In this document: one piece after another, positions 1 through 64,000 of the stretch
How positions within the stretch are numbered: position 1 is the stretch's first letter
Layout of the letters: every line of letters begins with the position of its first letter
DNA from: an uncultured Pseudomonadota bacterium
Lineage (GTDB): Bacteria; Pseudomonadota; Alphaproteobacteria; Rs-D84
Reading direction: 5' to 3'
Assembly: GCA_947307295.1 (NCBI GenBank)
Contig: CAMZIQ010000001.1
Span: 40,968-104,967 of the forward strand
Length of the DNA: 64,000 bases
Translations under genes and position numbers: made by a program
Notes under the pieces: generated by a model
What the model saw: the letters and a program-made list of their open reading frames with translations, nothing else
What the model was told of the DNA's origin: nothing
Databases searched by the model: none

Positions 1-9003: not shown

Positions 9004-10416
9004 TTATTTTGCGATAAATCTATTGAAAGTTTTTTCATTGACCTTAACCGGATATTCTTGTTTTAAGAACTGGGTATAATCATCTGTCACAAAACGCACA
9101 GACATTTTTTCCAATTCTTTACGCAAAGATTCTTTCTTTGCCTTGTCTTCCTTTGGCATAGTATTTTTACCAACACGAACAATATAAAAAGCGGTTTCGT
9201 CTTCGGTCATAACACTATCGCCTTCGTGTCCTGCAAAGACAGAATTCAGAACAACCAATGGTGCACCTTCGGTTCTTGTCACCTGGGCATTTTTCATACC
9301 TTTTACATCACCAGTCTTTTTCAAATCAACCAATTTTTCATTTGCTTTGATATAAGCCTGTTTTCTTTGTTCTGCTGTTTTCCAGCCCGCAATCAAAGAT
9401 TTCTTTACATCTTCAAATTCAGCATTGTGTTCAGCATTAACAGAATCAACACGCAAAATTACAAAGCCTTCTTTTAATTCAATCAATTCACTTTCGCTAC
9501 CAGATTCCATAGAAAACAATTTCGCAACCAAATCATCAGACAATACTTTGTCAGACAATTTTTTACCGCGTTCTATATTTGCAACCTGAACAAAACTGGC
9601 TTTGTGCTTTTCAGCAGCAGTCTTCATAGAATCACCAGATATAATCATATCTTCAACTTGCTGAGCAACTTTGAATTTTTCATCATAAATATCAGGCTTA
9701 TTCATATCAGCCGCCACAAACACATAAGATACTGTTCGTGTTTCTGGAACAACTTTTGGATTTTGGGCATAATAAGTTTGTAATTGTTCATCTGTTGGTT
9801 CGCCCACTTTATAGTCTGTAAATTTCACAGTTTCATAATTTATATCACGCTTTGCATATCTGGCATTATAAGCCGCATCAACCGCAAATTGCGGTATATT
9901 CAAAGGTACATTTGTCGCCATTAAAGCCATTCCACGCAAAATATCACCACGCAAAGAATTCGCAATATCTTGTTCGTTCATACCAGTACTTTGCAAAAAC
10001 ATATCAAAACGCCAAGCGGAAAATTGCCCGTTTTCTTGGAATTGCGGATAAGATTTTATTTCATCAGCGATTCGTTTATCGGAAACAACATAACCCAAAT
10101 CTTCTGCACGATTCAAAGCCAATTGATTTATCGTCAATCTGGACATGACTGATTCTGTCAACGCAGCAGATTTTTGTGGGTCAGTATAAGCCGCCCTTTG
10201 TTCATCTTTGGACATAGTAGATAATACGCGCGAACGTTCGTTATTGAACTGTTGCACGGATATCCCTTCGCCACCTACTTTGACCAAAGTCGTGTCACGT
10301 GACGCACTTCCGAAAATCCATTCAGCAGCACCCCATCCAACAAAACTGAAAATCAAAATAAACATTAAAACTTTTGCCAACGGTTTGTCAGCAGCATTAC
10401 GTAAATATTCTAGCAT
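9004..10416 (-). CDS. periplasmic chaperone PpiD/SurA-like (membrane-anchored peptidyl-prolyl isomerase family)
   Basis: PpiD-like N-terminus (MLEYLRNAADKPLAKVLMFILIFSFVGWGAAEWIF) with a TM anchor followed by a SurA-N-like domain. The start was chosen at an internal Met; the ORF track extends to 10575. Confidence 0.7.
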   Translation of the reverse strand: MLEYLRNAADKPLAKVLMFILIFSFVGWGAAEWIFGSASRDTTLVKVGGEGISVQQFNNERSRVLSTMSKDEQRAAYTDPQKSAALTESVMSRLTINQLALNRAEDLGYVVSDKRIADEIKSYPQFQENGQFSAWRFDMFLQSTGMNEQDIANSLRGDILRGMALMATNVPLNIPQFAVDAAYNARYAKRDINYETVKFTDYKVGEPTDEQLQTYYAQNPKVVPETRTVSYVFVAADMNKPDIYDEKFKVAQQVEDMIISGDSMKTAAEKHKASFVQVANIERGKKLSDKVLSDDLVAKLFSMESGSESELIELKEGFVILRVDSVNAEHNAEFEDVKKSLIAGWKTAEQRKQAYIKANEKLVDLKKTGDVKGMKNAQVTRTEGAPLVVLNSVFAGHEGDSVMTEDETAFYIVRVGKNTMPKEDKAKKESLRKELEKMSVRFVTDDYTQFLKQEYPVKVNEKTFNRFIAK

Positions 10417-10480
10417 TTTTTCACCTTTTGCGATACCATAGCAAAAAAGACAACAAAAAATCAATAAAAAAGGAAGAAAA

Positions 10481-11167
10481 ATGAAATTCATAATCGGCAA
10501 CTGGAAAATGAACGGGAATATGGACGAAAAAGAATCTTTGTTAAGTGCGATATCTGGCATAAAAACAAAAAACAAAGTGGTATTATGCCTGCCTTATACA
10601 TTACTTTATGGGGAAAATTTTGGTATTTCTATTGGCGCCCAAGATGTCAGCAATCACGACAAAGGCTCATTCACAGGCGACATATCTGCATCTATGTTAA
10701 AGGATGCAAATATCCAATATGTTATTGTCGGACACAGCGACAGACGTCTTTATCACAACGAAACCAATGAATTAGTCAAAGAAAAAGCAACCATCGCTAT
10801 CAAAAACGGAATTATTCCTATTGTATGTGTTGGTGAAACTATTGAAGAAAAGAATTCAGGCCATACAACATCTGTTATAAAAAAGATGCTGTTGGAAAGC
10901 ATCCCCAAAGATGGCGAATATATAATAGCCTATGAACCAAGATGGGCGATTGGCAGCGGTCTTACACCAACAAACAACGAAATTGTCACAGCAGTAAAAA
11001 CTATATTTGATAACTTGCCCAACCCTATGCCAATTTTATACGGTGGCAGCGTAAACCAAGACAATGCTTTGGACATAGCAACTATTCCTTATATTGACGG
11101 ACTATTAATTGGTGGTGCATCCTTGAAAAGTGAAACATTTTTACCTATAATAAAGTCAATCAATTAA
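10481..11167 (+). CDS. tpiA: triosephosphate isomerase
   Basis: GNWKMN, AYEPRWAIGSG and ILYGGSV motifs. Confidence 0.9.
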   Translation: MKFIIGNWKMNGNMDEKESLLSAISGIKTKNKVVLCLPYTLLYGENFGISIGAQDVSNHDKGSFTGDISASMLKDANIQYVIVGHSDRRLYHNETNELVKEKATIAIKNGIIPIVCVGETIEEKNSGHTTSVIKKMLLESIPKDGEYIIAYEPRWAIGSGLTPTNNEIVTAVKTIFDNLPNPMPILYGGSVNQDNALDIATIPYIDGLLIGGASLKSETFLPIIKSIN

Positions 11168-11195
11168 ATATATAATTCAAAAAACAGGTAAAGAC

Positions 11196-11723
11196 ATGGA
11201 AGATAAAAAAGAAAACACAAACACCGAAGTCGAAATTGATACTGTATCAATAAACGATGATAAAAAAGAAGCACCAAGCGATAAACAATCTGAAATTATT
11301 GAACAATTAAATAATAAAATCGCTGAATTGAATGACAAATATTTACGTGTCGCTGCAGAATTAGAAAACACACGTAGACGCGCTACACTTGATATTGAAT
11401 CTGTATCACGCAATCGCGCGATGAGTGTGGCTGAAAAAATATTACCAGTTATGGATGCTGTTCAATCCGCTTTGAAACATTCCCCTGATGACGAAGGTAT
11501 CAAATCAATGGAACGCGCATTGCAAAATGCGTTTGCACAAATTGGTATTACAAAAATAGAAACCATTGGGCAACCATTAAATCCTCAATTTCATAACGCG
11601 ATTCAAATGGTTGATAAACCAGACGAAAAAACTGCAACGAATACAATAATTGACGAAATGCAATCTGGTTATATGTTCGGTGACACAGTTCTGCGTACTG
11701 CAATGGTAATCGTATCAAAATAA
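11196..11723 (+). CDS. grpE: nucleotide exchange factor GrpE
   Basis: YLRVAAELENTRRR motif; size 175 aa and a coiled-coil N-terminus. Confidence 0.9.
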   Translation: MEDKKENTNTEVEIDTVSINDDKKEAPSDKQSEIIEQLNNKIAELNDKYLRVAAELENTRRRATLDIESVSRNRAMSVAEKILPVMDAVQSALKHSPDDEGIKSMERALQNAFAQIGITKIETIGQPLNPQFHNAIQMVDKPDEKTATNTIIDEMQSGYMFGDTVLRTAMVIVSK

Positions 11724-11736
11724 AAGAGAAAAAAAT

Positions 11737-12294
11737 ATGAATTTTATAAAAACAAGCATCCCAGGTGTAATCATAGTTGAACCAAAAATTTTCAAAGATG
11801 ACCGCGGATATTTTTTTGAAAGTTATAATGAACAAGAATTTATAAAAAACGGTATAAAAAATCGCTTTATCCAAGATAATCAATCTAAATCTTCATACGG
11901 TGTAATTCGTGGTTTGCATTGTCAATTAGGCGAACACAGTCAAGCTAAATTAGTACGTGTATTACAAGGCAAAGTTCTGGATGTTGCTGTGGATACACGT
12001 TTAAATTCGCCAACATTCGGAAAACATGTCGCTGTTGAATTATCCAGTGAAAACCAAAGACAATTATTTATTCCTCGGGATTTCTTGCATGGTTTTTCGG
12101 TGTTAAGCGATGTTGCAATCTTTGCTTACAAAGTCGATAATTTTTATAACAAAGATTCTGAATTTGGTATTCGTTATGATGACCCACAAATTAATATTAA
12201 TTGGCAAATTCCATCCGAAAAAATAATAACTTCAGCTAAAGATAGAATCGCGAACACTTTACAAGATTTAATCAACTATTATAAAACACGATAA
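11737..12294 (+). CDS. rmlC: dTDP-4-dehydrorhamnose 3,5-epimerase
   Basis: IRGLHCQ and KLVRVLQGKVLDVAVDTR motifs; 185-aa cupin. Confidence 0.9.
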   Translation: MNFIKTSIPGVIIVEPKIFKDDRGYFFESYNEQEFIKNGIKNRFIQDNQSKSSYGVIRGLHCQLGEHSQAKLVRVLQGKVLDVAVDTRLNSPTFGKHVAVELSSENQRQLFIPRDFLHGFSVLSDVAIFAYKVDNFYNKDSEFGIRYDDPQININWQIPSEKIITSAKDRIANTLQDLINYYKTR

Positions 12295-12337
12295 AAACAT
12301 TAGAAAAATCAGTCTTTTCATGATAGAATAAACCATC

Positions 12338-13300
12338 ATGAAAAGATTTTTGTTTTTTTACCTGATTTTTATTATCACTATGCCTTCGACATACGCAGGG
12401 TTAACCGCTACAAAATTTCCAAAAACAGTCGCAGACCTTTCCTTTGAACAACAAGTATATAACATGGAACAAAAATATACCCCTTTTTTAACCGAACGTG
12501 CATATCGTGAATTAGGTATTGCGCCAGGCGAAGAAATTCTTGCTGACCATATGGCCGTAGTAGCAGAAGCCGATAAATCAAACAATATATCTGATGAAAA
12601 CAATCTATTAGAAAAAAATCAACAAACATCTTCTTGTTCTGTGACTTCTACAATTGGGGGCCGTGGACCTGTTATTGAAAACAATTCTGTCACGGGCGGC
12701 TCTTGTTATCCAGCAGAAAAAGAAACTTATTTCACAAATAAGATTTTAACTACTGGAAAATATGAAAAAATTCACCCAGCACTTGAAAAGGGACTTATTA
12801 TCATGTTTAGAAAAGAAGGTCGCTGTGGAATCACCCCCGGAGACCCATGTGGATGGACATGTTTTGGTATAGGCTCTGCCCCAGGTTGTGCGGGGGTTTA
12901 CGTTAAAAACCGTGCAGAAGCAGAAGATGTTTATTATAAAAAATATTGGAAAAACCACAATTTGGATAAATTACCAGATGTAATCAGCACAGATATTTTT
13001 GTAGCAGGTGCTGGTGGTGGCACAGGAACAACCCTTTCCAGATTCAGAACTTTTTTGAAATTGCGTGCAACTAGTACCCCTGTAGATGATACGTTGATTG
13101 AAGCGGTCAAGAATTATAAAGGCGACATTCATAACGATTGGTTAAACTATCACGCCATAATTTTAGACCGTTTGGCAGAAGCTTATAAAGCAGCCGGAAC
13201 ATATACCCAGGTTAAAACCTCATGGCAAAAGGGAGTTGTTTTAACAAGAAAAAACGGGTGTCATGTTTGCCCACACGAACCACAACTCAGACAATATTAA
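12338..13300 (+). CDS. secreted Cys-rich hypothetical protein
   Basis: Signal peptide MKRFLFFYLIFIITMPSTYA and multiple Cys; no known domain recognised. Confidence 0.55.
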   Translation: MKRFLFFYLIFIITMPSTYAGLTATKFPKTVADLSFEQQVYNMEQKYTPFLTERAYRELGIAPGEEILADHMAVVAEADKSNNISDENNLLEKNQQTSSCSVTSTIGGRGPVIENNSVTGGSCYPAEKETYFTNKILTTGKYEKIHPALEKGLIIMFRKEGRCGITPGDPCGWTCFGIGSAPGCAGVYVKNRAEAEDVYYKKYWKNHNLDKLPDVISTDIFVAGAGGGTGTTLSRFRTFLKLRATSTPVDDTLIEAVKNYKGDIHNDWLNYHAIILDRLAEAYKAAGTYTQVKTSWQKGVVLTRKNGCHVCPHEPQLRQY

Positions 13301-13350
13301 AGGATAAAAATATACTTGTTTATTTTCATGAAAAAATTTAAAATACAAAC

Positions 13351-14310
13351 ATGGGAAAAAGATTAGCACTTTTTTTATTATCGCTGATTGTCGCATCCAA
13401 TGCGATGTCTGCCGATAACTTCATTCCAAAAAAGTTCAGCACCGTCACATCACATAATGATGTTTATCCGTATTTGTTAAATAATACAAAGACAAAAACA
13501 AACAAGAATACAACATCTACAAATACTATAAATTCTATATCTGCTGCTCCGATTGGCAAACGTAATGTAGTAAAAAGAAAAACTAATGCTCGTGCGGCTA
13601 CAAATATATCAAATTCTGCGAACATTGATACATCTACGCGTCGCGTTGTTCCACGGGCTCAACCTGTCTCGGCACGCGCAGCTATGACATCAAACCAAAG
13701 ACGTGTTGTAAATCGTAATTCACAAAACATCGCTGTTCGTTCTATGACACCGGGACGCGTCCGCACAACATCTTCTGCACGTGTTGTATCAAACAACAGA
13801 TCTTCAACTACGGAAAAAGTTTCATCTAAACGTTGTTTCGCAGATTACAAAGAATGTATGGAAATGTATTGTCAGCGCGAAGATACAGCATACAATCGTT
13901 GCTATTGTAGTGCAAAGCTGGCACAAATAGACTCGAAATATCAAAACAAAATTGATGATTTGATACAACAGATTGTACGATTACAATATGGTGGCACAAC
14001 AACCAGCGAAGAAATCAAAGAATATTGGGATAAAACTGTTGGTGTTTATACAAAAACAAATCCGTGGGTTAACATAGAAAACGCGTTAAACATTGACTGG
14101 GCAGACACACAAAGCCGTATCCGCGGACAAAACGCCTTTAATACAGGTCATGAATATTGCGTACAAAATTTACGTTCATGTTATTATATGGCTTCTAATA
14201 TGCGTGACGCGTATAAATCTGAAATAACACGTGATTGCGATGCGTATGAAAAAAGTCTTCAAAAGATACAAGATGCCGCCGAAAGCGTGATAGAAAGTTA
14301 TAAAAATTAA
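13351..14310 (+). CDS. secreted hypothetical protein with an N/S/T/R-rich low-complexity region and a Cys-rich C-terminal domain
   Basis: Signal peptide MGKRLALFLLSLIVASNAMSA; low-complexity linker; C-terminal Cys pattern. Confidence 0.55.
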   Translation: MGKRLALFLLSLIVASNAMSADNFIPKKFSTVTSHNDVYPYLLNNTKTKTNKNTTSTNTINSISAAPIGKRNVVKRKTNARAATNISNSANIDTSTRRVVPRAQPVSARAAMTSNQRRVVNRNSQNIAVRSMTPGRVRTTSSARVVSNNRSSTTEKVSSKRCFADYKECMEMYCQREDTAYNRCYCSAKLAQIDSKYQNKIDDLIQQIVRLQYGGTTTSEEIKEYWDKTVGVYTKTNPWVNIENALNIDWADTQSRIRGQNAFNTGHEYCVQNLRSCYYMASNMRDAYKSEITRDCDAYEKSLQKIQDAAESVIESYKN

Positions 14311-14314
14311 AAGC

Positions 14315-14500
14315 CTATTTTGATTCACACTTTAAATTGTGCGTGTAAATATTTCTGACTAAATCATCACTTATATTTTCCCAATCTGACGCATGACCAT
14401 ATATTATATCACAATCACAAATCGCCCTATTCTTTGATAGTGTATTTATCGAGCAAGATGCCACGAATATCAGCCACACCAGTTTTATATACTTTTTCAT
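14315..14500 (-). CDS. small putative lipoprotein (61 aa)
   Basis: MKKYIKLVWLIFVASCS lipobox-like signal; overlaps the next small ORF by about 74 nt. Confidence 0.3.
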   Translation of the reverse strand: MKKYIKLVWLIFVASCSINTLSKNRAICDCDIIYGHASDWENISDDLVRNIYTHNLKCESK

Positions 14501-14651
14501 GAATTTCCTTTTTATTTTGAATTAATATTTCTTGATTTTGTACATTATTTTTCAAATGTTGCATTTGACATTTAGCATCTGCAATATTTGCACCATAAAA
14601 ATAAGCCCCCATCACAAGGGCGCCTATTGCCATAATAAAATATATTTTCAT
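14427..14651 (-). CDS. small membrane/secreted protein (~75 aa)
   Basis: MKIYFIMAIGALVMGAYFYG hydrophobic N-terminus; overlaps 14315..14500 in another frame. Confidence 0.3.
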   Translation of the reverse strand: MKIYFIMAIGALVMGAYFYGANIADAKCQMQHLKNNVQNQEILIQNKKEIHEKVYKTGVADIRGILLDKYTIKE

Positions 14652-14724
14652 AATAATCGCCTTTTTAAAAATCCGCCATAACAATGGCGGATTTAAATCT
14701 ATCATAACAAGCCTTAAAAAGAAC

Positions 14725-15993
14725 TTATTGATTCATTGCGGAAAAGAAATCATCATTGGTCTTTGTTAATCTTAATTTATCCAACAAAAATTCCATTGCC
14801 TCTAACGTTCCCATCGGATTAATTATACGACGCAAAACATACATCTTTGACAAAGTATCTTTGGAAACCAATAAATCTTCTTTACGAGTTCCTGATTTTG
14901 TAATATCGATTGCCGGATATACGCGCTTGTCAGACAATTTTCTGTCCAAAATAATTTCACTGTTTCCAGTTCCTTTGAATTCTTCAAAAACAACTTCATC
15001 CATTTTAGAACCTGTATCTATCAAAGCCGTAGCGATAATTGTCAAAGACCCACCGCCTTCGATATTACGAGCCGCACCAAAGAAACGTTTTGGACGTTGC
15101 AAAGCATAAGCATCAACACCACCGGTTAAAACCTTACCACTAGATGGAACAACAGTATTATATGCGCGCCCCAACCTTGTGATAGAATCTAATAAAATTA
15201 CAACGTCTTGCCCTGCTTCTACCAAACGTTTTGCCTTTTCAATGACCATTTCAGCAACCTGAATATGACGTGTTGCAGGTTCATCAAAAGTGGAAGATAT
15301 AACCTCTCCACGAACACTACGTTGCATATCTGTCACTTCTTCTGGACGTTCATCAATCAACAGCACAATCAATTTTACATCAGGATAATTTGTTGCAATT
15401 GAATGAGCAATGTTTTGCAACATAACCGTTTTACCGGTTCTCGGCGGAGCAACGATTAAAGAACGTTGCCCTTTGCCAGTTGGTGAAATCAAATCAATAA
15501 CACGCGCCGATAAATTGCGTCCCTTGTCAGTATCATTGATAACTTCCATCTTTAATTGTTCATCAGGATAAAGCGGTGTCATATCATCAAAAGAAATACG
15601 ATGACGTAATTTTTCAGGGTTATCACCATTAACGCGTTCAATTGTTTCCAAAGCAAAATACCGTTCAGATTCATTTTGTGGCGCCTGAATTTGCCCTTCG
15701 ACATAATCACCAGTTTTTAATCCATACTTTTTAATCAAGTTCGGAGAAACGTACAAATCATCTGGTCCAGCCAAATAATTGCTTTCTGGCGCACGCAAAA
15801 ACCCAAAACCATCTGCCATACGTTCCAAAACACCGTCACCTATCAAAGTGATAGATTTATCAGCCGCATATACGCGCATCACGGCAAAACGTAATTGTTG
15901 AACATTTAATTGTGCAGGATTTTCAATCCCCATATCTTCAGCCATCTTCAACAACTGTTGAGGTGACTTTGTCTTTAATTCATTTACATGCAT
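14725..15993 (-). CDS. rho: transcription termination factor Rho
   Basis: Near-collinear with E. coli Rho ([20 protein letters not shown], Walker [33 protein letters not shown]). The start is set at MHVNELK. Confidence 0.95.
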
Positions 15994-16112
15994 AAAAAAA
16001 CCTTTTTGGAAAAAGCACACGAAGAATCTCGCTGCTCGGCTACATTATATAAAAAACACAGTAAAAAGTCAAGCTTCCAGTAAGAGTGACCCCAAAAAAG
16101 GGTCACCAAACC

Positions 16113-16244
16113 TTAGAAACCATTGTCGCCGTTACATTTAGAAACGTCAACACCACATTCACGTAATCTGGCGGCAATATCTACTTTAAACGCAGCATTT
16201 CTATTTTTCATAGCTTTAGTTGCTGCTTCAAATTCATTCGACAT
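16113..16244 (-). CDS. short ORF (43 aa) not in the supplied track: MSNEFEAATKAMKNRNAAFKVDIAARLRECGVDVSKCNGDNGF
   Basis: ATG preceded by an AAGGTGA Shine-Dalgarno at the proper spacing; followed by a hairpin at 16086-16106. Confidence 0.35.
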   Translation of the reverse strand: MSNEFEAATKAMKNRNAAFKVDIAARLRECGVDVSKCNGDNGF

Positions 16245-16331
16245 TTTATCACCTTTTACACTGTTTTCTCTCTAATTACTGACAATAATATACTTAAAAA
16301 TATTTTTTGTCAAGTATATTTTGTCAATATT

Positions 16332-18041
16332 TTAGATTTCTTGTTCTCCACCATCACAGTCTTCACAAACATCTGTTTCGGTATATTCCTCTACGATGAT
16401 AGGAGCTGGTTTTGGCTGTTCAACATATTGAACCTCTTTAACGACCCGAACACGACGGTTTTCAGCATTCGGGGTATTATCCGGAGTTTTTACTTTCAAA
16501 TCTTCTTCGCCAGCAGACACAGCGATAATCTGAGATGAAGGTATACCGTATTCAATCAGCATTTTTTGAACTGCCTCTGCACGACGTCCACCCAATGCGT
16601 AATTATATGCACTGGAACCTGCTGTATCAGTATGCCCAACAACAGATACTTTTACATTCTTATTAGCCTGGGTAGTTTCCACCAATTTCTTAATTATATC
16701 TTCATATTCTGGTTTTATAGTAGCCTTGTTAAAATCAAATCTGATTTCAAAAATTTCTTCCATTATGCGTTGTTTCGGTTCTAATGGAATCTGTTGTACT
16801 TTTATAATAGTCTTATCATTTGATGCAACTGGCGCTGGCGCATTACCCATATCATCCAAGCGAGCATTAATAGCCGCCAATTCTTCGCGCAAACCATTCA
16901 TCAAATCTATAAATTCTTCACGTGTCACATAATCATCAAAAGTCGGGCAAGTCACAGACGGTGTAGCAACACTCAGCTCTACACTTTGATTACATTGACC
17001 AGGTTCAGATTCTGGACAAGAAGGATTAGTCACTTCTAATTGACAAGATGGGCATGGTTCCGCCGTACAAGATTCCGCAGAAGCGCATGACGGACACTCT
17101 GTTGATTCATTATCACATTTTTGACAACCTTCTGATTTTTCGCAGCCACAATCAGACTTTTCCGTTTGTTCTTGAACGACCACGGAACAACCACCGCCTG
17201 TACTAGAACTTGAAAAATCTTCAGAACTACTAAAAGAATCTGTTCCACCATTTACATTTTCTTCGCCACCATAAATGTGTTGATGGAATTCAATAGGTGC
17301 CTGTTGCTTTTGTGGAACAGGTATCGGTTGTACCAAATTACCAGGAACATTTACATTATTAACAATAACTATTCCATCACGCGAACGTGCTGCGCCAGAC
17401 ATAGCACTTAACCGGCGTGTTTCTGGATAATATTGTTCTTCCACAGGTTGTGGTTCCGGCAAAACTTTTTCAGATTTCACCTGGGTCGGTGCAACTACTT
17501 TGCCATGTTCACAATCTTTCAAAGCCTGCATAGTTGTTTGAAAACGTTTTCTACATTCTTGAGCTGTGGCATTTTGTCCACTTGCCGTAGCAGAAATCCA
17601 ACAATCAAATTTTGCCTGGGCCTCAGCCGCCAATTGAGGTTGAACAACCGCGGCATCATCCTTTAATTCATTAATCAAATCATTGTACGCAGTATATATT
17701 TCAAATCTTTCACTTTCACTACGCACCTTCCAACTGTCTAATGTTTCTGGGAAAGGTGTTTCTCCTGAAAAAGCACCAACCGCCTTTTGAGCAAACAGTT
17801 CTGCTATATCCGGATAGCCGCTTGTCCTGGCATTATAAATAGCATACGAGCGATAATTCATCGCCAATTGATTAAGGAAAGATTCCTGATGCGGTGCATC
17901 ATTAACATTAAGCCCTTCGACATAATTGACCGTAGGTGTATTATATTCCACGCGAGATTGTTGCGGTTCAGTACCAACACACCCAGCCAATGCAAAGCAT
18001 ACAACCAAAGACAACGGGCAAACCCGACATGTATTTTTCAT
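16332..18041 (-). CDS. OmpA-family peptidoglycan-binding outer-membrane lipoprotein with a Cys/Ser-rich central region
   Basis: Lipoprotein signal (LAGC) and a C-terminal OmpA_C domain (VVGHTDTAGSSAYNYALGGRRAEAV…RRVRVV). Confidence 0.85.
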   Translation of the reverse strand: MKNTCRVCPLSLVVCFALAGCVGTEPQQSRVEYNTPTVNYVEGLNVNDAPHQESFLNQLAMNYRSYAIYNARTSGYPDIAELFAQKAVGAFSGETPFPETLDSWKVRSESERFEIYTAYNDLINELKDDAAVVQPQLAAEAQAKFDCWISATASGQNATAQECRKRFQTTMQALKDCEHGKVVAPTQVKSEKVLPEPQPVEEQYYPETRRLSAMSGAARSRDGIVIVNNVNVPGNLVQPIPVPQKQQAPIEFHQHIYGGEENVNGGTDSFSSSEDFSSSSTGGGCSVVVQEQTEKSDCGCEKSEGCQKCDNESTECPSCASAESCTAEPCPSCQLEVTNPSCPESEPGQCNQSVELSVATPSVTCPTFDDYVTREEFIDLMNGLREELAAINARLDDMGNAPAPVASNDKTIIKVQQIPLEPKQRIMEEIFEIRFDFNKATIKPEYEDIIKKLVETTQANKNVKVSVVGHTDTAGSSAYNYALGGRRAEAVQKMLIEYGIPSSQIIAVSAGEEDLKVKTPDNTPNAENRRVRVVKEVQYVEQPKPAPIIVEEYTETDVCEDCDGGEQEI

Positions 18042-18139
18042 ATTTGTTTCCTTTCCTTAAAAACTAATATCATATTAATTATACAGATTTTTAAAAAACT
18101 AGTAAAGAGAAAAAGCACACAATTATAAATTTTCTAACT

Positions 18140-18982
18140 TTATTTTTCTAAAACTTGTGTAGCCATTTGACCAAGGGATGGCAACATAGATTTTAAATTA
18201 CCTGAACCACCCAAAGCAGATACAGCCTCTAACACCCCAGCAGTCCCAGCCGCCCCGGTAGATTGTCCAACACTACCCAATGCCTGAGTCACGAAATTAC
18301 CATATAATTCTTGTTTAGCTGCTTTTATTTTGCCTTCGGAACATTTTTCCCTTTTTTCCAACAGTTTCGTTATTTTTTCAACTTCAGATTTTGTATAATC
18401 TTCTTTATCAAATGGTATTTTATCTAAGACATCATAAATATTATACACATCTCTGCAATCTTTGGTATTAACTACATCACATATACTGGCAGAACTTGCC
18501 TTAGGGAACTTATACCAAACTGTGTCTTTATCTGCATCAACCGTAAAAGATTCATAACAAGTGCTTCCTTTATCCGGATGCGTTTCCATGTACAAACGAT
18601 AAAAACCATCACTATTGCTCTTCTCATCATTACTACATGGGTCACCCAAATTAGACACCGCTTCTTTTGCGGTGACAGTACCTGTTTTTGCCCATTCTTT
18701 AACCAAATCATTAACCGCTTCAATTTCTGAGCCAGTCGGTTTACAATCAGACCCCAACTGTTGTTGTTGTTTTTTTAATTCAGTCACGGTGCCAACCAAT
18801 CCCATAACCGTTGGCAACAAACTGGTTGCAGATTCCAATTTGTCCGCCTGTTTGACCGCCACAGGCGCAGCCTTTTTAACGCCAGAACTTTTTACATTAA
18901 CAGCCCCCCACGACAAAGAAGAAGCCGTGCAAGCCATTATAACAAAGATAAAAAACAACCTTTTCATTCTCTCTATGTACAC
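18140..18982 (-). CDS. secreted hypothetical protein with a Gly/Ala/Thr-rich C-terminus
   Basis: Signal peptide MKRLFFIFVIMACTASSLSWGA. Confidence 0.5.
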   Translation of the reverse strand: MYIERMKRLFFIFVIMACTASSLSWGAVNVKSSGVKKAAPVAVKQADKLESATSLLPTVMGLVGTVTELKKQQQQLGSDCKPTGSEIEAVNDLVKEWAKTGTVTAKEAVSNLGDPCSNDEKSNSDGFYRLYMETHPDKGSTCYESFTVDADKDTVWYKFPKASSASICDVVNTKDCRDVYNIYDVLDKIPFDKEDYTKSEVEKITKLLEKREKCSEGKIKAAKQELYGNFVTQALGSVGQSTGAAGTAGVLEAVSALGGSGNLKSMLPSLGQMATQVLEK

Positions 18983-19056
18983 TATTATATCACAAAAAAA
19001 AGATTATATAAATATAAAAATTGCATTTTTATTTATAAAAGTCTAAACTGCATATC

Positions 19057-19536
19057 ATGCGACAGGATAATCGTAATTTTATAATATTTTCTAAACATCG
19101 GCGTCTTACCCGTTTGTGGCAGTTTTTCTTTACAGGCTGGGGCTTGGTAATGGTTGCTGTTTTGGCAGCGGCACCATTTTTAACCAAACAAATTTTATGG
19201 ACACCTATCAAAGCAATAAACATGCGCGATGTTGTCACTAATCAATTTAAAATGACAAACGCATCATTTTCAGGTGTTGATAAAGACGGCAACCCTTTTA
19301 AAATACATGCCGTATCTGGACACCAAGAATATGGAAAACCAGATGTTGTATTTTTGGAAAAACCTTCTGGCGTGATAACTAGAAAAACCAGCAAAGGAAA
19401 AACTATTGACAATATTTCTGCAACAAATGGACAATTTAATCACAAAGATAATGTCCTTACGTTAATCGGGAACGTTCGAATAAATTCCAGCAATGGCGAC
19501 AAAATATTAACAGACAAAATGGTGATAAAACTATGA
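19057..19536 (+). CDS. LptC/OstA-like LPS export protein
   Basis: N-terminal TM anchor plus a beta-jellyroll-like pattern (NGQFNHKDNVLTLIGNVRI…GDKILTDKM); the stop overlaps the lptB start. Confidence 0.5.
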   Translation: MRQDNRNFIIFSKHRRLTRLWQFFFTGWGLVMVAVLAAAPFLTKQILWTPIKAINMRDVVTNQFKMTNASFSGVDKDGNPFKIHAVSGHQEYGKPDVVFLEKPSGVITRKTSKGKTIDNISATNGQFNHKDNVLTLIGNVRINSSNGDKILTDKMVIKL

Positions 19537-20264
19537 TAAAAAAGTCTATATTACGCGTTGAACATTTATCAAAAACCTATGGCAAACGCATGGTATTACG
19601 CGATATATCTATGATTGCTAACCAGGGGGAATCTGTTGGATTATTGGGACCAAATGGTGCTGGGAAAACTACCGCGTTTTATTGTATCACGGGTCAATTG
19701 GCTGCCACAGGCGGACAAATATTTTTAAATTCTCAAGATATTACTCATTTGCCATTTTATCAACGTTCTCGCCTGCACATTGGGTATTTACCCCAAGAAA
19801 ACAGCGTTTTTCGCGGGCTATCCGTGGAAGACAACATCATGGCAGTATTAGAAATAGTTGAACCGAATCGCAAAAAAAGACAAGAAAAGCTGGATGCATT
19901 ATTGGATGAATTTTCTATTGCGTTTTTACGAAAAAGTCCTGCTACATCTCTATCGGGTGGTGAGCGCAGACGTGTTGAAATCGCGCGTGCATTGGCTAAT
20001 GACCCTAAATTTATTCTATTGGACGAACCGTTCGCAGGTATTGACCCAATTGCCGTTAATGAAATTCGTGAAATGGTATCACAATTAAAAAATCGCGGAT
20101 TGGGTGTTATCATCACAGACCATAACGTTCGTGAAACACTGGGTATCACAGACCGCAGTTATGTTTTGCACGACGGAATGATTTTGAAACACGGCACATC
20201 CAAAGAAATTGTCCAAGACGAAATGGTTAAAAAAGTTTATTTGGGCGAAAATTTCACAATGTAA
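19533..20264 (+). CDS. lptB: LPS export ABC transporter ATP-binding protein LptB
   Basis: Walker A GPNGAGKTT, LSGGERRRVEIARAL signature and Walker B ILLDEPFAGID. Confidence 0.9.
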   Translation: MIKKSILRVEHLSKTYGKRMVLRDISMIANQGESVGLLGPNGAGKTTAFYCITGQLAATGGQIFLNSQDITHLPFYQRSRLHIGYLPQENSVFRGLSVEDNIMAVLEIVEPNRKKRQEKLDALLDEFSIAFLRKSPATSLSGGERRRVEIARALANDPKFILLDEPFAGIDPIAVNEIREMVSQLKNRGLGVIITDHNVRETLGITDRSYVLHDGMILKHGTSKEIVQDEMVKKVYLGENFTM

Positions 20265-20291
20265 TATTAAAAATCAAAGGAGAAAACAAAC

Positions 20292-21554
20292 ATGTTTAAT
20301 ATTGAAAAAGTTCATGCACGTCAAATTATGGATTCACGTGGAAACCCAACAATCGAATGTGATATAACTTTATCTGGTGGCGCTTTTGGTCGCGCAAGTG
20401 TTCCTTCTGGGGCTTCTACTGGCTCTTTCGAAGCTTTGGAATTGCGTGACGGTGGCAACACTTACATGGGCAAAGGTGTTTCCAAAGCGGTAAAAAATGT
20501 GAACGAAATTATTGCGCCTGCTATTCTTGGCATGAATGCTGAAAACCAAACCGAAGTTGATGAAAAAATGTTAGCTTTGGATGGAACACCTAACAAAGAT
20601 AAATTGGGTGCGAACGCTATTTTGTCTGTATCTTTGGCTATTGCGCACGCAGTTGCGAATGCAAAACATATTCCATTATATAAACATATCGCAAATATTT
20701 TTGGTAATTCTAATCCTTGCGTTTTGCCTCGTCCAATGATGAACATCGTTAACGGCGGCGCACACGCAGATAATGGTTTGGATGCTCAAGAATTCATGAT
20801 TATTCCAAACGGTGCGAAAAATGAAGTCGAAGCGATTCGTATGGGTTCTGAAATTTTCCACAATTTGAAATCAATTTTGAAAAAATCAAAACATTCAACC
20901 AACGTTGGTGACGAAGGCGGTTTTGCACCTAACTTTAACACTTGTGATGAAGCTTTGACGACAATAGTAGAAGCAATCAAAGTTGCCGGATATAAACCAG
21001 GCGAACAGGTTTCAATTGGTTTGGACGTCGCTTCTTCTGAATTCTACAAAGATGGTATTTATCATTTCGAAGGCACACAAAAGACAGCTGATGAAATGAT
21101 TGCCTTTTATAAAGATTTGATTTCTAAATATCCAATTATTTCCATTGAAGATGCTTTGGCAGAAGAAGATTGGGAAAATTGGAAAAAATTAAATGATGCA
21201 ATTGGCGATAAATGTCAACTGGTTGGCGATGACTTGTTCGTGACAAATCCGATTCGTTTAAAGAAAGGTATTGATAACGGCGCTGCGAATGCAATTCTTA
21301 TCAAAGTAAATCAAATCGGCTCTTTAACAGAAACTTTGCGCGCAATTAAAATGGCACAAAACGCGAAGTACGGCGTAGTCGTTTCTCATCGTAGTGGCGA
21401 AACAGAAGATACAACTATCGCAGATTTAGCTGTAGCAACTAATGCAGGACAAATCAAAACAGGTTCTATGTCCCGCACAGACCGTATGGCAAAATACAAC
21501 CAATTAATTCGTATTGAAGAAGAATTAGGAAACAATGCAAAATACGGTATATAA
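20292..21554 (+). CDS. eno: enolase
   Basis: Full-length collinear enolase ([29 protein letters not shown]). Confidence 0.97.
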
Positions 21555-21557
21555 AAA

Positions 21558-21767
21558 ATGATATTTGGCATAAAGTTTTTGCTGATTATAAAATATATCG
21601 CACTGGTTTGCATACTGGTATGCATAGTATTGGCACCGGCCTATCTGGCTGCTGCCAATGGTTTACAAAAATATGACAGAATGCGAACCAGATGTGGTTC
21701 TTGGCTGTTCGGTTGGTCTTTTATCGGATGGCTGTTTGCGCTTTTTGTATCGGCAAAAAAGTCATAA
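21558..21767 (+). CDS. small membrane protein (69 aa)
   Basis: Two predicted TM helices; 3 nt after the eno stop. Confidence 0.4.
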   Translation: MIFGIKFLLIIKYIALVCILVCIVLAPAYLAAANGLQKYDRMRTRCGSWLFGWSFIGWLFALFVSAKKS

Positions 21768-21797
21768 AAAAACCGCCCATTTGGGCGGTTTTAATTT
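21766..21797 (+). terminator. bidirectional rho-independent terminator
   Basis: ccgcccatttgggcgg hairpin flanked by A- and T-runs. Confidence 0.6.
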
Positions 21798-21809
21798 TCT
21801 ATACAAAAT

Positions 21810-22190
21810 TTATTTTGCGACTTCTTCTGTTTCAGATTCTACTTTTTTTGCACAACCGTATGTGACTTCATCAGAATTTACACCTAACATATATTTAATT
21901 GTACCATCTTCTTGAACAGCAATATGCAATTTTACTTTTTCATCATTTGCATTTTTTCCGTAATAATCAATATTCATTGCATCTTCTGAAGGTTGTACTG
22001 TTAATTTTAAACTTTCACCGTTTATAACAACATTTGCAACATCATCATTTGCACGAACATCCAAAGTTATTTCCGCAGCCCCTGAATTGTGCGTTGCATC
22101 TTCGCACACTAATCCTGTTTCTTGATATTTTGCATTTTGACCACATGCAGCCAAAGCCAATACTGATGTTAATGTTAATACTTTTTTCAT
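21810..22190 (-). CDS. lipoprotein (126 aa)
   Basis: MKKVLTLTSVLALAAC lipobox. Confidence 0.5.
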   Translation of the reverse strand: MKKVLTLTSVLALAACGQNAKYQETGLVCEDATHNSGAAEITLDVRANDDVANVVINGESLKLTVQPSEDAMNIDYYGKNANDEKVKLHIAVQEDGTIKYMLGVNSDEVTYGCAKKVESETEEVAK

Positions 22191-23539
22191 TTTTTCTCCT
22201 TTTTGTTTTCAGGTATTTGTTCAATTTCATCACGTAATCTAACCACTTGTTTTGGATTAGATTTTAACAAACTTATCTTTTCATCTAACAACTTTTTATG
22301 TTCCATAAACAGCGGCTTGTTTTTCGCATCCAAATTATCTATGGCTGGCAATTTCACAGTCATAGGATTCACATGAACACCGTTTTTAATAATTTCATAA
22401 TGTAAATGCGGTCCAGTAGACAAACCAGTTGAACCAGAATAACCTATAATTTGACCTTGGCGTACCATGGTACCAACGTTTACACCCTTTGCAAATTTAG
22501 ACATATGTGCATACAGCGTTTCAAAAGAACCATTGTGTCTTATCTTTACAAAATTACCATGTCCGCGGTTAAAACTGCGCGCGATAACACGCCCTGCCCC
22601 AGCAGCAGGAATCGGTGTCCCGGTGGGTGCACGGAAATCCACACCTTTGTGCGCACGTGTGTAACCCAACACAGGGTGTTTACGTTTACCTGTAAATTTT
22701 GATGTTATTTTTGCATTATTAATAGGTGTTCTTTTCAAAGATTTAATTGCACCATTTCCGTTTCCATCATAATATCCCGCATGACCGTTTTCTTTAACAT
22801 AACGATACATTTGAACATTTCCACGCAAAGCATCAAAAGACACCGCCAAAACATGCCCGTTATCAACCTTTTTTTCCGAAGCAAAATTTTCTTCGTATAA
22901 AACATAGAATTTTTGCCCCGCCCTGATATCACGTTCAAAGTCCATTTCAAAAGCCAACAAATCATATACATCTAATATAATACCTTCTGGAATACCCGCA
23001 TCCATCGCTGAAAGATAAAAACTGCTGCCTTTGGCGATTTCGCCTTCTTTATAAGCGATTCGTGTATCACGTTCAATTTCTATTTTTTGACATTGCCATG
23101 TATCACGAGTTTCACAATCTATTTCAATTCTATTCCAAGGCCCATTTTCAATAATAATCTTAGAAATTGGTTCGCCTTCTTTTGGTCGAACAAAATCAAA
23201 TTTATCACGTCCAGCGCGCAATGTTGTAAAATCTGCATCTTTTTTAAGATTCGCAGATATAGCATGTATATCATTAATGGAAAAACCCTGATTTCCCAAG
23301 ATTTTAGAAAGTGTATCACCAGATTTCACTTCTACCAGCATATGATGTTCTGGCGACACAGCTTCAATCACAGCTTGACGTGCAGGCTTGCTAAACAAAA
23401 CAACCCCAGCTGCAATAGCGACCATCACCAATGCAATAACTAAAATAACACGAGACAACACATGTACATTGCCCAACTTCTTACAAGATTTTACCAAACC
23501 AGCAGTCATCTTTTTCATAATATTTTTTGCTTTTTTCAT
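22187..23539 (-). CDS. M23 family metallopeptidase with a LysM-like domain (murein DD-endopeptidase-like)
   Basis: LysM-like VKSGDTLSKIL; M23 motifs HKGVDF…, GYSGSTGLSTGPHLHYEI. The start was chosen at MKKAKN; the ORF track extends to 23575. Confidence 0.8.
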   Translation of the reverse strand: MKKAKNIMKKMTAGLVKSCKKLGNVHVLSRVILVIALVMVAIAAGVVLFSKPARQAVIEAVSPEHHMLVEVKSGDTLSKILGNQGFSINDIHAISANLKKDADFTTLRAGRDKFDFVRPKEGEPISKIIIENGPWNRIEIDCETRDTWQCQKIEIERDTRIAYKEGEIAKGSSFYLSAMDAGIPEGIILDVYDLLAFEMDFERDIRAGQKFYVLYEENFASEKKVDNGHVLAVSFDALRGNVQMYRYVKENGHAGYYDGNGNGAIKSLKRTPINNAKITSKFTGKRKHPVLGYTRAHKGVDFRAPTGTPIPAAGAGRVIARSFNRGHGNFVKIRHNGSFETLYAHMSKFAKGVNVGTMVRQGQIIGYSGSTGLSTGPHLHYEIIKNGVHVNPMTVKLPAIDNLDAKNKPLFMEHKKLLDEKISLLKSNPKQVVRLRDEIEQIPENKKEKK

Positions 23540-23560
23540 GAAGCCCATTATAATAAAAAT

Positions 23561-24328
23561 ATGAATATAAATCAAGTGTTCACAATTCTAGAATCTGCTG
23601 GTGGTGTTCGAACCGCCAGAATCATTACTGAAAACCGCAAAAAACTATCTTTTCTGCGAACTTTTTGGTATGCGTATCAATTAAAACGTGGTGTCCCTGT
23701 TGCAAAAATCATACATTCTAAATGGTTTTATGGGTTGGAATTTTATACAAATCGCCATACACTTGACCCTAGACCTGACACAGAAACTTTGGTCGAAGCA
23801 GTCATAAAAGATTGTCCGACAAATGATACACGCTCTATTTTAGACATGGGTACTGGCACAGGCTGTATAATATGTGCGCTTTGTAAAAACATTCCGAATA
23901 CCAAAGGTGTTGCTATTGACAAATCAAGAACGGCTTTGCAAGTTGCGAAAAAAAACGTAAAAAAATTTGGATTGCAAAATGAAATAAAATTGAAACATGG
24001 TGATTTTGCTAATTTTAAATCAAATGAAAAATTTGATATCATCGTTTCAAACCCACCTTATATAAAATATGGAGACGTGCGCGTAAACGATGGCGCAAAA
24101 TTTGACCCAAAAATTGCACTTTATGCAGACAATGATGGCTTAATGGCTTTTGAAGAAATTGCAAAAAACGCGAAAACATTGATAAAACCAAATGGAAAAA
24201 TATATCTGGAAATTGGTGTTGGGCAATCCAGTAATGTAATTAAAATCTTTGAATTTTTTGGCTGGCATTTTGAACGTATTGAAAAAGATTTGTCTGGCAT
24301 AAATCGTGTTGTGGTATTTAATCACTAA
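23561..24328 (+). CDS. prmC: release factor glutamine methyltransferase PrmC/HemK
   Basis: MGTGTGCI SAM motif and IVSNPPYI (NPPY) motif. The start was taken at the internal ATG at 23561; the track ORF starts at 23462. Confidence 0.85.
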   Translation: MNINQVFTILESAGGVRTARIITENRKKLSFLRTFWYAYQLKRGVPVAKIIHSKWFYGLEFYTNRHTLDPRPDTETLVEAVIKDCPTNDTRSILDMGTGTGCIICALCKNIPNTKGVAIDKSRTALQVAKKNVKKFGLQNEIKLKHGDFANFKSNEKFDIIVSNPPYIKYGDVRVNDGAKFDPKIALYADNDGLMAFEEIAKNAKTLIKPNGKIYLEIGVGQSSNVIKIFEFFGWHFERIEKDLSGINRVVVFNH

Positions 24329-24394
24329 CAAATTGATTTTCTGCATTTTTTTATATACTATATCAATATATTATTCAATTCAAAAGGATGAATT

Positions 24395-25024
24395 ATGCTC
24401 AATGTCTATAATGATGAACAGCATGTAGCGGATGTGCTTACATTTGATTCACCAAATTCTCAAAAAATTTACAAAAAACAAGTAAAATCTGATGGAAATA
24501 CAGAATATACAATCAGGTATGAAACATTTTTTATCACCCCAAATTTTACTAAAATTTTATTAAACCCAAACAATGAAATATTGGCATATATTGACGTTCA
24601 ACGCATTCCAGCACCAGTTAGGACTCAATTCAAACGGTGGAAATGGTTTGGAATACAAGAATTTTTCCCAGAATTAATTGGTGATTTTTCTCACCCAATA
24701 ACAGAAGAAGAAAACAGGTCTTTTTCTGGAGATTGCTGGTTGCACAAAACAAACGAACATTTGTATATTTTGGATACGGCTGGTTTATCTCGGCATCAAG
24801 ATTGGTATCGTGTTGGCACAGACCTTCTTAACGAAGGATTTATTGAAACTAATTTCGGAATTCTTGACCACAGTACGCGTTCATACAAATATAACACTCA
24901 TCCATCTGCACCAACGCAACGAATTGAAAATATAAAAAAAGATATTTTGATAAGAGAAGGTATAATAAAACCAAAATTAACATTTGCACAAAAAATAAAA
25001 CAAGCTTTCCAAATAAAAAAATAA
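24395..25024 (+). CDS. hypothetical protein (209 aa)
   Basis: ORF with a downstream terminator; no recognisable motif. Confidence 0.5.
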   Translation: MLNVYNDEQHVADVLTFDSPNSQKIYKKQVKSDGNTEYTIRYETFFITPNFTKILLNPNNEILAYIDVQRIPAPVRTQFKRWKWFGIQEFFPELIGDFSHPITEEENRSFSGDCWLHKTNEHLYILDTAGLSRHQDWYRVGTDLLNEGFIETNFGILDHSTRSYKYNTHPSAPTQRIENIKKDILIREGIIKPKLTFAQKIKQAFQIKK

Positions 25025-25027
25025 TAA

Positions 25028-25060
25028 TAAAAATCCCCCGAATGTTCGGGGGTTATTTTT
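25028..25060 (+). terminator. bidirectional rho-independent terminator
   Basis: cccccgaatgttcggggg hairpin flanked by A/T runs. Confidence 0.6.
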
Positions 25061-25061
25061 A

Positions 25062-25706
25062 CTATTTAAAAAATTGATTATTCTTTTTTAACCAACCAAT
25101 TGAAGTTTCCATACCATGTCCATGGACAACCCATGTTCCATCAGATAGATTCTTTTTATAAAGATTACTGATTGATTCAAACAATTTATCTTTATTACCA
25201 CCAGGCATATCATAGCGTCCAATACTTTCTTGGAATAATGTATCGCCAATCAACAATATTTTATATTTTGGAAAATAAAACATCAAACCACCAGGTGTAT
25301 GTCCTGGGCTTTCCATAATTTCCATATCTATACCAGGCAAAACTTCAATTGTTCCTTTGGATATATCTATGGGTTTTTTATAACCATCTTGAATATGAGG
25401 CAATTCAAACATATCTAAAAAATCATTTGCATTACCGACCATAAAATTATCATTTGTGTTTAAAAACCAATCTACATCAAACATACTCGCCAAAGCCGGA
25501 GCTGCCGATATATGATCAGGATGTCCATGAGTCGCATATATTGCGCGCAATTTTAATTTGCGTTTTAATAAAACGCGTTCCCAATCAGTCACTTTACCCC
25601 ACGGGTCAAAAATAACAGCATCCGTCCCCACACTCACCAGCACCGAATTAGTGTTCATTGGTGGCATATGTAAAATTTCAAACTTTACTTCGTTATTTTT
25701 TTGCAT
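25062..25706 (-). CDS. MBL-fold metallo-hydrolase (glyoxalase II-like)
   Basis: HGHPDHISAA (HxHxDH) motif; 214 aa. Confidence 0.75.
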   Translation of the reverse strand: MQKNNEVKFEILHMPPMNTNSVLVSVGTDAVIFDPWGKVTDWERVLLKRKLKLRAIYATHGHPDHISAAPALASMFDVDWFLNTNDNFMVGNANDFLDMFELPHIQDGYKKPIDISKGTIEVLPGIDMEIMESPGHTPGGLMFYFPKYKILLIGDTLFQESIGRYDMPGGNKDKLFESISNLYKKNLSDGTWVVHGHGMETSIGWLKKNNQFFK

Positions 25707-27663
25707 TTGATTTTCCCGATGTCTTCTTAGTTGACTTTTTCGTTGTCACCTTTTTTGCTGATGTTTTTTCACCAGAAATAAGTTCGCGGATTTCGTCTGC
25801 TGACAACGTTTCTTTATCCAGCAAAGCTTTTGCTATTTTTTCAACAGTTGCTTTGTTTTTGGTCACTAAACCTTTGGCATCTTTGTATGCTACATCCAAC
25901 CAATTTTTTATTTCATCGTCTACCATCTCAGCCGTTTTTTCAGAAGCATTTTCCAGCGCAACTTTCTGCCCAAAAGTGTTTGCTTGGTTAATTGCAACCA
26001 TACCAATTTTATCAGACAAACCAGCCATAGTAATAGAACGCCGCGCAACACGTGTCGCCATTTCTATATCACTTGAAGCACCAGTTGTAATTTTATTTTT
26101 CCCAAAGAACACCTCTTCAGCGGCACGACCAGCCAAATCAATAGATAAATTTGCACGAACTTCATCCAAAGTCATTGATACTTTATCATCTACTGGCAAA
26201 TGTTGCACCATACCAAGCGCACGTCCACGTGGAATAATTGTTGCTTTGTGTATTGGGTCTGTAATATCGCTGTAATGCATACCAACAAACGCATGCCCTG
26301 CTTCGTGATACGCAGTTAATTTAATATCTTCCTGACGAATTTTACGATTCTTTACTGGCCCCATCAAAATTTTATCACGTGCCTCTTCAATATCGCTTTG
26401 TTCAACAACCTTGTGTCCGGCACGCACAGCATGCAAAGCCGATTCGTTCAACAGATTTTCCAAATCTGCACCACTAAAACCGGTTGTTCCACGTGCGACA
26501 TCCATCATAGAAACTTTGTCACCTATTTTAAATTTCTTTGCATGTAATTCCAAAATATCACGACGTCCCTCTAAATTTGGTAAATCAATATATATTTGTC
26601 TATCAAAACGACCAGGTCGTAAAAGCGCAGCATCCAGCATATCAGGTCTATTAGTCGCAGCTATTACGATTATACCCGTATCATTTGCAAACCCATCCAT
26701 TTCTATTAATAATTGATTCAAAGTTTGTTCACGGTCATTATCATTAAAAGAATGTTTACTGCGGCTTTGCCCGATTGCATCTATTTCATCAATAAATAAA
26801 ATACAAGGGGCATTACGTTTAGCCAATTCAAATATTTCTTTGATTTTTGCAACGCCTAAACCCACAATAATTCCAGAAAAATCACTACCTGATGTTGCAA
26901 AGAAAGGAACATTTGCTTCACCTGCCACAGCTCGTGCAAGCAAAGTTTTACCTGTACCAGGTTCACCAGACAATAAAATTCCACGTGGAACGCGCGCACC
27001 CAGAGCCTTGAACTTATCTTTATGTTTCAAAAATTCAACAACTTCCATTAATTCTTGCTTTTCAGAATCAATACCAGCCACGTCTTTAAAGGTTGTTTTT
27101 GTTTTTCCAGTTGTTATTTTTGTAGGATTTTGCCCGATTAAACTGCGTGTAAGCCCACCTGCGCCACCACCGCTGCCACCACGAAGTAAACGCAACAACC
27201 AGAACAAGAACAAAACACTAACCGCTATGGGCAAACCTTTGCCAACAATATCCCATGTAGAATCAGATTTGTTTATTGAAATTGTTGCGCCATTTTTAGA
27301 AATTTTTTCCAACATCTCTGGATTATAAGCAATAGTCGCACGATAAGGTGTACCGTCCTTTAAGGTTCCGGTTGCAACATCATCCTTGCTAATTTCCATA
27401 GTTTTTATATCGTCTGCCCTGCGTAAAACATCAGAAAAAGACAATTCTATTGGCGCTTTGGCTTCGACCTTATCACCCGCAACAACAGCATCTTTAACCG
27501 AAGCTGTGTTCAAGCCACCAGAAAATATTATTCGTGCCACCAGCGCAACAAATAAAATTATAAATATGATTAAATAAAATTTAGAATTATCTTTTTTCTT
27601 AAATAAGCTTTTTCCGTTTTTCATGTCTTTTCCTAAAACTTGTTCGTTTTCCTTCTGGGACAA
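25693..27663 (-). CDS. ftsH: ATP-dependent zinc metalloprotease FtsH, with a Lys-rich C-terminal tail
   Basis: Walker A GEPGTGKT, SRH region, HEAGHA zinc motif. The true start is probably MKNGKSLFKK (about 27624). Confidence 0.95.
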   Translation of the reverse strand: MSQKENEQVLGKDMKNGKSLFKKKDNSKFYLIIFIILFVALVARIIFSGGLNTASVKDAVVAGDKVEAKAPIELSFSDVLRRADDIKTMEISKDDVATGTLKDGTPYRATIAYNPEMLEKISKNGATISINKSDSTWDIVGKGLPIAVSVLFLFWLLRLLRGGSGGGAGGLTRSLIGQNPTKITTGKTKTTFKDVAGIDSEKQELMEVVEFLKHKDKFKALGARVPRGILLSGEPGTGKTLLARAVAGEANVPFFATSGSDFSGIIVGLGVAKIKEIFELAKRNAPCILFIDEIDAIGQSRSKHSFNDNDREQTLNQLLIEMDGFANDTGIIVIAATNRPDMLDAALLRPGRFDRQIYIDLPNLEGRRDILELHAKKFKIGDKVSMMDVARGTTGFSGADLENLLNESALHAVRAGHKVVEQSDIEEARDKILMGPVKNRKIRQEDIKLTAYHEAGHAFVGMHYSDITDPIHKATIIPRGRALGMVQHLPVDDKVSMTLDEVRANLSIDLAGRAAEEVFFGKNKITTGASSDIEMATRVARRSITMAGLSDKIGMVAINQANTFGQKVALENASEKTAEMVDDEIKNWLDVAYKDAKGLVTKNKATVEKIAKALLDKETLSADEIRELISGEKTSAKKVTTKKSTKKTSGKSNAKK

Positions 27664-28576
27664 TCAAGATTCTATCATTAAGTCTTCGAATCGTACAATG
27701 CCCCAACGTAAATTTACAGTCTTTGTGTAAATTAGATAGTGCGTTTTGCAAAGAATTCAAGCGCACAGGATAACCATCCCCCCCAATTCTTTGAATCAAC
27801 ATACCTAAGAACTTTAATCTAATTTCTTCTGCTTCGTCAAATAAAAAAGATACACCAAACATCGCACCCCATGAACGCAATACCATTTCTACACGATTAG
27901 AAATGTATTTATCCATCCATTCTCGTGTTCGCGACAGATTTTGAATAGCCAACAAAATTCGCGCATCACTTATTCCTAAATCATCATTTAAGACATGGCG
28001 ATTTTTACGAATTTTCACGCGCGTATAATGTTCATCGCTATTCATAGAATCGACAAAGTATTTAATATTATTATCTTCACAATATTTTTTAATTTCTTCC
28101 CTGGATACATTTAATAACGGACGCAAAATAGTAATTCCATCTCGCGATGATTTCGGCAACATAGCAGACAAGCCATATAAACCGCTGCCACGCGACAAAT
28201 TCATCAAAAAAGTTTCAATTTGATCATCACTTTGATGTGCGGTCAATAAATATTCTATATCGTTTTCATGACAAAAATCCGTCATCATTTTATAGCGCGC
28301 TTCTCTAGCTGCTGCCTCTAAACCATTTTCTGGTTTTTCATCATTCCAATAAAAAATCTTGCAAGGGATATTAAGCCCGGTACACACATCTTTGACATAA
28401 TCAGTTTCAATATCTGCTTCTGCCCGTAATTGATGATTCACATGCAAACAAATTACATCGGCACCGATTTCATGCAGCCAGTAAAGCAAGCACATTGAAT
28501 CAACACCGCCACTAACAGCCACCGCCATTTTGGCATCACTATATCCTTGCATAAAATCAATAAACTTTTTATTCAT
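27599..28576 (-). CDS. tilS: tRNA(Ile)-lysidine synthetase
   Basis: PP-loop AVSGGVDSMCLL; immediately upstream of ftsH, an arrangement common in alphaproteobacteria. Confidence 0.9.
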   Translation of the reverse strand: MNKKFIDFMQGYSDAKMAVAVSGGVDSMCLLYWLHEIGADVICLHVNHQLRAEADIETDYVKDVCTGLNIPCKIFYWNDEKPENGLEAAAREARYKMMTDFCHENDIEYLLTAHQSDDQIETFLMNLSRGSGLYGLSAMLPKSSRDGITILRPLLNVSREEIKKYCEDNNIKYFVDSMNSDEHYTRVKIRKNRHVLNDDLGISDARILLAIQNLSRTREWMDKYISNRVEMVLRSWGAMFGVSFLFDEAEEIRLKFLGMLIQRIGGDGYPVRLNSLQNALSNLHKDCKFTLGHCTIRRLNDRILIVPEGKRTSFRKRHEKRKKLI

Positions 28577-28623
28577 ATCCAGTTTATTTTATGGTATAAT
28601 TTCGAAAAATAAAGGAAAAATAT

Positions 28624-29205
28624 ATGAAGAAAAAAATTAAAGCAGTAGCCGTATACTGTGGTCATCAGTTCGGCAATAATCCTGAATACGCAAAAGATGC
28701 CAGCAAAGTCGGTGAATTATTGGCTCGTAATAAAATTACTTTGGTGTTTGGTGGCGGTAATGTCGGCTTGATGGGTACCGTAGCCAGCGCAGCGGTTGAC
28801 AACGGTGGCGAAGTAATCGGCATATCAACAACTCACGTTGTATCATTACAAGAACCAGCACACAAAGATATAGATGTAAAAATCGTAGATGGATTATCTG
28901 CACGCAAAGAAGAAATGTTTGAATTGTCTGATGCTTTTGTAATTTTACCAGGTGGCATCGGGACATTGGATGAAATGACAGATATCATGACAAAACAACA
29001 AGTTGGCGAATCTTGCAAGCCTATATATATGTTAAATACAGCAAAATATTGGGAAATTTTTGGTCAAGTTATGGTTCATATGCAAGCCGAAGGCTTTATG
29101 GCAAGCGTGGATGACTATAATTTACATGTGGTTAATTCCCCAGAAGAACTGATAAAAAAATTAACTGATAGTGACGATTTTGTCACGGCCTGTAAGACCG
29201 CGTAA
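28624..29205 (+). CDS. LOG family protein (cytokinin riboside 5'-monophosphate phosphoribohydrolase-like, TIGR00730)
   Basis: GGGNVGLMG and PGGIGTLDE motifs. Confidence 0.85.
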   Translation: MKKKIKAVAVYCGHQFGNNPEYAKDASKVGELLARNKITLVFGGGNVGLMGTVASAAVDNGGEVIGISTTHVVSLQEPAHKDIDVKIVDGLSARKEEMFELSDAFVILPGGIGTLDEMTDIMTKQQVGESCKPIYMLNTAKYWEIFGQVMVHMQAEGFMASVDDYNLHVVNSPEELIKKLTDSDDFVTACKTA

Positions 29206-29391
29206 AATCTTTATCTTTGATTTCGGCACATCCAAATATTCTGATAACAATTCAATCACAGCACTATTAGCACGTCCGTTTTCGGGCGCAACAGTAGTAT
29301 AAACACGCAAAACCCCATCTGTTTCAATAACTTTGTTTTGTTTTGCGTGTGGTGTGACCCGAACATTAAAAATCTTCTGTGAATCTGTCAT
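29161..29391 (-). CDS. small DUF167/YggU-like protein (76 aa)
   Basis: Size and the pattern VRVTPHAKQNKV…LRVYTTVAPENGRAN resemble the YggU family; weak. Confidence 0.45.
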   Translation of the reverse strand: MTDSQKIFNVRVTPHAKQNKVIETDGVLRVYTTVAPENGRANSAVIELLSEYLDVPKSKIKILRGLTGRDKIVTIS

Positions 29392-29722
29392 CGCTCATTA
29401 TATGAATATGGAAATGCATAACCGATTGCCCTGCCCCACGACCAGTATTAGCAACCGTTCTAAAATTATTACGCAATCCCAGTTTTTCAACTGTATTTCG
29501 AACACCAGACCAAAAAGCAATTTGGAAATCAGCAGGTGCATTTTGCGTAAAATCAAAAATATCAGTATATTCACCACGTGGAATTACTAAAACATGAACA
29601 TTTGCACGTGGCGCAACATCATAAAAAGCCAAAACATTATCATCGCTGTATACGGTTTTATTAGGAATTTCACCACGCAATATCTTTGCAAAAACATTAT
29701 TTTTATCGTACATATTTATCAC
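29366..29722 (-). CDS. HIT family protein (HinT-like)
   Basis: Histidine triad HFHIHIM; 118 aa. Confidence 0.85.
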   Translation of the reverse strand: MINMYDKNNVFAKILRGEIPNKTVYSDDNVLAFYDVAPRANVHVLVIPRGEYTDIFDFTQNAPADFQIAFWSGVRNTVEKLGLRNNFRTVANTGRGAGQSVMHFHIHIMSDDRFTEDF

Positions 29723-29831
29723 CCTTGTTTACTAGATAAGATAATACACCCAATTAATATACAAAATCAAGACCTTGAAATACGATTTTTTTGGACTATA
29801 TTTCTGACATAGCAATGATAAAAGGAGTTTT

Positions 29832-30119
29832 ATGATGTTTAAACCATTGCATAATTATATTTTATTACAAAGAATTGAAGAAGAAAATAAAACCGCTGGC
29901 GGAATTATTATCCCAGACAATGCAAAAGAAAAACCTTCTCGCGGTCGCGTAATTGCAACTGGCGACGGCATATTTGAAAACGGGCAAAAGATACCTGTAT
30001 CTGTAAAGAAAGATGATATTGTATTATTTGCAAAATGGGCATCTTCTGCTAATGAAGTAAAAATTGATGGTCAAGATTATGTTTTAATCAAAGAATCTGA
30101 CATTTTAGGCATTTTATAA
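29832..30119 (+). CDS. groES: co-chaperonin GroES
   Basis: [15 protein letters not shown]…GGIIIPD…GRVIATGDG pattern; immediately upstream of groEL. Confidence 0.9.
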
Positions 30120-30134
30120 TAAAAGGAATAAATC

Positions 30135-31757
30135 ATGGCAAAAGATATTATTTTTAACACGGATAAATTAGCAGCAGGTGTTGATAAATTGGCAAATGCC
30201 GTAAAAATAACTATGGGACCAAAGGGTCGTACTGTTGTGATTGAACGCGCCTATGGTGCACCAATCGCTACAAAAGACGGTGTGACTGTTGCAAAAGAAG
30301 TTTCTTTGAAAGACCCGACAGAAAACATCGGCGCAAAGATGATTCAAGAGGTTGCAAAACGTGCTGGCGATAGCGCTGGTGACGGAACAACAACCGCAAC
30401 TGTTTTGGCGCAACACCTTTTCAAAGAAGGTCGCCGCATGATAGCTGCAGGCATGAACCCTATGGATGTTAAACGCGGTATAGATATTGCTGTTGAAGCA
30501 GTAGTCAAAGATATTGAAAAACATGCTCGTCCTGTCAAAGATTCGTCTGAAATTGCCCAAGTTGCGACAATTTCTGCGAACAACGATAAAGACATCGGAC
30601 AAAAAATTGCAGATGCGATGGAAAAGGTCGGCAAAGAAGGTGTTATCACCGTTCAAGAAGCAAAGGGTCTGGATACAGAAATTGATGTAGTCGAAGGCAT
30701 GCAATTTGACCAAGGTTTCATGTCACCTTATTTTGTCACAAACAGCGAAAAAATGTTGGCTGAATTAGACGGCGCACAAATTTTGGTTTCAGAAAAGAAA
30801 ATTTCTGGATTGCAAGCATTACTTCCTATATTGGAACCAATCGCTCAACAAGGACGTCCATTATTGATTATCGCTGAAGATATTGAAAGCGAAGCTTTGG
30901 CAACTTTGGTATTAAATAAATTGCGTGGCGGATTAAAAGTCTGCGCAGTCAAAGCCCCAGGCTTTGGTGATCGCCGCAAAGAAATGCTGAAAGATATTGC
31001 TATTGTCACCGGCGCAACAGTTATATCTGATGATATGGGTATGACTTTTGAAAACATAACACCTGCGGTTTTGGGTTCTGCGAAACGCGTTGTTGTTTCC
31101 AAAGACAAAACTTTGTTGGTAAATGGTAATGGCGACAAAGATATGATAAATGCACGCGCTGATGAAATCCGCAAATCAATCAAAGATTCAACCAGTGATT
31201 ATGACCGCGAAAAATTGGCTGAAAGATTGGCTAAATTGGTCGGCGGTGTCGCAGTTATCCATGTTGGTGGTATGACCGAAGTCGAAGTTAAAGAAAAGAA
31301 AGACCGTGTTGATGATGCTCTGTCTGCAACTCGCGCAGCTGTCGAAGATGGTATTGTTGCGGGTGGTGGTGTCGCTTTGGTCCGCGCTGTCGAATCATTG
31401 AAAAATTTAAAAGGTGCAAACGCAGATCAAACAGTTGGTATAGATATCGTTCGTCGCGCGATTATTGCACCATGTATGCAGATTGCGGAAAACGCAGGTG
31501 TATCTGGTGAAATCGTTGTTGGAAAAATAAGTGAAAAATCTGACTATAATTTTGGATATAACGCACAAACCGACGAATACGTTGATATGATGAAATCAGG
31601 CATCATTGACCCAGCCAAAGTTGTTAAAACTGCTATTATGGCGGCGGCTTCGACTGCTGGCGTATTGCTAACAACTGGCGCTGTTATGTCCGAAATTCCG
31701 GAAGAAAAACATTGCTGTGGTGGACAAAACAATCCATCAATGCCAGGAATGATGTAA
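30135..31757 (+). CDS. groEL: chaperonin GroEL
   Basis: Full length; [30 protein letters not shown]. Long collinear matches to Rickettsia-type GroEL as recalled. Atypical C-terminus [15 protein letters not shown]. Confidence 0.97.
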
Positions 31758-31767
31758 AATCATTTAA

Positions 31768-31799
31768 TAAAAAAATCCCGCCCAGGCGGGATTTTTTAT
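31768..31799 (+). terminator. bidirectional rho-independent terminator (groEL / convergent GNAT gene)
   Basis: atcccgcccaggcgggat hairpin with A-run and T-run flanks. Confidence 0.7.
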
Positions 31800-32575
31800 T
31801 TAACCTTGTCCAAAGCCCGCTCTAATTTACAACGACAAAGTCTTAATTTATTTTTGTCCTGTTCGTGATTTAACCACATTTTATTTTCGGTGTCTGTTTT
31901 GATTATAACACCATCTATTTCGCTATCTCTGTTAAGATACGCAAAAATCGGGTTGTATTTATTTTTCTGCAAATAATGATTATTCACAGTGACATTAAGT
32001 TTTACATCAAAATCTTTTTTTACCCATTGGAACACTGGCACAACCTTATTCGCACACGGCACCAAATTTTTTTCCATATCTCCAAAATATGCGTATCCAT
32101 TCTTCTCGTAAAAACCTACAGCACTTTTTAATGGGGTAAGAACCACCTTTGAAGACATTAAAGCCGCTGTTTCTTCAAAAGCCTTTAATAACTGTGTCCC
32201 TATTCCAGATTTGTGATATTTCGGCAAGACATATAAATGTTCCAAAAAAGTTTCTTTTGAATACACAGAATATAATTCACTGGATTTTTCAAAAGCGAAC
32301 CCTTGGATAAACCCGACCATTTTTTCTTCTGCATACGCAGCGAAAGCAAAATTATGTTTCCATTGTCCCAGGTTTCTGGCAAAATCGCGCAAATACGTTG
32401 CAACAACATCTTCTGAAACATACAGATTAAACATTTCACGATTGCAAAAGTTTTCAACATACACAAAATCAGTCCAAACACCCTTAGCGGACTGATTAAA
32501 AATAGGAACAATATCAAAATTTATATTTTTATTTGCCATTGACAGAATACTAAAATCCGCTTTATTCTTTGTCAA
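31796..32575 (-). CDS. GNAT family acetyltransferase-like protein (259 aa)
   Basis: GNAT core motif region (HKSGIGTQLLKAFEE…FYEKNGYAY). Confidence 0.6.
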   Translation of the reverse strand: MTKNKADFSILSMANKNINFDIVPIFNQSAKGVWTDFVYVENFCNREMFNLYVSEDVVATYLRDFARNLGQWKHNFAFAAYAEEKMVGFIQGFAFEKSSELYSVYSKETFLEHLYVLPKYHKSGIGTQLLKAFEETAALMSSKVVLTPLKSAVGFYEKNGYAYFGDMEKNLVPCANKVVPVFQWVKKDFDVKLNVTVNNHYLQKNKYNPIFAYLNRDSEIDGVIIKTDTENKMWLNHEQDKNKLRLCRCKLERALDKVK

Positions 32576-32639
32576 GGAAGCATCTTAAAATTTGCAAAAC
32601 TTCTTTTTTTTGATAATATGGCTACATAAAGGAATTTTT

Positions 32640-33398
32640 ATGTCAAAAGGTTTTAGAAAAGTTTGGAAAAATTTTTGGACCCCTATATTACACAATTCTG
32701 TTATCCAATGGACATTGGTTATAATACTGGCAGGATTAACATGGTTCATATTTTTAACTTCTAAACACCGTTTTGTAAACACAAAGTCTTTGAAAAAATA
32801 TCGTGAAACACCTGCGGTTTTTGTATTTTTTCACGGACGTTGTGCGATGCTGTCCCCTGTTATAAAATCAGCCAGGGTAAAATCTTATTGTGTCGCATCA
32901 CGTCACAAAGATGGTCGAATGATGGCACGTTTGCAAAGATTATTTGGTCTGCGGGCGATTTATGGTTCGACATCTGACGGTGCTGTTGCCGTTTTACGCG
33001 AAGGCGTCCGTATCATGCATGAAAAAAATATATCTGTGTGTGTCCCGGTCGATGGTCCATCTGGCCCATCTATGCACGTCCAAGATGGCGCATTATATTT
33101 CGCAAAAATGACAGGCGCACCAATTATACCTTGTTGTTTTTCTTGTTCGCGACCAATATATTTGGATAGATGGGATAAATTTATGATACCAAAATTATTT
33201 GGAACTATTTCTTGCCGTATCGGCGACCCTATATACATAGATTCTAAATTACGTGGCGAAGCATTCGAACAAAAACGTGCAGAGATAGAAGAAATCATGG
33301 TGAAACAATTACGCGAAATGGACGCTGAATTTAAACTGCCTGAAATTCCACGTGGTATCCATGCTACAGAATACAAAAAACATAACCGCAATAAATAA
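32640..33398 (+). CDS. hypothetical membrane-associated protein (possibly a DUF374/acyltransferase-like lipid biosynthesis accessory protein)
   Basis: N-terminal TM helix and a PVDGPSGPS motif. The start was chosen at MSKGFRK; low-confidence functional guess. Confidence 0.4.
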   Translation: MSKGFRKVWKNFWTPILHNSVIQWTLVIILAGLTWFIFLTSKHRFVNTKSLKKYRETPAVFVFFHGRCAMLSPVIKSARVKSYCVASRHKDGRMMARLQRLFGLRAIYGSTSDGAVAVLREGVRIMHEKNISVCVPVDGPSGPSMHVQDGALYFAKMTGAPIIPCCFSCSRPIYLDRWDKFMIPKLFGTISCRIGDPIYIDSKLRGEAFEQKRAEIEEIMVKQLREMDAEFKLPEIPRGIHATEYKKHNRNK

Positions 33399-33426
33399 AA
33401 AAAAACAACACGATAAAAAAACCAAG

Positions 33427-33450
33427 GACCGCAATTAAGCGGTCCTTTTG
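33427..33450 (+). terminator. rho-independent terminator
   Basis: ggaccgcaattaagcggtcc hairpin plus TTTT. Confidence 0.6.
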
Positions 33451-33611
33451 ATATTCAGTATTTCTGGAAGGAAGGAAACCTTTAGAGAATCTGAACTTTA
33501 TCGGTATAACATTCACAGGTCTAACATCTGCGAATATTAACCTTGTATTCTCAGCATACCTTATAAAAACCAGAAAGCAAGTTTTTATTTTCAAAAAAGA
33601 ATACATTTTCA

Positions 33612-33639
33612 TAAAAAATCAAGGGCGCGATTGCGCCCC
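33612..33639 (-). terminator. rho-independent terminator of the autotransporter gene
   Basis: gggcgcgattgcgcccc hairpin with a T-run on the minus strand. Confidence 0.6.
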
Positions 33640-33660
33640 GATTTCGTTTCAATCTTAGGA

Positions 33661-36600
33661 TTAAAAGTTATATCTGAATTTCAACATACCTGTTTGAGAT
33701 GTGTAATCTTTACGAACATCTATATCATAATTGATAGAGAAATCCATTGCACGATATTTCATACCCAAACCGATACCAAATTCACCACCCAAACGATTCA
33801 AACGTTCACCACGCAAAGTATAAGAATCTACACCTGGCATTGTGACGGTTGCAACGTTTTTATCAGACAACATATCGTATTTGATTGCAGCATTTAATTG
33901 AGGGATAAATGTTGTATATTTATCAGCAACTACATTAAACGCATACTTTGCACCCAAAACGCCTGTTAAGAAATCTGTATCTTTGGATTTAATTTTAGAC
34001 CCAAAAGAATCAGTATAATCACTAGCATTTACATGCAAATAACGCAATCCCAATTCAGGTGTCACACCACTTGCAAAATTATATCCTGTCGCAACAGTAC
34101 CACCAAACGCATTAACGTCATAGTCAGCAGTTTTTGCAGTTCCCAAAACATCAGCTGTTTCAGAGAAATCAGACCAAGTATAATTGGCAACAGCATTCAC
34201 ATACCATTCTGCTGGCTTATATTGACCGTACAAGAATACTGTGTTGCTGTCGATTTCTGTATCACGTACAGAAGTGATATCAGAATGAGCAAACGAATAA
34301 CCTGCTCCAACTTTCCAAACTTTGTTGATTGTTCCGTCCATACCTGCTGCGATTCCACGGGTATATCCGCTGAACGCATCATCTTGTTTAGATTTATTGA
34401 ACAAGCCCTGTGCCCAAACACCACCAGATGTAAAGTTCACATCACCACCACTACGTCCAATCGTTGGCGCAGCCATACGAGCACCAGCCAAATTTGCTAC
34501 AGTAGTTTGAACCGAAGTAGCAACAGATTGTTTTACAGATTCATTTTCCGGATGCACCGCCTTGGCAGCATGTTCAACTTCTTGTTGTGCAATTGGTGTT
34601 GCTTCTGCCAACTTTTCTTGCATCTTTTCAGCAACTTCGTTCAACTTTTCAGACGAAGATTGTGACATACCCAAAATCGCAGCAGCACTGTTTTCAGACA
34701 AATTATTTTCTTCTGCAATTGCCTCAACAGATTTCAAAGTTGCTGTCACATCCTTGTCTTCATTTGTCCATGACAAATCATAAATTGTACTGGAAACTCT
34801 ATTTTTTGCACTTGCTAAAACTTTGTCACCAAACACATGATAAGTTCCTGCATCATTGAATATCAAAGACAATGTTCCATCACCAGCAAAAGCATCTGTC
34901 GCTGTTAATTGAGCATCACCACTTCTGACTGTTGCAATCAAAGTTCCAGCCAAATCAATTGTACCTTGGTTAATAGATGCAGTTCCGATATTCAAAGTTG
35001 CACCATTTGCGATTGACAATGTTCCATCACCAGTAATACCACCATCCATTGTGGTTGTTCCAGATGCAACTGTCAAAGAACCAACATTATGAATATCATT
35101 AGCTAAACCATTTGCTGTATTACCAGTAAATGTATTTGTCCCAGCCAAAGTAATATCACCAACATTGTAAATAGCGCCACCGTTTGTAGTTGCTGTATTA
35201 CCAGTAAACGTCACGCCATTTATACGTGCGCCATACTTTGTCACAACATTTCCTTCATCAACAGTATTGGACAAAGAATTTGCAATCGCACCACCATAAA
35301 CAGCGTTGTTTGTTGTAAATGTGCCACCATTTACTGCCAAAGAAGATTTCGCACCTGGTTGAGCGGACGAAATTCCACGTGTAGAAATCGCACCACCCCA
35401 AGTACCAGATTCATTAGATGTAAATGTAGAATTTGTTATGGTCGCAACACTGTCATCATACATAAATATTGCACCACCACCTTCATTAGAATCTGTTGAA
35501 TTTACCCCGATTACTGTACCGGTCGTCTGGTTTCCTTCAAATGCAGAACCTGTCACATTTAATATAGCATCAGAAATGATTGCTCCACCTTCTGCACCTG
35601 CTGTATTATCTGTGAAAGTGCTGTTCAAAATATCTATGGTCATACCTTGTGAATATTTATTATTGGCAAACGCCGTAATACCCATTTGACCAATCGCACC
35701 ACCAGCAGTATCTGACAGGTTGTCTTCAAATGAAGTATTGGTGATAGTCAATGTTTTCACTTTACTGGCTGCATTTTCAGGCGTAGATTGATTTGTTATA
35801 CTGCCCGATACAAGTAATGCACCACCAATTGCTACGTCTCCACCATTGGCATGGTTGTTATTAAATAATAAATTATCCAAAACAGCACTTACATTTACAC
35901 TAGATGACAAAGCGCCACCTTGTTGTGCAGTATTTCCTGTAAATTCAACACCGTTATTGATAACAAATCCATTACCGTCATAAACCGTGCCAGCCAAAGC
36001 CAAAGCACCACCTGTATTAAATGCTTTATTATCAATGAATTTTACACCAGTACCAAATGTAGGAGTTGACCCGACAGCACTGATATAAACCGCACCACCA
36101 TTTCCTTTTGTAGATGTGGCACCTGTTCCATCAAGATTAGCAAAACCTGCTTTGTTTTCTCTGAATATAACATTATTACCTATATGTAAATTTCCATCTT
36201 TGCCAGGATTGCTTGCTGGACTCAGTCCGCCGGATGTCAAAGCACCACCACCTGCTGTCTTTGCAAGGTTATTTGTAAATGTTGTTCCATCTGCTATGGT
36301 CAAAGTATTTTGGTCTCCAGCAATAGCGCCGCCGCCAGAACCGCCGCTAAAAGACGAAACATTTTGTTCAAACGAACCAGACACGGTCACATTACCGCCG
36401 CCTGACAAACTTACAACAGCACCTCTTGATGCTGTATTTCCTGTAAATGTCCCATCTATATTTGCCTCAGAAGCCAAAATATAAAATACAGATTTTTGAT
36501 TATTTTCAGCTTCTATATTTGTCGCAACAAGATTAACATTTTCGCCATAGACCAAACTATAAGCTCCGCTGTTGCCTTCGAAATGCACATTATCAAGAAC

Positions 36601-37563
36601 TATATTATTCTTTGTTGTAGAACTGCTGTTATCCGCATATATAAACGCACCATTAACCGCACTATTAAACCCAGATACATTTACATTTCTTACTGTTAAA
36701 TCTGTATTTGGGCTAACAGATAAATTATCAGTAAAAGCCGTCACCTGACCATTTGAAATAGTGTATGCCTTAGAATTCGTTTCCAACGTCGGACTAGCTT
36801 TCAAATCTGTTGGTGTCGTATCATAAGCAGCATAATATTCTTTGCCATCTATTATATAAGTATCATGTGGCTTCGCATTTATCGTATAAGTAAACAACTC
36901 ATGTTCTTTGATTGTATAATGTCCTTCGCCGTCAGAAACAAATCCATCCAAAGCTACTTGATAAGAGCTACTAGAACTTTTTGTAGAATAAAACTTTGTT
37001 GTCGTTGTAATATCTTCTGGTGTAGGGTTAGCTTGATTTACATACGCATAAACCAAATTGTTGTTTTCATCTCTAAACGCAACATATTTACCAGAACTGT
37101 TTTCTGCAGAATAAGTTAATGTCTTTGTAGTTCCTTCCGCATCTATAGAACATTTTGGCTCTGCATTAGTACCAAACTTCATATAAACTGTTCCAATTTC
37201 TTCAGTTCTTTCATAATCAGAATATATCGCACTTCCCACATTTATAGAAGAATAATAAAACACAGTGTCTGTTCCATCCATTGTTGCCCTATACACAGTA
37301 TAAGAACTTGATTTTTCAGGCAACGCAACAGGAGTATTCAAAACAGATATATTGTGATTACCGCCATCTATAACCGTGTTAGAATTAACGGTGTTATATG
37401 GTGTATTAAAAGAAATATCCCCTGCTAAATTAATATTTCCACCATTTGTTAGTGCTGTATTAAAATCTGCCACATTAGCGACATTCACAGCCATTGCAGG
37501 CATCACCAATAATGCTGGTAATACAGAAACACCAACTAATAAGTTGTGAAATTTTTTATTCAT
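33661..37563 (-). CDS. type Va autotransporter with a Pmp/Sca-like passenger (GGA[IL] and FxxN repeat motifs) and a C-terminal beta-barrel translocator
   Basis: Signal peptide MNKKFHNLLVGVSVLPALLVMPAMA. Many passenger motifs such as GGAI, FTDN, FTSN, FTGN. The C-terminal ~280 aa are beta-barrel-like and end in …FRYNF. Confidence 0.75.
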   Translation of the reverse strand: MNKKFHNLLVGVSVLPALLVMPAMAVNVANVADFNTALTNGGNINLAGDISFNTPYNTVNSNTVIDGGNHNISVLNTPVALPEKSSSYTVYRATMDGTDTVFYYSSINVGSAIYSDYERTEEIGTVYMKFGTNAEPKCSIDAEGTTKTLTYSAENSSGKYVAFRDENNNLVYAYVNQANPTPEDITTTTKFYSTKSSSSSYQVALDGFVSDGEGHYTIKEHELFTYTINAKPHDTYIIDGKEYYAAYDTTPTDLKASPTLETNSKAYTISNGQVTAFTDNLSVSPNTDLTVRNVNVSGFNSAVNGAFIYADNSSSTTKNNIVLDNVHFEGNSGAYSLVYGENVNLVATNIEAENNQKSVFYILASEANIDGTFTGNTASRGAVVSLSGGGNVTVSGSFEQNVSSFSGGSGGGAIAGDQNTLTIADGTTFTNNLAKTAGGGALTSGGLSPASNPGKDGNLHIGNNVIFRENKAGFANLDGTGATSTKGNGGAVYISAVGSTPTFGTGVKFIDNKAFNTGGALALAGTVYDGNGFVINNGVEFTGNTAQQGGALSSSVNVSAVLDNLLFNNNHANGGDVAIGGALLVSGSITNQSTPENAASKVKTLTITNTSFEDNLSDTAGGAIGQMGITAFANNKYSQGMTIDILNSTFTDNTAGAEGGAIISDAILNVTGSAFEGNQTTGTVIGVNSTDSNEGGGAIFMYDDSVATITNSTFTSNESGTWGGAISTRGISSAQPGAKSSLAVNGGTFTTNNAVYGGAIANSLSNTVDEGNVVTKYGARINGVTFTGNTATTNGGAIYNVGDITLAGTNTFTGNTANGLANDIHNVGSLTVASGTTTMDGGITGDGTLSIANGATLNIGTASINQGTIDLAGTLIATVRSGDAQLTATDAFAGDGTLSLIFNDAGTYHVFGDKVLASAKNRVSSTIYDLSWTNEDKDVTATLKSVEAIAEENNLSENSAAAILGMSQSSSEKLNEVAEKMQEKLAEATPIAQQEVEHAAKAVHPENESVKQSVATSVQTTVANLAGARMAAPTIGRSGGDVNFTSGGVWAQGLFNKSKQDDAFSGYTRGIAAGMDGTINKVWKVGAGYSFAHSDITSVRDTEIDSNTVFLYGQYKPAEWYVNAVANYTWSDFSETADVLGTAKTADYDVNAFGGTVATGYNFASGVTPELGLRYLHVNASDYTDSFGSKIKSKDTDFLTGVLGAKYAFNVVADKYTTFIPQLNAAIKYDMLSDKNVATVTMPGVDSYTLRGERLNRLGGEFGIGLGMKYRAMDFSINYDIDVRKDYTSQTGMLKFRYNF

Positions 37564-37631
37564 TATAAAATCTCCTTTCTTCATACATATAAAATGTTAT
37601 CACATTATTTTGATAAATCAAATCATCATTA

Positions 37632-37655
37632 TAAAAAATGTCCCGGTTGGGACAT
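37632..37655 (-). terminator. rho-independent terminator (hairpin atgtcccggttgggacat)
   Basis: Hairpin flanked by an A-run (plus), which is a T-run on the minus strand; downstream of 37661..38395. Confidence 0.55.
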
Positions 37656-37660
37656 TTTTC

Positions 37661-38395
37661 TTATTTGTTGTTTTTAAAATACAATTTTGCATATTCTGCC
37701 ATCACATTTATCATCATTCCTCGATAACCGAATTTATCCCAATTATGTGAAGCTGTTTCCAATTCCACCCTGAAATCTTCAAAAGAAGCCTGTTCCCAAT
37801 CTATAAAGAAAGTGATATCAAACGTTTTTGTATCCAACATAAAATTTTGCCAAATATCTTTTTGAAACCACCCATACAAAAAACCAGGTTTGTCTTCGGG
37901 GTCAGATTTCAAATCACGAAGTTCCACCGGATCACTTTTACCAATTACATACAAAAAATTAGCAATTTGTTTTGCGATATGTACCTGATGTTGCCCAATA
38001 ACAGATGGCTTCACATCTGTTAACAATGTTCCGTGTGCAAATTCATATTTGCGCACATAGATGTTTTTATAAGGGATTATTTTCATCAGCGGTATTTTAA
38101 TTGGCGAAATTCCATAGAAAGCATCAACTATGCGTTTTTCACGAATTGCGACATCTTTTCCATCTGTTAAAAGAGGAAACTTAAACACATGTTTATTATT
38201 TAAAATCACAACAAAATTTTTACAACCATATCCAACCATAGTTTTTATTTTGCGTTGCTTCATATTTTTAGCAAAATGACGGACAAAACGAATATATTCG
38301 CGAATCTGCGGATAACGAATCATCGTCCGCACTTTGTCACGCAAAGGTTTAGACCATATAAAACCACATACTATATTAGATATAAAATGTCGCAT
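37661..38395 (-). CDS. small atypical kinase-fold protein (Kdo/WaaP/choline-kinase-like?), 244 aa
   Basis: Choline-kinase-like FIDWEQASF motif and a degenerate catalytic-loop-like QKDIWQN; lysine in HVFKFP. Weak. Confidence 0.35.
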   Translation of the reverse strand: MRHFISNIVCGFIWSKPLRDKVRTMIRYPQIREYIRFVRHFAKNMKQRKIKTMVGYGCKNFVVILNNKHVFKFPLLTDGKDVAIREKRIVDAFYGISPIKIPLMKIIPYKNIYVRKYEFAHGTLLTDVKPSVIGQHQVHIAKQIANFLYVIGKSDPVELRDLKSDPEDKPGFLYGWFQKDIWQNFMLDTKTFDITFFIDWEQASFEDFRVELETASHNWDKFGYRGMMINVMAEYAKLYFKNNK

Positions 38396-38477
38396 TTTTT
38401 GCCTTTTATTCTGATGAATATAATCATAGGATAAAAAATACCCTTATGCAAACCAAAAAACTATTACGTTCTTTGCA

Positions 38478-40385
38478 CTATTTTAATTTATACTTAAAAA
38501 CACGAATTCCGAACAAATCTACCTTTAGATAATTGTTATTAGATACATAATGTCTGTAAATCGGTATACCAAATATAGTATATTTCAAATTCCGTTTAAT
38601 TTTTGTATTAGATAAATATTCACAACTAATAACTTTCTGACCGATATAAGATTTTATTTCATTATAGATATTGTTATATTTGGTTTCACAAGACTTATTT
38701 GTGCCGATACATTCAAGAACTTTGCACAAAGAATATGCATCATCCCAACGATATGGTTTTTCACGAAATTCTGGTGTCCCCAGTCCATATAAAAAACCCT
38801 TTGTTTTTATCAAAAAATCTAATTCTTTATAATTTGATTTACGGACAGCCAATTGGAAATCTATTAATTTCACACGACCACCAGACAAGACCAAATTTTT
38901 CAAAGTAATATCCCGATGAACAACATCAGAATCTTTTAAGCATTTAAATATCTGATAAATATCATCCAACCAAATATTCCTTTGTTTATCAGATAATTTG
39001 TGAGTTTTTAAAAACTCGTGTAAATTTTCACCTTCTGTCCATTCGTATGCAACAAAATGTTCGTTTGGGCAATCTCGATAATACATCGGCCTAATAAAAT
39101 GAACTTTATCCATATCGTACAGAATTTTTCCCATCTGATATTCATTTACATATATGCCAGGGATATCGCTGATTTTTATAAACATACGTGTTCCGTCTGT
39201 ATCGTATCCAGATGCAAAGACATTGTATGCCGCGTTCACAGAATCAGTATAAACTGTTTGAACATTTTTAAAACCAAAATTTGATTCAAGATATTTTTTA
39301 TATTCATTAAATTTTACAAGCTTTTCAGAATAATACACAGACGTATCATCCGGACGTGTGAAATTATAATTATTTTTATTCATAAAACCAGTTAACAATT
39401 GAAAATACAAATCAAACGGTGATGCGTACTTTTTTACATCATATTTCTTATCCAGTTTTAATTTTTTGAACAAATCCGCTATTTTATCATAATAATCAGA
39501 AGCAATTTTTTGCTTATTAATTAAACAATGATAAATCAACATATAAAAATAATTTTCTGTATTTGGGACGCGTATTACATTTCCATAATATTCAAATGTT
39601 TTGAATATATTGTTATCCCATTTTTTATCATGATAGTTATTATTTATATCCCATAAATCAATGTAAATACCCTTATCTTTTACTTTTATTAAATAGTGTG
39701 GTCTTGGTCTGTCTGTGAAATGCGCCTGCCCGCCAACAATCCAACGCGCAGCATCATAATTTTGAACCATAATATCAATATCACCATGTTCAGAACTATT
39801 CAAAGTTTGTTCCAGATTTTCAAAACCACGTAAAACTATATAATCTGTTGTTGCATTTAATGTATAAAAAAACTGTTTCAAACTGTCCCAACCATGTGCA
39901 CCGGTTATATCACGATGAACAGTTTTTACTTTGCCATCCCATTTTTTCGGTAAAGATTTTTTCAAATCATCATAATTTAACCCCAATAATAACGCAGAAT
40001 CATGATTCGTTTCATTAACAGAATTTGTAGTATGAATTTTGTGTCCACCGCGCGTCCATTGTCTGTATTTTTGTTTCAATGAAAATATATTTACGTTCAC
40101 ACGTTCATGCCCACGCGAAGTTTCAACCATTTCATATTTTGGTTTATTATCACGAACCACCAACAACAAAAACCCAGTTGTGCCACATTCCTTTTCTTTT
40201 TCAGAACGATTAGGCAAATTCACCCCGTAAAATCTGCTGAAATTATCAGACACACAATCACAAGACCAATGGACATCATACGCAGCCATTATATCCAAAT
40301 GAGATTTAACATCTTCTATAATCTCATTTTCTTTATATCTTGCATTTGCCCAAAGGACTATAAGGTGTATTTCTGGATTTTTCAT
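38478..40385 (-). CDS. two-domain protein: N-terminal LicD/pol-beta-like nucleotidyltransferase-fold region fused to a eukaryotic-like protein kinase domain (635 aa)
   Basis: HGDIDIMV (DxD) motif in the N-terminal half. HRDITLKNLV catalytic loop and DFQ (DFG-like) in the C-terminal half. Confidence 0.5.
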   Translation of the reverse strand: MKNPEIHLIVLWANARYKENEIIEDVKSHLDIMAAYDVHWSCDCVSDNFSRFYGVNLPNRSEKEKECGTTGFLLLVVRDNKPKYEMVETSRGHERVNVNIFSLKQKYRQWTRGGHKIHTTNSVNETNHDSALLLGLNYDDLKKSLPKKWDGKVKTVHRDITGAHGWDSLKQFFYTLNATTDYIVLRGFENLEQTLNSSEHGDIDIMVQNYDAARWIVGGQAHFTDRPRPHYLIKVKDKGIYIDLWDINNNYHDKKWDNNIFKTFEYYGNVIRVPNTENYFYMLIYHCLINKQKIASDYYDKIADLFKKLKLDKKYDVKKYASPFDLYFQLLTGFMNKNNYNFTRPDDTSVYYSEKLVKFNEYKKYLESNFGFKNVQTVYTDSVNAAYNVFASGYDTDGTRMFIKISDIPGIYVNEYQMGKILYDMDKVHFIRPMYYRDCPNEHFVAYEWTEGENLHEFLKTHKLSDKQRNIWLDDIYQIFKCLKDSDVVHRDITLKNLVLSGGRVKLIDFQLAVRKSNYKELDFLIKTKGFLYGLGTPEFREKPYRWDDAYSLCKVLECIGTNKSCETKYNNIYNEIKSYIGQKVISCEYLSNTKIKRNLKYTIFGIPIYRHYVSNNNYLKVDLFGIRVFKYKLK

Positions 40386-40411
40386 ATTATTTTTCCATCA
40401 CAAAAGTTATA

Positions 40412-41269
40412 TTATTTCCAAAACATTTTGCATATAGGTATGCACTCGAATAACACAATCCAATTATTTTTAATCTTTACCAATGGGATAAATCCAAACA
40501 AACGCAATCTAAATTGAGTTCCTGGAACCATCATTTTTGATGCCACACGACGATATTCAGGATATTTAGATGATATTTCCATACGAATATTTGCAGCAGC
40601 CTCTTCACGAGCATCATTCATACGCTTAGACGTATTATTTTCAAACCATCTGTAATGAATTAAAATTTCTTGAAAATTATAAAAATGAGTCACTTCCATC
40701 AAACGTGTCCACAAACGATAATCTTCAGCCGGGGTATAAAATTCTTCATATTCAATATTATTATCAACCAAAACAGATTTACGTATCATTGATGCAGAAT
40801 GTATCACGAAACAATTTTCAGTCAGATGAACACGAATCTGCGAATCCATTTCAGGAGTTTTACATAAATCATCATAATTATCCCCAAAATAATGAGCCCA
40901 ACCAGACACAACACCAATATGTGGATGAGAATCCAGATATGCAACTTCTTTTTCCAAACGTTCTGGCACAGATACATCATCATGGTCGAATATAGCCAAA
41001 TATTCCCCCGCAGCCATTTTCACCAACCTATTCCGCGAAGGCGTAATCCCCATATTTTTTGTATTTTTTATATATTTTACACGTTTATCTTTTTTAGCAT
41101 AATCTTTGACAATCTTTTCAATTTCTTTATTATCAGGGCTGTCATTTAAAATCAAAAATTCAAAATCTGTAAAAGTCTGATTTAAAATAGATTCAATCAT
41201 TTCACGCAAATGCGTTGGATTAGTATTATAAATCGGCGTTAAAACAGATACTTTTGGTGCTTTTGGCAT
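40412..41269 (-). CDS. family 2 glycosyltransferase
   Basis: VSVLTPIYN, ILNDSPDN and AIFDHDDV (DxD) GT2-A motifs. Confidence 0.85.
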   Translation of the reverse strand: MPKAPKVSVLTPIYNTNPTHLREMIESILNQTFTDFEFLILNDSPDNKEIEKIVKDYAKKDKRVKYIKNTKNMGITPSRNRLVKMAAGEYLAIFDHDDVSVPERLEKEVAYLDSHPHIGVVSGWAHYFGDNYDDLCKTPEMDSQIRVHLTENCFVIHSASMIRKSVLVDNNIEYEEFYTPAEDYRLWTRLMEVTHFYNFQEILIHYRWFENNTSKRMNDAREEAAANIRMEISSKYPEYRRVASKMMVPGTQFRLRLFGFIPLVKIKNNWIVLFECIPICKMFWK

Positions 41270-41384
41270 TGGCTTTCCTTTGTTATATTTATAAAAAATA
41301 GGATAATATTATTGTGCCATAAAAATAGATAATAGCAAGATGTTTATTTTATAAATGATGAAAAAAACACAGTTGCGCCAAGCA

Positions 41385-41430
41385 CAATTCACGAACCAAC
41401 ATAATCAAAATCAGACAAGAGATTGATGAA
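41385..41430. repeat. island repeat part 2, copy A (caattcacgaaccaacataatcaaaatcagacaagagattgatgaa)
   Basis: 46-nt element, 70–85% identical to copies at 41894, 42557 and 43336. Confidence 0.7.
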
Positions 41431-41453
41431 TTTGTTTTAAAATATTATCAGCG

Positions 41454-41798
41454 TTATTTTTTACGCCCTCTACCCCCGTCTAATAAAACGATGTGTGTTT
41501 CAATCATCCCGCTTTTCATACGTCTACGTGCTACCGTAAAACCTCGTTCATAAGATCTTTGAAAATTTTTCAATATGTTTTCAATGTTACCAATTTCAAT
41601 TATACTGCGAACCGCGTTGTTATATCCTGGTTTCTCGGTTGGCCCAATAGAAAGAACTTTTTCCACATGCCACTTTACAGCACTAATTTCCTGATCAGTC
41701 AATGTGCGTCCCAAACCTTCATTTTTTAAGCTTGTCAGCGATAAATTTTGTTTTTTCATTGAATCATTTGCTTTTTGCAATTCTTTATTGGCATCCAT
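41454..41798 (-). CDS. hypothetical protein (114 aa)
   Basis: ORF flanked by island repeats A and B; no recognisable motif. Confidence 0.45.
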   Translation of the reverse strand: MDANKELQKANDSMKKQNLSLTSLKNEGLGRTLTDQEISAVKWHVEKVLSIGPTEKPGYNNAVRSIIEIGNIENILKNFQRSYERGFTVARRRMKSGMIETHIVLLDGGRGRKK

Positions 41799-41893
41799 AA
41801 TTTATCCTTTTTTATATTATTACACCCCTATTATATAACACAAAAAAACATATTGTCAATATTTATTTAAAAAATTCACTTTCGCCACCTATG

Positions 41894-41939
41894 CAATTCA
41901 CGAGCCGATATAATCAAAATCGGAAAAGAGATTGATGAA
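41894..41939. repeat. island repeat part 2, copy B
   Basis: caattcacgagccgatataatcaaaatcggaaaagagattgatgaa. Confidence 0.7.
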
Positions 41940-41975
41940 ATGAAAGACACATTAAACCTGCCAAATTTAATTTGA

Positions 41976-42491
41976 TTACGGAATAAATGTTTCAATATAT
42001 TTCCAACCGTTTTCATCTAAAACGAAATGAAAACATTGGGCATTTTGAATACCGTCAACTTTATGTCCGCACGCCCAACATAGTGCACGTGTTACGCCAC
42101 CATGAGAAGCAATCGCAATATTTTCATGTTTATCTGTCTTAACAATTTGTTCTAGGTAATTTTTTATAAGTTTGAAATTATCGTTTATTTGCTTTTTCTT
42201 TTCTTCGTCTTCAACATCCCAAAACCAAAATATCGCTTCTTTGAGGGCGTCATTGGTTACAATTTTGATATCTGTACCATTTGTGATTGCAATTTTTGCG
42301 GTATCTATTGCACGTCTGTAAGGACTTGAATAAACAATCTGAATATTTTTATCTTTAAAAAATTCGTGCAACTTGGTTGCCTGTATAACACCTAAATCTG
42401 TCAACCAAGCATCAATACCTGTGCCATACCGAACACCAACTTCGTTTTCATTTGTTTGTCCATGCCTGAAAAAATAAAAATGCCTTTCCAT
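41976..42491 (-). CDS. histidine phosphatase family protein (PGAM/SixA-like)
   Basis: RHGQT catalytic motif at the N-terminus and …ASHGG…; 171 aa. Confidence 0.8.
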   Translation of the reverse strand: MERHFYFFRHGQTNENEVGVRYGTGIDAWLTDLGVIQATKLHEFFKDKNIQIVYSSPYRRAIDTAKIAITNGTDIKIVTNDALKEAIFWFWDVEDEEKKKQINDNFKLIKNYLEQIVKTDKHENIAIASHGGVTRALCWACGHKVDGIQNAQCFHFVLDENGWKYIETFIP

Positions 42492-42523
42492 GAAATAACC
42501 TTTTCAAAAATTATATCACAACA

Positions 42524-42600
42524 GTTCGAATATGACAAATTTTCGATATTTTACATGATTCACAAACCACCATAATCAAAATCAAACAAGAAATAATAGA
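42524..42600. repeat. island repeat copy C (truncated part 1 fused to part 2)
   Basis: gttcgaatatgacaaattttcgatatttt followed by gattcacaaaccaccataatcaaaatcaaacaagaaataataga. Confidence 0.65.
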
Positions 42601-42614
42601 TTTCAAAAACAAAT

Positions 42615-42623
42615 TTATGGTAT
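42615..42623 (+). promoter_or_regulatory. extended -10 promoter (TGgTATAAT) for the NlpC/P60-like gene
   Basis: tggtataat 11 nt upstream of the ATG at 42634. Confidence 0.4.
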
Positions 42624-42633
42624 AATATAGAAT

Positions 42634-43206
42634 ATGCAAACAAATATAGATTTCTTTAACAATTTGTTCCGACAGGACTTCGTTTCTGAATACAATCATT
42701 CTAATTATATTGATAAATTTGGTGGTAAAAATTTCTTTCATATGGATTGCAGCGGTTTCGTTTATTGGTGCTTGGCACAAATGGGTTATAAACGGGCGTT
42801 GGTTGAATTGAAAAATTTTTTAAAAGAAAACGATTTTATAAAAATAAATAGATTTTTCTGTAAAGACTTTGCATTTATTCATGAACATAAAAATAAATTA
42901 ACCTATTGGGATTTCATGGACAGACCTATTTCTGGTTCTATTATGGTTGTTGTATTTCCTGATGGTAATGGTCATTGTATGTTTATTGATAACATCATCG
43001 ATAATAATAAAACTAAACTATGTTTGTGGGTGATTGATTCTACCCAATACCCACATAAAAGCGACACCAGAACAGATGAAGAAACAGGCATAGGTATTGG
43101 CGAAATTGAAATAACAACTAAAAACGGCGATTGGTTCTATGATTCTGGCAACAAATCATTACCAATAAGAAAAGCAGAAATATATTTTATATCACCCAAA
43201 AAATAA
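42634..43206 (+). CDS. NlpC/P60-like (papain-fold) cysteine peptidase/amidase-like protein
   Basis: DCSGFVYWC catalytic-Cys motif with a downstream His (GNGHCMFID); 190 aa. Confidence 0.5.
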   Translation: MQTNIDFFNNLFRQDFVSEYNHSNYIDKFGGKNFFHMDCSGFVYWCLAQMGYKRALVELKNFLKENDFIKINRFFCKDFAFIHEHKNKLTYWDFMDRPISGSIMVVVFPDGNGHCMFIDNIIDNNKTKLCLWVIDSTQYPHKSDTRTDEETGIGIGEIEITTKNGDWFYDSGNKSLPIRKAEIYFISPKK

Positions 43207-43209
43207 AAA

Positions 43210-43382
43210 GTTTGAAAATGACAATTTTTTGATATTTTTCCAAAACAAAACTTTCGAACTCGGTGAAAGTATTAGCAAACAAATAAAAAACCGCCCTGAA
43301 ACGAACGATTGTCTATCTTGGTTGTGCTATCTGTGCAATTTGCGAGCCTATATCATCAAAACTGGACAAGAGATTAATGAAG
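43210..43382. repeat. island composite repeat copy D (part 1 palindrome, degenerate tRNA-3'-end-like segment, part 2)
   Basis: gtttgaaaatgacaattttttgatatttttccaaaacaaaactttcgaactcggtgaaag … tcttggttgtgctatctgtg … caatttgcgagcctatatcatcaaaactggacaagagattaatgaa. Confidence 0.7.
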
Positions 43383-43427
43383 CGAAAGACAAACTAGGAC
43401 TCTGATTAAATAATATTTGTTTAGTAA

Positions 43428-44015
43428 TTATTTACCCTTGTATTCACTTACCAGTTTAGAAAAAATCAAATGATCTGTCCATTTACCGTTGGATAGTTTC
43501 GCATATTCTCTTAAACGGCCATCCAAATGATACCCACTGCTTAAAATAGATTTTAGTGACCTTTCATTGTTTTCCATACATTGACGACTCATACGGTGTA
43601 TTTTTAAATCGTTGAATGTGATTTTTTCCAAAAGATTATGGATTTCATGATTAAAACCATGACCCCATGCTGATTTAACAAACCAAACATTACCTGGGTT
43701 AACAGTATCATTTTCTTTATTATACGAAACGCCATGAAAGCCGATCAATTTACCACCATGAAACACATACCATAAAACCCCATTGAATTTAAATGCTTCT
43801 GCGTAATTTTTCATTGTTTCAAATGTTTCATCCAATGATTCTGGCAAAGGTTTATCATATTTTGGTGAATAATGTATAAAAGCAAAATCTTCTGGATTTT
43901 CATTTTTAATTGCTTCCCACACCAGTTCAGCATTTTGCATTGTTGGTTCAAGAATACGAAGTTCCAATCTTTCTGTTTTGTGATTTTTTTTGAAGAATTT
44001 AAAAAACTTTTCCAT
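43428..44015 (-). CDS. GNAT family N-acetyltransferase (RimJ/RimL-like)
   Basis: GNAT fold pattern (…VLWYVFHGGKLIGFHGV…NPGNVWFV…); 195 aa. Confidence 0.75.
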   Translation of the reverse strand: MEKFFKFFKKNHKTERLELRILEPTMQNAELVWEAIKNENPEDFAFIHYSPKYDKPLPESLDETFETMKNYAEAFKFNGVLWYVFHGGKLIGFHGVSYNKENDTVNPGNVWFVKSAWGHGFNHEIHNLLEKITFNDLKIHRMSRQCMENNERSLKSILSSGYHLDGRLREYAKLSNGKWTDHLIFSKLVSEYKGK

Positions 44016-44030
44016 ATTATCACCTTTTTA

Positions 44031-44801
44031 TTATTTTTCCGCTTCTGCTATTTTTTTACGTAATTCAGGTTCGTTTTGCTGAACAAAATTATATGACTTT
44101 TCCATAAAATCGTATATGTCTTTACGTTCCAGATATAACTTTTTCATAGTATCAAACAGCAATTTTCCATTTATTTCCATCTCATAAAAATATGAATATG
44201 CTATGTGTTTTGGTTGCTTAACCAAATTTCCAATTTCGGAATTACGAATTATGGTTTCAACAACTATTTCCGATAAAACCCATTTCAAATGTGGGGTATC
44301 ATATTCGTCAGGATTGTCTTTGAAGTATTCGTGCCAAATATAAAACCAAACAAAATGTGTTATTTCATGCAATGCAGCAAATATCGCGTATTCTGGCTCG
44401 AACTTATAGAAAACATCAAAAGTGTATTCTTGTACATTTCGGGGACAAACAGGGTCTAATCCAACGAAACCTACCATATCATTCAAAATTTTTGTACAAT
44501 CATACCCAAAAGTTGATGAATACGCTTGATTTAACTTTTTTGCTACTGGTATCCAATTCGTTTGAAACATTTTTATTGAATTCTGTATATCGTCAGAGTG
44601 CAAAACCGATAATTTTTCCATTTCTTTTCGTATATATTTCAAACGTTCAGATTCTGGTAATTTTCTTGCATATTCGTAATTTAAAGACGGAAACACTTCA
44701 AAAAGCCGTTTAGACCACCAAGCTGGTTTATCATCTTGCTGTAAAAACAAAATAAAATCCAAATCCTCTTCAAAATCTTTTTGTTTCCAAGTTAGTTGCA
44801 T
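44031..44801 (-). CDS. hypothetical protein with an HExxH motif (putative zinc-dependent hydrolase), 256 aa
   Basis: ALHEITHFVWF contains HEITH; 16 nt upstream of the GNAT gene (probable operon). Confidence 0.45.
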   Translation of the reverse strand: MQLTWKQKDFEEDLDFILFLQQDDKPAWWSKRLFEVFPSLNYEYARKLPESERLKYIRKEMEKLSVLHSDDIQNSIKMFQTNWIPVAKKLNQAYSSTFGYDCTKILNDMVGFVGLDPVCPRNVQEYTFDVFYKFEPEYAIFAALHEITHFVWFYIWHEYFKDNPDEYDTPHLKWVLSEIVVETIIRNSEIGNLVKQPKHIAYSYFYEMEINGKLLFDTMKKLYLERKDIYDFMEKSYNFVQQNEPELRKKIAEAEK

Positions 44802-44845
44802 TGTACCAATCCTTTAATAGCTGTAGTACGATTGTATCACAAAAA

Positions 44846-45010
44846 GTTCGAAAATGCCAAAAAATTGCGATTTTTCAAAATTAAACTTTCGAACTCGATG
44901 AAAAACTTGCGATTCCAACAAAAACCGCACTTATGGACGGTTATGTAAACTATGGTTGGGGTACACGGTGCCTTGATACACAATAATAAAAATCAAAAAA
45001 ATCTCCAGTT
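44846..45010. repeat. island composite repeat copy E (part 1 palindrome, exact 16-nt tRNA-Gln 3'-end repeat, degenerate part 2)
   Basis: gttcgaaaatgccaaaaaattgcgatttttcaaaattaaactttcgaactcgatgaaaaac … tggttggggtacacgg … cacaataataaaaatcaaa. Confidence 0.7.
44953..44968. repeat. exact 16-bp direct repeat of the tRNA-Gln 3' end (tggttggggtacacgg); att-like
   Basis: Identical to 45195-45210, which is the reverse complement of the tRNA 3' terminus including CCA. Confidence 0.8.
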
Positions 45011-45156
45011 GTCGATTTTTTAATATTTTTCTAATTGTCTATCTGCGTACTCGCTCGCCCCCATTACAATGGTGGCTGCGCGGCAATCGTAACGATTTTG
45101 TTTTACAAAATCTACTGCTTGTCGAACCTGCGATTCTCGTCTCGTTATCACCAAAA

Positions 45157-45186
45157 CCAAAAATTAAAACCCCCACAAGGGGTGTT
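45157..45186 (-). terminator. hairpin plus T-run immediately downstream of the tRNA-Gln 3' end
   Basis: On the minus strand: aaacaccccttgtggggg followed by ttttaatttt. Confidence 0.5.
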
Positions 45187-45194
45187 TAAATTCT

Positions 45195-45268
45195 TGGTTG
45201 GGGTACACGGACTCGAACCGCGATATACAGAGTCAGAGTCTGCTGTTCTACCATTAAACTATACCCCA
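45195..45268 (-). tRNA. tRNA-Gln (anticodon CUG)
   Basis: Hand-folded cloverleaf: 7-bp acceptor with a U1:A72 pair typical of bacterial tRNA-Gln (UGGGGUA…UACCCCA), D-arm GUUU/GAAC, anticodon loop CUCUGAC, T-arm CGCGG-UUCGAGU-CCGUG, discriminator A, encoded CCA. Confidence 0.85.
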
Positions 45269-45304
45269 ATTCAGCCCTATATTATATATGTATTATTTGT
45301 TTTT

Positions 45305-46030
45305 TCAATCAAATATTTTCAAATCTTTAAAGTCATTATGGCTGGCTTTTGGAATTAATTTTATATCTGTTTCATCTGCCCACGTTTTTGCTAATTCATA
45401 TGGTACAACATCATCACGTTCACCAACAAAATGGGTTTGTGCAACGGCTGGCAAAGTTTCCATATTCAAAGATTCATCTAGCGGTTCATCACCAAAATAT
45501 TCTGTCCATTTTTTATGATTTAAAACCCCAGCAATCGTTATCCATTTTTCAAAATTCATTTTTGGATTTTGTTTTATAATCAGACCAGAAACCATCGCAC
45601 CACCAGAATATCCAATAATCGTTATTTTTTTATTTTTCGCGATTTGCTTAATCACCCTGCTTTCTGCATCTATGACTTTCTGTGAAAATCGCCCATCTGT
45701 CCAATCTGATTCGTTACAATTTTTATCCATTATAAATTGGCAAGGTCTTGCAACATAAACAACGTTTTCAAAATTATCAGCCACAGCTAAATCTCGCACA
45801 AAAGTTCCACGTGGTGTTGGATTACTTGTCGGTTGACCGTATGAATCAAAAGCATATCCATCGCCTTCGATATAAACATGAATTTGATTATTTTCAGGAT
45901 TATTTATTTTCTGCCAAGTTGCGATTTTATAAGAATCTGTTTGCACTGGTACATATTGAAAGTCATCTGGCGCAACCCAGTTTGCGCCTGCACATCCAGA
46001 CAAAAAAAGAATCAAAAACAATTTTTTCAT
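45305..46030 (-). CDS. lipoprotein with an alpha/beta-hydrolase (esterase/lipase-like) fold
   Basis: Lipobox LFLILFLSGC and GxSxG nucleophile motif IIGYSGGAMV. Start at MKKLF. Confidence 0.6.
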   Translation of the reverse strand: MKKLFLILFLSGCAGANWVAPDDFQYVPVQTDSYKIATWQKINNPENNQIHVYIEGDGYAFDSYGQPTSNPTPRGTFVRDLAVADNFENVVYVARPCQFIMDKNCNESDWTDGRFSQKVIDAESRVIKQIAKNKKITIIGYSGGAMVSGLIIKQNPKMNFEKWITIAGVLNHKKWTEYFGDEPLDESLNMETLPAVAQTHFVGERDDVVPYELAKTWADETDIKLIPKASHNDFKDLKIFD

Positions 46031-46113
46031 ATACCTAATATTTACATTTTTACAAAAATCAGTCAACAATGATGGAAAACTAAAATTTTTGTGTTATAAT
46101 CGCACCCGTTGAG

Positions 46114-46122
46114 TAAAAGATT
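46114..46122 (+). promoter_or_regulatory. extended -10 promoter (TGtTATAAT) for the DUF1015 gene
   Basis: tgttataat 23 nt upstream of the ATG at 46146. Confidence 0.4.
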
Positions 46123-46145
46123 ATACAAAAACAAAAGGAATTATT

Positions 46146-47384
46146 ATGAAAATAAAACCATTTGCAGGTGTAAGACCACCAAAAGATTTAGCAAAAGAAG
46201 TCGCATCACGTCCTTATGACGTTTTGAATTCTGTTGAAGCAAAGACTGAAGCTGGTGAAAAATCTTTATTGCACATTATTAAACCAGAAATTGATTTTGA
46301 CCCAATTGCCGATGAACACGAACAAAAAACTTATGACAAAGCTGTTGAAAATTTCAAAAAATGGCAAGAACGTGGCTGGCTGACCCAAGACGACAAAGAA
46401 ATGTATTACATCTATGCACAAACTATGGATGGTCGCACTCAATATGGTTTGGTAGCCGCAGCAAATGTTGATGATTACATGACCGGCAAAATTAAAAAAC
46501 ACGAATTAACCAGAAAAGAAAAAGAAGACGATCGTATGATTCACGTTCGTATTCAAAATGCTAATTTGGAACCTGTGTTCTTTGCTTATCCTGATGTTGC
46601 TGAAATGAATGATTTGGTTTCTGATTGGATTGCAAAACACGAACCAGAATATGACTTTGTTGCAGAAGATGGATTTGGTCATACTTTCTGGAAAATTGAT
46701 GACGATGCAACAAATGCTCGCATCACAGAAATTTTTGCAAAAGTTCCTGCGTTTTATGTTGCAGACGGTCACCACAGAACCGCAGCTGCTGCACGTGTTG
46801 GTGCTGAAAAACGTGAACAAAACCCAAATCACACAGGCAACGAAGAATATAACTATTTCTTGGCTGTAATTTTCCCAGAAAGCCAATTACACGTTATCGA
46901 CTATAACCGCGTAGTCAAAGATTTAAACGGATTGTCTGCTGATGAATTTATCGAAAAATTGCGTGAATCTTTTGAAGTAAAAGAAATGGGTTCAGAAATT
47001 TACCATCCAAATAAACTACACAACTTTTCTATGTATCTGGATGGCAAATGGTATTCTTTGACAGCCAAAGCTGGGACTTATAATGACAACGATCCAATCG
47101 GCGTTTTAGACGTGACAGTATTATCCAATTTGGTGTTTGACAAGATATTGAATTTGGGTGATTTGCGCACATCAAAACGCATTGACTTTGTCGGTGGAAT
47201 TCGCGGTCTTGGCGAATTGAAAAAACGCGTAGATTCTGGTGAAATGGTTGTTGCGTTTGCTTTGTACCCTGTGACAATGCGTCAAATTATTGACATTGCA
47301 GACACAGGCAACATTATGCCTCCAAAGACAACTTGGTTTGAACCAAAATTACGTAGTGGTTTGGTAATTCACAAATTATCATAA
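46146..47384 (+). CDS. DUF1015 family protein (412 aa)
   Basis: N-terminal MKIKPFAGVRPPKDLAKEVASRPYDVLNSVEA matches the DUF1015 signature as recalled; typical length. Confidence 0.65.
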   Translation: MKIKPFAGVRPPKDLAKEVASRPYDVLNSVEAKTEAGEKSLLHIIKPEIDFDPIADEHEQKTYDKAVENFKKWQERGWLTQDDKEMYYIYAQTMDGRTQYGLVAAANVDDYMTGKIKKHELTRKEKEDDRMIHVRIQNANLEPVFFAYPDVAEMNDLVSDWIAKHEPEYDFVAEDGFGHTFWKIDDDATNARITEIFAKVPAFYVADGHHRTAAAARVGAEKREQNPNHTGNEEYNYFLAVIFPESQLHVIDYNRVVKDLNGLSADEFIEKLRESFEVKEMGSEIYHPNKLHNFSMYLDGKWYSLTAKAGTYNDNDPIGVLDVTVLSNLVFDKILNLGDLRTSKRIDFVGGIRGLGELKKRVDSGEMVVAFALYPVTMRQIIDIADTGNIMPPKTTWFEPKLRSGLVIHKLS

Positions 47385-47402
47385 AAGGCTTACATAAACA
47401 AA

Positions 47403-47427
47403 CACCCGCGATTGCGGGTGTTTTTTT
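47403..47427 (+). terminator. rho-independent terminator
   Basis: cacccgcgattgcgggtg hairpin plus TTTTTTT. Confidence 0.7.
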
Positions 47428-47471
47428 ATAATTCTTTGTAATAAATATTTTTTCATCACAAAATCACACAT

Positions 47472-49031
47472 TTACCATAATCCAACTTTACAAATAGAAT
47501 CGAATATATATTTTTTTTCTATTGTTTCATTTGTGTTCTTGCACGTGACAATATCATCAGTCCCTGGTATTCTATTACATGTACCTGTGCATTTAAATGT
47601 GGTATTAAGGTAATAATCAACCCATCTTTCACCCATTAAACCATTCAAATCTTGCACCAGCTGTTTTGCCGCCATTGCAAAAGCATCGCTTTCTTTTTCT
47701 GTTTTTGTCTCTTCAAACTTATTTGAAGTTTGTTTCGCCCAATTTGTTATTTTGGTAGCAAAACTCTTCATTTCAGCATTTTGCTTTTGTATATTGTCAT
47801 AATTTGTTTTTAGTTTTGATTTTAATTCATTACATTGACTTTCAGCTATCGCGCTTCTTTGAGATTCACTAACATAATAATTATGATCGTTAATCTTGGC
47901 AAGATATGCTTGATACCCATCTGTATCTTTATCAATAACTTTATAACTGGTAAATGTTTCTATCTTTGAATACCCTGTATTGCATTCTACTTTTTTTTGT
48001 AAACTATTGATATTAAATTCCTGATTCCAGAAATTTACCCTTTGCCCCTTTTCCATCAAATTAGCATAATGTCCACCAGGTTCTTTCCATTCGTTTTTTG
48101 AATTATATGGCGTTCCATTTGGATTAGGCATACACCAATTAGTTGTGGGAAATTTTTTATCTCCACCCATTTTGGTTATACTAAGAGCCTCCCCTAATTC
48201 GGTAAATAGTTTACGCCAATCGGTATTATTCCGTAAAGGCAAACGACAATTTATTTCTACAATATCTGCCCTGGGACTTATACTAAAAGGCGGGTGTTTT
48301 GATACCAAAGAAATACCATGTTGTGCACATCCAGTCAAAACTACATTTTTCCCTTTTTCTTCATATACTTTATATGCATCACAGATAAAATCTTGTTCCG
48401 CATCAATATATTTTCGTATAACCCTACAATTATAATATCTATTTTCAGATGGACATTCTGGATGCTTACTTTCTGGCTCACCTTCTCCTACAAGCCATTT
48501 TCCTTTGCCCTCACAGTTCCATCCGTTTACCTCAATAAAACATTTCCCCCGTTTATAATTACCATTAGTGTCTATTAACATTTCATAAGTTCCCGCATGA
48601 TTCACACATTTTTTACACCTTTCCAATTCTGTTGGATTATCGGCATACTGTGCATCACAATCACTAACTTCTATTGCTAAAGTCGCAGGTATTTCACAAT
48701 TTACTCTTGTCCTTGTAGTCCCACCACTAAACATACTGTTATGCGAATCAATAGCGGTTTCAATCCAGTTGTTGCACCATTCTGAATACATACCAACAGA
48801 ACACACATTGTTTATACCAGTCACAGAAGCGTTAAAATTGTTTTCTTTCATATAATTCAAAATATTTAATGTCGTTTCGGCACCTGGTCCTTTACTGAAT
48901 TTTTCATTTTCAGCAGTCTGAACAATTGCGTCCACAGACCATTCACGCACTTTGGTCAATTCATCATTTTCTATTGCCAGAACATCAAAGGCGAACATCA
49001 ACATATAAAATACTGCGAATATCTTTTTCAT
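47472..49031 (-). CDS. secreted Cys-rich hypothetical protein (519 aa)
   Basis: Signal peptide MKKIFAVFYMLMFAFDVLA; more than 25 Cys. Confidence 0.55.
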   Translation of the reverse strand: MKKIFAVFYMLMFAFDVLAIENDELTKVREWSVDAIVQTAENEKFSKGPGAETTLNILNYMKENNFNASVTGINNVCSVGMYSEWCNNWIETAIDSHNSMFSGGTTRTRVNCEIPATLAIEVSDCDAQYADNPTELERCKKCVNHAGTYEMLIDTNGNYKRGKCFIEVNGWNCEGKGKWLVGEGEPESKHPECPSENRYYNCRVIRKYIDAEQDFICDAYKVYEEKGKNVVLTGCAQHGISLVSKHPPFSISPRADIVEINCRLPLRNNTDWRKLFTELGEALSITKMGGDKKFPTTNWCMPNPNGTPYNSKNEWKEPGGHYANLMEKGQRVNFWNQEFNINSLQKKVECNTGYSKIETFTSYKVIDKDTDGYQAYLAKINDHNYYVSESQRSAIAESQCNELKSKLKTNYDNIQKQNAEMKSFATKITNWAKQTSNKFEETKTEKESDAFAMAAKQLVQDLNGLMGERWVDYYLNTTFKCTGTCNRIPGTDDIVTCKNTNETIEKKYIFDSICKVGLW

Positions 49032-49061
49032 TATTATAACCTTTTTAGCGTTTGTTCATTA

Positions 49062-50039
49062 TCAAAAAGCTTTCTCACAATCATCAACTATTTTTGACAT
49101 ATTTTTAATCGCGCTTATTTGTGTCGCATTAAATACAGTCGCTGTTGCAGATGCCACAGTAGTAGCCCCTGCCAACACATTAGATGCGGTATTCAGATTT
49201 TTTTCTTTCTTTTTACCTTCTTCTGAATTGTCATCACGTGTGGTTTTATTATTTGCCAAAACAGATGTTATAGTTCCCACTACACCAGTAGTTGCACCAA
49301 CTGCGCTACCCACCATCGCCCCTTTGGCTTTTTTTATAACAGAACTTAAATCAATTGTTTTTATCATGCTACATTTTGAAATAATATCTTTGGCACGCGA
49401 CAAAGTGGCATCATCCGTATTGTTATCCATTTGCACTTGCATTTGAACAGCCTGTAAATTTTTGATTGATTCTGCACAGTTTTCAATTTTGGTTTCTAAA
49501 TCTTCCTGTTGCACATTTTTTCCAGCAATAATTGCTCCAGCAATATTAGTAGCCCCAGCAACAGCCATTGTTCCTGTTCTAACATTACCCAAAGTTTTTG
49601 ATTTGTCCGTAAGTTGTTCTAATTCCTGTTGTTTTTGTTTCAATTCAGAAGCATTTGATTTCCCTGATAAATCAGCCTTTACAATATCATCTACTGTTAT
49701 TGATATTGTTGATAACTTACTGGTATCTTGATTTTCCGCTTCTTTTCTCAATTCTTCTATTAACTTTCTTAAATCATCTTCAATTTGTTCTGCCTTTCTA
49801 TCCGTGGATGCTTTTGCGATACCCGTTCCAAAAGCAACGGCACCCGAAGCCGTTCCGACACCAGTTATCGCGGTATTAATCCCGGCCATGCGTTTTATAT
49901 CCGCCATCTTGTCAGATATCCCGACACACGCAGTCCGTGCATTATTCAAAGCATTATTTAAATCTGCATCAACAGCAAAAGCAGAAATATTTATCCCGCA
50001 AAAAAATAACAAAAAAACAAACACTTTGGAATTATACAT
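49062..50039 (-). CDS. secreted Gly/Ala/Thr-rich coiled-coil protein (325 aa), paralogous at its N-terminus to the 3423..4628 product
   Basis: Signal peptide; the motif RMAGINTAITGVGTASGAVA matches KIAGISTLGLTAVGVGANIA of 3423..4628. Confidence 0.5.
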   Translation of the reverse strand: MYNSKVFVFLLFFCGINISAFAVDADLNNALNNARTACVGISDKMADIKRMAGINTAITGVGTASGAVAFGTGIAKASTDRKAEQIEDDLRKLIEELRKEAENQDTSKLSTISITVDDIVKADLSGKSNASELKQKQQELEQLTDKSKTLGNVRTGTMAVAGATNIAGAIIAGKNVQQEDLETKIENCAESIKNLQAVQMQVQMDNNTDDATLSRAKDIISKCSMIKTIDLSSVIKKAKGAMVGSAVGATTGVVGTITSVLANNKTTRDDNSEEGKKKEKNLNTASNVLAGATTVASATATVFNATQISAIKNMSKIVDDCEKAF

Positions 50040-50093
50040 AGTATACCCCTCTTACATATTATAACTAATTATATCATAAAAAAACTTATATTC

Positions 50094-50119
50094 AAAAAAA
50101 ATCCGCCATTATCGGCGGA
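50094..50119 (-). terminator. rho-independent terminator downstream of ssb
   Basis: tccgccattatcggcgga hairpin with a T-run on the minus strand. Confidence 0.5.
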
Positions 50120-50141
50120 CATAAAAAATTCAAAAAATTTA

Positions 50142-50588
50142 TTAAAATGGGATATCGTCAGCGATGTCTTCGATATTAACTTCTTCCCTTTGCGGAGCCG
50201 GCGCAGATGAATTATCCATACCAGCTTCGTTAATCTTTGCACCAGACAATATTACCATTTGACCAGCATACGGATTCAAAACGACTTCGGTAGTATAGCT
50301 GTCAACACCCTGTTGATTTTGCCATTTGCGTGTCCGCAAAGTCCCTTCTAGATACAATTTTGTTCCCTTTTGCAACATGCGTTCAGCAACTTCGACCAAA
50401 TTAGGCGCAAAAATCACAACACGATGCCATTCTGTTTGTTCTTTTTGTTCACCAGATTGTCTGTCGCGCCATCTATCCGATGTAGCCAAAGAAAAAGACA
50501 CAACTTTTTGCCCAGATTGCATAGTACGAACCTGAGGGTCTTGACCAATATTACCAACCAATATTACTTTATTTATACTGCCTGCCAT
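50142..50588 (-). CDS. ssb: single-stranded DNA-binding protein
   Basis: OB-fold region ([11 protein letters not shown]…TEWHRVV) and an acidic C-terminal tail DDIPF. Start at MAGSINK. Confidence 0.9.
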
Positions 50589-50683
50589 TTTTACTTCCTT
50601 TGTTAGTTCTATAATAAAATGATTGCGAAAAAAAATAATAAATACAAGAAAAAAACGCACCATGTTTACATGGCGCGCAAAAT

Positions 50684-51241
50684 TTATTCTTCGTCTGTTT
50701 CGTCTACTTCTTCTTCAGTAGCATTCAAATCTATTTCCTTTGGTACGCCCAAAATATCTTCTATTTTATCAGACGCGGCTTCTAAATCCATTTTATGTAA
50801 AACTGCAAATTCTTGCGCCATACGTTCCAAAGCCTTTAAATACAATTGACGCGCAGAAAAAGTCATAGTATCCGTAGATGTACGTCTTTGCAAATCACGC
50901 ACAACTTCCGCCAGTTTCATAGGATCGCCAGAATTAATATTTTCTTCGTATTGAGCCGCCCTGCGCGCCCAAATCATACGTTTTGCCCCGGCCTTACCCT
51001 TAGCAGATTGAATCGCTTCATCCATCTTTCTCACGCTGGTTAATGGGCGCAATCCAGAAATTTCAGCCCTGTCCAACGGGACACGCAATGTCATGTGATT
51101 TCTTTCAAAATCAATAACCATCATCTTAATTTTTTGGTCGCCAATTGTTTGTTCTTCAACACGCAACAACTTACCAACACCCTGTGTAGGATACACAACG
51201 TATTGTCCGGTTTTAAAATCTAATTTTTTTGCTGGCATCAA
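50684..51241 (-). CDS. carD: CarD/CdnL family transcriptional regulator
   Basis: The N-terminal RNAP-interacting Tudor-like domain ([12 protein letters not shown]) and a C-terminal helical domain appear collinear with CdnL; acidic tail. Confidence 0.85.
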
Positions 51242-51321
51242 TTACACCTTTGCGTTTGCCACCCTCTCTCATTCAGCATTATAACACAAAAATCTGAAAA
51301 AACAAATAATTGGACAAAAAA

Positions 51322-51750
51322 TTATTGACCAAGACCCGCAGGTGAAAAACGTCCTATGTTATTAAACAATTCTTCCAGCGCATTCAACTCGATTGCGGCA
51401 GGAATTTCTGTTTCCCCGCTGGCTAAATTCACATCTTTTAAATCTTCGTCATGCAAAACCTGAGTTTTTATCACTTTTCCGCCTTTGACCCATGCCAAAA
51501 GCACCGTTTTATTGTCATACGTGACCGGGAAAGGTCCATGCATATTTTCATCAGCACTGTAATAAATCCAGACTTCATCACCATAAATAGTGCGAGTCTG
51601 CGGGTCGCCAATTTCATCTTGCAATTGAGCGGTTGTTTTAATTGATGCGATTTTGCTTTCCAAATCGTCTGAAAAAACATACCCGCGATGCTTAGTTTGA
51701 AATGTACAAGCCGTCAATATCAATGCAAATATTAAAAATAATTTTTTCAT
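51322..51750 (-). CDS. lipoprotein (142 aa)
   Basis: MKKLFLIFALILTAC lipobox. Confidence 0.5.
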   Translation of the reverse strand: MKKLFLIFALILTACTFQTKHRGYVFSDDLESKIASIKTTAQLQDEIGDPQTRTIYGDEVWIYYSADENMHGPFPVTYDNKTVLLAWVKGGKVIKTQVLHDEDLKDVNLASGETEIPAAIELNALEELFNNIGRFSPAGLGQ

Positions 51751-51753
51751 CTC

Positions 51754-54700
51754 TTATCCTTCGCCATTATCTTTGTTTTTTTGAACCGTGAAATTAGCAA
51801 TATGCTGTTTAAGTTCTGTTTTGTATAAATTATTCGCCTTGGCTTCTTCTACCAATTTATCAAAATTAGGATTAACCGAACGCGCAGCTGCAAACCGAGT
51901 TTCCGATTTCATAAATTCTTCCAACGGTAAAGGATTATCCACATGCGAATCCAAAGTTAATGGGTTTTGCCCATTTTCTATATTAGCTGGATTAAATCTA
52001 TAAAGTGGCCACGCACCAGTATTCACCAAATTAGTTTGATGTTCCACACCATTTTGCAATGCGAATCCATGCGCGATACATGGCGCATAAGCCAATATAA
52101 TCGATGGACCATTAAATGCTGCTGCTTCACGGAACGCACGTATAGCCTGGGCCTGATTCGCACCAATTGCAATTTGTGCGACATAAGCACCTGACATCAA
52201 TGCAATCATACCCAAATCTTTTTTAGCATGTTCTTTACCACCAATCGCGAACTTCATAGAAGCACCAAAAGGTGTAGATTTAGATTGTTGACCACCTGTA
52301 TTTGAATAACCTTCGGTATCCAAAACCAAAATATTCACGTTTTCGCCACTATGTAAAATATGATCAACGCCACCATAACCAATATCGTATGCCCAGCCAT
52401 CACCACCAACTATCCATACAGATTTATCAACAACCGCATCAACCAAACCGGATGCATATTTTGCTCGCGGGTTCTTCATTTTTGACAATTCAGCGCGCAA
52501 ATTTTGTTCGATTTCACGTTGTTTTTCTGTATCAGTTTCTGACAGCATTTTATCTACATTTTCAAAGCCTAGTTCATATAGTACTGAACGCAAAGCACTC
52601 TTTCTTTGATTAAGCGCGATTCGCATTCCCAAACCATATTCTGCATTATCTTCGAACAAAGAATTCGACCAAGCAGGACCGCGTCCTTTGGAATCACAAG
52701 TCCAAGGTGTAGTTGGTAAATTTCCACCATAAATTGAAGAACATCCCGTAGCATTTGCCACAATCATTTTATCGCCAAATAATTGCGCCATCAAACGAAC
52801 GTATGGCGTTTCACCACATCCAGCACAAGCCCCTGGAAATTCAAAATAATGTGGCAATAATTCAACATGCTTTGGAATATTCAAATTCAATTTTGATTTA
52901 TCAAAGTCAGGTATTTTTAATGCTGCATCAAAAGCTTTTTGATTCTTAATCCCTTCAGCCATAGGAATCATGCTTAAAGCACCCACAGGACAATTTTTCA
53001 TACACAAACCACATCCTGTACAATCAGCCGGTGATATATTTAATGTATAAAATAGCTCTGTCCCCAATTCTGGTGTTTTCATTGGAACAACTGTCACACC
53101 ATGCGCACGTGCTTTTTCCATTTCTGCTTTGTTCATTACTTTGATACGAATTGCGCCATGTGGACAAAGCATAGAACATTTACCACATTGTATACATTTA
53201 CTTAAATCACATGTCGCGACACGATTTGCAATTGCGCGTTTTTCATACTTTGATGTTCCCACAGGATATTGCCCTGCCCCAAATTCACCAGCTATTTTGA
53301 ATCGTGATACAGGTATATCATCTCCGCGACCTGCCGCCATTTCACCGAGCGTTCCAGCAATTTCCGCTGGCGTATCTAGTGTCATAGCAGGAATAAAATC
53401 AGGTGCAAATTCAGAAACACTAGATGGAAAATCATATTTTTTCAAATAAGATTCTGCTTTATCTACTGCCGCCCAATTAGCCTGAACAACATCCATACCT
53501 TTTTTCTTATAAGTTTTTTCAATTGCTGCTTTGGCAGCATTTTTTGCTACATCGGGTTTTATAACTTTTGTTAAATTAAAGAAATTCAACATGATAAATG
53601 TATTAATCCTATTTCCCAACCCTAATTCATTAGCAGCGGCATTCGCATCCAAGAAATATAAATTAGCACGCATACGAATCAAATGTTCTTGTGCATCCTT
53701 TGGCAAATTCATAAAAGCTTCATCAGGTGATAACGATGTGTTTATCATAACTGTGCCACCTGCGCGCAAAGAAGCAAACACATCAAACCTTTGTGCAATC
53801 ATAAAATTAGAAACACAAATAAAATCTGCGCTTTCAACCAGATATTCACTTTTTATAGGATTGGATGAAAAACGAATATGAGATTGAGTCACACCACCAG
53901 ATTTTTTTGAATCATACACCGCATAAGATTGTGGATACAATTCAGAATTTTCACCGACTATTTTCACAATGTTCTTAACAGCACCAACCGTTCCGTCACT
54001 ACCGATACCATAAAGAATTGCTGTTTTAACACCTTTGTCTTCAATAGTAAAAGTTTTATCTATATCCAAAGACAAATGTGACAAATCATCTTCAATACCG
54101 ACCGTGAAATTATGATGTAATTCACCCCGCATCATATATTCAACAATAGCTTTGACATCCCGTGGTTTAAATTCTTTGGACCCCAAACCATAACGACCAC
54201 CAAACACAGAAATTTTTGAATCAACAATGCTACGAACATTTTGATACAACGGTTCACCAATAGCCCCCGCTTCTTTAGTTCTGTCTAGAACAGCGATTTG
54301 TTCAATAGATTTTGGTAATGCTTTTAAAAATGCACTAATAGGGAAAGGGTTAAACAGATGAACACGAATAAGCCCGACACCCTTTGGCAAATGTTTCAAA
54401 GTTTCTTCAATTGTATCGCAACTTGAGCCCATTGAAACAATAACATACTTCGCGTTTTTATCACCGATATAATCAACAACATGATATTTACGCCCAGTTA
54501 ATTTAGCAAATTTATCCATTTCTTCTTGGACGATTTGTGGTACTGCATCATAAAGCAAATTAGCCGCTTCACGTCCCTGGAAATAAACGTCAGGATTTTG
54601 CGCAGTTCCACGAATTTTTGGATTATCAGGTGTCAAACCGCGTTTACGATTTTCCATTACTAAATCATCAGGCAACATTTTACGCAATACATCATCTTCG

Positions 54701-55251
54701 ATTCGCGTTAGTGCGGATTCTTCATGACTGGTTCTAAAACCATCAAAGAAATGCAAGAAAGGAACACGCGCCCGCAAAGTTGACGCATGCGCAATCGCAG
54801 CCATATCATGCGCCGCCTGAACATTATGAGACGACAACAAAGCAAAACCAGTATTTCGTACCGCCATTACATCGCTGTGGTCACCGAATATAGATAACGC
54901 ATGTGTTGCCAATGCGCGCGCCGCAACATGCATAACAAAAGGCGTTTGTTCCCCAGCAATTTTATACATATTCGGAATCATCAACAGCAAACCTTGGGAT
55001 GCAGTAAATGTTGTCGCCAAAGCACCCATTTGCAAAGCACCATGCAAGGCACCTGCCGCACCAGCTTCGGATTGCATTTCAATTATTTCAGGTACAACAC
55101 CCCAAATATTTTTCTTGTGCTGAAAAGACCATTCGTCTGCCAATTCACCCATAGTACTGCTAGGCGTAATAGGATAAATCGCTGCGCAATCAACACATCT
55201 GTACGCGACATCAGCCGCTGCCCAATTTCCATCAACAATTAACTTTGACAT
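51754..55251 (-). CDS. nifJ: pyruvate:ferredoxin (flavodoxin) oxidoreductase, single-chain NifJ/PorA type
   Basis: 1165 aa; N-terminal AIYPITPSS, two 4Fe-4S ferredoxin motifs (CIQCGKCSMLCP, CTGCGLCMKNCP) and a C-terminal TPP-binding region (GGDGWAYDIG). Confidence 0.95.
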   Translation of the reverse strand: MSKLIVDGNWAAADVAYRCVDCAAIYPITPSSTMGELADEWSFQHKKNIWGVVPEIIEMQSEAGAAGALHGALQMGALATTFTASQGLLLMIPNMYKIAGEQTPFVMHVAARALATHALSIFGDHSDVMAVRNTGFALLSSHNVQAAHDMAAIAHASTLRARVPFLHFFDGFRTSHEESALTRIEDDVLRKMLPDDLVMENRKRGLTPDNPKIRGTAQNPDVYFQGREAANLLYDAVPQIVQEEMDKFAKLTGRKYHVVDYIGDKNAKYVIVSMGSSCDTIEETLKHLPKGVGLIRVHLFNPFPISAFLKALPKSIEQIAVLDRTKEAGAIGEPLYQNVRSIVDSKISVFGGRYGLGSKEFKPRDVKAIVEYMMRGELHHNFTVGIEDDLSHLSLDIDKTFTIEDKGVKTAILYGIGSDGTVGAVKNIVKIVGENSELYPQSYAVYDSKKSGGVTQSHIRFSSNPIKSEYLVESADFICVSNFMIAQRFDVFASLRAGGTVMINTSLSPDEAFMNLPKDAQEHLIRMRANLYFLDANAAANELGLGNRINTFIMLNFFNLTKVIKPDVAKNAAKAAIEKTYKKKGMDVVQANWAAVDKAESYLKKYDFPSSVSEFAPDFIPAMTLDTPAEIAGTLGEMAAGRGDDIPVSRFKIAGEFGAGQYPVGTSKYEKRAIANRVATCDLSKCIQCGKCSMLCPHGAIRIKVMNKAEMEKARAHGVTVVPMKTPELGTELFYTLNISPADCTGCGLCMKNCPVGALSMIPMAEGIKNQKAFDAALKIPDFDKSKLNLNIPKHVELLPHYFEFPGACAGCGETPYVRLMAQLFGDKMIVANATGCSSIYGGNLPTTPWTCDSKGRGPAWSNSLFEDNAEYGLGMRIALNQRKSALRSVLYELGFENVDKMLSETDTEKQREIEQNLRAELSKMKNPRAKYASGLVDAVVDKSVWIVGGDGWAYDIGYGGVDHILHSGENVNILVLDTEGYSNTGGQQSKSTPFGASMKFAIGGKEHAKKDLGMIALMSGAYVAQIAIGANQAQAIRAFREAAAFNGPSIILAYAPCIAHGFALQNGVEHQTNLVNTGAWPLYRFNPANIENGQNPLTLDSHVDNPLPLEEFMKSETRFAAARSVNPNFDKLVEEAKANNLYKTELKQHIANFTVQKNKDNGEG

Positions 55252-55351
55252 CTTTTACCCCAAAATTCAGATAGTTTATTATATGGACAGATGCTAGCGC
55301 GTTTATAAAACTAAGGCAAGATTTTATTGTTCTTAAAAAAAACAAAAAGGA

Positions 55352-55381
55352 TTGACAAAACGTTTATTTTGTATTATATAT
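55352..55381 (+). promoter_or_regulatory. sigma70-like promoter (TTGACAA … TTTTGTATTATA), near-identical in architecture to the one at 1824
   Basis: ttgaca at 55352-55357; tattat / tatata -10 candidates at 55373-55381. Confidence 0.45.
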
Positions 55382-55410
55382 AAAGTATAAATCAACAAAA
55401 AGAGAAAAAA

Positions 55411-56136
55411 ATGGCAGATAAAAACGAATTAAAAAATATTATGAACAAAAACATGGTTTATATTTTAACAACAATAAACCCTGAAACAACCAACGAATTA
55501 ATTATGCAATTATCGCAATGGGTAGATACAATAGATATTACTACTTTAAAAAATGACACTCATACACTTCAAAAAACAGAAGAACCGATAACAGATTCGA
55601 CAGTTTACATTATTAACGATAAAAAAACTTATTCCCCCTGTGAAAAAATCCCGCAAAAGACACCTGTGTTGAATGTGTACATTAATTCTTGCGGAGGCAA
55701 AACGTTGGTGATGCAATCTATATTGACATTGTTTAATATTGCTTCTGCCAAAGGCGCAATTATCAAAACATACAATTTGGCTCACGCGGATTCTTCTGCT
55801 AGTATGATTGCCATATCTGGAACTTTTGGTTACAGATATATGGCAGAAAATGCTTATAATACAATCCATTTTGGAAACATATCTAATGGCGCAAATCATA
55901 TAAACGAAATAGAATACTCAAACCAACATATAAAAGACTGGTATAAACAAACCCAACATATATATTTAAAAAACACAAGATTAGTCCAAAAAGAACTTAA
56001 TAAATATTATAATATCGAAGGTTCTGGTGTATTAAATTCTAAACAATGTCTTGAAAAAGGGCTTTGTGATTGGATTATAACAAATGATGGAAGATTTGTT
56101 AATAATATTGCAGACTTAAAAGTGAACCAAAAATAG
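55411..56136 (+). CDS. divergent ClpP-like (S14 family) serine peptidase with a ~45-aa insertion
   Basis: VYINSCGGKT (compare YINSPGG), DSSASMIAISG (compare GQAASMGA, Ser retained), NTIHFG (His retained). No clpX adjacent. Confidence 0.55.
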   Translation: MADKNELKNIMNKNMVYILTTINPETTNELIMQLSQWVDTIDITTLKNDTHTLQKTEEPITDSTVYIINDKKTYSPCEKIPQKTPVLNVYINSCGGKTLVMQSILTLFNIASAKGAIIKTYNLAHADSSASMIAISGTFGYRYMAENAYNTIHFGNISNGANHINEIEYSNQHIKDWYKQTQHIYLKNTRLVQKELNKYYNIEGSGVLNSKQCLEKGLCDWIITNDGRFVNNIADLKVNQK

Positions 56137-56138
56137 AA

Positions 56139-56163
56139 ACAGGGCTTTGCGCCCTGTTTTTTA
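56139..56163 (+). terminator. rho-independent terminator
   Basis: cagggctttgcgccctg hairpin plus TTTTTT. Confidence 0.6.
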
Positions 56164-56184
56164 TTTTGATACATTTTCGCATTT

Positions 56185-56805
56185 ATGATACAATTCATCT
56201 TGGATAAAAAAGGTGAAATTTTGATATACTTTATATGGCTTTGCATTATTTTCTTATTTATTTTCATAATCTTTACAACCATACAATTCGTTGAATACTT
56301 TTATTGTATATTTATAAAAAAACAAGTGCCTTTGGTTGCCAGTTGTAAAAAATTACGCCGGTTTACTGTTAATGAAATTCAAAAACATTATCCAGATTCT
56401 AAAAATATTATTGAATTGGGGTCTGGTTTTGGTGGATTGACAAGATACCTAGCGCGAAAAACAAATAAAAAAGTGACAGGAATTGAAAACATAGCATGGT
56501 ATGCTTTTGTATCTAAAATTTTAGATATATTTTGTTTCAAAAAAAATTCTACTGTTCATGGCGATGCTTTTGAATATCTTGAAAAAACAAAAGAACATTT
56601 TGATATTGCAATTGCATACTTGGGACCGCAAGCAACACAAAAAATACCAGAATACAAAGATAAAATTGATGTGTTTATTTCACTAGATTTTCCGGTTTTA
56701 AATTTAAAACCAACCAGAACAATCGATATTGGTTATGGCGCGACAATAATCGGCAATAAAAAATACCCACACAAATTATATATTTACAAATTCAAACACA
56801 AATAA
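56185..56805 (+). CDS. membrane-anchored class I SAM-dependent methyltransferase-like protein
   Basis: N-terminal TM helix and motif I IIELGSGFGGLT. Confidence 0.6.
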   Translation: MIQFILDKKGEILIYFIWLCIIFLFIFIIFTTIQFVEYFYCIFIKKQVPLVASCKKLRRFTVNEIQKHYPDSKNIIELGSGFGGLTRYLARKTNKKVTGIENIAWYAFVSKILDIFCFKKNSTVHGDAFEYLEKTKEHFDIAIAYLGPQATQKIPEYKDKIDVFISLDFPVLNLKPTRTIDIGYGATIIGNKKYPHKLYIYKFKHK

Positions 56806-56832
56806 AAAACGTCCAAATGGACGTTTTTTTTA
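56803..56832 (+). terminator. bidirectional rho-independent terminator
   Basis: aacgtccaaatggacgtt hairpin with A/T runs; between convergent genes. Confidence 0.6.
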
Positions 56833-58299
56833 CTTTTTAGATTTTTTATCTTCTTTTGTTTCCGCATCAGAATCTTTCTTTGCTTCTTCTTTTTTAGAAT
56901 CAGCCTTTGTTGTATCTTCAATTTTTTCAAGATTCTTTTTACCAACCTTAGACAACGCGCGAACCATATCTAAGGCACGTTGCAATTGATAATCGCGAGC
57001 ATCTTTTTCTTCATCAGTCAAATTCAAATAATCTTCGTCTTCATCATCATCAGTTTTGCTTTCTTTCTTTGAATCTTTCTTTTTAGAAGAATCTTTTTTC
57101 TTTGACGCATCGTTTTTAAGCGAATTATTAAAAGTAGCTTCATTAAACAAAGATTCTTTCTTTTCAATTGTTTCTATCTTACTCTGCAACACTTCTATAT
57201 CAGGGGTAATACCCTCATTTTGTATAGAACGTCCGCTTGGTGTATAATAACGCGCAATAGTTATGTGTATCGCAGAGCCATCCCCCAAAGGTTTTTGTTG
57301 TTGCACAGACCCTTTGCCAAAACTTTGTGACCCCATAACAATAGCACGACCATTATCTTGCAAAGCCCCAGCCACAATTTCCGAAGCCGAAGCAGAACCA
57401 TGATTTATTAAAACAACCACTGGTTTGCCGTTTATTAAATCACCGTCTTTGGCAAACATACGTTCAATATCTGATTTTTCTTTGCCACGTGTAGACACAA
57501 TTTCACCACCATCCAAAAATGCGTCCGCCATATCTATCGCGGCAGTTAAATAACCACCAGGATTATTACGCAAATCTAAAACATAACCCGCAACTTTTTT
57601 CTTTTCCAAATCTTTTAACGCATCTTTTAATTCTTTGGTTGTTGTTGCACCAAAATCGGAAATTCGTAAATAACCTATTTTTGGCAATTTATCATCATCT
57701 ATCGCCGCAGCATCTGATTTTTCACTAAACTTCACAGACTTAACCTTAATAATTGCGCGTTTCAACGTCATTTCTTTGAGTTCTCCCCTGTCATGAACAA
57801 TAGTCAGTTTAACTTTTGTCCCAGGTTTGCCCTTCATTTTTTTAACAGCCTGATTAAGAGTCATGTCAAAAACCTGTTCGCCATCAATATGAGTGATATA
57901 ATCGCCAGATTCTATTCCAGCCTTAGCCGCAGGTGTATCATCAATCGGGGAAATAACACGAATCGCACCTTTGTCGCTGGTAATCTGAATACCAAGACCG
58001 CCAAATTCACCGGCTGATTTATCGTTAAATTCTTTGAAATCTTCCTTAGATAAATAAGAAGAATGTGGGTCCAACGCCGCCAACATACCATTCATAGCCC
58101 CTTCTAACATTTTACGTTCATCTGCTTCTTCAACAAACTTTTCACGTGCAACTTCAAATACAGCAGCCAATTTTTTCAATTCTTCATAAATCTGTTCATC
58201 AGTTAAATGAACAATCGGTTCTTCTTTTTTTGGCTTTTGCGCGGCATTCGCAGTAAATGGGATTAATAAAACAAAAATCAAAAACAATTTTTTAAACAT
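56830..58299 (-). CDS. ctpA: carboxyl-terminal processing protease (S41), with a long Lys/Asp/Glu-rich C-terminal tail
   Basis: Signal peptide, PDZ region and the S41 motif LDLRNNPGGYL. The tail is …KKKDSSKKKDSKKESKTDDDEDED…. Confidence 0.9.
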   Translation of the reverse strand: MFKKLFLIFVLLIPFTANAAQKPKKEEPIVHLTDEQIYEELKKLAAVFEVAREKFVEEADERKMLEGAMNGMLAALDPHSSYLSKEDFKEFNDKSAGEFGGLGIQITSDKGAIRVISPIDDTPAAKAGIESGDYITHIDGEQVFDMTLNQAVKKMKGKPGTKVKLTIVHDRGELKEMTLKRAIIKVKSVKFSEKSDAAAIDDDKLPKIGYLRISDFGATTTKELKDALKDLEKKKVAGYVLDLRNNPGGYLTAAIDMADAFLDGGEIVSTRGKEKSDIERMFAKDGDLINGKPVVVLINHGSASASEIVAGALQDNGRAIVMGSQSFGKGSVQQQKPLGDGSAIHITIARYYTPSGRSIQNEGITPDIEVLQSKIETIEKKESLFNEATFNNSLKNDASKKKDSSKKKDSKKESKTDDDEDEDYLNLTDEEKDARDYQLQRALDMVRALSKVGKKNLEKIEDTTKADSKKEEAKKDSDAETKEDKKSKK

Positions 58300-58372
58300 G
58301 AAAACACCCTTTCCTTTTATCACCCAACTAGCATAATAAAAAAAGAAAATTTACGCAACACGATTTTTAATA

Positions 58373-58396
58373 AAAAAACAACCCGCACACAGCGGG
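58373..58396 (-). terminator. rho-independent terminator
   Basis: cccgcacacagcggg hairpin with a T-run on the minus strand. Confidence 0.5.
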
Positions 58397-58401
58397 CATT
58401 T

Positions 58402-59355
58402 TTATTTTGACAACTGTTTTTCAATGGATCGCAATTTGTCCAACAAATCATTCATATAAAAAACTTTATCAAAATTATTCTGAACAGTTTTATCAGATTG
58501 TGGGTAAAGACGCAAATCATCACCTGCTTTGATAAAACGTTTTAACAAAACAACCATCGCCCTGTATCTTAAAATGCGCTGCAATTCCGAATTGCGTAAT
58601 CCGGGCATTTTATATTTACTTTTATCGTGATAATCAGTATATAACTCATATACTTGCCTGCAAATTTTCAAATCTACACAAAGCGGGGAAAAAATATCAC
58701 GATAAATGAAATTGTATTTTGCTTCAGCAAAATCTATGAAAGATAATTTGCTTGTTTCTTTGTCATACAATATATTTCCGCTATTCAAATCATTATGCGA
58801 CCATGCTTCACGTGTCACATATTCAAATCCAGAAATATCTTCTGCTAAATCTTCCATATATTTTATTTTGCCTAAATCAAACCATTTTGGCATTTTATTT
58901 TCAATAATATTAGTCAACTTTGTCATTTTTAATTCAGTAGAAATATTATGATAAACTTCTTCGTGCACAGGTTTTAATTCGTTCATATTAACCAAAAAAT
59001 TAGCCATACCATTCAAAATTTGCTTTTGTTGATGCGATGGCAAACTTTGATACAAAGCCTGAGTCAACGGTTCTCCTGGGGCACGTTCTTCCAACAATTG
59101 ATATTCTTCATCTTTGATATGAATCATTTTTGGAATATTATACACAGGATTATTAACCGCGCTTATTTCATCGATGAATTCTTTGGTTCTGTGCTGTTTA
59201 GCCAACCACGCATCACAATCACGTCCCGGCAAAGGACGTTTCATAACATAAGCATCACCAAAATATGCGACAAAAGTCTCACGCCCATGTGGTGGTTCTT
59301 TATTTTCTGCTTTCAAATCTTCAATTTCTGTTTTCATACTTAATATTATAGACAC
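58402..59355 (-). CDS. phosphotransferase (APH/choline-kinase-like) family protein
   Basis: Brenner motif HNDLNSGNIL and FIDFAEAKY (DFG-equivalent). Confidence 0.65.
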   Translation of the reverse strand: MSIILSMKTEIEDLKAENKEPPHGRETFVAYFGDAYVMKRPLPGRDCDAWLAKQHRTKEFIDEISAVNNPVYNIPKMIHIKDEEYQLLEERAPGEPLTQALYQSLPSHQQKQILNGMANFLVNMNELKPVHEEVYHNISTELKMTKLTNIIENKMPKWFDLGKIKYMEDLAEDISGFEYVTREAWSHNDLNSGNILYDKETSKLSFIDFAEAKYNFIYRDIFSPLCVDLKICRQVYELYTDYHDKSKYKMPGLRNSELQRILRYRAMVVLLKRFIKAGDDLRLYPQSDKTVQNNFDKVFYMNDLLDKLRSIEKQLSK

Positions 59356-59431
59356 ATTTTTATATTTGTCAATACTTTTCTTAAAATCGGCGATTTACAA
59401 TTTTGTATTACTTTGCTAGAATAAAAGCACG

Positions 59432-60514
59432 ATGTTTATAAACAAGTTATTTTTATCAGCTGTTCTATCTGGTTTTGCATTGTTTGCCGCAATGGGTGCC
59501 CCCAGCGAATTATCAAAAATTCAAAACCAGATTAAACAAACAGAACAAAAAAACAAACAAATTGAACAGCAATTAAAAACATCTTCACGCGATGTAGAAC
59601 AAACAAAAAAACAACTGGTAAAAACAGCTGATAAGGTCAGCGATTTAGAAGAACAACGTTCTGCCCTTACTAAACGTATCGCTGAACTGGATAAACAACG
59701 CGACAAAATTAATGCTGAATTGGCACAAAATTACGAAGGGATAACTGATGCTACTGCCAGCATGTTATTTATCGCATCTCATCCGAATTTTGATTCAGAA
59801 ACTATGCACGATTATGTTCTAACTTCTGCTGTATTAGCAGCAGCAACAGACAAATTTGACAATCAAATAATGGATGCTACAAAAAAATTACAAGAATTAG
59901 ATAAAATCCACGAACAACGTGTGATTGAAAAAGAAAAACTGGACCGTAGTGCAAAAAAATACACAAACGAAAAAAAAGAATTAGATAAATTATTAAAAAC
60001 ACGTTCTGCGCAAAATGAAAAATTAAAAAATGAACAAATTGAAATCAAAAATAAATTAAAAAACTTATCTGCCAAAGCAAAAAGCATCTCTGAATTATCT
60101 GCTGGGGTTGGTTCTTCAGAGATGTCTTCGGATTCTAAGTTTTCAAAGCGCAAATTAAATATTCCTGTACGTGGAAAATTGGTTGTTAGATACGGCGAAA
60201 AAACCGCCCTTGGCTTAAAATCAGACGGATGGCGCATACGTACACGCGGTGATGCTTTGGTTATGGCACCGGCTGATGGTGTTGTAAAGTTTGCTGATTC
60301 TTTTCGCGGTTTTGGCAAGGTTGTAATCATGTCTCATAAAAACGGATACAATACTGTTATGACTAATATGGGCGAAATTGATGCTTTGGTTGGTCAAGAA
60401 GTTTTGGCAGGCGAACCAATCGGTCGCATGAACGAAAACAAACCGGAAATGTATCTAGAAGTAAGACGCGGTAAAAATTCCGTTGACCCTGCGCGTATAT
60501 TTAACGAACCGTAA
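59432..60514 (+). CDS. EnvC-like murein hydrolase activator (coiled coil plus degenerate LytM/M23 domain)
   Basis: Signal peptide, ~200-aa coiled coil and a C-terminal M23-like domain (GWRIRTRGDALVMAPADGVV…VIMSHKNGYNTV). Confidence 0.75.
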   Translation: MFINKLFLSAVLSGFALFAAMGAPSELSKIQNQIKQTEQKNKQIEQQLKTSSRDVEQTKKQLVKTADKVSDLEEQRSALTKRIAELDKQRDKINAELAQNYEGITDATASMLFIASHPNFDSETMHDYVLTSAVLAAATDKFDNQIMDATKKLQELDKIHEQRVIEKEKLDRSAKKYTNEKKELDKLLKTRSAQNEKLKNEQIEIKNKLKNLSAKAKSISELSAGVGSSEMSSDSKFSKRKLNIPVRGKLVVRYGEKTALGLKSDGWRIRTRGDALVMAPADGVVKFADSFRGFGKVVIMSHKNGYNTVMTNMGEIDALVGQEVLAGEPIGRMNENKPEMYLEVRRGKNSVDPARIFNEP

Positions 60515-60519
60515 AAAAA

Positions 60520-61512
60520 CTAGAATTCAAATCTTAAACCAAAAGATAAATTAGTGTAAAACATATCCTTGGCACTAAACCATTCACGATGCAAAGAAGC
60601 GTCGCTGTTAACCAATTCCCATGTAATCTTTGGAATATACATAACGCGCACACCAAAATCGAGATAAGTATATTCAGCTATCCCATACGATGCGCCCAAA
60701 GCACCAATCACAGCAATATTTGTAGAAGTTGGATATTTTGATTTATCTGACGGTGATTCAAATTGTATGACACCATTAGCATCAACAGTTCCATAATTCT
60801 GTAAATCTGAATCTGTCGACAAATCACCATAAATATCAGACAGTTTTAAAGTAGTTTTCGAAGCTGCATACCCCAAACCCAAACCAACATACGGCATAAT
60901 AGTATTAAGAGATTTTTGTTTACCATCAAAGAAATCATAAAACGCCATCGCAGATACTATGTCTGTAGAAATAGTAGCTGTTGCACCAGTACTAGCCACA
61001 TGAACTACTGCATCACCAATCTCGCCACCAGACACATTCATATCACCTTCAAACAAAGGAATTTGATTATAGCTTGTTTCCGCAATATGGTCATAGCCTG
61101 CTTCTAATCTCCAATGTGGATTATTAGGCAAAGTCAAACCGACACTGCCACCCGCAGTAAAAGCCAATTTTGAAAAATTTTCTTTGGCTGGCAAAGTCGA
61201 CAAATCACCAACACCAGCATACGCATAATCACTTGGGTCGCCACCTTCGTCTATATATGCTTCGTATGCCTTAAATGAAATAACATCATTAGTATTTAAA
61301 TCAAGATAATAATAACCGTCCAAACTGCCCATATCATTTTTTATCTTTGCATTTGCCCAAGATAAACCACCACGAAAACCAATAACAAAACGTGTTGTAT
61401 TTTCAGTATAATAACCATCATCCAAATAATATCCATTATATTCCCAACCCGCGAACGCAGGCGCGATGCACATAACCATCAATACTGAAAACAAAGACTT
61501 TTTGAATTTCAT
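60520..61512 (-). CDS. outer-membrane beta-barrel protein (porin/OMP-like)
   Basis: Signal peptide MKFKKSLFSVLMVMCIAPAFA, alternating amphipathic strands, C-terminal …LRFEF. Confidence 0.55.
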   Translation of the reverse strand: MKFKKSLFSVLMVMCIAPAFAGWEYNGYYLDDGYYTENTTRFVIGFRGGLSWANAKIKNDMGSLDGYYYLDLNTNDVISFKAYEAYIDEGGDPSDYAYAGVGDLSTLPAKENFSKLAFTAGGSVGLTLPNNPHWRLEAGYDHIAETSYNQIPLFEGDMNVSGGEIGDAVVHVASTGATATISTDIVSAMAFYDFFDGKQKSLNTIMPYVGLGLGYAASKTTLKLSDIYGDLSTDSDLQNYGTVDANGVIQFESPSDKSKYPTSTNIAVIGALGASYGIAEYTYLDFGVRVMYIPKITWELVNSDASLHREWFSAKDMFYTNLSFGLRFEF

Positions 61513-61562
61513 TATGCGTTAATTATATCACAAAACAAAACATAAAAAAAGAACAAAGAATA

Positions 61563-61584
61563 TAAAAAATGCCCAAATGGGCAT
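61563..61584 (-). terminator. rho-independent terminator
   Basis: atgcccaaatgggcat hairpin with a T-run on the minus strand. Confidence 0.55.
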
Positions 61585-61587
61585 TTT

Positions 61588-61947
61588 TTATCTTACGATA
61601 GAATCAACATCTACTTCGGTATAATTAGAACCTTTGTCTACATTACCATAAACTGTCACAACATCATCAACGCGCACAGTATTTCCATTCCAAGATTCTT
61701 CATCTATTTCCAACATAATTGTACCAGAGCCATCTTCAAAAACAAAAATATTGTTTCCCATATTTTTAGTGATACGACCGCGCATAACAACCGGTGTATT
61801 ATCAGGCAAAGATACAACTTCGGTCACAGTCCATACGGCTGGTTGATTACCATTCATCATACCGTTATTCATAGTTTTACCTGGACCTGCCATTGCGCCA
61901 CAAACAGGCATCAAAACAGCCAAAGCCAATACTGATATTTTTTTCAT
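61588..61947 (-). CDS. BOF/YgiW family OB-fold periplasmic protein
   Basis: Signal peptide plus the pattern …DNTPVVMRGRITKNMGNNIFVFEDGSGTIMLEID…; about 120 aa. Confidence 0.6.
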   Translation of the reverse strand: MKKISVLALAVLMPVCGAMAGPGKTMNNGMMNGNQPAVWTVTEVVSLPDNTPVVMRGRITKNMGNNIFVFEDGSGTIMLEIDEESWNGNTVRVDDVVTVYGNVDKGSNYTEVDVDSIVR

Positions 61948-62040
61948 TGTTTTCTCCATTTGTTGCTTTGTTTTCCACGTTTATATCATAACAAAAACAC
62001 CCAACAAAATAACATAGGAACAAATGGCATTTTATATATT

Positions 62041-62062
62041 AAAAAACCGCCCAAACGGGCGG
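62041..62062 (-). terminator. rho-independent terminator
   Basis: ccgcccaaacgggcgg hairpin with a T-run on the minus strand. Confidence 0.55.
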
Positions 62063-62068
62063 TTTACA

Positions 62069-64000
62069 TTACATTGGAATATCTTCACATTCTTCGGTTC
62101 TATTTTCTGGTCCACATTCTGCTTTACGAGTATCTAATACACCGAAACTAAAACCTTTTGTTTTACATTCTTTTGTGACCATCTCTGTACATTTGTGACA
62201 AATTCTAGTTTCTCGATTAAACGTTGTTTTTACCGTTTTTGTACCACCAGGTATATCCATAGATGTCGGCATCGACATAGGCAACAACAAAGATGTTCCC
62301 AATATAGACGCAACTTCTGAGCCAGACTTAAATTTACCATCTTTATACTTATCAGTTGAAGTTGCATAGTCAGACAAAGCTTTTAATTCATCATCTGAAA
62401 CCCCTAAACTAATATTATAAGATATAGCATAAGGAACTGTTAACGGTGTTTTTACTTTTTCCGCAGCACCAACACTATGATTCGAAGGCAACATTAAACA
62501 CATAACTTGCGCTTTATCAACAGATGCTTCTTTTGTTGCTTCTGCAGTAATTTCGTTTAATTTTTTGTTATAATTATCTTCGGCTTTGCGCAAAGCTGCC
62601 ATAGCGATTTCAACACGATATTGGTTCAACAAATTCGGAAAACGTGCAGCAGTCGTATTATTTTTACTGGCCCTGCCATTTATCTGAGATAAATCACGAC
62701 CATTAATACAATATTGTACTTTTTGATCAGTTTCAATCAAACTGATTGTCCTGTTAATATTGCCAGCAATATTGTTCAATTCATTTTCAATTGAAGAAAT
62801 TATCACATCAGCATCGTCAAAATCATAATTGTTCTTTTTAAGATGTTGTATATAATCAGCAACTCCTATTTCACCAGGTGCCAAAACTTTACCATTATCT
62901 TTGACTGTTCCCCCAGCATCGCCAACCTTAATAGACCCAAAAGTAATCAAACCAGTCACCCGATAAATCGCCCCTTCTTTTTCAGATTTTATGGAACCAA
63001 TTCCTAAATAATCATTTGCGGCAAACGAATTACAATCGGTTGTAGACCCACATAAATCTGTCATTTTTTGTTCCGCTATCTTTTGGCAGTTTTCTAATGC
63101 TTTATTATCTATATTCAACCATAATCCCGCCAACATAGAATCTAAATCAGACATAGCAAATTTTGGATTCGCTTTTTTACAAACAACCAATTTATCAATC
63201 GGGCAAATATCATGTATGTATTTATAATCCATACCTATACAATTCATAAAATCTGGACCACATCTATCTTCGGAAGTAAAACATTCTTTGACCTCTGCTG
63301 TACAAGCATCCACACGCATAGCCGCCAATTTTGAAACCACATAATCCCAAATCTGTGGTTCCATTCTCTCACATGGATCGATTTGAATTTTGCAGAAAGA
63401 ACGTGCCATATCTGGACGTGCCAAGCAAGCATCCATAGTTGCAGTTCCTTTGCCAACGATATCATCTTTGCATGCTTTTTGAATACATTTTGAAATATCA
63501 CTTAAACAAGATTGACGTTTATTAGATTCAACATTTTGTTCAGCCAATCTAATTGTTGGTGCAGCTTCGCGTAAAAAATCATTCCATATATAATCACGCA
63601 CCGCCATACATTTATCCAAAACCTTTTCACAAATAAAACGTTTAGATTCCAAAATTTCCATTGTAGATGCTGTGATATCATAATTATTCACAGTTTTAAC
63701 TTTTGTCCCAACAGTACTTTTTGCCTGATTATTCTGCATATTTTCAGATGCAATCGTAAACACACAATTCGACCAATCAGAACCGCACGCATCTTCGGTT
63801 TGCATACACTTTTTAAATTTAACCATACATGTTCCACGATCATCTTGATTAGATTCTGTCAAAGATTCTTTTAACGCGCCACGCACAGCTGCTTTTGCCT
63901 CACTAAGTGCTGTATCAGCTTCTGCTTTCTTCTGTTGAATACTGTTTGCCAAACCTTTACAATCTGACACAATTTGACGAGAATACATCTGGGTCAATAT
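62069..64000 (-). CDS. Cys-rich hypothetical (probably secreted) protein; the N-terminus may extend beyond the window
   Basis: Long ORF open to the window edge; many Cys in CxxC / C…C patterns. Confidence 0.5.
   Translation of the reverse strand: MLTQMYSRQIVSDCKGLANSIQQKKAEADTALSEAKAAVRGALKESLTESNQDDRGTCMVKFKKCMQTEDACGSDWSNCVFTIASENMQNNQAKSTVGTKVKTVNNYDITASTMEILESKRFICEKVLDKCMAVRDYIWNDFLREAAPTIRLAEQNVESNKRQSCLSDISKCIQKACKDDIVGKGTATMDACLARPDMARSFCKIQIDPCERMEPQIWDYVVSKLAAMRVDACTAEVKECFTSEDRCGPDFMNCIGMDYKYIHDICPIDKLVVCKKANPKFAMSDLDSMLAGLWLNIDNKALENCQKIAEQKMTDLCGSTTDCNSFAANDYLGIGSIKSEKEGAIYRVTGLITFGSIKVGDAGGTVKDNGKVLAPGEIGVADYIQHLKKNNYDFDDADVIISSIENELNNIAGNINRTISLIETDQKVQYCINGRDLSQINGRASKNNTTAARFPNLLNQYRVEIAMAALRKAEDNYNKKLNEITAEATKEASVDKAQVMCLMLPSNHSVGAAEKVKTPLTVPYAISYNISLGVSDDELKALSDYATSTDKYKDGKFKSGSEVASILGTSLLLPMSMPTSMDIPGGTKTVKTTFNRETRICHKCTEMVTKECKTKGFSFGVLDTRKAECGPENRTEECEDIPM

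Follow-up and report, generated by a model that had tools for sequence, protein, structure and literature searches.

Integrons and CALINs (clusters of attC sites without an integrase) share with the cassette array described here the one-directional collection of mostly single-gene cassettes at a fixed entry site, the closing of each cassette by a repeated, hairpin-associated site, the occurrence of cassettes without an ORF, a cargo of small enzymes such as GNATs, and cassettes common to several species (for a review, see PMC8876359). The tycheposons and tRNA-linked islands of Prochlorococcus (bioRxiv 10.1101/2020.12.28.424599) resemble it in their streamlined host, in their stacking at a tRNA with partial tRNA copies in between, in the outward displacement of older elements by newcomers, in their degenerate remnants, and in their adaptive cargo. 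CIMEs and the accretion of ICEs and IMEs likewise involve att-flanked, integrase-free elements at tRNA 3' ends, which are presumed to be mobilized in trans by a related integrase (PMC5704250, PMC6323972). The original prediction knew of no system with exactly the present architecture, and we came across nothing that matches it in Rfam or Pfam, in the phage, plasmid, and viral collections, or in the literature searched.

The array lies in a stretch of 64,000 nucleotides (referred to as the window here) from an uncultured gut alphaproteobacterium with a small genome, close to Ca. Enterousia, whose described genomes are smaller than 1 Mb (PMC12306168). Arrays of this kind recur across the lineage, and we compared the window with related loci, all of them metagenome-assembled genomes (MAGs) or metagenome contigs. 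The tRNA-Gln(CUG) at its proximal end was called correctly in the original prediction, as ARAGORN and Rfam agree on it. Both flanks are conserved: in related loci, DUF1015 and in some also a CBAH gene lie 5' of the tRNA-Gln, while the 244-amino-acid gene and the autotransporter likewise follow the array in locus L089, and an autotransporter also flanks it in L008, L092, L101, and L105. The features of the window are collected in Table 1.

Table 1. Features of the window array and its flanks, from the distal to the proximal side (positions in the window)
Feature	Position	Strand	Details and evidence
Distal flank, conserved	33661-38395	minus	Autotransporter, 33661-37584; 244-aa protein, 37661-38395 (Pfam Autotransporter and Chlam_PMP)
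X5 stretch	38478-41367	minus	635-aa protein with kinase domain, 38478-40385; GT2 glycosyltransferase, 40412-41269 (Pfam)
X4	41368-41876	minus	Predicted promoter TTGACA-N18-TATAAT, 41830-41859; 114-aa protein, 41454-41798
R copy A	41370-41433	minus	End of X4; core mutated to CAACTG; also serves as terminator (41373-41387)
X3	41877-42538	minus	Predicted promoter TTGTCA-N17-TATAAT, 42510-42538; histidine phosphatase (His_Phos_1), 41976-42491
R copy B	41872-41943	minus	End of X3; mutated core
X2	42539-43318		5' module, 43207-43318; terminator, 43289-43310; truncated R copy C, 42542-42612
X2 cargo	42634-43206	plus	Weak NlpC/P60-like gene in inverted orientation (Pfam)
R copy D	43319-43392	minus	Sole intact R of the window; ends GCACAACCA; core, 43319-43324 (nhmmer, E = 7e-17)
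Micro-ORF in R	43322-43405	plus (opposite to tRNA)	Predicted, ~30 aa; (L/M)CYLCNLRAYIIKTGQEINEAKDKLGL and stop codon
X1 cargo	43428-44801	minus	GNAT acetyltransferase, 43428-44015; HExxH protein (motif HEITH), 44031-44801 (Pfam and motif)
X1 5' module	44802-44952	minus	Part 1 of the original prediction; terminator, 44908-44942
X1 promoter	44831-44860	minus	Predicted; TTGGCA-N18-TACAAT, TG upstream
X1 inverted boxes	44885-44896; 44846-44856	minus	GAGTTCGAAAGT; CATTTTCGAAC
X0, structured ORF-less cassette	44953-45194	minus	Covariance model match, 90.4 bits, E = 1e-19
Copy of tRNA 3' end	44953-44968	minus	Exact, 16 nt; closes X0
X0 AT-rich inverted repeat	about 44969-45046	minus
X0 structured core (X0c)	45047-45159	minus	Covarying helices/hairpins
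X0 terminator hairpin	45169-45183	minus
CAACCA	45195-45200	minus	Final six bases of tRNA-Gln; putative array-proximal recombination core, from break points
tRNA-Gln(CUG)	45195-45268	minus	ARAGORN; Rfam tRNA, 67.5 bits
Proximal flank, conserved	45305-47384	minus; plus	Alpha/beta hydrolase, 45305-46069, minus; DUF1015, 46146-47384, plus (Pfam)

The repeat that closes the cassettes, R, is about 85 nt long and comprises a 46-nt sequence (part 2 of the original prediction) and a tRNA-like end. We retrieved about 70 copies from about 45 related loci. A profile built from the copies of the window and of L003 matched the window copies with E values of 1e-7 to 2e-17, and the four copies of the 46-nt part, at 41385, 41894, 42556, and 43336, were confirmed, with no further ones in the 64-kb window. 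All 20 informative loci, i.e., those holding both a tRNA and R, have every copy 3' of the tRNA and in the same orientation. No R was found outside the cassette arrays in 11 related DUF1015-anchored genome loci (L001 to L012); in the sequence searched, R is restricted to tRNA loci, some matches having no detected tRNA-Gln beside them. The tRNAs associated with R are Gln-CUG, Gln-UUG, or fMet, all ending in CAACCA, and the median spacing from junction to junction is 922 nt (range, 447 to 2364; n = 41). On the strand opposite to the tRNA, part 2 has a codon periodicity that fits a predicted ORF of ~30 amino acids: its conservation is 3-nt periodic among 60 unique R copies, its frame holds 4 stop codons per 990 codons, and its pN/pS is 0.60.

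The unit next to the tRNA, X0, had been described as empty, which is contradicted by its covarying hairpins: it is a structured cassette without an ORF, matching no Rfam family. Its homologues in L008 and L009 are likewise closed by the 3' end of the local tRNA, repeated exactly over 16 nt in L008 and at 15 of 16 nt in L009. The window has just two instances of the exact 16-mer TGGTTGGGGTACACGG, one at 44953, as originally stated, and one in the tRNA itself, at 45195; the chance expectation over 64 kb is 0.19 even allowing three mismatches.

The original prediction placed one composite element, made of a palindrome (part 1), a copy of the tRNA 3' end, and part 2, at every boundary. The X1/X2 boundary (43207-43392) indeed carries all three parts, and the other boundaries are incomplete: X0/X1 has part 1 and the 16-mer with a different left arm, the shortened X2/X3 copy has neither the tRNA-like end nor the terminator, and the X3/X4 and X4/X5 copies lack part 1 and have mutated cores (CAACTG, GAAAGTG). 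With only three intact cores, most of the window array looks fossilized. Part 1 turned out to be a terminator plus promoter module, and the "aaaaaccgc" stretch thought to be conserved to the left of the copies corresponds to rho-independent terminator hairpins without a common sequence. In many loci, a tRNA or an R repeat precedes a 5' module of the X1 class, the inverted X2 cassette recurs with an identical junction in L003, L115, L117, L119, and L124, and a cassette homologous to X4 sits before an R repeat in L097. The predicted gene content was recovered for the GNAT, HExxH, NlpC/P60-like (weak match), histidine phosphatase, 114-amino-acid, GT2, and kinase proteins, but not for the N-terminal NTase of the 635-amino-acid protein, of which Pfam and NCBIfam matched the kinase region only. 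Nor is X5 a bounded unit: the profile search found no R in the X5 stretch or in the interval toward the autotransporter, where the conserved flank begins, and L089 holds different genes at this position, which makes it a variable stretch.

Between genomes, cassettes are about 88 to 95% identical, compared with 69 to 78% for neighboring core genes. X1 of the window aligns with L116 (6028-7626) over 1608 nt, of which 88% are identical, compared with 78% in the neighboring DUF1015 gene; an alpha/beta-hydrolase cassette is 95% identical between L008 and L116 (DUF1015, 78%), and a methyltransferase cassette 95.5% between L102 and L116 (CBAH, 69%). In the comparison that the original prediction called for, related genomes also differ in occupancy: L008 has the flanks of the window with other cassettes between them, and in L012 rpoA directly follows the tRNA, apparently an empty site.

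Break points can be read directly from pairs of loci. From CAACCA rightward, the sequences of L124 and L096 agree at every position (100% identity) over more than 470 nt, while on the left the core adjoins the tRNA body in L124 and an R repeat in L096, the 6-nt core being all that they have in common on that side. Alignments between loci with at least 95% identity have 19 internal ends, of which 10 are no more than 10 nt away from an annotated junction in each of the two loci; about three others coincide with unannotated X0 or partial-R ends. The similarity between the window and L116 ends at the core of copy D. Across junctions, GC.CAACCA is nearly invariant and variation begins at +1, left-arm types pair with many different right-side modules, and single-stranded DNA folds had z-scores of -2.75 to -4.67 in 5 of the 8 junctions tested. 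Counter to a site-specific reading, some cassette 5' boundaries lie off the annotated junctions (e.g., L008 9059).

We consider it fairly probable, judging from the sequence comparisons, that this is a chromosomal array whose cassettes were assembled and are rearranged through site-specific recombination at the 6-nt CAACCA, with a trans-acting recombinase encoded elsewhere. The break points at CAACCA, the variable content, and the excess similarity of the cassettes support the original suggestion that repeated, integron-like recombination took place at a core derived from a tRNA. The fixed entry site, comparable to attI of integrons, would be the 3' end of tRNA-Gln or, in relatives, that of tRNA-Gln(UUG) or tRNA-fMet. 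A cassette begins right after a core and has a terminator-like hairpin that pairs AACCA of the core with a downstream TGGTT. A promoter module common to many cassettes, in which TTCGAA boxes occur twice, usually follows, and after it one or two cargo genes. The end of the cassette is the ~85-nt R (…GGCTCGCGAATTGCACAGATAGCACAACCA), whereas the ORF-less X0 cassettes close with the 3' end of the local tRNA in copy. Recombination between cores could then insert, delete, or exchange whole cassettes, possibly through circular intermediates and with the hairpins acting as single-stranded DNA. Insertion next to the tRNA would set the direction of array growth, displacing older cassettes outward while their cores decay, as may have happened to copies A, B, and C. 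Neither the window ORFs scanned nor about 50 related loci (10 kb per side) contained a recombinase domain, in line with the original remark that none was in view; an integrase farther out, or on a helper element, would lie beyond this range. Since no recombinase was found, we infer the enzymatic step as a whole, including the existence and family of an enzyme that would work in trans from a gene elsewhere in the genome.

It is rather unlikely that the array arose by classical tandem accretion, in which islands or prophages bearing integrases entered tRNA-Gln serially and later lost these genes and most cargo, leaving partial-tRNA scars as in decaying tycheposons or genomic islands. This would explain why 12 of 31 tRNAs have their 3' end directly repeated (13 to 30 nt) at a distance of 160 to 270 nt downstream, and why R, in its 3' part and the terminator after it, is homologous to the 3' end of the tRNA with the terminator there; partial-tRNA arrays are documented in Prochlorococcus. 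However, neither an integrase nor a fragment of one was found in about 50 loci, the units are standardized (about 0.9 kb, with a common 5' module and a common 85-nt end), units 95 to 99% identical, again integrase-free, occur in genomes with 69 to 82% core gene identity, and R copies resemble those of other species more than their own tRNA.

Cassettes could also be exchanged by homologous recombination alone, with no site-specific enzyme, in the way suggested for the minimal mobile elements of Neisseria. Were R and the 5' modules conserved regulatory sequences (terminator, promoter/operator, or small gene) serving as portable homology for swaps after DNA uptake, the about 200 nt of conserved sequence around every cassette and the credible, predicted sigma-70 promoters and terminators of the 5' modules would be accounted for. 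Near-identical junction-spanning segments at 9246 and 10756 in L116 indicate that gene conversion or homologous recombination also works on the array. As the only process, it seems improbable to us: homology-driven exchange cannot set the L124/L096 break, where the left sides share only 6 nt, breaks concentrate at the core instead of spreading over the repeats, and near position 5955 of L116 a 5' module starts precisely at its canonical first base with no R before it. We give very little credence to an absence of mobility, in which case the region would be fixed and operon-like, its repeats would be paralogous regulatory elements between genes or small genes, and the shuffling would be an artifact of metagenome assembly or binning. 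The metagenomic origin of all comparison sequences, the known formation of chimeric assemblies from repeats, and the degenerate distal copies of the window would fit, but assembly joins cannot arise from a 6-nt common core, independent assemblies from different hosts yield the same architecture with different content, and cassettes are more identical than core genes.

The array also differs from the described systems in several respects. To our knowledge, integrons are reported to be absent from Alphaproteobacteria. The left arm of the array, GCCCAAC or GCACAAC, resembles the inverse core RYYYAAC of integrons, but the array breaks where the hairpin has its 5' base and not at a 3' GTTRRRY site; moreover, it has no IntI, a tRNA with its CCA end provides the entry site, its 85-nt repeat is conserved in sequence and has coding periodicity, and every cassette has its own terminator and promoter. 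As a lead, REP/BIME sequences with their RAYTs and the single-strand transposition of IS200/IS605 offer parallels in the GTAG (GCAG in some copies) a few bases 5' of the covarying hairpins of X0c, in insertion always 3' of a short specific sequence, and in subterminal hairpins at both cassette ends, whereas the array shows no Y1/HUH transposase, is not dispersed over the genome, and carries cargo genes. Tycheposons are far larger and have their own integrase and replication or packaging genes, in contrast to units of about 0.5 to 2.4 kb with standardized ends and no mobility genes. Finally, CIMEs derive from ICEs or IMEs by deletion and number one or two per site, whereas the elements described here form a miniature cassette family with up to five or more members per array and no known cognate ICE or IME.

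The tRNA-Gln(CUG) gene on whose 3' side the original prediction had placed a series of cassette-like units was borne out by both ARAGORN and Rfam, and the only exact recurrence of its 16-nt 3' end lies in the array, where the chance expectation is 0.19 even at three mismatches. The 46-nt repeat described with it ("part 2") was likewise found in four copies, which we call A to D from the most distal to the one nearest the tRNA. The coordinates of these features, together with those of the neighboring genes, are collected in the table.

Features of the tRNA-Gln array and its surroundings (window coordinates unless a related locus is named)
Feature	Position	Strand or side	Source or remark
tRNA-Gln(CUG)	45195-45268	minus	ARAGORN and Rfam; single tRNA found
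Exact 16-nt copy of the tRNA 3' end	44953-44968		
Terminators	45169-45183; 44908-44942; 43289-43310		
Sigma-70-like promoters	44831-44860; 42510-42538		
Class I module, examples	44846-44896; L105 313-420; L127 1470-1581		
HExxH protein, motif HEITH	44031-44801	3' side of tRNA	Pfam; motif
GNAT acetyltransferase	43428-44015		Pfam
Repeat copy D	43319-43392		intact
NlpC/P60-like protein	42634-43206	strand opposite to tRNA	Pfam, weak match
Histidine phosphatase	41976-42491		Pfam
114-aa protein of no named family		3' side of tRNA-Gln array	
GT2 glycosyltransferase		3' side of tRNA-Gln	Pfam
635-aa protein, kinase domain	38478-40385	minus	Pfam
244-aa protein of no named family		distal to 635-aa gene	
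1307-aa autotransporter	33661-37584	minus	Pfam
DUF1015 protein	46146-47384	plus	

The gene assignments made from the sequence held for the GNAT, HExxH, histidine phosphatase, GT2 and kinase domains. The nucleotidyltransferase half proposed for the kinase protein did not, as the N-terminal ∼410 residues of this 635-aa protein gave no match with Pfam, NCBIfam or a defense-system search; its eukaryote-type protein kinase domain is C terminal (about residues 414 to 560). The protein is weakly similar to the defense kinases PD-T4-6 and MADS6, a similarity generic to the kinase domain, so that we rejected it as antiphage cargo. The picture of the same composite element at each boundary had to be revised more strongly. 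Only copy D is intact, while copy C is truncated and copies A and B have mutated cores, and the distal half of the window array is therefore probably fixed, judging from these repeats. The outermost unit (X5) is not bounded as had been proposed; a conserved flank is made up of the 244-aa gene together with the autotransporter. The similarity noted between boundaries as "aaaaaccgc" is due to terminators. The GC content is 0.30 to 0.32 over 38 to 45 kb versus 0.35 to 0.40 in the surrounding core genome; this low GC at 38000-45000 is consistent with imported DNA. A polymorphic-membrane-protein repeat of the Chlamydia type is present in the 1307-aa autotransporter, whose homologues, variable in length, lie beside arrays in several genomes.

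Using the window DUF1015 protein as a query, we retrieved 12 loci from uncultured gut Alphaproteobacteria (84 to 92% amino acid identity), several of them labeled Ca. Enterousia. Enterousia belongs to the order Rs-D84, with genomes mostly of 0.75 to 1.0 Mb, and mobile elements or integrases go unmentioned in the work describing it (PMC12306168). In a profile search, further copies of the cassette-end repeat (R, ∼85 nt) were found only in arrays downstream of tRNA-Gln of the DUF1015 loci, with the tRNA not detected beside every match. One metagenome scan with a pattern from the tRNA-like end of R added 39 loci from gut and rumen samples. The DUF1015 and metagenome loci together hold ∼70 copies, and in 20/20 loci holding both, all R copies are 3' of the tRNA and share its strand. 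Successive junctions are spaced by a median of 922 nt (range, 447 to 2364). The array tRNA is Gln(CUG), with Gln(UUG) in L100 and L110 and an initiator-type tRNA-Met in L099, and all of these end in CAACCA. Neither R nor X0c, the structured core of the ORF-less cassettes described below, was found elsewhere in the 64-kb window or in 20 control loci from other taxa.

On their 5' side the arrays have conserved neighbors, DUF1015 and a choloylglycine-hydrolase-family gene, and on the distal side an autotransporter, a CcrM-like methylase or a surface protein, varying between genomes. In L003, L119 and L112, the array as a whole has the reverse orientation with respect to the hydrolase-DUF1015 block (window 45305-47384). 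Given this inversion and the differing distal flanks, the arrays are placed at rearrangement break points. The window DUF1015 protein is 72 to 79% identical to Bacteroidales proteins (Alistipes, Rikenellaceae and others), nearly as similar as to its own relatives, and this likeness suggests an interphylum transfer within the gut. In one Enterousia genome, an RVT_1 reverse transcriptase gene lies between tRNA-Gln and DUF1015 (L004 6129-7142, minus).

Read in the orientation of the tRNA, junctions have the form …GC(A)CAACCA followed by variable sequence, with nine nearly invariant bases on the left and variation from +1. The core is CAACCA, the last six bases of tRNA-Gln, and three sequence classes can succeed it: class I, the 5' module known from the original prediction as a "part 1" palindrome, and classes II and III, which are ORF-less X0 cassettes. 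A class I module consists, in order, of a rho-independent terminator hairpin, GAGTTCGAAAGT, ∼30 nt, CACTTTCGAAC overlapping the -35 region, and TGTGATATAAT. The ∼30-nt stretch often contains a palindrome with compensatory changes (GTGGCGAAAATTCGCCAC versus GTGGTGAAAAATCACCAC); in many modules this palindrome lies between two TTCGAA boxes and overlaps the -35 region of the cassette promoter, and it could be a shared operator or structure. Each intact cassette starts with its own terminator and sigma-70-like promoter, and 8 terminator-like sites were seen versus 1.9 expected. The cassette ends in R, which unites "part 2" with what had been described as a degenerate tRNA copy and has the tRNA-like CAACCA as its terminus. 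At many junctions a TGGTT just past the terminator is complementary to the core AACCA, and their pairing gives a hairpin of 45 to 50 nt. When folded as single-stranded DNA, 5/8 tested junctions reached z scores of -2.75 to -4.67, and the two internal junctions of the window had z scores near 0. The cargo comprises GNATs, histidine phosphatases, alpha/beta hydrolases, a SAM-dependent methyltransferase, an ART-PolyVal ADP-ribosyltransferase, PHP, rhamnosyltransferase, subtilase and MYG1 proteins and proteins of no named family, among which there was no convincing defense-system match.

The unit next to the tRNA, X0, had been regarded as empty; it is rather an ORF-less cassette with a terminator hairpin, X0c and a terminal tRNA copy. 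Members of this family are 180 to 270 nt long and contain the terminator hairpin, the tRNA 3' end in a degenerate, inverted copy, and the ∼135-nt X0c, which has three hairpins and the conserved linkers GGTTCGAMAAcaAGTAGAT and ATCGTTACGG; long forms contain an additional AT-rich inverted repeat. At their end, 13 to 21 nt from the 3' end of the local tRNA are directly repeated, in most loci exactly and in L009 with one mismatch, and this copy tracks the tRNA sequence in three species. An X0c covariance model found 21 copies, all in alphaproteobacterial loci, and 0 in 20 control loci. In an alignment that had been fitted to the model, the helices are strongly supported by covariation: 93% of cells are standard pairs versus 73% in shuffles, double changes occur in 11/17 pairs, and the covariation score is 0.436 versus 0.132 in shuffled alignments (0/500 reach 0.436) and at most 0.054 with the partners slid. 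Individual copies of differing sequence fold into all three hairpins. X0c may be an RNA, a single-stranded DNA recombination structure or fused att arms. For X0 and R, Rfam 15 returned only the tRNA at the gathering threshold and nothing credible at E values up to 1 to 5, and ARAGORN found no tmRNA, permuted forms included, in the window or the metagenome loci.

Copies of at least 13 nt of a tRNA 3' end, lying 160 to 270 nt downstream, accompany 12/31 tRNAs in the related loci. One X0c copy follows tRNA-Val (L011 15950-16143, minus), and the last 18 nt of that insert match the 3' end of this tRNA exactly. After a tRNA-Gly (L126 12268-12428, plus), an ORF-less insert with a different core ends in an exact 16-nt copy. 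An insert unrelated to X0c, closed by an exact 30-nt copy 188 nt past a tRNA-Gln (L127 2229-2416, minus), seems to be the footprint of another kind of integration.

Across 60 unique R copies, conservation rises and falls with a clear 3-nt period, and R contains a predicted conserved micro-ORF of ∼30 amino acids. On the strand opposite to the tRNA, the frame encodes (W)LCx[LMV]CNSRAEL[LVIA]EIGQEIDExKDKLGLxNLY and then a stop, with frequent synonymous changes (GTT/GTA, GAG/GAA, ATT/ATC and TTG/TTA), 4 stops in 990 codons versus 12 to 112 in the other frames, and a pN/pS of 0.60. Since one forward frame shares the wobble position, the strand assignment relies on the stop counts and on the conservative amino acid replacements. 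The putative start lies at the core, where TGG-TTG-TGC is the reverse complement of GCACAACCA. We rejected an origin of "part 2" as a decayed tRNA half, because tRNA similarity is limited to the last ∼30 nt plus the following terminator and the remaining sequence shows codon periodicity on the other strand. A reading of the micro-ORF as the N terminus of an integrase or other large protein was also discarded: among 5.8 billion proteins it recurred in a single 72-aa ORF, and upstream of the core its frame is no more open than other frames. A PDB search with the micro-ORF gave nothing meaningful.

Comparison of the loci shows where the cassettes break. From the first base of CAACCA onward, L124 and L096 are 100% identical for more than 470 nt; on its left stands the tRNA-Gln body in L124 and the R of another cassette in L096, and these left sides have only the core in common. 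Their 1167-nt block, 99.4% identical, has cores at both ends and different neighbors on each side. Among the internal ends of interlocus alignments with at least 95% identity, 10/19 are at most 10 nt away from an annotated junction in each of the two loci, and ∼3 more lie at X0 or partial-R ends outside the junction annotation. A single left-arm type (e.g., ATAGCACAACCA) occurs with 15 or more distinct sequences on its right. Cassettes are also more similar between loci than their genomic neighbors: the 1608-nt X1 cassette (HExxH plus GNAT) is 88% identical between the window and L116 versus 78% for DUF1015, an alpha/beta hydrolase cassette 95% between L008 and L116 (DUF1015, 78%), and a methyltransferase cassette 95.5% between L102 and L116 (CBAH, 69%). 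As anticipated for a site with changing content, L008 has the flanks of the window (autotransporter … tRNA-Gln, DUF1015) with other genes between them, and in L012 rpoA directly follows the tRNA. The array anatomy, exact break points at the core, shuffling and interspecies transfer are demonstrated by these loci. Near position 5955 of L116, a class I module starts at its canonical first base with no R ahead, as might result from insertion at a secondary site or from a precise deletion.

That no recombinase is in view was upheld: no Phage_integrase or other recombinase domain occurs in the ∼50 window ORFs scanned or in the ORFs of ∼50 related loci, where the Pfam scan covered tRNA-adjacent ORFs and 144 nonredundant ORFs within 7 kb of arrays. 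NCBIfam detected no integrase, transposase or HUH enzyme among 10 selected proteins lacking a Pfam match. As ∼10 window ORFs have no Pfam match whatever, a very divergent recombinase may be among them. We discarded as candidates the predicted proteins at 47472-49031 and 49062-50039 (minus), since their hydrophobic, signal-peptide-like N termini make them look like secreted or surface proteins; one is Cys rich, the other Ala/Thr/Gly rich with coiled-coil-like segments, and for both, Pfam gave no family and the PDB no meaningful relative. In L116 the second of the two directly adjoins the array. The protein at 13351-14310 has no PDB relative, and cassette-borne proteins of 345 to 465 aa have no Pfam family and only one spurious weak NCBIfam match. 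Phage and plasmid collections contained no match to R or X0, and a viral carrier was dismissed because all 8 viral matches were to the 17-mer search pattern alone.

In our view, a recombinase whose gene lies elsewhere probably carries out site-specific recombination between the CAACCA cores. The tRNA end would then be the entry site, with R or X0 ends as cassette sites; from this we infer a recombinase acting in trans, circular intermediates and a direction of array growth, as well as any role of the hairpins, the micro-ORF or X0c. That ordinary islands with integrases have decayed here appears unlikely, as integrase remnants are wholly lacking in the ORFs scanned and the mini-units are standardized and recently transferred. 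Even less probable is a purely homologous exchange through conserved flanks, which cannot account for break points at which only 6 nt are shared. A fixed region combined with assembly artifacts we regard as very improbable.

A more far-reaching version of recombination at the cores is speculative, and we give it only a minor chance: a cassette-capture platform distinct from integrons, with an enzyme other than a cis-encoded integrase and with functional X0 and micro-ORF. Cassettes would dock at the CCA end of tRNA-Gln or tRNA-fMet, and recombination would act on folded hairpin sites with the core within the stem. One housekeeping or domesticated recombinase might serve as the enzyme in a genome of <1 Mb or, alternatively, the mechanism could be single stranded (HUH type) or RNA assisted. 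X0, copying the 3' end of the tRNA ahead of it, and the micro-ORF of every cassette end would be parts of the machinery, not scars.

The locus looks like a main gateway of gene flow in the reduced Rs-D84 gut genomes (mostly <1 Mb), a standardized small "plug-in" site at which single genes with their own promoter and terminator are swapped between species. A recombinase other than a classical integrase would make this an independently evolved second answer to the problem that integrons solve, and a natural set of tools for inserting DNA site-specifically at the end of a tRNA. By-products are a conserved, putative micro-ORF embedded in a recombination repeat and a new structured element, X0c, behind several tRNA genes, ending in a copy of the tRNA 3' end.

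In its workings the array resembles an integron or CALIN, yet it departs from integrons in traits that define them. An integron has intI beside its array, which is lacking here in the ORFs scanned (window and ∼50 loci), and its mostly promoterless cassettes depend on a common Pc, whereas intact cassettes here bring their own promoter and terminator. Against attC sites, which are imperfect palindromes with R''/L''/L'/R' boxes, conserved in structure rather than sequence and recombining in the 3' GTTRRRY box, the comparison is mixed: junction hairpins exist and the left arm resembles RYYYAAC, but R is conserved in sequence and breaks at the 5' arm. With CALINs (clusters of at least two attC sites without integrase) the arrays have the absence of intI in common, a likeness covering that half of the definition. 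Integrons have been reported absent from Alphaproteobacteria. tRNA-integrating islands and tycheposons share the tRNA-anchored stacking and the partial-tRNA direct repeats at element borders, but tycheposons carry their own tyrosine recombinase and replication or packaging genes, whereas the cargo here consists only of small enzymes and proteins of no named family. CIMEs, like the units here with their putative att sites, are att flanked and have no integrase and transfer genes; they derive from a cognate ICE or IME, which mobilizes them. No cognate ICE or IME with the same att site was found in the DNA searched, nor any viral, phage or plasmid match; the arrays differ from tycheposons and CIMEs in this respect as well as in unit size and standardization. 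Xer-dependent elements (IMEX, pdif modules) should have a 28-bp dif-like site at their borders, and its core ATAA-N6-TTAT occurred in 0/89 junctions within 45 nt on either side. REP/BIME, MITE and Correia-like elements are scattered through intergenic regions genome wide, in contrast to R and X0c, whose matches are confined to tRNA-adjacent arrays. There is a likeness to REP/RAYT in the GTAG-plus-hairpin motif of X0c and one to IS200/IS605 in the insertion next to subterminal hairpins, 3' of a short motif, both leads rather than findings. Among these systems, the locus is a real, lineage-wide variant of a cassette array that is apparently new to the literature.

Follow-up and report, generated by a model that had tools for sequence, protein, structure and literature searches.

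A three-domain protein and a GT2 glycosyltransferase, a candidate glycan-decoration pair, in a strain-specific insert at tRNA-Gln of an uncultured Pseudomonadota bacterium

Chain length, export checkpoints, antigenicity and recognition by phages or the immune system are governed by the non-sugar caps and side groups that O-antigens, capsules and flagellin glycans carry. To our knowledge few enzyme types install such caps, among them WbdD, ORF6-O7 and LicD. The last of these and fukutin belong to the pol-beta nucleotidyltransferase (NTase) fold superfamily. WbdD, from E. coli O9a and Klebsiella O3, is a bifunctional kinase-methyltransferase acting as an O-antigen chain terminator (PMC3482155), and ORF6 of Klebsiella O7 comprises methyltransferase, kinase and two GT2 modules (PMC11231755). 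In the pseudomycoidin lasso-peptide cluster, PsmN is an uncharacterised NTase resembling ANT(2''), and its DxD motif is needed to add a hexose onto a kinase-installed phosphate (PMC6993621).

The locus compared here with these systems lies in a stretch of 64,000 nucleotides (hereafter the window; CAMZIQ010000001.1:40968-104967, assembly GCA_947307295.1) from an uncultured Pseudomonadota bacterium. An ORF scan gave three genes, all on the minus strand and encoding proteins of 285, 635 and 244 aa. Their features and surroundings, counted from the first nucleotide of the window, are the following:

33661..37584, minus strand: Pmp-repeat autotransporter, 1307 aa (PF03797, E=6e-33, and Chlam_PMP; context only)
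37661..38395, minus strand: minimal APH-like kinase, 244 aa (profile against PDB sequences; invariant residues)
38468..45194, no strand: strain-specific insert, 6.7 kb (blastn against the closest relative, L030)
38478..40385, minus strand: three-domain protein, 635 aa, with a basic/aromatic C-terminal tail (ORF and homologue alignments)
38481..38615, minus strand: basic/aromatic C-terminal tail of the 635-aa protein (…YTIFGIPIYRH…VDLFGIRVFKYKLK; sequence only)
38616..39230, minus strand: domain C, residues 386-590, ePK-like kinase core (Pfam and family profile against PDB sequences)
39231..39929, minus strand: domain B, residues 153-385, predicted pol-beta-superfamily nucleotidyltransferase-like fold (AF2 model and Foldseek)
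39930..40385, minus strand: domain A, residues 1-152, predicted NDK-like fold (AF2 model and Foldseek)
40412..41269, minus strand: GT2 family glycosyltransferase, 285 aa (PF00535, E=4.4e-30)
45195..45268, minus strand: tRNA-Gln(CTG), with the insert's proximal border at its 3' end

The three ORFs and the motifs quoted in a preliminary description of this DNA were all recovered on the minus strand with the same coordinates: HGDIDIM (residues 200-206), HRDITLKN (490-497) and DFQ (509-511) in the 635-aa protein, and IDWEQASF (198-205) in the 244-aa protein. The 635-aa protein has 86 homologues (E-values from 0 to 1e-40, identity down to 31%), most of which cover 87-100% of the query, while coverage is merely 27-69% in 13 shorter or differently fused ones; more than 200 homologues were found for the 244-aa protein. 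Since homologues are numerous and the GT2 matches PF00535, chance is ruled out for these ORFs. The GT2 gene is separated by 26 nt from the 635-aa gene, with which it is probably co-transcribed, and the 635-aa gene by 82 nt from the 244-aa gene. The GT2 carries the motifs DSPD (43-46) and DHDD (95-98), and its NCBIfam matches are generic only (EpsE, 118 bits for a cut-off of 450).

In the blastn comparison with L030, homology ends exactly at 45195, the 3' end of the tRNA, and resumes at 38467. An insertion that is strain-specific and directly adjoins the 3' end of the tRNA supports, from comparison with relatives, the horizontal acquisition at tRNA-Gln that had been suggested. The G + C content of the insert is 0.30-0.33, versus 0.35-0.40 in the flanks, and other relatives carry different cargo in this interval. 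Here the cargo consists of a 256-aa unknown protein, a GNAT, an NlpC/P60-like protein, a His-phosphatase, a 114-aa unknown protein, the GT2 and the 635-aa gene, the last two occupying the end of the insert far from tRNA-Gln. No integrase domain was detected among the insert ORFs using Pfam, and a search that allowed up to 3 mismatches found the tRNA 3' 25-mer only once.

The 244-aa kinase is a conserved backbone gene located outside the inserted cassette. It is present without the GT2 or 635-aa gene in relatives L008-L011 and L030-L033, and absent at all fetched loci of 635-aa homologues (L001-L007 and L012-L029; count given as 29), so that the three genes cannot be kept as the single unit first described. 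Its kinase-like nature was confirmed: the family profile matches APH(2'')-Ia among PDB sequences (E=8.6e-6), the Pfam APH model having no match to the query itself, and the catalytic residues are invariant (G55, K72, E86, D180, N184, D199).

The 635-aa protein had been read as a two-part LicD-kinase fusion; it has three domains instead, the first of which is NDK-like according to Foldseek. For the AF2 model of domain A (pLDDT 95.2, pTM 0.91), all of the best 50 PDB matches are nucleoside diphosphate kinases (NDK; probability 0.97-1.0), with target TM-scores mostly of 0.5-0.6 (range 0.35-0.61) and 5x00_A as top match (E=2.9e-4, probability 1.0, target TM-score 0.57). An NDK-like fold is thus predicted on fold similarity, at a weak E-value (3e-4). 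No Pfam, NCBIfam or PDB sequence match was found for domain A of the query, a PDB profile search with this domain found nothing, and the NDK profile (PF00334) leaves the query unmatched and reaches E=0.03 in one of 27 family members. W40, Y53, G54, G68, N97, R108 and H118 are invariant, E125 and D129 nearly so, and the signature motif is GGHKIH(118)TTNSxxETNHD. Domain A and NDK share the fold and the order of strands and helices, and the model suggests that in domain A, as in NDK, an invariant His may end beta4, followed by a helix with an acidic residue (DSSP: strand 117-119, helix 123-134). In a weak hhalign comparison (P=0.016, probability 2.8%) with NDK sequences, H118 falls on the catalytic His117 of NDK and D129 on an NDK Glu. 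Unlike NDK, domain A gives no significant sequence-profile match, has W12 at the position of Lys12 and is welded to an NTase domain; NDK-type nucleotide binding and a phosphohistidine are only putative. An NDK-like domain would be unexpected in a glycan enzyme and would hint at a phosphate chemistry still to be explored. Residues 1-152, a separate and strongly conserved domain, had been overlooked in the preliminary description.

The best Foldseek PDB matches to domain B (AF2 model, pLDDT 90.2) are nearly all NTases, headed by 5uvd (E=1e-2) and including the mimivirus poly(A) synthase 4wse, ANT(2'')-Ia (5cfu/4wqk), JHP933, CCA-adding enzymes and MenT/TglT. Y182, R186, D202, D204 (both in HGDIDIM), D243 and H286 are invariant. 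Domain B is accordingly predicted, at a weak E-value (1e-2), to adopt a pol-beta-type NTase fold with the complete three-carboxylate site D202/D204/D243. A DxD-bearing pol-beta-type domain had been anticipated and is present; its LicD membership was not upheld, PF04991 being without match to the query (E<=0.1) or to 31 domain-B sequences (E<=1), of which 3 are weakly matched by PF14907 (NTP_transf_5). LicD identity was rejected for the whole N-terminal half, which holds two domains, neither of them LicD. LicD, FKRP and fukutin structures are likewise not among the best 50 Foldseek matches to domain B. Domains A and B form a constant, rigid bi-domain unit (NDK-like and NTase-like), hereafter N-dom.

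The analogy with Lic1 that had been drawn was weighed on the same evidence. In such a scheme the kinase would make a phospho-alcohol, as LicA does, and the NTase-fold domain, like LicD, would transfer such a group, phosphocholine for instance, to the glycan from a CDP-activated donor. LicD/fukutin/FKRP with LicA do share with the 635-aa protein a pol-beta NTase fold with DxD, a glycan-decoration setting, which the contexts of the family fit, and a kinase-fold partner. The LicD/LicA system, however, has LicB and LicC companions, whereas Pfam found no LicB- or LicC-like match among the insert ORFs, and its kinase is of another class (choline-kinase/APH type, versus ePK type here). In some relatives a methyltransferase fills the kinase slot, a misfit with a donor-making kinase, and the extra NDK-like domain, by which the protein departs from LicD, is left without a role. 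With PF04991 unmatched as well, the scheme is considered distinctly improbable. PsmK/PsmN likewise combine a kinase and an NTase-fold enzyme, and the top structural neighbours, 5cfs and 4xje, are shared by that enzyme and domain B; PsmK/PsmN differ in their peptide Ser substrate, HprK-type kinase, division into two separate proteins and lack of an NDK-like domain.

That all three domains are of nucleotide-using types (Foldseek, kinase profile), that the 635-aa gene lies so close to the GT2 gene while other members are fused to GTs, and that the invariant H118 falls on the NDK catalytic position in the weak hhalign alignment would agree with nucleotide-sugar salvage feeding the GT2. The kinase would then produce sugar-1-phosphate, the NDK-like domain would regenerate NTP and the NTase would yield the NDP-sugar. 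This route is regarded as improbable: it is at odds with the exchange of kinase for methyltransferase and with the existence of N-dom-only members, and known sugar nucleotidyltransferases have a fold other than pol-beta, no pol-beta-fold NTase being known to us to make NDP-sugars.

The third domain is a real ePK-like kinase core, as had been proposed for the C-terminal half. Its Pkinase (PF00069) match scores 35.9 bits for a gathering cut-off of 31.7, over profile positions 52-163 of 263 only, and the family profile of the core matches PAK1 among PDB sequences (E=3e-16) from the beta3 Lys to just beyond DFG, the PDB alignments stopping about 10 residues past DFG. The catalytic residues are K404, E415, HRD 490-492 (D492), N497 and DFQ 509-511 (D509); in the alignment H, R, D and N are invariant, and Lys and the DFG Asp are found in at least 90% of sequences. 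The sequence beyond DFQ is divergent and includes WDDAYS (547-552), a WDDxYS motif that may be the subdomain IX equivalent. WbdD is not among the best 60 PDB sequence matches listed for the kinase profile. The core is closest to protein Ser/Thr kinases, and a protein could therefore be its substrate.

A Ser/Thr protein kinase for signalling or anti-phage defence, with the N-terminal domains as sensor or effector and a coincidental link to the GT2, was also considered. PAK1 and StkP are the best PDB matches of the core, PD-T4-6, Stk2 and mad6 its best PADLOC matches (with a weak NCBIfam MADS6 match), and the gene belongs to a strain-specific insert. These matches, however, cover the generic core only (about residues 436-520) and lie far under the family cut-offs, N-dom has no defence-family match in PADLOC, and searches of phage and plasmid collections found no homologue. 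Members fused to a GT2, GT1 or methyltransferase module, or embedded in a polysaccharide cluster, also recur in the family, and such a function is judged very unlikely. The C-terminal tail is a possible membrane-association segment, to judge from its sequence. It resembles the tail of the neighbouring GT2.

At 50% identity the N-dom family falls into about 1,200 clusters, drawn from many phyla, and neither domain is covered by Pfam or NCBIfam models. N-dom is followed by a kinase in 133 members and by a SAM methyltransferase in about 19, the two alternating at one position, and N-dom-only members also exist. Catalytic residues are invariant in up to 85 sequences with identity down to 31%. Frequent fusion partners or neighbours of N-dom are GT2, GT1/GT4 and TPR modules and Wzx/Wzy/Wzz, KpsC/S-like or flagellin genes. 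Members lie within Wzx/Wzy/Wzz clusters (L004, L005, L017, L018), and a split version in a Clostridiaceae genome has the gene order GT2, N-dom, separate kinase, Wzx. L034 groups a methyltransferase, N-dom, GT4, a KpsC/S-like gene and NeuA/NeuB; RmlD is nearby in L015, and L026 is the sole locus seen with an ABC-2 exporter pair. A GT2 directly adjoins the 635-aa homologue in L020 and L028, and no GT2 orthologous to that of the window adjoins homologues at the fetched loci. Single polypeptides join N-dom with methyltransferase and GT2 (plus a GT1-like module in Caldimonas), N-dom with kinase and GT2, or GT4, N-dom, kinase, GT2 and GT1; multi-module members reach 1839 aa in Caldimonas and 2171 aa in Gemmatimonas. 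About one third of the homologue loci have no glycan gene within 3 ORFs (L001/L012, L002/3/14/16, L013, L021), and in the window the GT2 is the only nearby glycan gene, with no adjacent Wzx/Wzy or ABC exporter. Relatives in many phyla are inside or fused to surface-sugar assembly machinery, and the 635-aa enzyme therefore most likely decorates a surface glycan, a role that had been put forward and that these contexts and fusions support.

By analogy with autotransporter and flagellin glycosylation, the target of the cassette could be a surface protein and not LPS or capsule; in the window this would be the Pmp-type autotransporter encoded downstream. The GT2, 635-aa, 244-aa and autotransporter genes share one strand, the Caldimonas fusion adjoins two flagellin genes and fliD, homologues in L006/L007 lie amid GT2-TPR and GT41-TPR genes, a BspA-LRR surface protein is encoded downstream of the homologue in L013, and TPR fusions are found within the family. 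Against this, relatives have the autotransporter and the small kinase without the cassette (the former comes after the latter in L008-L011, L030 and L031; L032 lacks it), a hairpin parts the 244-aa gene from the autotransporter, and many homologues belong to classical Wzx/Wzy clusters. A target of this kind is considered unlikely.

We consider it somewhat more probable than its contrary that the GT2 and the 635-aa protein are a horizontally acquired cytoplasmic glycan-decoration pair, for which the sugar substrate, step order and N-dom chemistry are inferred. In the best reading, by analogy, the 635-aa protein would be a new variant of the multi-module glycan-modifying or -terminating enzymes of WbdD type. 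The association of a kinase/methyltransferase module with glycan GTs, which characterizes that type, was found through the adjacent GT2 and through the fusions and contexts of homologues. WbdD similarly has an ePK-like kinase module in glycan assembly with GT partners, and a C-terminal segment that could bind the membrane; as in the N-dom family, kinase and SAM-methyltransferase modules occur within one protein family. In contrast, WbdD is without NDK-like or NTase-like domains and has a coiled-coil ruler, the 635-aa protein being likened to it by modules and contexts; kinase and methyltransferase are alternatives in the N-dom family, not partners, and its members mostly occur in Wzx/Wzy clusters or with flagellin genes, as against ABC-transporter O-antigen loci for WbdD. 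Klebsiella O7 ORF6 and O12 WbbB join methyltransferase/kinase and GT2/GT1 modules in one polypeptide (PMC11231755), as do the Caldimonas and Gemmatimonas members, whereas in the window these modules are divided between the GT2 gene and the 635-aa gene; ORF6 and WbbB both lack N-dom, and the kinase of ORF6 is an atypical AmiN-like domain.

Under this reading of the pair, and by analogy with WbdD and Klebsiella O7 ORF6, the GT2 would attach a sugar, either to a surface glycan that is lipid-linked or to one on a surface protein, the target presumably being LPS/capsule or a surface-protein glycan. The kinase domain would then phosphorylate a sugar hydroxyl, and N-dom, using a nucleotide substrate, would extend or supply a phosphate-linked substituent as cap or side group. 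The decoration would most likely proceed by phosphate chemistry not yet described by anyone. More tentatively, and with a chance that we place well below even, N-dom could be a new catalytic module for capping bacterial glycans or giving them side groups, one that pairs a phosphohistidine site of NDK type with a pol-beta NTase site. The two sites would jointly install a group that is nucleotide-derived or phosphodiester-linked, and the modification would be completed by the interchangeable kinase or methyltransferase. If true, the roughly 1,200 clusters in many phyla would constitute a widespread class of glycan-modifying enzymes with no characterised member. Caldimonas manganoxidans ATCC BAA-369 is a cultured host with a fused version beside flagellin genes, which makes the role of the family directly testable. 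Members of the family are commonly found among bacteria of the gut and rumen (Alphaproteobacteria, Akkermansia, Bacteroidales, Gastranaerophilales).

Three co-directional ORFs were delimited on the minus strand, followed by an autotransporter gene.

Minus-strand features of the region (window coordinates):
41269..40412, minus strand, 285-aa GT2 glycosyltransferase (ORF call and PF00535 match, E=4e-30)
40385..38478, minus strand, 635-aa three-domain protein (ORF call)
38395..37661, minus strand, 244-aa small kinase (ORF call)
37584..33661, minus strand, 1307-aa Pmp-repeat autotransporter, 3' of the 244-aa gene

The preliminary description had placed the three ORFs precisely, its GT2 assignment was borne out by Pfam, and the motifs it quoted were found in the 635-aa protein (HGDIDIM at residues 200-206, HRDITLKN at 490-497, DFQ at 509-511) and in the 244-aa protein (IDWEQASF at 198-205). 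It had read the 635-aa protein as a two-part fusion of a LicD-like nucleotidyltransferase and a kinase; homologue alignment and structure models give three domains, not two: A, like nucleoside diphosphate kinases (NDK; residues 1-152), B, like pol-beta nucleotidyltransferases (NTase; 153-385), and C, a eukaryotic-like kinase core (386-590). Pfam and NCBIfam detect only a partial kinase domain (residues ~420-531), with no match reported for residues 1-400. Among 5.8 billion proteins searched, 86 homologues were found; most are full-length, with identities down to 31%, and in their alignment the two N-terminal blocks are conserved separately.

Residues 1-385 were modelled very confidently by AlphaFold2 (pLDDT 95.2, pTM 0.91), and the 50 best Foldseek matches of this model in the PDB are all nucleoside diphosphate kinases, spanning about 130-170 columns (top match 5x00_A, E=2.9e-4, probability 1.0, target TM-score 0.57). 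Strands and helices of residues 1-135 follow the NDK order, and an invariant His118 lies on a short strand (117-119) directly before a helix (123-134) carrying the nearly invariant Asp129. Profile-profile alignment with four NDK sequences places H118 on the catalytic histidine and D129 on the His-polarising glutamate, with weak statistics (P=0.016); the domain A profile had no match among PDB sequences.

Residues 153-385, modelled on their own (pLDDT 90.2), match almost only pol-beta-superfamily nucleotidyltransferases in the PDB, with modest E-values (1e-2 upward), including 5uvd, mimivirus poly(A) synthase, ANT(2'')-Ia, JHP933, CCA-adding enzymes and MenT/TglT. D202, D204 and D243 are invariant in homologue alignments and make up the classic three-carboxylate site. 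The domain B profile retrieved from PDB sequences a single insignificant DHFR match (E=0.22), and PF14907 (NTP_transf_5) weakly matches 3 of 31 relatives. The 635-aa protein has no LicD match in Pfam or NCBIfam, nor does any of these 31 relatives match LicD, and the Lic1 analogy, in which a LicD-type transferase would act with a kinase, is unlikely: besides the negative LicD profile test, no LicB- or LicC-like Pfam match occurs among the insert ORFs, and both the NDK-like domain and the methyltransferase that replaces the kinase in some relatives (see below) are left without explanation.

The kinase assignment stood (Pkinase scores 35.9 bits, above the cut-off of 31.7). The family profile of this domain matches authentic protein kinases in the PDB (PAK1, E=3e-16, aligned from the beta3 lysine to just past the DFG motif), and the protein has the full set K404, E415, D492, N497 and D509; beyond DFQ the domain is divergent. 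Generic kinase-core similarity is the one argument for a signalling or defence kinase, against which count the fusions of the family and the absence of domains A and B from phage and plasmid collections, where tblastn searches gave nothing useful; anti-phage defence was rejected, PADLOC matches being confined to the generic kinase core. A nucleotide-sugar salvage enzyme is an attractive alternative because all three domains use nucleotides, but it would require NDP-sugar synthesis by an NTase fold that is not known for this activity.

Domains A and B together form a constant bi-domain core. When the profile of the NDK-like domain was run with HMMER over all 1.84 billion cluster representatives, 1,196 clusters matched at E<=1e-3 and 921 at E<=1e-10. 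In GTDB species genomes, members were found in rumen and gut Alphaproteobacteria, Candidatus Spyradenecus, Akkermansia, Chthoniobacteraceae, Verrucomicrobiia, Gastranaerophilales, Bacteroidales, Pelagibacteraceae, Gemmatimonas and the cultured Caldimonas manganoxidans ATCC BAA-369; another occurs in a Clostridiaceae genome. The core is followed by a kinase in 133 of the 222 members retrieved and by a SAM methyltransferase in about 19, and stands alone in 61, some of which may be fragments. In these 222 members the methyltransferase takes the place of the kinase after the core, and the two do not co-occur; an apparent pair in protein P0075 was rejected as an artefact, because the HMM giving the kinase match had included the P0075 sequence. 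Longer fusions add glycosyltransferases to the core with a methyltransferase (GT2 in P0270 and P0325; GT2 and a GT1-like domain in the 1839-aa Caldimonas member) or with a kinase (GT2 in P0319; GT4, core, kinase, GT2 and GT1 in a 2171-aa Gemmatimonas member), and TPR fusions occur as core, kinase and TPR or as TPR, methyltransferase and core.

Family members lie within Wzx/Wzy/Wzz clusters at fetched loci (L004, L017, L018), and in one Clostridiaceae cluster, which also holds Rml, DegT and PglD genes, the functions are split in the order GT2, bi-domain core, kinase, Wzx. A GT2 gene directly adjoins members in Gastranaerophilales and in Bacteroidales, and other contexts are a capsule-like cluster (methyltransferase, GT4, a KpsC/S-like gene, NeuA/NeuB) and GT2-TPR and GT41-TPR clusters. 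In C. manganoxidans (L025:1930-11478) the 1839-aa gene is divergent beside two flagellin genes and fliD, in what looks from gene content like a flagellin-glycosylation island, and this cultured host makes the question of glycan modification testable. No glycan genes were seen nearby in roughly a third of loci.

The folds, the catalytic residues (intact in all three domains by sequence comparison), the alternation of kinase and methyltransferase, and the recurrent physical linkage to glycosyltransferases and to glycan export or polymerisation genes together point to a cytoplasmic glycan-modifying enzyme, a general reading that we hold to be somewhat better than even; any specific chemistry would be much less certain. 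The proposal of glycan decoration with the GT2 is retained in so far as homologue contexts and fusions favour it, and is not supported in its Lic1 version or in its inclusion of the 244-aa kinase. The 635-aa protein would act with the adjacent GT2 on a glycan of LPS, capsule or a surface protein, the downstream autotransporter being one candidate, and the NDK-like domain could serve as a phospho-His relay, in NTP supply or in nucleotide binding.

A modular enzyme of glycan decoration or termination beside a glycosyltransferase is an already known kind of system. By analogy, the closest known logic would be that of WbdD, a kinase and methyltransferase that caps an O-antigen (PMC3482155), its two modules resembling the kinase and methyltransferase options of the present family, and of Klebsiella O7 ORF6, where methyltransferase, kinase and two GT2 modules share one chain (PMC11231755), comparable with the fusions found here. 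The best precedent for domain B would be PsmN, an uncharacterised ANT(2'')-like NTase whose DxD is needed for attaching hexose to the phosphate that a partner kinase has put in place (PMC6993621). Judged by profile searches, the constant core with its kinase/methyltransferase pairing has no matching model in Pfam or NCBIfam, and no description of the domain combination, or of an "NDK-like" enzyme acting on glycans, turned up in the literature searched.

The 244-aa protein is a kinase, as had been proposed (its family profile matches APH(2'')-Ia, E=8.6e-6, with glycine loop, Lys72, Glu86, Asp180, Asn184 and Asp199 invariant), but it is a backbone gene outside the cassette formed by the GT2 and 635-aa genes. 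This status in the present alphaproteobacterial lineage follows from synteny: in relatives at 85%, 75% and 61% identity the gene lies between tRNA-Gln and the autotransporter, with neither GT2 nor 635-aa gene. In a relative at 80% identity (L032, 8806-10653) the small kinase is kept, the autotransporter is missing and tRNA-Gln is inverted relative to the kinase, and L010:7001-8448 holds two tandem paralogues (248 and 234 aa, 44% identical). The kinase is absent from all 29 loci fetched for 635-aa homologues (L001-L007, L012-L029); two neighbours there, of 246 aa (L002) and 339 aa (L001), were rejected as relatives, comparison showing them to be unrelated.

Basic/aromatic stretches were noted at the C-termini of the GT2 (RLRLFGFIPLVKIK, window 40412-40500) and of the 635-aa protein (YTIFGIPIYRH…VDLFGIRVFKYKLK, 38481-38615), whose homologues terminate in FIPVKSWRKKFR, and similarly at the N-terminus of the 244-aa kinase (CGFIWSKPLRDKVR, 38300-38395); they may represent a shared motif for membrane association. 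Between the 244-aa and autotransporter genes, the 76-nt gap holds a hairpin with an 11-bp stem (AAAAATGTCCC-GGTT-GGGACATTTTT, 37634-37659), a likely terminator or attenuator that reads the same on either strand.

The claimed tRNA-Gln island stood as a strain-specific insert of lower GC abutting the tRNA, and not as a classical integrase/att island, which was rejected since Pfam found no integrase domain among the insert ORFs and a search for a repeated tRNA end was negative. DNA homology with the closest relative (L030) ends exactly at the tRNA-Gln 3' end (45195) and resumes at 38467, ten bases beyond the 635-aa stop codon; the intervening 6.7 kb are specific to the window genome and have a GC of 0.30-0.33, against 0.35-0.40 in the flanks. 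The cargo comprises a 256-aa unknown, GNAT, NlpC/P60-like, His-phosphatase, a 114-aa unknown, GT2 and the 635-aa gene, while other relatives carry different cargo in the same interval (radical SAM and RgpF in one, two unknowns in another). The closest 635-aa homologue (70% identity) sits in a wholly different genomic context. An Rfam scan of the insert returned the tRNA only, and lic1-type phase variation was rejected, as no simple-sequence repeats or homopolymer tracts occur in 37.5-41.5 kb of the window.

A 46-nt intergenic element (core CAATTCACGAACCnAnATAATCAAAATCnGACAAGAGATTGATGAA; no Rfam match) has four copies in the insert, at 41385-41430, 41894-41939, 42556-42601 and 43336-43381, with 76-89% identity to the reference copy. 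Three of them precede minus-strand genes (GT2, 114-aa ORF, His-phosphatase) by 65-160 nt, and related stretches occur in variable regions of L008 and L032; the element may serve as a common promoter/operator or be a cassette-boundary element. Upstream of the 114-aa ORF lies a perfect sigma-70 consensus (TTGACA, 18 nt, TATAAT; 41830-41859, minus strand), and two terminator-like hairpins lie at 41450-41467 and 41373-41387, one overlapping the last codons of this ORF and the other downstream, before GT2. The backbone around the variable region, whose gene order is common to all relatives examined, encodes DUF374 and DUF1015 proteins (32592-33398 and 46146-47384), an alpha/beta-hydrolase-like lipoprotein (45305-46069) and GroES/GroEL. 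An ORF of 519 aa, rich in cysteine and without Pfam match, carries an apparent signal peptide (47472-49031, minus strand).

Follow-up and report, generated by a model that had tools for sequence, protein, structure and literature searches.

The 46-nt element that recurs at gene-cassette junctions in the window (the whole 64-kb stretch of DNA analyzed here) is probably the arm lying on the cassette side of a recombination site, in a gene-cassette system that is directed at tRNA 3' ends in a group of gut bacteria with small genomes. Overall, we read the arrangement as tRNA-targeted, integron-like cassette integration in a variant form. The element, referred to as part 2, marks cassette boundaries and adjoins the recombination crossover, as the original prediction had proposed in outline, in that near-identical cassettes of different genomes start at the TGGTTG hexamer that precedes it. 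Across the group, part 2 also evolves like the coding sequence of a helical peptide of ~30 residues, judging by its pattern of substitutions.

Four same-strand copies of part 2 had been reported, beginning at 41385, 41894, 42557 and 43336 of the plus strand (c1 to c4), and these were recovered by three kinds of search. A repeat finder returned a 37-nt repeat in four copies with 76-89% identity within the 64-kb window, and a 30-nt pattern allowing up to three mismatches gave two matches against none expected. A profile search of the 64 kb, using a model built from the same four copies that it then found, gave four strong matches exactly equal to the reported copies (E 1e-12 to 1e-21). A further decayed copy was detected at 44979-45000 within a full unit at 44829-45033 (c5), and a weak, decayed part-2-like copy (45129-45162; profile search E 0.46) lies inside the gene-less S segment; the 64 kb held no copies elsewhere. 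Each copy of part 2 forms the right-hand portion of a repeat unit of ~210 nt. The proposed location immediately 3' of a cassette ORF applies to three copies, each near the stop of an ORF on the minus strand: c1 is 23 nt from that of 41454-41798, c2 is 0-36 nt from that of 41976-42491, and c4 is 22-46 nt from that of 43428-44015. The exception is c3, which is flanked by the start of one ORF on the minus strand (42491) and that of another on the plus strand (42634). The features of the array, from the tRNA gene outward, are as follows.

45195..45268, minus strand: tRNA-Gln(CTG), the array anchor (ARAGORN; Rfam RF00005, 67.5 bits)
45195-45200: tRNA 3' end CAACCA, which is TGGTTG on the plus strand
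45169..45183, minus strand: intrinsic terminator of the tRNA gene (terminator scan)
44969..45194, no strand: S segment, gene-less, separating the first full unit from the tRNA
44953-44968 and 45195-45210: two direct 16-nt copies of the tRNA 3' end, one on either side of the S segment (exact repeat)
44829..45033, plus strand: unit c5, tRNA-proximal hybrid type (profile match, E 8e-43; alignment)
44860..44831, minus strand: c5 promoter (promoter scan)
44846-44853 and 44887-44894: c5 inverted repeat, GTTCGAAA / TTTCGAAC
44942..44923, minus strand: c5 terminator (terminator scan)
44953-44958: c5 core TGGTTG
43319..44952, no strand: proximal cassette, core to core, comprising part 2 with its micro-ORF, two genes, promoter and terminator (~90% identical to a cassette of locus L053)
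44031-44801, minus strand: 256-aa gene of the proximal cassette
43428-44015, minus strand: GNAT gene of the proximal cassette (Pfam)
43319..43405, plus strand: micro-ORF TGG TTG ... TGA containing c4 (43336-43382), product WLCYLCNLRAYIIKTGQEINEAKDKLGL followed by a stop
43310..43289, minus strand: c4 terminator
43210-43217 and 43252-43259: c4 part 1 pair, GTTTGAAA / TTTCGAAC
43187..43318, plus strand: left portion of the c4 unit (unit alignment, promoter and terminator scans)
42634-43206, plus strand: NlpC/P60-like cassette gene
42618-42626: end of c3, an extended -10 promoter (TGGTATAAT) for the plus-strand gene 42634-43206
42557..42626, plus strand: c3, part 2 of the variant ending EIIDFKNKFMV (stop)
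42510..42538, minus strand: promoter in c3 part 1, TTGTCA / 17-nt spacer / TGnTATAAT (11/12 positions plus the TG extension)
41976-42491, minus strand: histidine-phosphatase cassette gene, served by the c3 part 1 promoter
41880..41975, plus strand: open frame containing c2 (41894-41939), ending FRHLCNSRADIIKIGKEIDEMKDTLNLPNLI (stop)
41830..41859, minus strand: promoter TTGACA / 18-nt spacer / TATAAT (promoter scan, 12/12 positions)
41454-41798, minus strand: 114-aa cassette gene, driven from the promoter at 41830..41859
41373..41432, plus strand: distal-most unit, containing c1 (41385-41430) (profile match)

Among the four reported copies, only c4 has an intact TGGTTG (43319-43324), at which its micro-ORF begins; a 10-nt insertion disrupts the spacing of its promoter. 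The three distal copies look decayed and are read as fossil boundaries. The core and terminator of c3 are deleted, so that part 1 (42510-42556) directly adjoins part 2, and the EIIDFKNKFMV variant found there also lies ahead of plus-strand cargo in loci L007, L043, L049/L061, L030 and L067. The core of c2 reads CTTTCGCC in place of TGGTTGTGC, the stop of its frame adjoins that of the convergent gene 41976-42491, and the promoter at 41830..41859 occupies the place that part 1 has in full units. The core of c1 has decayed to AGTTGCGC, its frame has no stop, and on the minus strand the same stretch forms a terminator-like hairpin (41387..41373). In c5, a copy of the tRNA 3' end replaces the normal part 2 after the core.

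On the plus strand, a unit consists of a minus-strand promoter enclosed by an inverted repeat of TTCGAA (part 1), a minus-strand terminator hairpin, TGGTTG and the 46-nt part 2. The hexamer is the reverse complement of the tRNA 3' end CAACCA, and the hairpin, which is variable in sequence, directly follows CAACCA in 85 of 91 units. Lying across the core from part 2, it is the only conserved hairpin of the unit, just as the TTCGAA pair is the only conserved inverted repeat seen; the 46-nt element itself has no intrinsic terminator (GC-rich hairpin plus T run). The distal-most units of other loci have the same type of hairpin as the tRNA gene terminator (AACACCC..GGGTGTT) beside their core. A recognizable promoter (at least 9 of 12 positions) was scored in 31/92 part-1 regions, and part 1 was rejected as a universal promoter, the TTCGAA repeats being conserved and the promoter hexamers not. 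Part 2 contains a palindrome, TTCGCGAA, where the tRNA gene has the TTCGAA of its T-loop. The conservation of TGGTTG and TTCGCGA is in part an artifact of the search patterns that gathered the loci. The suggested attC-like folded structure did not materialize: the alifold consensus energy of part 2 was -1.8 kcal for one strand and -0.1 kcal for the other, with a mean z-score of -0.3, indicating no conserved fold.

A tRNA origin of part 2 was also considered and dismissed, since past the TGGTTG hexamer neither local nor global alignment with any of four tRNAs outperformed shuffled sequence. A true tRNA copy is carried only by the proximal hybrid unit, and the profile matches that fell on the real tRNA were probably driven by hybrid units in the model. 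Rfam families gave nothing besides tRNA, the S segment included. S-type segments of 166-272 nt occur in 17 loci and are bounded by a 13-44-nt copy of the 3' end of the locus's own tRNA, either Gln or Met. A viral origin was discarded as well; a scan of viral contigs gave six chance matches, all confined to the search pattern itself.

The same architecture was found in ~65 loci from gut and rumen assemblies of Candidatus Enterousia and related members of the order Rs-D84, bacteria with genomes of <1 Mb and few obvious routes of gene exchange (PMC12306168). Nine genome loci and 52 metagenome loci gave 159 unit matches, all co-oriented within their arrays, which hold up to nine repeat units (eight intervals). 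Wherever a locus includes the tRNA, the units lie behind it (Gln, or Met in five loci); among the first 62 loci, tRNA-Gln lies at the right-hand end of the units on the opposite strand in all 26 that hold it. The tRNA at the array end is kept intact, as expected of tRNA-targeting elements, and in L053, L034, L032, L044 and L028 a unit abuts the CAACCA of the complete tRNA. The unit consensus is common to species with differing tRNA-Gln sequences.

The 97 cassettes delimited by these units have a median length of ~700 nt, and 85 of them contain one gene. Their cargo is diverse (64 protein clusters), with the same families appearing at differing array positions. Cassette pairs that are 90-99.8% identical were found in differing contexts and species with identity beginning at TGGTTG, which indicates site-specific cassette movement. 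The left boundary was at TGGTTG in 6/6 pairs, even with non-homologous left neighbors, and in the L007/L065 pair both ends fall at TGGTTG in arrays at different tRNA-Gln isoacceptors. Within the window, the proximal cassette matches one in L053 from TGGTTG (43319) to just before 44953 at a different array position, and the histidine-phosphatase cassette is homologous, from part 2 through part 1, to the first cassette of L012. Right-hand boundaries are often mosaic, within part 1 or the terminator, and thus homologous exchange between units, which are 70-85% alike, occurs too. Cassettes share just TGGTTG with the tRNA, the remainder of part 2 not being significantly tRNA-like; partial-tRNA direct repeats of tRNA-targeting elements typically measure 15-60 nt.

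No recombinase was found in the island of the window, its flanking genes or ten other integrase-sized ORFs of the window (tyrosine-recombinase motif and Pfam), nor among the ten largest cargo proteins or, for five further loci, in the 10 kb around the arrays. Pfam scans of these ten cargo proteins and of several other cassette or neighbor proteins gave no integrase or phage gene. A family of 244-aa flanking proteins, which has no Pfam match, was rejected as a candidate recombinase, its sequence looking kinase-like by eye; the tRNA-adjacent neighbors are hydrolase, DUF1015, subtilase and similar proteins. Neither circular cassettes nor empty sites were observed. Since no recombinase was found, both the enzyme and the reaction are inferred. 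The enzyme would be encoded elsewhere and would probably be a tyrosine recombinase whose overlap spans 6 nt; strand exchange inside TGGTTG would join a circular cassette to either the tRNA 3' end or an existing unit. Exchange at these places would bring new cassettes in beside the tRNA and displace older ones outward. The first ~30 nt of part 2 would probably serve as the recombinase-binding arm, the promoter of each cassette would drive its cargo gene, and the cassette's own terminator would end both the tRNA transcript and the mRNA of the preceding cassette.

The original prediction noted similar peptides in one frame of the four copies, the lack of a start codon and the lack of a third-position excess. 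All three observations are real (variable columns by codon position, 7/7/9), and the missing excess is attributable to the small sample that four copies represent. The rejection of coding based on them does not survive the dN/dS-style comparison that had been suggested, which we ran on 61 distinct, independent units that had not been selected on the part 2 stretch: a signal hidden in the four local copies emerges clearly when units from the entire family are compared. In the frame first noted, pN/pS was 0.43, versus 0.97 and 1.41 in the other plus-strand frames, and entropy by codon position was 0.84/0.45/1.34, and in 14 of 15 codons position 3 varied more than position 2. Amino acid replacements tend to be conservative (I/L/V, D/E, K/R/Q; mean BLOSUM +0.09 versus -1.33 in the antisense frame), and indels occur only in multiples of three (+3 and +12 nt). 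A stop lies 24-36 codons past TGG in 85% of 92 units behind a conserved C-terminal motif. The signal begins at the core and is absent upstream, and the first 27 nt of part 2 are conserved at all codon positions, in part through ascertainment. Minus-strand coding was rejected; the wobble-sharing antisense frame has a pN/pS of 0.46, but its replacements are radical, and it contains stops and has no consistent start or end. An ORF of 70-85 aa spanning the whole unit (KVRKF..TFEL..) was likewise rejected, as the spacing of its anchors varies modulo 3, it shows no periodicity, and stops interrupt it in 37/49 units.

Read from the core onward, the encoded consensus is WLCxxCNSRAELLEIGREIDxxKDKLxLxxL (stop), predicted to form a single amphipathic helix (pLDDT 78) and unmatched in Pfam. 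The core TTG is the only universal start candidate; there is no consistent ATG, and a Shine-Dalgarno-like motif occurs in 6 of 80 units. No consistent plus-strand promoter was seen in the unit consensus or listed by the promoter scan of the window. A profile search against 5.8 billion clustered proteins and an exhaustive search against 1.84 billion representatives found the motif only in ORFs of 30-130 aa, apart from spurious matches to three repeat proteins. The long matches P0060, P0085 and P0088 were set aside as repeat or low-complexity proteins having only a CxxCNxRTEI-like or WLCYLC motif in common with the peptide. As far as substitution patterns can tell, selection acts on the peptide encoded by part 2, and we take its product to be a putative cassette-borne micro-protein. 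Our guess is that it would act as a recombination accessory or a cassette-maintenance factor.

Two other readings of part 2 itself bear on this coding signature. It might be the 3'-end remnant of a larger gene, either a target gene or an SSV-type integrase spanning attP, copied with each cassette, and the coding pattern, the conserved C-terminus with its stop and a frame that is open through the whole unit in a minority of units all agree with such a remnant. We nonetheless regard it as improbable. Spurious repeat proteins aside, the protein searches recovered the motif in ORFs of 30-130 aa only, codon periodicity is missing upstream of the core where most units have in-frame stops, and in none of 92 units does the upstream frame stay open for more than 83 codons. 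We hold it equally improbable that part 2 is purely non-coding, acting either as a signal in the 3' UTR or terminator or as a series of sites for protein binding, with the peptide pattern as a by-product. It does lie in the 3' UTR of minus-strand cargo genes just ahead of the terminator, it has neither start codon nor Shine-Dalgarno sequence, its first 27 nt are conserved irrespective of codon position (partly by ascertainment), and its variant ahead of plus-strand cargo doubles as a promoter. However, neither strand has a conserved fold, and 3-nt periodicity with position 2 most conserved, conservative exchanges and in-frame indels are unexpected of a binding site or RNA structure.

The arrays as a whole could instead have arisen by island accretion, in which decaying att scars of larger integrase-carrying elements (prophages, ICEs or tycheposon-like elements) pile up at tRNA-Gln, the cassettes are deletion leftovers and part 2 no longer serves any function. 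The 13-44-nt direct repeats of partial tRNA that flank the S segment, S-like remnants within long arrays and the decay of the distal copies in the window point this way, the tycheposon model describes such tRNA-seeded accretion (bioRxiv 10.1101/2020.12.28.424599), and integrase-less elements that keep their att sites are described in the literature on CIMEs (PMC5704250). We still judge accretion unlikely, given that the cassettes are small and overwhelmingly single-gene, that the proteins scanned include no integrase or phage gene, and that the same small cassettes recur from one array to another, identical from TGGTTG onward. One unit consensus serves species with different tRNA-Gln sequences, and part 2 is unlike tRNA beyond the hexamer and under purifying selection. 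Least probable of all is a dispersed intergenic repeat of REP or MITE type, with genes shuffled by homologous recombination only. The mosaic right-hand boundaries and the resemblance between units, whose length suffices for homologous exchange, would suit it, but units are not dispersed, being confined to arrays behind tRNA genes with none elsewhere in the 64 kb, all 159 matches are co-oriented, the left boundary holds at TGGTTG between non-homologous neighbors, and the unit alignments gave no evident terminal inverted repeats or target duplications.

A site-specific, tRNA-targeting cassette system is thus the reading that we prefer. A more specific form of it, which we put forward tentatively as possible but short of probable, is an Rs-D84 tRNA-anchored analogue of the integron with an unlinked recombinase, self-contained cassettes at the CAACCA of tRNA-Gln or tRNA-Met, and a translated micro-protein of ~30 aa that starts at the crossover and acts in recombination or maintenance. 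If confirmed, this would be a compact gene-capture platform that does the integron's job by different means (a tRNA 3'-end anchor, an unstructured site, self-expressing cassettes and no linked integrase), and it would explain where the variable genes of these reduced genomes are located. It would also pose the questions of which enzyme recognizes the TGGTTG and TTCGAA motifs and what the conserved peptide does.

Among known systems, SSV-type integrases resemble the Rs-D84 units in having a coding frame across a tRNA-matching recombination core. The archaeal integrase ORF, which She and colleagues are said to have described between 2001 and 2004, reportedly contains attP, exceeds 300 aa and is split upon integration, whereas the Rs-D84 frame, of ~30 codons, starts from the core, and the databases searched contain no larger parent for it. 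CIMEs derive from ICEs or IMEs by decay, measure several kb and usually number one or two at a site (Pavlovic 2004; Bellanger 2011; PMC5704250). Like the Rs-D84 cassettes, they have no integration genes, keep their att sites and stack in tandem at one target, and, as proposed for those cassettes, they can be mobilized by the integrase of another element. The Rs-D84 arrays differ in holding up to nine repeat units, with uniformly small cassettes of a conserved modular design, across a whole bacterial clade. Tycheposons of Prochlorococcus are multi-kb elements with their own integrase and replication modules (bioRxiv 10.1101/2020.12.28.424599). The Rs-D84 arrays resemble them in their putative integration at the 3' ends of specific tRNA genes, in accretion away from the tRNA and in greatest variability beside it, and the S segment has partial-tRNA repeats as they do, but the moving unit in Rs-D84 is ~0.7 kb, has no recombinase, has six terminal nucleotides in common with the tRNA and is bounded by a stereotyped 210-nt unit.

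The Rs-D84 arrays are like chromosomal integrons and CALIN arrays in their tandem, co-oriented, small and mostly single-gene cassettes with very diverse cargo, in the conserved recombination site at each junction, in the occurrence of the same cassette at varied positions and in varied hosts, and in the apparent entry of new cassettes at one fixed end. In an integron, intI lies next to attI, attC consists of R''-L''/L'-R' boxes folding in the bottom strand, and cassettes are mostly promoterless and depend on a common Pc. In contrast, there is no intI beside the Rs-D84 arrays (in the island, its flanks, the ten other window ORFs and the neighborhoods of other loci), and fold analysis indicates that the site has neither the imperfect palindrome nor the folded strand of attC. 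A tRNA 3' end takes the place of attI as anchor, the full units of the window and 31/92 part-1 regions have their own promoter and nearly all units a terminator where integrons rely on Pc, and the site itself carries a conserved micro-ORF.

We have demonstrated a tandem cassette architecture with sharp boundaries at the hexamer TGGTTG, horizontal sharing of cassettes, and peptide-level constraint on part 2, the repeated 46-nt element at cassette junctions. The original prediction placed four copies of part 2 on the plus strand, at 41385 (c1), 41894 (c2), 42557 (c3) and 43336 (c4), and all four are present at these positions. A repeat finder reported 4 x 37 nt at 76-89% identity, and a 30-nt pattern allowing up to three mismatches matched twice, versus no match in shuffled sequence. 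A profile built from the copies themselves gave strong matches in the whole 64 kb only at these four. Two further, decayed copies lie nearer to tRNA-Gln(CTG). Among the four, TGGTTG is intact only in c4 (43319); this core is degenerate in c1 and c2, and in c3 both core and terminator are deleted.

Alignment of the junctions revealed a repeat unit of ~210 nt that comprises, in plus-strand order, part 1, a GC-rich hairpin, TGGTTG (the reverse complement of the tRNA 3' end CAACCA) and part 2. Part 1 is an inverted repeat consisting of GTTCGAAA, ~30 nt and TTTCGAAC. The features in the window are:

43187-43398 and 44829-45033: complete repeat units, from the junction alignment
Inside 44829-45033: decayed part 2 copy
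45129-45162: weak decayed part 2 copy
42538..42510 and 44860..44831, minus strand: strong promoters enclosed by part 1
41859..41830, minus strand: third promoter, at the position equivalent to part 1
43310..43289 and 44942..44923, minus strand: GC-rich hairpins, terminators
44846-44853 / 44887-44894 and 43210-43217 / 43252-43259: TTCGAA palindrome pairs
44969-45194: gene-less segment, with 16-nt direct repeats at 44953-44968 and 45195-45210
45195-45268, minus strand: tRNA-Gln(CTG) gene

On the minus strand, a hairpin and U-tract directly follow CAACCA in 85 of 91 units, and the hairpins vary in sequence while keeping their structure. The distal-most unit lacks part 1, and its terminator is of the type following the native tRNA. 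Conservation within part 1 peaks at the TTCGAA palindromes GTTCGAAA and TTTCGAAC, 40 nt apart (entropy ~0); they lay outside every search pattern and are likewise paired in all full units of L007-L073, related loci from Candidatus Enterousia/Rs-D84 gut and rumen assemblies. Part 2 contains TTCGCGAA, and TTCGAA also occurs in the DNA of the tRNA T-loop. The sequences suggest that the palindromes, TTCGCGAA and the T-loop TTCGAA may all be bound by one protein.

An attC-like folded structure had been suggested for part 2, and this was not borne out: part 2 is not a folded site, with consensus folding energies of -1.8 and -0.1 kcal for the two strands and a mean single-sequence z-score of -0.3. 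Derivation of part 2 from a tRNA was not detectable beyond TGGTTG.

Judged from its substitution pattern, part 2 evolves like coding sequence, in the very frame that the original prediction had considered and rejected. The lack of a third-position excess on which that rejection drew is correct for the four window copies (7/7/9 variable columns by codon position), a sample that is too small, with fossil copies included, for such a test. The coding test was based on codons 10-24 of 61 distinct units, a stretch absent from the search pattern by which the source loci were found. Entropy by codon position was 0.84/0.45/1.34, and in 14 of 15 codons position 3 was more variable than position 2. For pN/pS the value was 0.43, while the two remaining plus-strand frames gave 0.97 and 1.41. 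Mismatched residues were conservative (mean BLOSUM62 +0.09 versus -1.33 in the antisense frame sharing wobble positions), although the 61 units had passed a filter that required an open plus-strand frame and, at three positions, set residue classes; the lack of stops, and this score in part, are consequences of that filter. All length variants of part 2 are of +3 or +12 nt. The frame is open for 24-36 codons past TGG in 85% of 92 units, and often ends in the conserved motif ..KDKLxLxxLx*. Upstream of TGGTTG the coding signal is gone (entropy 0.73/0.96/0.82; stops in 37 of 49 units) and the spacing between unit anchors varies modulo 3; thus, the crossover point coincides with the start of the coding segment or lies just before it. 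The TTG within TGGTTG is the sole candidate start codon shared by all units, and Shine-Dalgarno-like motifs are rare.

The peptide is predicted to form one long helix (AlphaFold, pLDDT 78) and has no Pfam match. No larger parent gene was found: among 5.8 billion clustered proteins the peptide profile matched small ORFs only, and an exhaustive HMMER search of 1.84 billion representatives returned only ORFs of 30-130 aa besides three spurious repeat or low-complexity proteins. Cassettes with plus-strand cargo have a variant of part 2 (..EIIDFKHRFMV*) whose final bases, TTTATGGTATAAT, form an extended -10 promoter; c3 is of this type and precedes the gene at 42634.

The window genes between units are small and mutually unrelated, encoding a glycosyltransferase, a 114-aa protein, a histidine phosphatase, an NlpC/P60-like protein, a GNAT acetyltransferase and a 256-aa protein; no integrase is among the genes of this array. 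Across loci, the median size of the 97 segments between units is ~700 nt, and 85 of them carry a single gene. Clustering of the 100 distinct cargo proteins gave 64 clusters, and no recombinase was found in the ten largest of these proteins or in several others scanned. Cargo families are common to different arrays at differing array positions, and many cassette pairs between loci share 90-100% DNA identity. In all six pairs examined, high identity starts at TGGTTG and the sequence to its left is unrelated. The L007/L065 pair is 99.8% identical with both ends at TGGTTG, in arrays at different tRNA-Gln isoacceptors. A cassette at L010 3826-4590 is 99.4% identical to L032 4421-5185, with differing tRNA-Gln genes and flanks, which suggests recent interspecies transfer or, possibly, assembly chimerism. 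A counterpart of the window's proximal cassette (43319-44952), 90% identical and sharing its left boundary, lies deep in the L053 array. On the right, cassette boundaries are frequently mosaic, inside part 1 or the terminator, so homologous exchange between units occurs too.

A degenerate pattern spanning all four copies was used to search a species-representative genome collection, yielding 10 loci, nine of them in MAGs of Candidatus Enterousia or other Alphaproteobacteria from human and ruminant guts; a second pattern yielded 52 metagenome loci. Enterousia belongs to the order Rs-D84, whose member genomes are <~1 Mb (PMC12306168). The 159 unit matches in these 62 loci are co-oriented within each locus without exception, and in all 26 loci containing a tRNA-Gln, its gene is on the strand opposite to the units and always at the same end. 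Arrays also stand behind tRNA-Met(CAT) (L067, L027, L072, L073), where the proximal unit includes 20 nt copied from the 3' end of tRNA-Met, and units adjoin tRNA-Glu(CTC) in two loci (L030, L038); the system is therefore not limited to tRNA-Gln. In some loci the last unit's terminator abuts CAACCA of the intact tRNA, which thus takes the place of the core plus part 2.

In seventeen loci, the window included, a segment of 166-272 nt that contains no gene separates the tRNA from a direct repeat, 13-44 nt long, of that tRNA's 3' end (the others are L007, L010-L012, L014, L015, L021, L026, L029, L058, L061, L066-L068, L072 and L073). The segment occurs at tRNA-Gln and tRNA-Met alike and also within long arrays, has the conserved motif ..CGTAACGATTTG..hairpin..CAAATCTACT..GTCGAACC and matches no Rfam family; possible interpretations are a miniature integrative element and an RNA gene.

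The tRNA sequence and flanking genes are common to the window, L010 and L012, at 60-94% amino-acid identity by gene. A conserved distal flank in the window, L008, L010, L012 and L015 is an autotransporter (33661-37584 in the window; 1307 aa) with numerous GGAI/FxxN repeats of the Chlamydia Pmp type. Another recurrent neighbour of the arrays is a protein family of 235-254 aa (window 37661-38395; L007 4727-6198; L012 3115-4563; L015, reverse-complemented, 2773-4232), often as tandem paralogues of 37-60% identity; it has no Pfam match and looks APH/kinase-like from its ..IDWE.. motif. Between the conserved flank gene at 37661-38395 and the last unit, window 38478-41269 encodes a protein of 635 aa, which has a weak protein-kinase domain, and a family-2 glycosyltransferase. 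Counterparts are missing from both syntenic loci, L010 and L012, and the two genes may be older cassettes with lost boundaries. At L069 1-1266, ~9 kb from one array, an HNH gene comes after a reverse transcriptase (RVT_1), and the pair may belong to a group II intron or a retron; no link to cassettes was seen.

We hypothesize that strand exchange inside TGGTTG, joining a circular cassette to a tRNA 3' end or resident unit, would be carried out by a recombinase encoded elsewhere. Protein-binding arms would probably be provided by the initial 30 nt of part 2, with TTCGCGAA at the position of the T-loop TTCGAA, and by the two TTCGAA repeats of part 1. After insertion, the cassette terminator would stand in for the tRNA's own, and the micro-ORF may be translated and act in recombination or maintenance.

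Functionally, the system is integron-like, yet it differs in the defining features: intI lies beside an integron array and none is nearby here, the attC-type fold of integrons is absent from part 2, and the cassettes often carry their own promoter. It is like tycheposons in tRNA-seeded island accretion and like CIMEs in its stacked elements. In contrast to both, the moving unit here is a stereotyped ~0.7-kb cassette that carries no recombinase and shares only 6 nt of identity with the tRNA.

Follow-up and report, generated by a model that had tools for sequence, protein, structure and literature searches.

A TTCGAA-armed palindrome at the junctions of tRNA-linked gene cassettes in uncultured gut Alphaproteobacteria

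Introduction

In a 64-kb stretch of DNA (64,000 nucleotides, referred to here as the window) from an uncultured alphaproteobacterium, copies of a short imperfect palindrome stand at the borders of small, unrelated genes, which raises the question of what larger unit the palindrome belongs to and what role its two arms have. A neighbouring DUF1015 protein places the host among the uncultured gut Alphaproteobacteria labelled Candidatus Enterousia; the order Rs-D84 group has genomes below ~1 Mb (PMC12306168). The DUF1015 protein itself (46146-47384) is 72-82% identical to homologues from Bacteroidales/Alistipes and 84-92% identical to those of its own relatives, and these identities suggest that the gene may have been transferred between phyla in the gut. 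Related loci and contigs are designated by L numbers.

Copies of the palindrome in the window

Re-reading of positions 42000-45600 bore out the coordinates and sequences of the three copies, C, D and E, from which the original prediction started (Table 1). The arms had been described as exact reverse complements, and this is true of copy E only: together with its flanking bases E forms a perfect 9-bp inverted repeat (AGTTCGAAA / TTTCGAACT), whereas D carries one mismatch. Copy D, which scores 99.3 bits with the nhmmer profile of the junction modules, adjoins the stop codon of a convergent NlpC/P60-like gene and has no -10 box. Copy C is a deletion remnant (42524-42552), in which the left arm (GTTCGAAT, 42524-42531) and ~20 nt of the interior are joined directly to a second conserved segment, 'part 2', the right arm, linker, hairpin and core all being deleted.

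The palindromic symmetry is confined to arms of 8-9 bp, and the interior of 32-33 nt is not palindromic save for a weak inner dyad. Folded as single-stranded DNA, 71-mers were no better than their shuffles, with z between -0.2 and -0.7; TTTCGAAC has four occurrences in the 64-kb window with 3.5 expected, and perfect 8-bp inverted repeats with loops of 28-38 nt number 33 in the window against 20 +/- 4 in shuffles. Based on the fold scores and these chance-level counts, the palindrome is unremarkable as an isolated object. D and E had no match in Rfam at E <= 1 and no excess stability, and a DNA-uptake sequence or other over-represented motif was ruled out by the chance frequency of the 8-mer in the window. 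What makes the palindrome more than chance is its recurrence and conservation, and in this respect the prediction of a repeated, conserved symmetric element at cassette borders holds well, as 41 distinct modules, taken from relatives and metagenomes, share these arms and their spacing.

Table 1. Positions of the palindromes, junctions and cargo genes of the cassette island in the window.
Feature	Position	Strand	Remarks
Palindrome E	44846-44894		Arms GTTCGAAA (44846-44853) and TTTCGAAC (44887-44894); -35 box in the interior
Palindrome D	43210-43259		Arms GTTTGAAA (43210-43217) and TTTCGAAC (43252-43259); one mismatch
tRNA-Gln(CTG), anchor of the cassette array	45195-45268	-	ARAGORN; Rfam 67.5 bits
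Intrinsic terminator hairpin directly after the tRNA	45169-45183	-	Terminator scan
'S element', conserved, without genes, ~200 nt, from the tRNA terminator to the partial tRNA copy	44969-45168	-	TTGTCGAACC motif
Exact 16-nt copy of the tRNA-Gln 3' end (attachment-core repeat)	44953-44968	-	242 bp from the tRNA
Junction E, AT-rich linker and terminator-like hairpin (44923-44942)	44895-44952	-	Terminator scan; nhmmer module 44836-44968
Cassette E cargo, 256-aa protein (no Pfam hit; gene start 44801) and GNAT acetyltransferase	43428-44801	-	
Junction D, pseudo-core TGGTTGTGCTATCTGTGCAATTTGCGAGCC and 'tail' (= part 2)	43319-43405	.	Repeat family D2
Junction D, linker GGTGAAAGTATTAGCAAACAAA and hairpin (43289-43310)	43260-43318	-	
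Cassette D cargo, NlpC/P60-like gene of 190 aa in inverted orientation	42634-43206	+	
Junction C, tail; far end TGGTATAAT (42618-42626) faces the NlpC-like gene (ATG 42634)	42553-42633	+	Assigned from sequence
Palindrome C remnant and promoter for the histidine-phosphatase gene (start 42491)	42510-42552	-	Promoter scan 11/12
Junction B, tail only, arms lost; 12/12 promoter (41859-41830) for a 114-aa gene	41830-41975	-	
Junction A, decayed tail and hairpin (41373-41387), upstream of a GT2 glycosyltransferase gene	41270-41453	-	

A tRNA-Gln gene anchors the island

The genes at coordinates below the tRNA are small, unrelated and mostly on the minus strand, and the intergenic junctions between them, A to E, can be aligned to each other. 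The 3' end of tRNA-Gln reads TGGTTGGGGTACACGG on the plus strand and has two exact matches in the window, at 44953 and at 45195, while two or more matches at up to three mismatches were found in only 1 of 100 shuffles; the island thus has the direct repeat of a tRNA 3' end, with an intact tRNA at one end, by which tRNA-targeting integrative elements are recognized. The completeness of the junctions drops with distance from the tRNA, E being full, D having one mismatch, C being deleted and B and A retaining the tail only. Terminator-like hairpins were found by the terminator scan at 45183-45169, 44942-44923, 43310-43289 and 41387-41373. Homologues of the NlpC/P60-like gene of cassette D occur in cassettes of L003, L096 and L102.

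The S element next to the tRNA has homologues in L003, L008 (9640-9810), L009, L089, L102 and L105 and no match in Rfam. It contains a TTTCGAACC-like motif and several hairpins, with compensatory changes at 8 of 15 predicted pairs among six sequences. Possible identities are an empty cassette, a small RNA and an arm belonging to some other integrating element.

Part 2, the tail of the junctions together with its pseudo-core, is present at 43319-43405, 42553-42630, 41890-41971 and 41370-41440 and in a further 29 copies in related loci. Its plus strand yields a peptide-like consensus, WLCSVCNSRTELLEIGREIDExKDKLGLPNLY, which ends at a stop and whose Leu codons vary; the reading frame has no start codon, and no long protein contains the peptide. 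The statistics of the codon positions point both ways, with entropies of 0.94/0.69/1.33 and a synonymous fraction that does not exceed that of one antisense frame. We rejected the idea that part 2 is the C-terminus of an integrase split by integration, since a profile search of 5.8 billion proteins returned 12 ORFs of 37-88 aa with unrelated N-termini. The far end of part 2 is accounted for by a plus-strand promoter box.

The junction in related genomes

The 49-bp GTTCGAAA...TTTCGAAC unit recurs in L003 and L008, where it also lies beside tRNA-Gln fragments. Metagenomes were scanned with a pattern made of the right arm and the linker only, the core being excluded, and 23 contigs were returned; these contigs together with L003, L008, L083 and window copy D gave a set of 28 modules. 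With an nhmmer profile of the modules we found ~50 full-length copies on ~30 contigs of related gut Alphaproteobacteria, often 2-4 per contig, so that the motif has many copies outside the window and its arms are conserved in relatives, the reverse of the outcome by which the original prediction was to be abandoned.

Read in the direction of the tRNA, the order of the unit is core or pseudo-core, terminator hairpin, AT-rich linker, palindrome, gene, tail and next core, and at a finer level the linker is followed by an arm (GAGTTCGAAAG), ~32 nt with the -35 box, the other arm (TTTCGAAC), the extended -10 box and the gene. The palindrome is therefore the outer, cargo-facing part of an arm of ~135 bp, and this arm, the core and a tail of ~100 nt make up a junction of ~280 bp. 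Of the 28 modules, 24 have TGGTTG 59-65 nt past the right arm, and this core belongs to an intact tRNA-Gln(CTG), tRNA-Gln(TTG) or tRNA-Met(CAT), to a partial copy of 16-21 nt, or to a pseudo-core, TGGTTGTGCTCGGTGTGCAATTCGCGAACC, followed by the tail. The partial copies match the resident tRNA and are species-specific in L008, L086, L089, L105 and L083. tRNA-Gln(TTG) is a third anchor with the same module (L111 3529-3602, L112 4813-4886), and all three target tRNAs end in CAACCA. The palindrome was never seen alone and its orientation relative to the tRNA is constant. There are also junctions without palindrome and linker within the arrays (L003 ~2340, L008 ~8270 and the S element), indicating that the palindrome is dispensable for membership of an array. 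Comparison of the junction with annotated phage and plasmid collections and with Rfam gave no match.

These data leave little of the proposal that the element resembles terminal inverted repeats or a MITE. Inverted termini of 8-9 bp in several copies in one region are what a MITE family or the ends of a small transposon would leave, but no more than 32 nt lie between the arms, target-site duplications are absent, and copies are found only in tRNA-linked arrays, in constant orientation to the tRNA and nearly always 59-65 nt from TGGTTG. There are no dispersed copies in the 64-kb window, in which the module profile finds D and E only and the motif is not over-represented, and we consider a transposon origin hardly credible.

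Conservation of the arms

In the alignment of the 41 distinct copies, conservation is highest in the columns of the arms, and the sequence of the interior varies. The length of the interior is 32 nt in 28 copies and 31-33 nt in 40, which places the TTCGAA centres ~41 bp apart. Of the left arms, 24 read GTTCGAAA and 14 read GTTCAAAA, 38 of the right arms read CTTTCGAAC, and the pair 9-49 is unpaired in 7 of 28 sequences. Since the left arm varies while the right arm is nearly invariant, arm variation is uncompensated and breaks the pairing; changes on both sides were seen in the inner 7-bp dyad beside the left arm, at all seven of its pairs. Structure prediction, which had been suggested as a check of the element, thus gave neither an excess of stability over shuffles nor compensation in the arms, and a structural hairpin or cruciform was ruled out on these grounds. 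An invertible switch was also ruled out, as the orientation of the interior is identical in 41 of 41 copies. The conservation pattern would fit arms that are sequence-specific binding sites for a protein and not the strands of a hairpin, and a protein-binding role, for a recombinase or for a regulator, appears to be the most sensible reading.

In modules without a promoter, where the neighbouring gene is convergent, the modules cease to resemble one another exactly at the outer G of GTTCGAAA. The right arm runs on into a strongly conserved linker. In the target tRNAs the arm heptamer TTCGAAC recurs as the T-loop segment, adjacent to the crossover and shared core. The left-arm variants match the T-loop segments as well, TTCGAAC in tRNA-Gln and TTTGAAC in tRNA-Met, and the right arm is TTTCGAAC in both types of array. 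Indeed, the left arm carries G in 17 of 19 modules from tRNA-Gln arrays and A in 13 of 17 from tRNA-Met arrays (Fisher p ~1e-4, kinship ignored). As kinship was ignored and a methyltransferase cassette common to both types of array keeps the G in each, this correlation is a lead only.

It is quite unlikely that the arms have no function of their own and are inherited pieces of a promoter/terminator 'expression platform' that spread with the cassettes, their symmetry being a historical accident such as a duplicated segment of the tRNA T-loop. The identity of TTCGAAC with that segment, the continuity of the right arm with the conserved linker and the fact that a single palindrome of such size is not above chance are all in line with this explanation, as is the tendency of cassettes of common descent to keep their arm variant whatever the array. 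It is difficult to reconcile with arms whose conservation in ~40 diverged copies far exceeds that of the 32 nt they enclose, at a spacing that holds to +/-1 nt, and with an interior that is remodelled to promoter or terminator while the arms are left untouched.

The same alignments bear on a site like integron attC, which would fold in single-stranded DNA and would itself be the crossover point. Outer boxes conserved in sequence and inner boxes conserved as a dyad only recall the R and L boxes of attC, the similarity of modules ends at G|TTC of the outer arm, and the arrays consist of small, mostly co-oriented cassettes. The order of the boxes, however, is GTT...AAC and not AAC...GTT: both strands read 5'-GTTCGAAA...TTTCGAAC-3', with C, a pyrimidine, at position 4. 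A 15-nt bulge on one side makes the fold asymmetric, its energy is no better than that of shuffles (z -0.2 to -0.7), the outer arms are uncompensated with double changes limited to the inner 7-bp dyad, the breakpoints of shared cassettes are at TGGTTG and not at the arms, and no intI-like gene was found at the arrays. A site of the attC kind is highly improbable in view of these differences.

Promoters and terminators in the junction

On the tRNA-sense strand, the left arm lies inside the spacer of a promoter-like site of the form TTGNCA-17/18-TGnTAYAAT. In the window such sites precede cassette C (TTGTCA-17-TATAAT with an upstream TG, 42538-42510) and cassette E (TTGGCA-18-TACAAT with an upstream TG, 44860-44831 on the minus strand, with arm TTTCGAAC within the spacer). 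Both have sigma-70 hexamers at -35 and -10 that are 17 +/- 1 nt apart and upstream of a gene in the right orientation, and they are the only promoter-like hits of the island with the upstream TG, the total number of hits in the region being at chance. The palindrome had been placed just upstream of minus-strand genes, which is correct for C and E, where it overlaps good sigma-70-type promoters, but not for D, which adjoins the 3' end of a convergent gene. An extended -10 box (TGnTAYAAT) was seen in 17 of the 23 modules whose cargo points away from the arm and in none of the 18 whose cargo is convergent, and the arms and the 41-bp spacing of their centres are unchanged with or without the promoter. 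The order of the unit puts one arm in the promoter spacer, at about -25, and the other at about -66.

In some relatives with convergent cargo the interior is a GTGGCGAAAAATCGCCAC hairpin followed by a T-run, of which the arms are not part; judged by its sequence, this interior would serve as the terminator of the convergent gene. At its far end the tail has a promoter-like box facing in the opposite direction, for instance TGGTATAAT at 42618-42626 in the window and TTGCAT-17-TACAAT in L088, and with these opposite-facing boxes the junction resembles a platform for expression in both directions, with a terminator and the core at its centre. The -10 box of the NlpC/P60-like gene, TGGTATAAT, ends 7 nt before the ATG (42618-42634), as it does in the L096 homologue, which implies a leaderless mRNA. 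We are highly confident that the palindrome belongs to a tRNA-linked cassette junction that overlaps a promoter.

The position of an arm between -35 and -10, seen in C, E and 17 further modules, suits an operator equally well. A dedicated repressor or activator, acting as a dimer of dimers, could occupy the TTCGAA site in the promoter spacer together with that at about -66, four helical turns away, and co-regulate all cassette promoters; the spacing is indeed fixed at 41 bp, and the inner dyad overlaps the -35 box with changes on both sides at 7 of 7 pairs. Yet at least 15 modules lack a -10 box and have the 3' end of a convergent gene as their neighbour, and in these both arms are just as conserved; the element stands next to attachment cores only and never at other promoters of the window, and no regulator gene is consistently linked to the arrays or travels with them, an HTH_3 gene being found in L083 and L084 only. 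On these grounds we regard a shared operator as unlikely, though it is the chief alternative to the explanation preferred below.

Breakpoints and probable movement of the cassettes

The DNA downstream of the tRNA differs in every related species examined, and the cargo of the arrays is miscellaneous, comprising GT2, GNAT, histidine phosphatase, NlpC/P60, peptidase S41, Fic, MFS, ABC and restriction-modification genes. One methyltransferase cassette, complete with 5' UTR, promoter, palindrome and linker, was found in three settings, at a pseudo-core in L083, at a genuine tRNA-Gln in L097 and at a partial tRNA-Met in L092. Its similarity ends at TGGTTG in all three, so that the crossover falls at the very last part of the tRNA 3' end and the palindrome is assigned to the side of the cassette.

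A second shared segment, of ~680 bp at 99.7% identity (L008 8380-9059 and L085 823-1500), spans an alpha/beta hydrolase gene, the promoter of this gene and the distal tail, and is common to a tRNA-Gln and a tRNA-Met array. Its identity points to a recent exchange by another route: the breakpoints are in the tail and in the promoter region and not at the core or the arm, so homologous recombination also reshuffles the cargo.

Comparison of L003 (1-2350) with the window (40400-45270) showed the whole array inverted relative to the flank with the hydrolase and DUF1015 genes. The L003 contig ends within repeated tRNA fragments, and the pseudo-cores of L002 are inverted relative to their own tRNA. 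Together, L003 and L002 suggest inversions and assembly breaks at these repeats.

Search for a recombinase

No integrase or recombinase was found in the window by Pfam searches of the 10 island and flanking proteins or by a crude motif screen of every reading frame, nor among relatives in ~45 loci, in which the ORFs of the array and its flanks were searched with Pfam together with the neighbours upstream of the tRNA. The crude screen, applied in all frames to the window and ~40 loci, was also negative, and the precomputed Pfam lists of further contigs contained no recombinase at the arrays, with a lone unrelated resolvase 9 kb away in L081. An integrase within the element, as is usual for tRNA-targeting elements, is thus missing from ~45 loci and the examined region of the window, and no recombinase domain or motif of an intI/attI/Pc platform lies near any array examined.

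The sole viral contig with the module (L108-L110, IMGVR_UViG_3300033463_010496) has a prophage beside a module at a partial tRNA-Met. This prophage encodes primase/helicase, tail, terminase and portal proteins, TnpB and a C5-methylase that is split by an intein with a LAGLIDADG domain. Neither an integrase nor a second core was encountered in the 34 kb of the prophage that were walked.

Discussion

Our preferred explanation, to which we give an even chance, is that the arms are accessory ('arm-type') sites of a recombinase in an attP-like cassette junction. Bound in this way, they would probably assist a site-specific recombinase that inserts and excises cassettes at TGGTTG, and as a recombinase is absent from every array examined, it would act in trans. 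Arm-type sites would fit better than an operator because sequence and not pairing is conserved, the distances between arms and core are fixed, the arms persist independently of the promoter, and they match the T-loop. That the conserved junction ends at the outer arm where a promoter is lacking was also counted towards the arm-type reading.

A broader proposal, somewhat doubtful and put forward tentatively, is that the Rs-D84 gut Alphaproteobacteria, with genomes of <1 Mb, possess an integron-like gene-capture system not described before, in which cassettes are moved by a recombinase in trans. The CAACCA 3' end of tRNA-Gln or tRNA-Met would then have the role of attI, and each cassette would bring a composite site of ~280 bp (arm, core and tail) that doubles as a bidirectional expression platform. 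The recombinase would be encoded elsewhere in the genome, with the TTCGAA arms as its accessory sites.

Should the arrays be active, they would account for the flexible gene pool that Ca. Enterousia and relatives, as uncultured and extremely reduced gut bacteria, maintain without visible mobile-element machinery; among the cargo are cell-surface enzymes, restriction-modification systems, efflux pumps and Fic proteins. Active arrays would also represent a second, independently evolved cassette-array architecture beside integrons, with a promoter and a terminator for each cassette. The conserved junction is a probe in its own right, since one short pattern recovers arrays from metagenomes, and a search for the missing recombinase or regulator has a precise target in the TTCGAA arms.

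Comparison with known systems

The CIMEs (cis-mobilizable elements) of streptococci are att-flanked units without an integrase of their own, and they undergo accretion. In tycheposon islands, tandem integration at a tRNA leaves partial tRNA copies and pushes older inserts outwards (10.1101/2020.12.28.424599). The arrays described here resemble the tycheposon islands of Prochlorococcus (10.1101/2020.12.28.424599) in that a flexible island lies directly downstream of a tRNA in a streamlined genome, with partial tRNA 3' ends between the inserts and newer inserts that push decaying older ones outwards. Unlike tycheposons and CIMEs, the units are of 0.6-2.5 kb, usually with one gene, they share one junction of ~280 bp that combines the TTCGAA palindrome with a terminator and outward promoters, and the same junction is found at three different tRNAs. 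No integrase, primase or excisionase was found in any array here, and the hallmark of tycheposons, a tyrosine recombinase with a replication or packaging module, is replaced by miscellaneous cargo.

With integron arrays and CALINs they have in common single-gene cassettes of unrelated functions that are mostly co-oriented, and an adjacent integrase that can be absent; as in integron arrays, the separating site is imperfectly symmetric, of 60-140 bp, with conserved outer boxes and a variable inner part. The boxes differ from those of attC, GTTCGAA...TTCGAAC here versus RYYYAAC...GTTRRRY, and there is no fold signal. Crossover is at a separate, tRNA-derived core, the anchor is a tRNA gene and not attI with intI, and the cassettes, unlike those of integrons, bring their own promoters and terminators.

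There is also a likeness in layout to attP of the lambda type, in which short repeated motifs, here putative binding sites, lie 60-115 bp from the core and the outermost marks the end of the site; the junction, at ~135 bp plus core plus ~100 bp, resembles attP at ~240 bp. It differs from the arm sites of lambda attP in that the motif equals part of the tRNA T-loop and overlaps a promoter. On the sequence comparisons presented here, we class the palindrome as the outer junction element of a cassette in a variant of tRNA-anchored integrative arrays, and neither an attC site nor a member of a MITE family.

Follow-up and report, generated by a model that had tools for sequence, protein, structure and literature searches.

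What does an exact copy of a tRNA gene's 3′ end signify when it lies a short way behind the gene, with only gene-less DNA between the two? The question arises in a 64-kb stretch of DNA from an uncultured alphaproteobacterium (64,000 nucleotides, here called the window), in which the 16-mer TGGTTGGGGTACACGG is present in two exact copies, at 44953-44968 and 45195-45210, with zero extra copies when up to two mismatches are allowed. Since 0 copies would be expected by chance (100 shuffles), a chance event was excluded. The exact direct repeat described earlier from the letters alone (the sequence-only reading) is therefore genuine, as is the description of the enclosed 226 bp as lacking a gene: no credible ORF is contained in 44969-45194, and the sole ORF touching the segment (45035-45358, plus strand) runs antisense through the tRNA gene.

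Anatomy of the unit and of the array behind it

The sole tRNA gene in the window, as identified with ARAGORN and Rfam, is tRNA-Gln(CTG) on the minus strand, and plus-strand TGGTTGGGGTACACGG is the reverse complement of its last 16 nt. The sequence-only reading had placed the tRNA 3′ end, CCA included, at the correct coordinates but on the plus strand. These 16 nt, referred to here as the slot, consist of 5 nt of the T-stem 3′ strand, 7 nt of the acceptor 3′ strand, the discriminator and the 3 nt of the encoded CCA. Read on the tRNA strand, the DNA behind the gene forms an ordered unit that opens with a terminator hairpin and continues with an inverted copy of the tRNA end and a pseudo T-arm; module A, then module B and lastly a second slot complete it.

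45281-45308, minus strand: promoter-like site of the tRNA gene, TTGAAA-16-TATAAT, directly upstream of it (11/12 consensus matches)
45195-45268, minus strand: tRNA-Gln(CTG), intact, with encoded CCA (ARAGORN; Rfam tRNA model, 67.5 bits)
45195-45210, minus strand: proximal 16-nt slot, tRNA positions 61-76
45160-45194, minus strand: intrinsic terminator of the tRNA, with which the unit begins (stem 45169-45183)
45143-45159, minus strand: degenerate inverted copy of the tRNA 3′ end, TGGTTTTGGTGATAACG (11/16)
45122-45136, minus strand: pseudo T-arm, GAATCGCAGGTTCGA, a direct copy of the tRNA variable loop, T-stem and start of the T-loop
45053-45122, minus strand: module A, helices P1-P5, with invariant AAGTAGA, CGTTACG, GCAG and CGAG
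44969-45048, minus strand: module B, an AT-rich palindrome of ~80 nt (arms 45025-45042 and 44976-44994)
44953-44968, minus strand: distal 16-nt slot (16/16 match)

On the minus strand, the hairpin that had been called terminator-like is the intrinsic terminator of the tRNA itself; with A-rich and T-rich runs on its flanks, it also looks terminator-like when read on the plus strand. Together with the slot and the inverted copy it forms a long palindrome, whose single-stranded DNA fold in the window has a z-score of -4.0. The pseudo T-arm is the stretch given earlier as 'tcgaacctgcgattc' and taken for a degenerate copy of the neighbouring island's left arm, a likeness that we also find: on the plus strand, TCGAACCTGCGATTC ... 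CAAAACC at 45122-45136 has a counterpart at 44884-44925, within the next unit's leader. Module A scores 68 bits (E 1e-13) with a covariance model designated R1 and is followed by GAGT and then by module B, which ends in ...GTATCAAGGCA, abuts the distal slot and folds as single-stranded DNA with z = -4.6. The 242-nt stretch made up of the 226 bp and the distal slot folds better than shuffles on both strands (z = -3.7 and -4.5), with a minimum-free-energy fold that pairs its two ends. The termini of the unit, AGAATTTAAAC... and ...GTATCAAGGCA, do not constitute an inverted repeat. Neither strand carries a convincing or conserved promoter for the unit, the sole candidate being a weak plus-strand site with 9/12 matches; a promoter within module B for an antisense RNA was rejected as a general feature, since the 9/12 site of the window is not conserved elsewhere. 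In searches of Rfam 15 (E <= 1) with this region of the window and five related loci, only tRNAs were retrieved, and modules A and B had no match.

Past the distal slot, an array of gene cassettes continues on the same strand.

44915-44952, minus strand: second terminator-like hairpin, opening the next unit, TAGTTTACAT...GCGGTTTTTGTTGG
44831-44896, minus strand: cassette leader with the inverted repeat GAGTTCGAAAGTT (44884-44896) ... ATTTTCGAAC (44846-44855)
43428-44801, minus strand: first gene cassette, encoding a 256-aa protein of unknown function (44031-44801) and a GNAT acetyltransferase (43428-44015)
43198-43381, minus strand: next unit boundary, with a 46-nt cassette-end repeat, 'D2' (43336-43381), a decayed slot, a decayed hairpin and a copy of the leader
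41385-42601, minus strand: older unit boundaries, with D2 at 41385-41430, 41894-41939 and 42556-42601

The inverted repeat of the leader overlaps an extended -10 promoter (TTGGCA-18-TACAAT, 44831-44860), and the leader recurs at 43198-43289 as well as in eight related loci (L003, L008, L084, L088, L093, L099, L100 and L105). Cassettes are separated by D2 repeats (beginning at 43336, 42556, 41894 and 41385) and leader copies, the older D2 copies dividing single-gene cassettes that encode a 114-aa ORF, a histidine phosphatase and an NlpC/P60-like protein; these products, the GNAT acetyltransferase and others make up the cargo of the array. A reading of D2 as coding sequence was set aside: three plus-strand copies can be translated as ...NSRxxIIKIGxEIDE... 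with a stop 8-10 codons on, but no consistent upstream ORF precedes them. With growing distance from the tRNA, the match of successive slots to the tRNA falls from 16/16 (proximal) and 16/16 (distal) to 10/16 in the decayed slot (43319-43334) and then to background at the older D2 boundaries. The island as a whole (~37.6-45.2 kb) is AT-richer than its surroundings, with a GC content of 0.30-0.32 against 0.35-0.40 in the flanks, and is bounded on its far side by an autotransporter gene, a flank also found in a related locus (L008). Exact-protein look-ups with four window proteins returned no record.

Related units behind other tRNA genes

The DUF1015 gene that flanks the tRNA (46146-47384) shares 84-92% identity with genes of uncultured gut Alphaproteobacteria in twelve loci (L001-L012), several of whose sources are named Candidatus Enterousia, and comparison of these loci shows both occupied and unoccupied sites. 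The nearest relative to share the identical 16-mer (L002) has it once and carries no extra segment, and two others (L004 and L012) likewise have a single copy at tRNA-Gln. In L008, a different 16-mer that belongs to that locus, TGGTTGGGGCAACTGG, is repeated 188 bp away, and in L009 the local 16-mer is repeated at 15/16, 177 bp away. As the segment between the two copies in L008 is homologous to the 226-bp segment of the window, the enclosed segment is conserved while the repeat varies with the tRNA. Conservation in relatives, which the sequence-only reading would have taken as evidence against integration, is thus formally observed but does not refute mobility, given a repeat that changes with the host tRNA. 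In two of the loci (L003 and L001), the array is inverted relative to the neighbouring hydrolase gene.

When a metagenome collection was scanned with the terminal 26 nt of module B, 19 rumen and gut loci were retrieved, to which protein-context look-ups added six more (L105-L110). The modules follow closely behind tRNA-Gln(TTG), Gln(CTG), Pro(TGG), Tyr(GTA), Ser(TGA), Ser(GGA) and Val(CAC), and the final 16 nt of the local tRNA recur downstream in 13 of 16 tRNA loci, which represent seven isoacceptors (at least 12 positions matching). The recurring slot stands in the same register every time, directly after AGGCA(C), the end of module B, or GGGAA(T), the end of module A; it spans 15-17 nt across the seven tRNA types, from position 61 to CCA, and keeps this fixed register beside the T-loop. 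In five loci (the window, L008, L094, L107 and L011) the match is 16/16, and elsewhere mismatches concentrate in the first 1-5 nt beside the unit end. The repeat sometimes runs past CCA (L092 and L095), tandem copies of the unit occur in L094 and L095, and in L091 an 80-bp duplication encloses modules A and B at the 3′ end of an apparent outer-membrane protein gene, in place of a tRNA. The 226-bp segment belongs to a family of modular non-coding elements that is conserved among uncultured gut Alphaproteobacteria, namely Ca. Enterousia and its relatives.

Across more than 20 loci, the same modules appear in the same order with conserved sequence and covarying helices. Module A shows compensatory changes in 10 of 20 predicted pairs (ten loci), and its covariance model finds 12 complete matches elsewhere (64-91 bits) and one interrupted match (43.6 bits), all copies being oriented like the slot that closes their unit. 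With one G-U cell and two A-C cells among its pairs, module A has no strand-specific G-U bias and its folding strand is not assignable, which is compatible with a folded DNA site. Module B (~80-95 nt, arms of ~19 nt) is conserved across genomes, occurs once in the 64-kb window and, in every copy retrieved, was linked to the slot and to the 3′ end of a tRNA (or other gene). Many units also carry an inverted copy of the local tRNA end after the terminator, such as GGGCGCACGGATC (L094), GGGGGGCAACTGGATC (L008) and GGGGCGAAAGGAT (L085); in four loci (L088, L008, L085 and L094) this copy is near-perfect and matches the local tRNA in each case, and tRNA end, terminator and inverted copy together form a hairpin of ~75-80 nt (single-stranded DNA z = -6 to -10). 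The pseudo T-arm tracks the local tRNA as well, reading GGTCCGA in L092, where the tRNA-Tyr has an unusual GGTCCGAAT.

That such units move is indicated by tRNA-Gln(TTG), whose end is empty in L093 and filled in L094 and L090: exactly there, the latter two hold one unit and one slot more, a difference of 179 bp start to start, and the units and cassette downstream are collinear and nearly identical. Other differences among these three loci also consist of whole-module insertions or deletions. In the window, the sequence past the distal slot (TAGTTTACAT...TTTTTGTTGGAAT) resembles that directly behind the tRNA in L004, which has no unit. The first cassette gene of the window (87% amino-acid identity) and its leader recur behind tRNA-Pro in L105 and L106; there, a short unit whose slot matches tRNA-Pro at 12/16 precedes the gene. 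More distant homologues of this gene lie in an ordinary core context (L104 and L107-L110). D2-type repeats end in ...CAACCA in tRNA-Gln arrays and in ...CGACCA in one tRNA-Pro array, which argues that at least some exchanges take place within the last 5-6 nt, near CCA.

Explanations for the duplicated tRNA end

These comparisons bear on the proposal in the sequence-only reading that the segment is a decayed or minimal unit, or the attachment arm of its neighbour. The single copy without a segment in L002, the contrast of L093 with L094 and the L004-like sequence past the distal copy support a minimal inserted unit of the neighbouring island; the module A scores, the compensatory changes and the seven isoacceptors, each with its local 16 nt, speak against decay and against a mere arm. 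To call the repeat a classic attL/attR signature was, by contrast, an overstatement. When the 58 ORFs of the 64-kb window were searched with Pfam or NCBIfam, none matched an integrase, recombinase, transposase, Cas1 or reverse transcriptase, and a single classical integrase with a fixed attachment site does not explain modules shared by many tRNAs or an inverted copy of the target inside the unit.

For the repeat, the anatomy, the family, the match of each repeat to its local tRNA and the one empty and filled pair, all of them observed, our preferred explanation is that the 226 bp and one 16-nt copy form a cargo-less unit of a tRNA-anchored cassette array, added by site-specific recombination with a recombinase encoded elsewhere; we give this an even chance of being right. 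Units, with or without genes, would be added directly behind CCA, each beginning with a terminator hairpin and closing with a fixed end (...GGCA(C) or ...GAAT) and then a slot that repeats positions 61-76. We infer a circular intermediate, in which an excised unit would bring slot, terminator and inverted slot together at the junction as a long palindrome, with a function like that of an integron attC or a folded single-stranded attP. The palindrome may recombine with the identical slot in the tRNA gene, to which it would present the same duplex as the tRNA end, with catalysis by a hypothetical recombinase encoded elsewhere in the genome; modules A and B presumably contribute to the process, and the class of the enzyme is likewise conjectural. 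If units are indeed added directly behind CCA, that of the window would be the youngest insertion and the exact repeat a duplicated attachment or target sequence.

Recombination of this kind would account for the inverted copy, the hybrid-looking slots, the exchanges near CCA and the lack of a local recombinase, and slot mismatches beside the unit end are what hybrid sites would be expected to show. Several observations weigh against it. The enzyme is purely hypothetical, with no recombinase in the window and no recurrent candidate near the arrays; neither a circular junction nor a product of excision was seen, and no protein family was found to recur near related arrays in an all-vs-all ORF comparison (as distinct from individual protein-family scans). 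Near-identical modules A and B at many tRNAs would imply frequent retargeting in which slot and inverted slot both change, by a mechanism that the model leaves unaccounted for. The L091 site lies at a protein gene and has an 80-bp duplication, and the inverted slot of the window itself is degenerate. The strong conservation of modules A and B could also reflect a cellular function instead of mobility.

The main rival, which we consider unlikely, is that transposition itself creates the duplication: nicks at the T-loop/T-stem border and after CCA would be followed by joining of the unit and by gap repair, duplicating 16 bp. In form this would resemble the way in which Cas1-family enzymes integrate casposons or CRISPR spacers, the T-loop taking the part of the 'leader' and positions 61-76 that of the 'repeat'. 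Transposition is the simplest route to many exact repeats, and the fixed slot length and register at seven tRNA types behind near-identical unit ends are in its favour, as are new units at the tRNA-proximal copy and the decay of older slots. It also has a published precedent in the A. boonei casposase, which duplicates a 15-bp segment beside the TpsiC-loop-encoding part of tRNA-Pro, at a target that permits polar tandem arrays, palindromic targets being preferred (PMC5137440). The present arrays share with casposon and CRISPR-spacer integration the polar tandem arrangement and a segment of similar length (~15 bp) in fixed register beside the T-loop; the 16-nt slot may be made on insertion, like the casposon duplication of 14-15 bp, or be carried by the unit. 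The casposon duplication, however, overlaps the tRNA gene by just 5 bp (PMC5137440), whereas here all 16 nt lie within the tRNA; the hosts are gut Alphaproteobacteria, and the units measure 0.2-2 kb as opposed to ~10 kb or more. The units also lack terminal inverted repeats, neither the window nor the loci examined yielded a cas1, polB or transposase gene, and the mismatches beside the unit end and the 80-bp duplication of L091 fit a fixed stagger poorly. The inverted target copy and the tRNA-tracking pseudo T-arm would be left unaccounted for. A further and tentative suggestion, itself improbable, is that the units are the non-coding parts of an undescribed insertion system, in which the T-loop would serve as leader, positions 61-76 would be exchanged or duplicated, and the inverted copy with modules A and B would constitute a re-programmable site for target recognition and recombination (as folded DNA or RNA), served by a host or distant enzyme.

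Other readings dispense with a mobile unit or regard it as a remnant. A resident non-coding RNA gene or tRNA 3′ trailer, whose ends would pair into a tRNA-like acceptor/T minihelix and whose repeat would be kept by selection, is quite unlikely in our estimate. The covarying helices of module A, the folding of the 242-nt stretch beyond shuffles with paired ends, the terminator after each unit and the tracking of the local tRNA by both inverted and direct copies are consistent with such a gene, but a strong terminator separates the tRNA from the unit, the weak plus-strand promoter candidate is not conserved, neither an Rfam family nor a G-U strand bias is found, and presence or absence and module shuffling in close relatives, tandem copies and gene cassettes point to mobile DNA. 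It is very unlikely that the distal 16-mer is an ordinary relic, the attR scar of a larger integrase-bearing island from which 226 bp were left after internal deletion: a tRNA 3′-end direct repeat beside an AT-rich accessory island is the textbook picture, and tRNA-linked islands often contain partial tRNAs and degenerate remnants (tycheposons), yet random decay would not yield the same ordered modules at more than 20 loci and seven tRNA types, and no integrase fragment is detectable. Least credible of all, with a negligible chance of being correct, is a decayed tandem duplicate of tRNA-Gln (a pseudo-tRNA) or a chance repeat. The segment does hold a T-arm-like piece and the exact tRNA 3′ end, but the 3′ part alone is represented, modules A and B split it with an insert of ~150 nt, and unrelated tRNAs are followed by the same modules; a chance repeat is at odds with the shuffles.

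Two further ideas were rejected. The abutment of the unit end on 16 nt of target beside a T-loop motif brought to mind an IS200/IS605 or TnpB-style 'scaffold plus 16-nt guide'; such a guide would be directed against the resident tRNA gene, and neither TnpA nor TnpB is present. In the other, tRNA-primed reverse transcription, the 16-mer would resemble a primer-binding site, but no reverse transcriptase was found and the repeat sometimes continues past CCA.

Likeness to known systems

Taken together, the arrays work like tRNA-anchored tandem islands and integron arrays, with the target geometry of casposons, and fail the defining tests of each. In tandem integrase-less tRNA elements (CIMEs by accretion), newer units push older ones away from the tRNA and lack a recombinase of their own. 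Islands that target tRNAs, including tycheposon remnants, cis-mobilizable elements and the ssrA islands of Dehalococcoides, have an intact tRNA at one end and a repeat of its 3′ part at the other, as here. The present units are far smaller (~0.2-1.6 kb, many of them gene-less), include conserved non-coding modules with structure as well as the target in inverted copy, and place the same modules behind at least seven tRNA types, with no integrase seen near any array. Measured against islands and prophages of tyrosine integrases, the intact tRNA with a repeat of its 3′ part is thus present (16/16), whereas an integrase gene inside the element (58 ORFs) and a fixed attachment core at one or a few tRNAs (seven isoacceptors) are absent.

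Like the present arrays, integron arrays and their integrase-less forms (CALINs) consist mostly of single-gene cassettes, largely in one orientation, with imperfect-palindrome junctions that fold as single-stranded DNA, one fixed insertion end and some cassettes without ORFs. The junctions described here also fold as single strands (z = -4 to -10), a likeness that is a structural analogy only, but they contain no R″/R′ boxes (RYYYAAC/GTTRRRY) and no intI is present in the window; of eight loose pattern matches to a canonical attC in the window, not one has complementary arms or falls at a unit boundary. The platform is a tRNA 3′ end in place of attI, the cassettes carry their own promoter and inverted-repeat leader, and the junction palindromes are built from a tRNA end and a transcription terminator. 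Module B resembles palindromic miniature elements (the MITE-like Correia and ERIC repeats, and the Rickettsia palindromic elements), but B alone is palindromic: the unit as a whole has no terminal inverted repeats, is present in the window a single time and always adjoins the 3′ end of a tRNA or other gene, and B is not scattered through intergenic DNA. A blastn search of 44800-45200 against plasmid and phage collections gave no match, as did scans of viral contigs with the module A and module B patterns. With the leader pattern, the viral contigs yielded one true boundary (L083), on a contig that also bears phage genes and has no visible integrase within 14.7 kb; a further match (L103) was rejected as a coincidence inside a coding region.

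If the preferred reading of a tRNA-anchored cassette array is correct, gut Alphaproteobacteria with small genomes assemble arrays of accessory genes behind their tRNA genes, with acetyltransferases, phosphatases, hydrolases and glycosyltransferases as cargo, and these arrays grow from short self-contained units without a local integrase, a mode of growth with traits of integrons, of casposon arrays and of tRNA islands. The unit in the window is the simplest member, in which the requirements of the site are visible without cargo. It goes beyond the textbook tRNA attachment site in combining a 16-nt repeat equal to the local tRNA end with an internal inverted copy, and these two together offer a concrete handle for an enzyme search. 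Should the site prove re-programmable, one element and its cassettes could colonise many tRNA genes. The arrays would also account for the breaking of MAG contigs of these organisms at tRNA loci, and five such contigs (L001, L003, L006, L085 and L090) end inside arrays.

Sequences shared by cassette boundaries

Two kinds of repeated sequence bound the gene cassettes in the window:

44831-44896 and 43198-43289: cassette leader
41385-41430, 41894-41939, 42556-42601 and 43336-43381: 46-nt cassette-end repeat, four copies

The leader, which also occurs in the related loci and contigs L003, L008, L084, L088, L093, L099, L100 and L105, carries a 10-bp inverted repeat common to the cassettes (GTTCGAAAGT ... 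ACTTTCGAAC, arms approximately 30 nt apart) that spans the -35 region in a promoter of the extended -10 type. A compensatory change is found in the inverted repeat of L099 (GTTCGAGAG ... TTCTCGAAC), and in appearance the leader could be either a shared operator or a second site of recombination. The 46-nt cassette-end repeat can be read either as a gene fragment or as a recombination arm: its plus-strand variation is codon-like (NSRxxIIKIGxEIDE...), with a stop codon 8-10 codons after this reading in three of the window copies and in L003 and no complete ORF that holds the repeat, and it is also similar to a stretched T-arm (GGTTCG-CG-AAT).

The same boundaries as in the window, comprising leader, hairpin and decayed slot (the repeat of tRNA positions 61-76), were observed in L083, an IMG/VR contig classed as viral (3300033463_010496, positions 11100-14674). 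Here they adjoin phage-like genes, recognized by a DnaB-like helicase domain and by a tail-fibre match that is weak and below threshold, and the cargo includes RgpF-like, NADAR, NT5C and acetyltransferase-like genes; the arrays may abut prophages, or L083 may be wrongly classed as viral.

Cassette cargo and the flanks of the array

Three further features of the window describe the first cassette and the far end of the island:

44031-44801: 256-aa protein of the first cassette, with relatives in L104 and L105-L110
37661-41269: three-gene block in the island, at its far end
33661-37584: 1307-aa autotransporter with Chlamydia PMP repeats, bordering the island

The 256-aa protein contains an HExxH-like motif (HEITH), has no match in Pfam or NCBIfam, and belongs to a family of approximately 100 clusters; five family matches carry a source name, which is an "Alphaproteobacteria bacterium" MAG in every case. 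In some genomes its gene lies in a core context, adjoining Exo_endo_phos and a PD-(D/E)XK protein, and in others it is a tRNA-linked cassette.

In the close relatives L003 (1-3400) and L001 (1-100), the cassette array lies on the opposite side and in inverted orientation, between an off-contig tRNA and the hydrolase/DUF1015 genes. The NlpC/P60-like cassette is likewise flipped and is 70% identical to window positions 42634-43206, and L003 additionally holds two 175-bp gene-less units in tandem.

The three-gene block encodes a 244-aa unknown protein, a 635-aa protein carrying a protein-kinase domain at its C-terminus, and a family 2 glycosyltransferase; unit boundaries are absent between these genes, and the block may be a single large, old cassette or resident DNA. 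Proteins homologous to the neighboring autotransporter, at 33-38% identity, are encoded in L007, L008 and L009, and that of L008 is located across the array from the tRNA, on its far side. On the tRNA side, the DUF1015 protein (46146-47384) has its nearest relatives beyond gut Alphaproteobacteria in Bacteroidales (Alistipes, Rikenellaceae, Muribaculaceae), and the 71-82% identity to these proteins suggests transfer of the gene between gut Bacteroidales and these Alphaproteobacteria.

Modules at unusual sites and apparent nested insertions

Module A (a conserved structured element) and module B (an AT-rich palindrome) are flanked in the metagenome contig L091 (Ga0310690_10344721, about 240-560) by an 80-bp direct duplication, 79/80 identical between its arms, that takes in a terminator together with the 3' end of a gene whose product ends ...FGAKFGIDF*. 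The target here is a site other than a tRNA, with a repeat far longer than at tRNA loci. Further small insertions also seem to hit the modules themselves: comparison of L093 (about 300-470) with L094 (1184-1270) reveals an insert of approximately 73 bp that splits module A of L093, has TCG at both sides, and reads, in reverse complement, as a variant module that both L003 (about 120-175) and L095 (about 3600-3680) contain.
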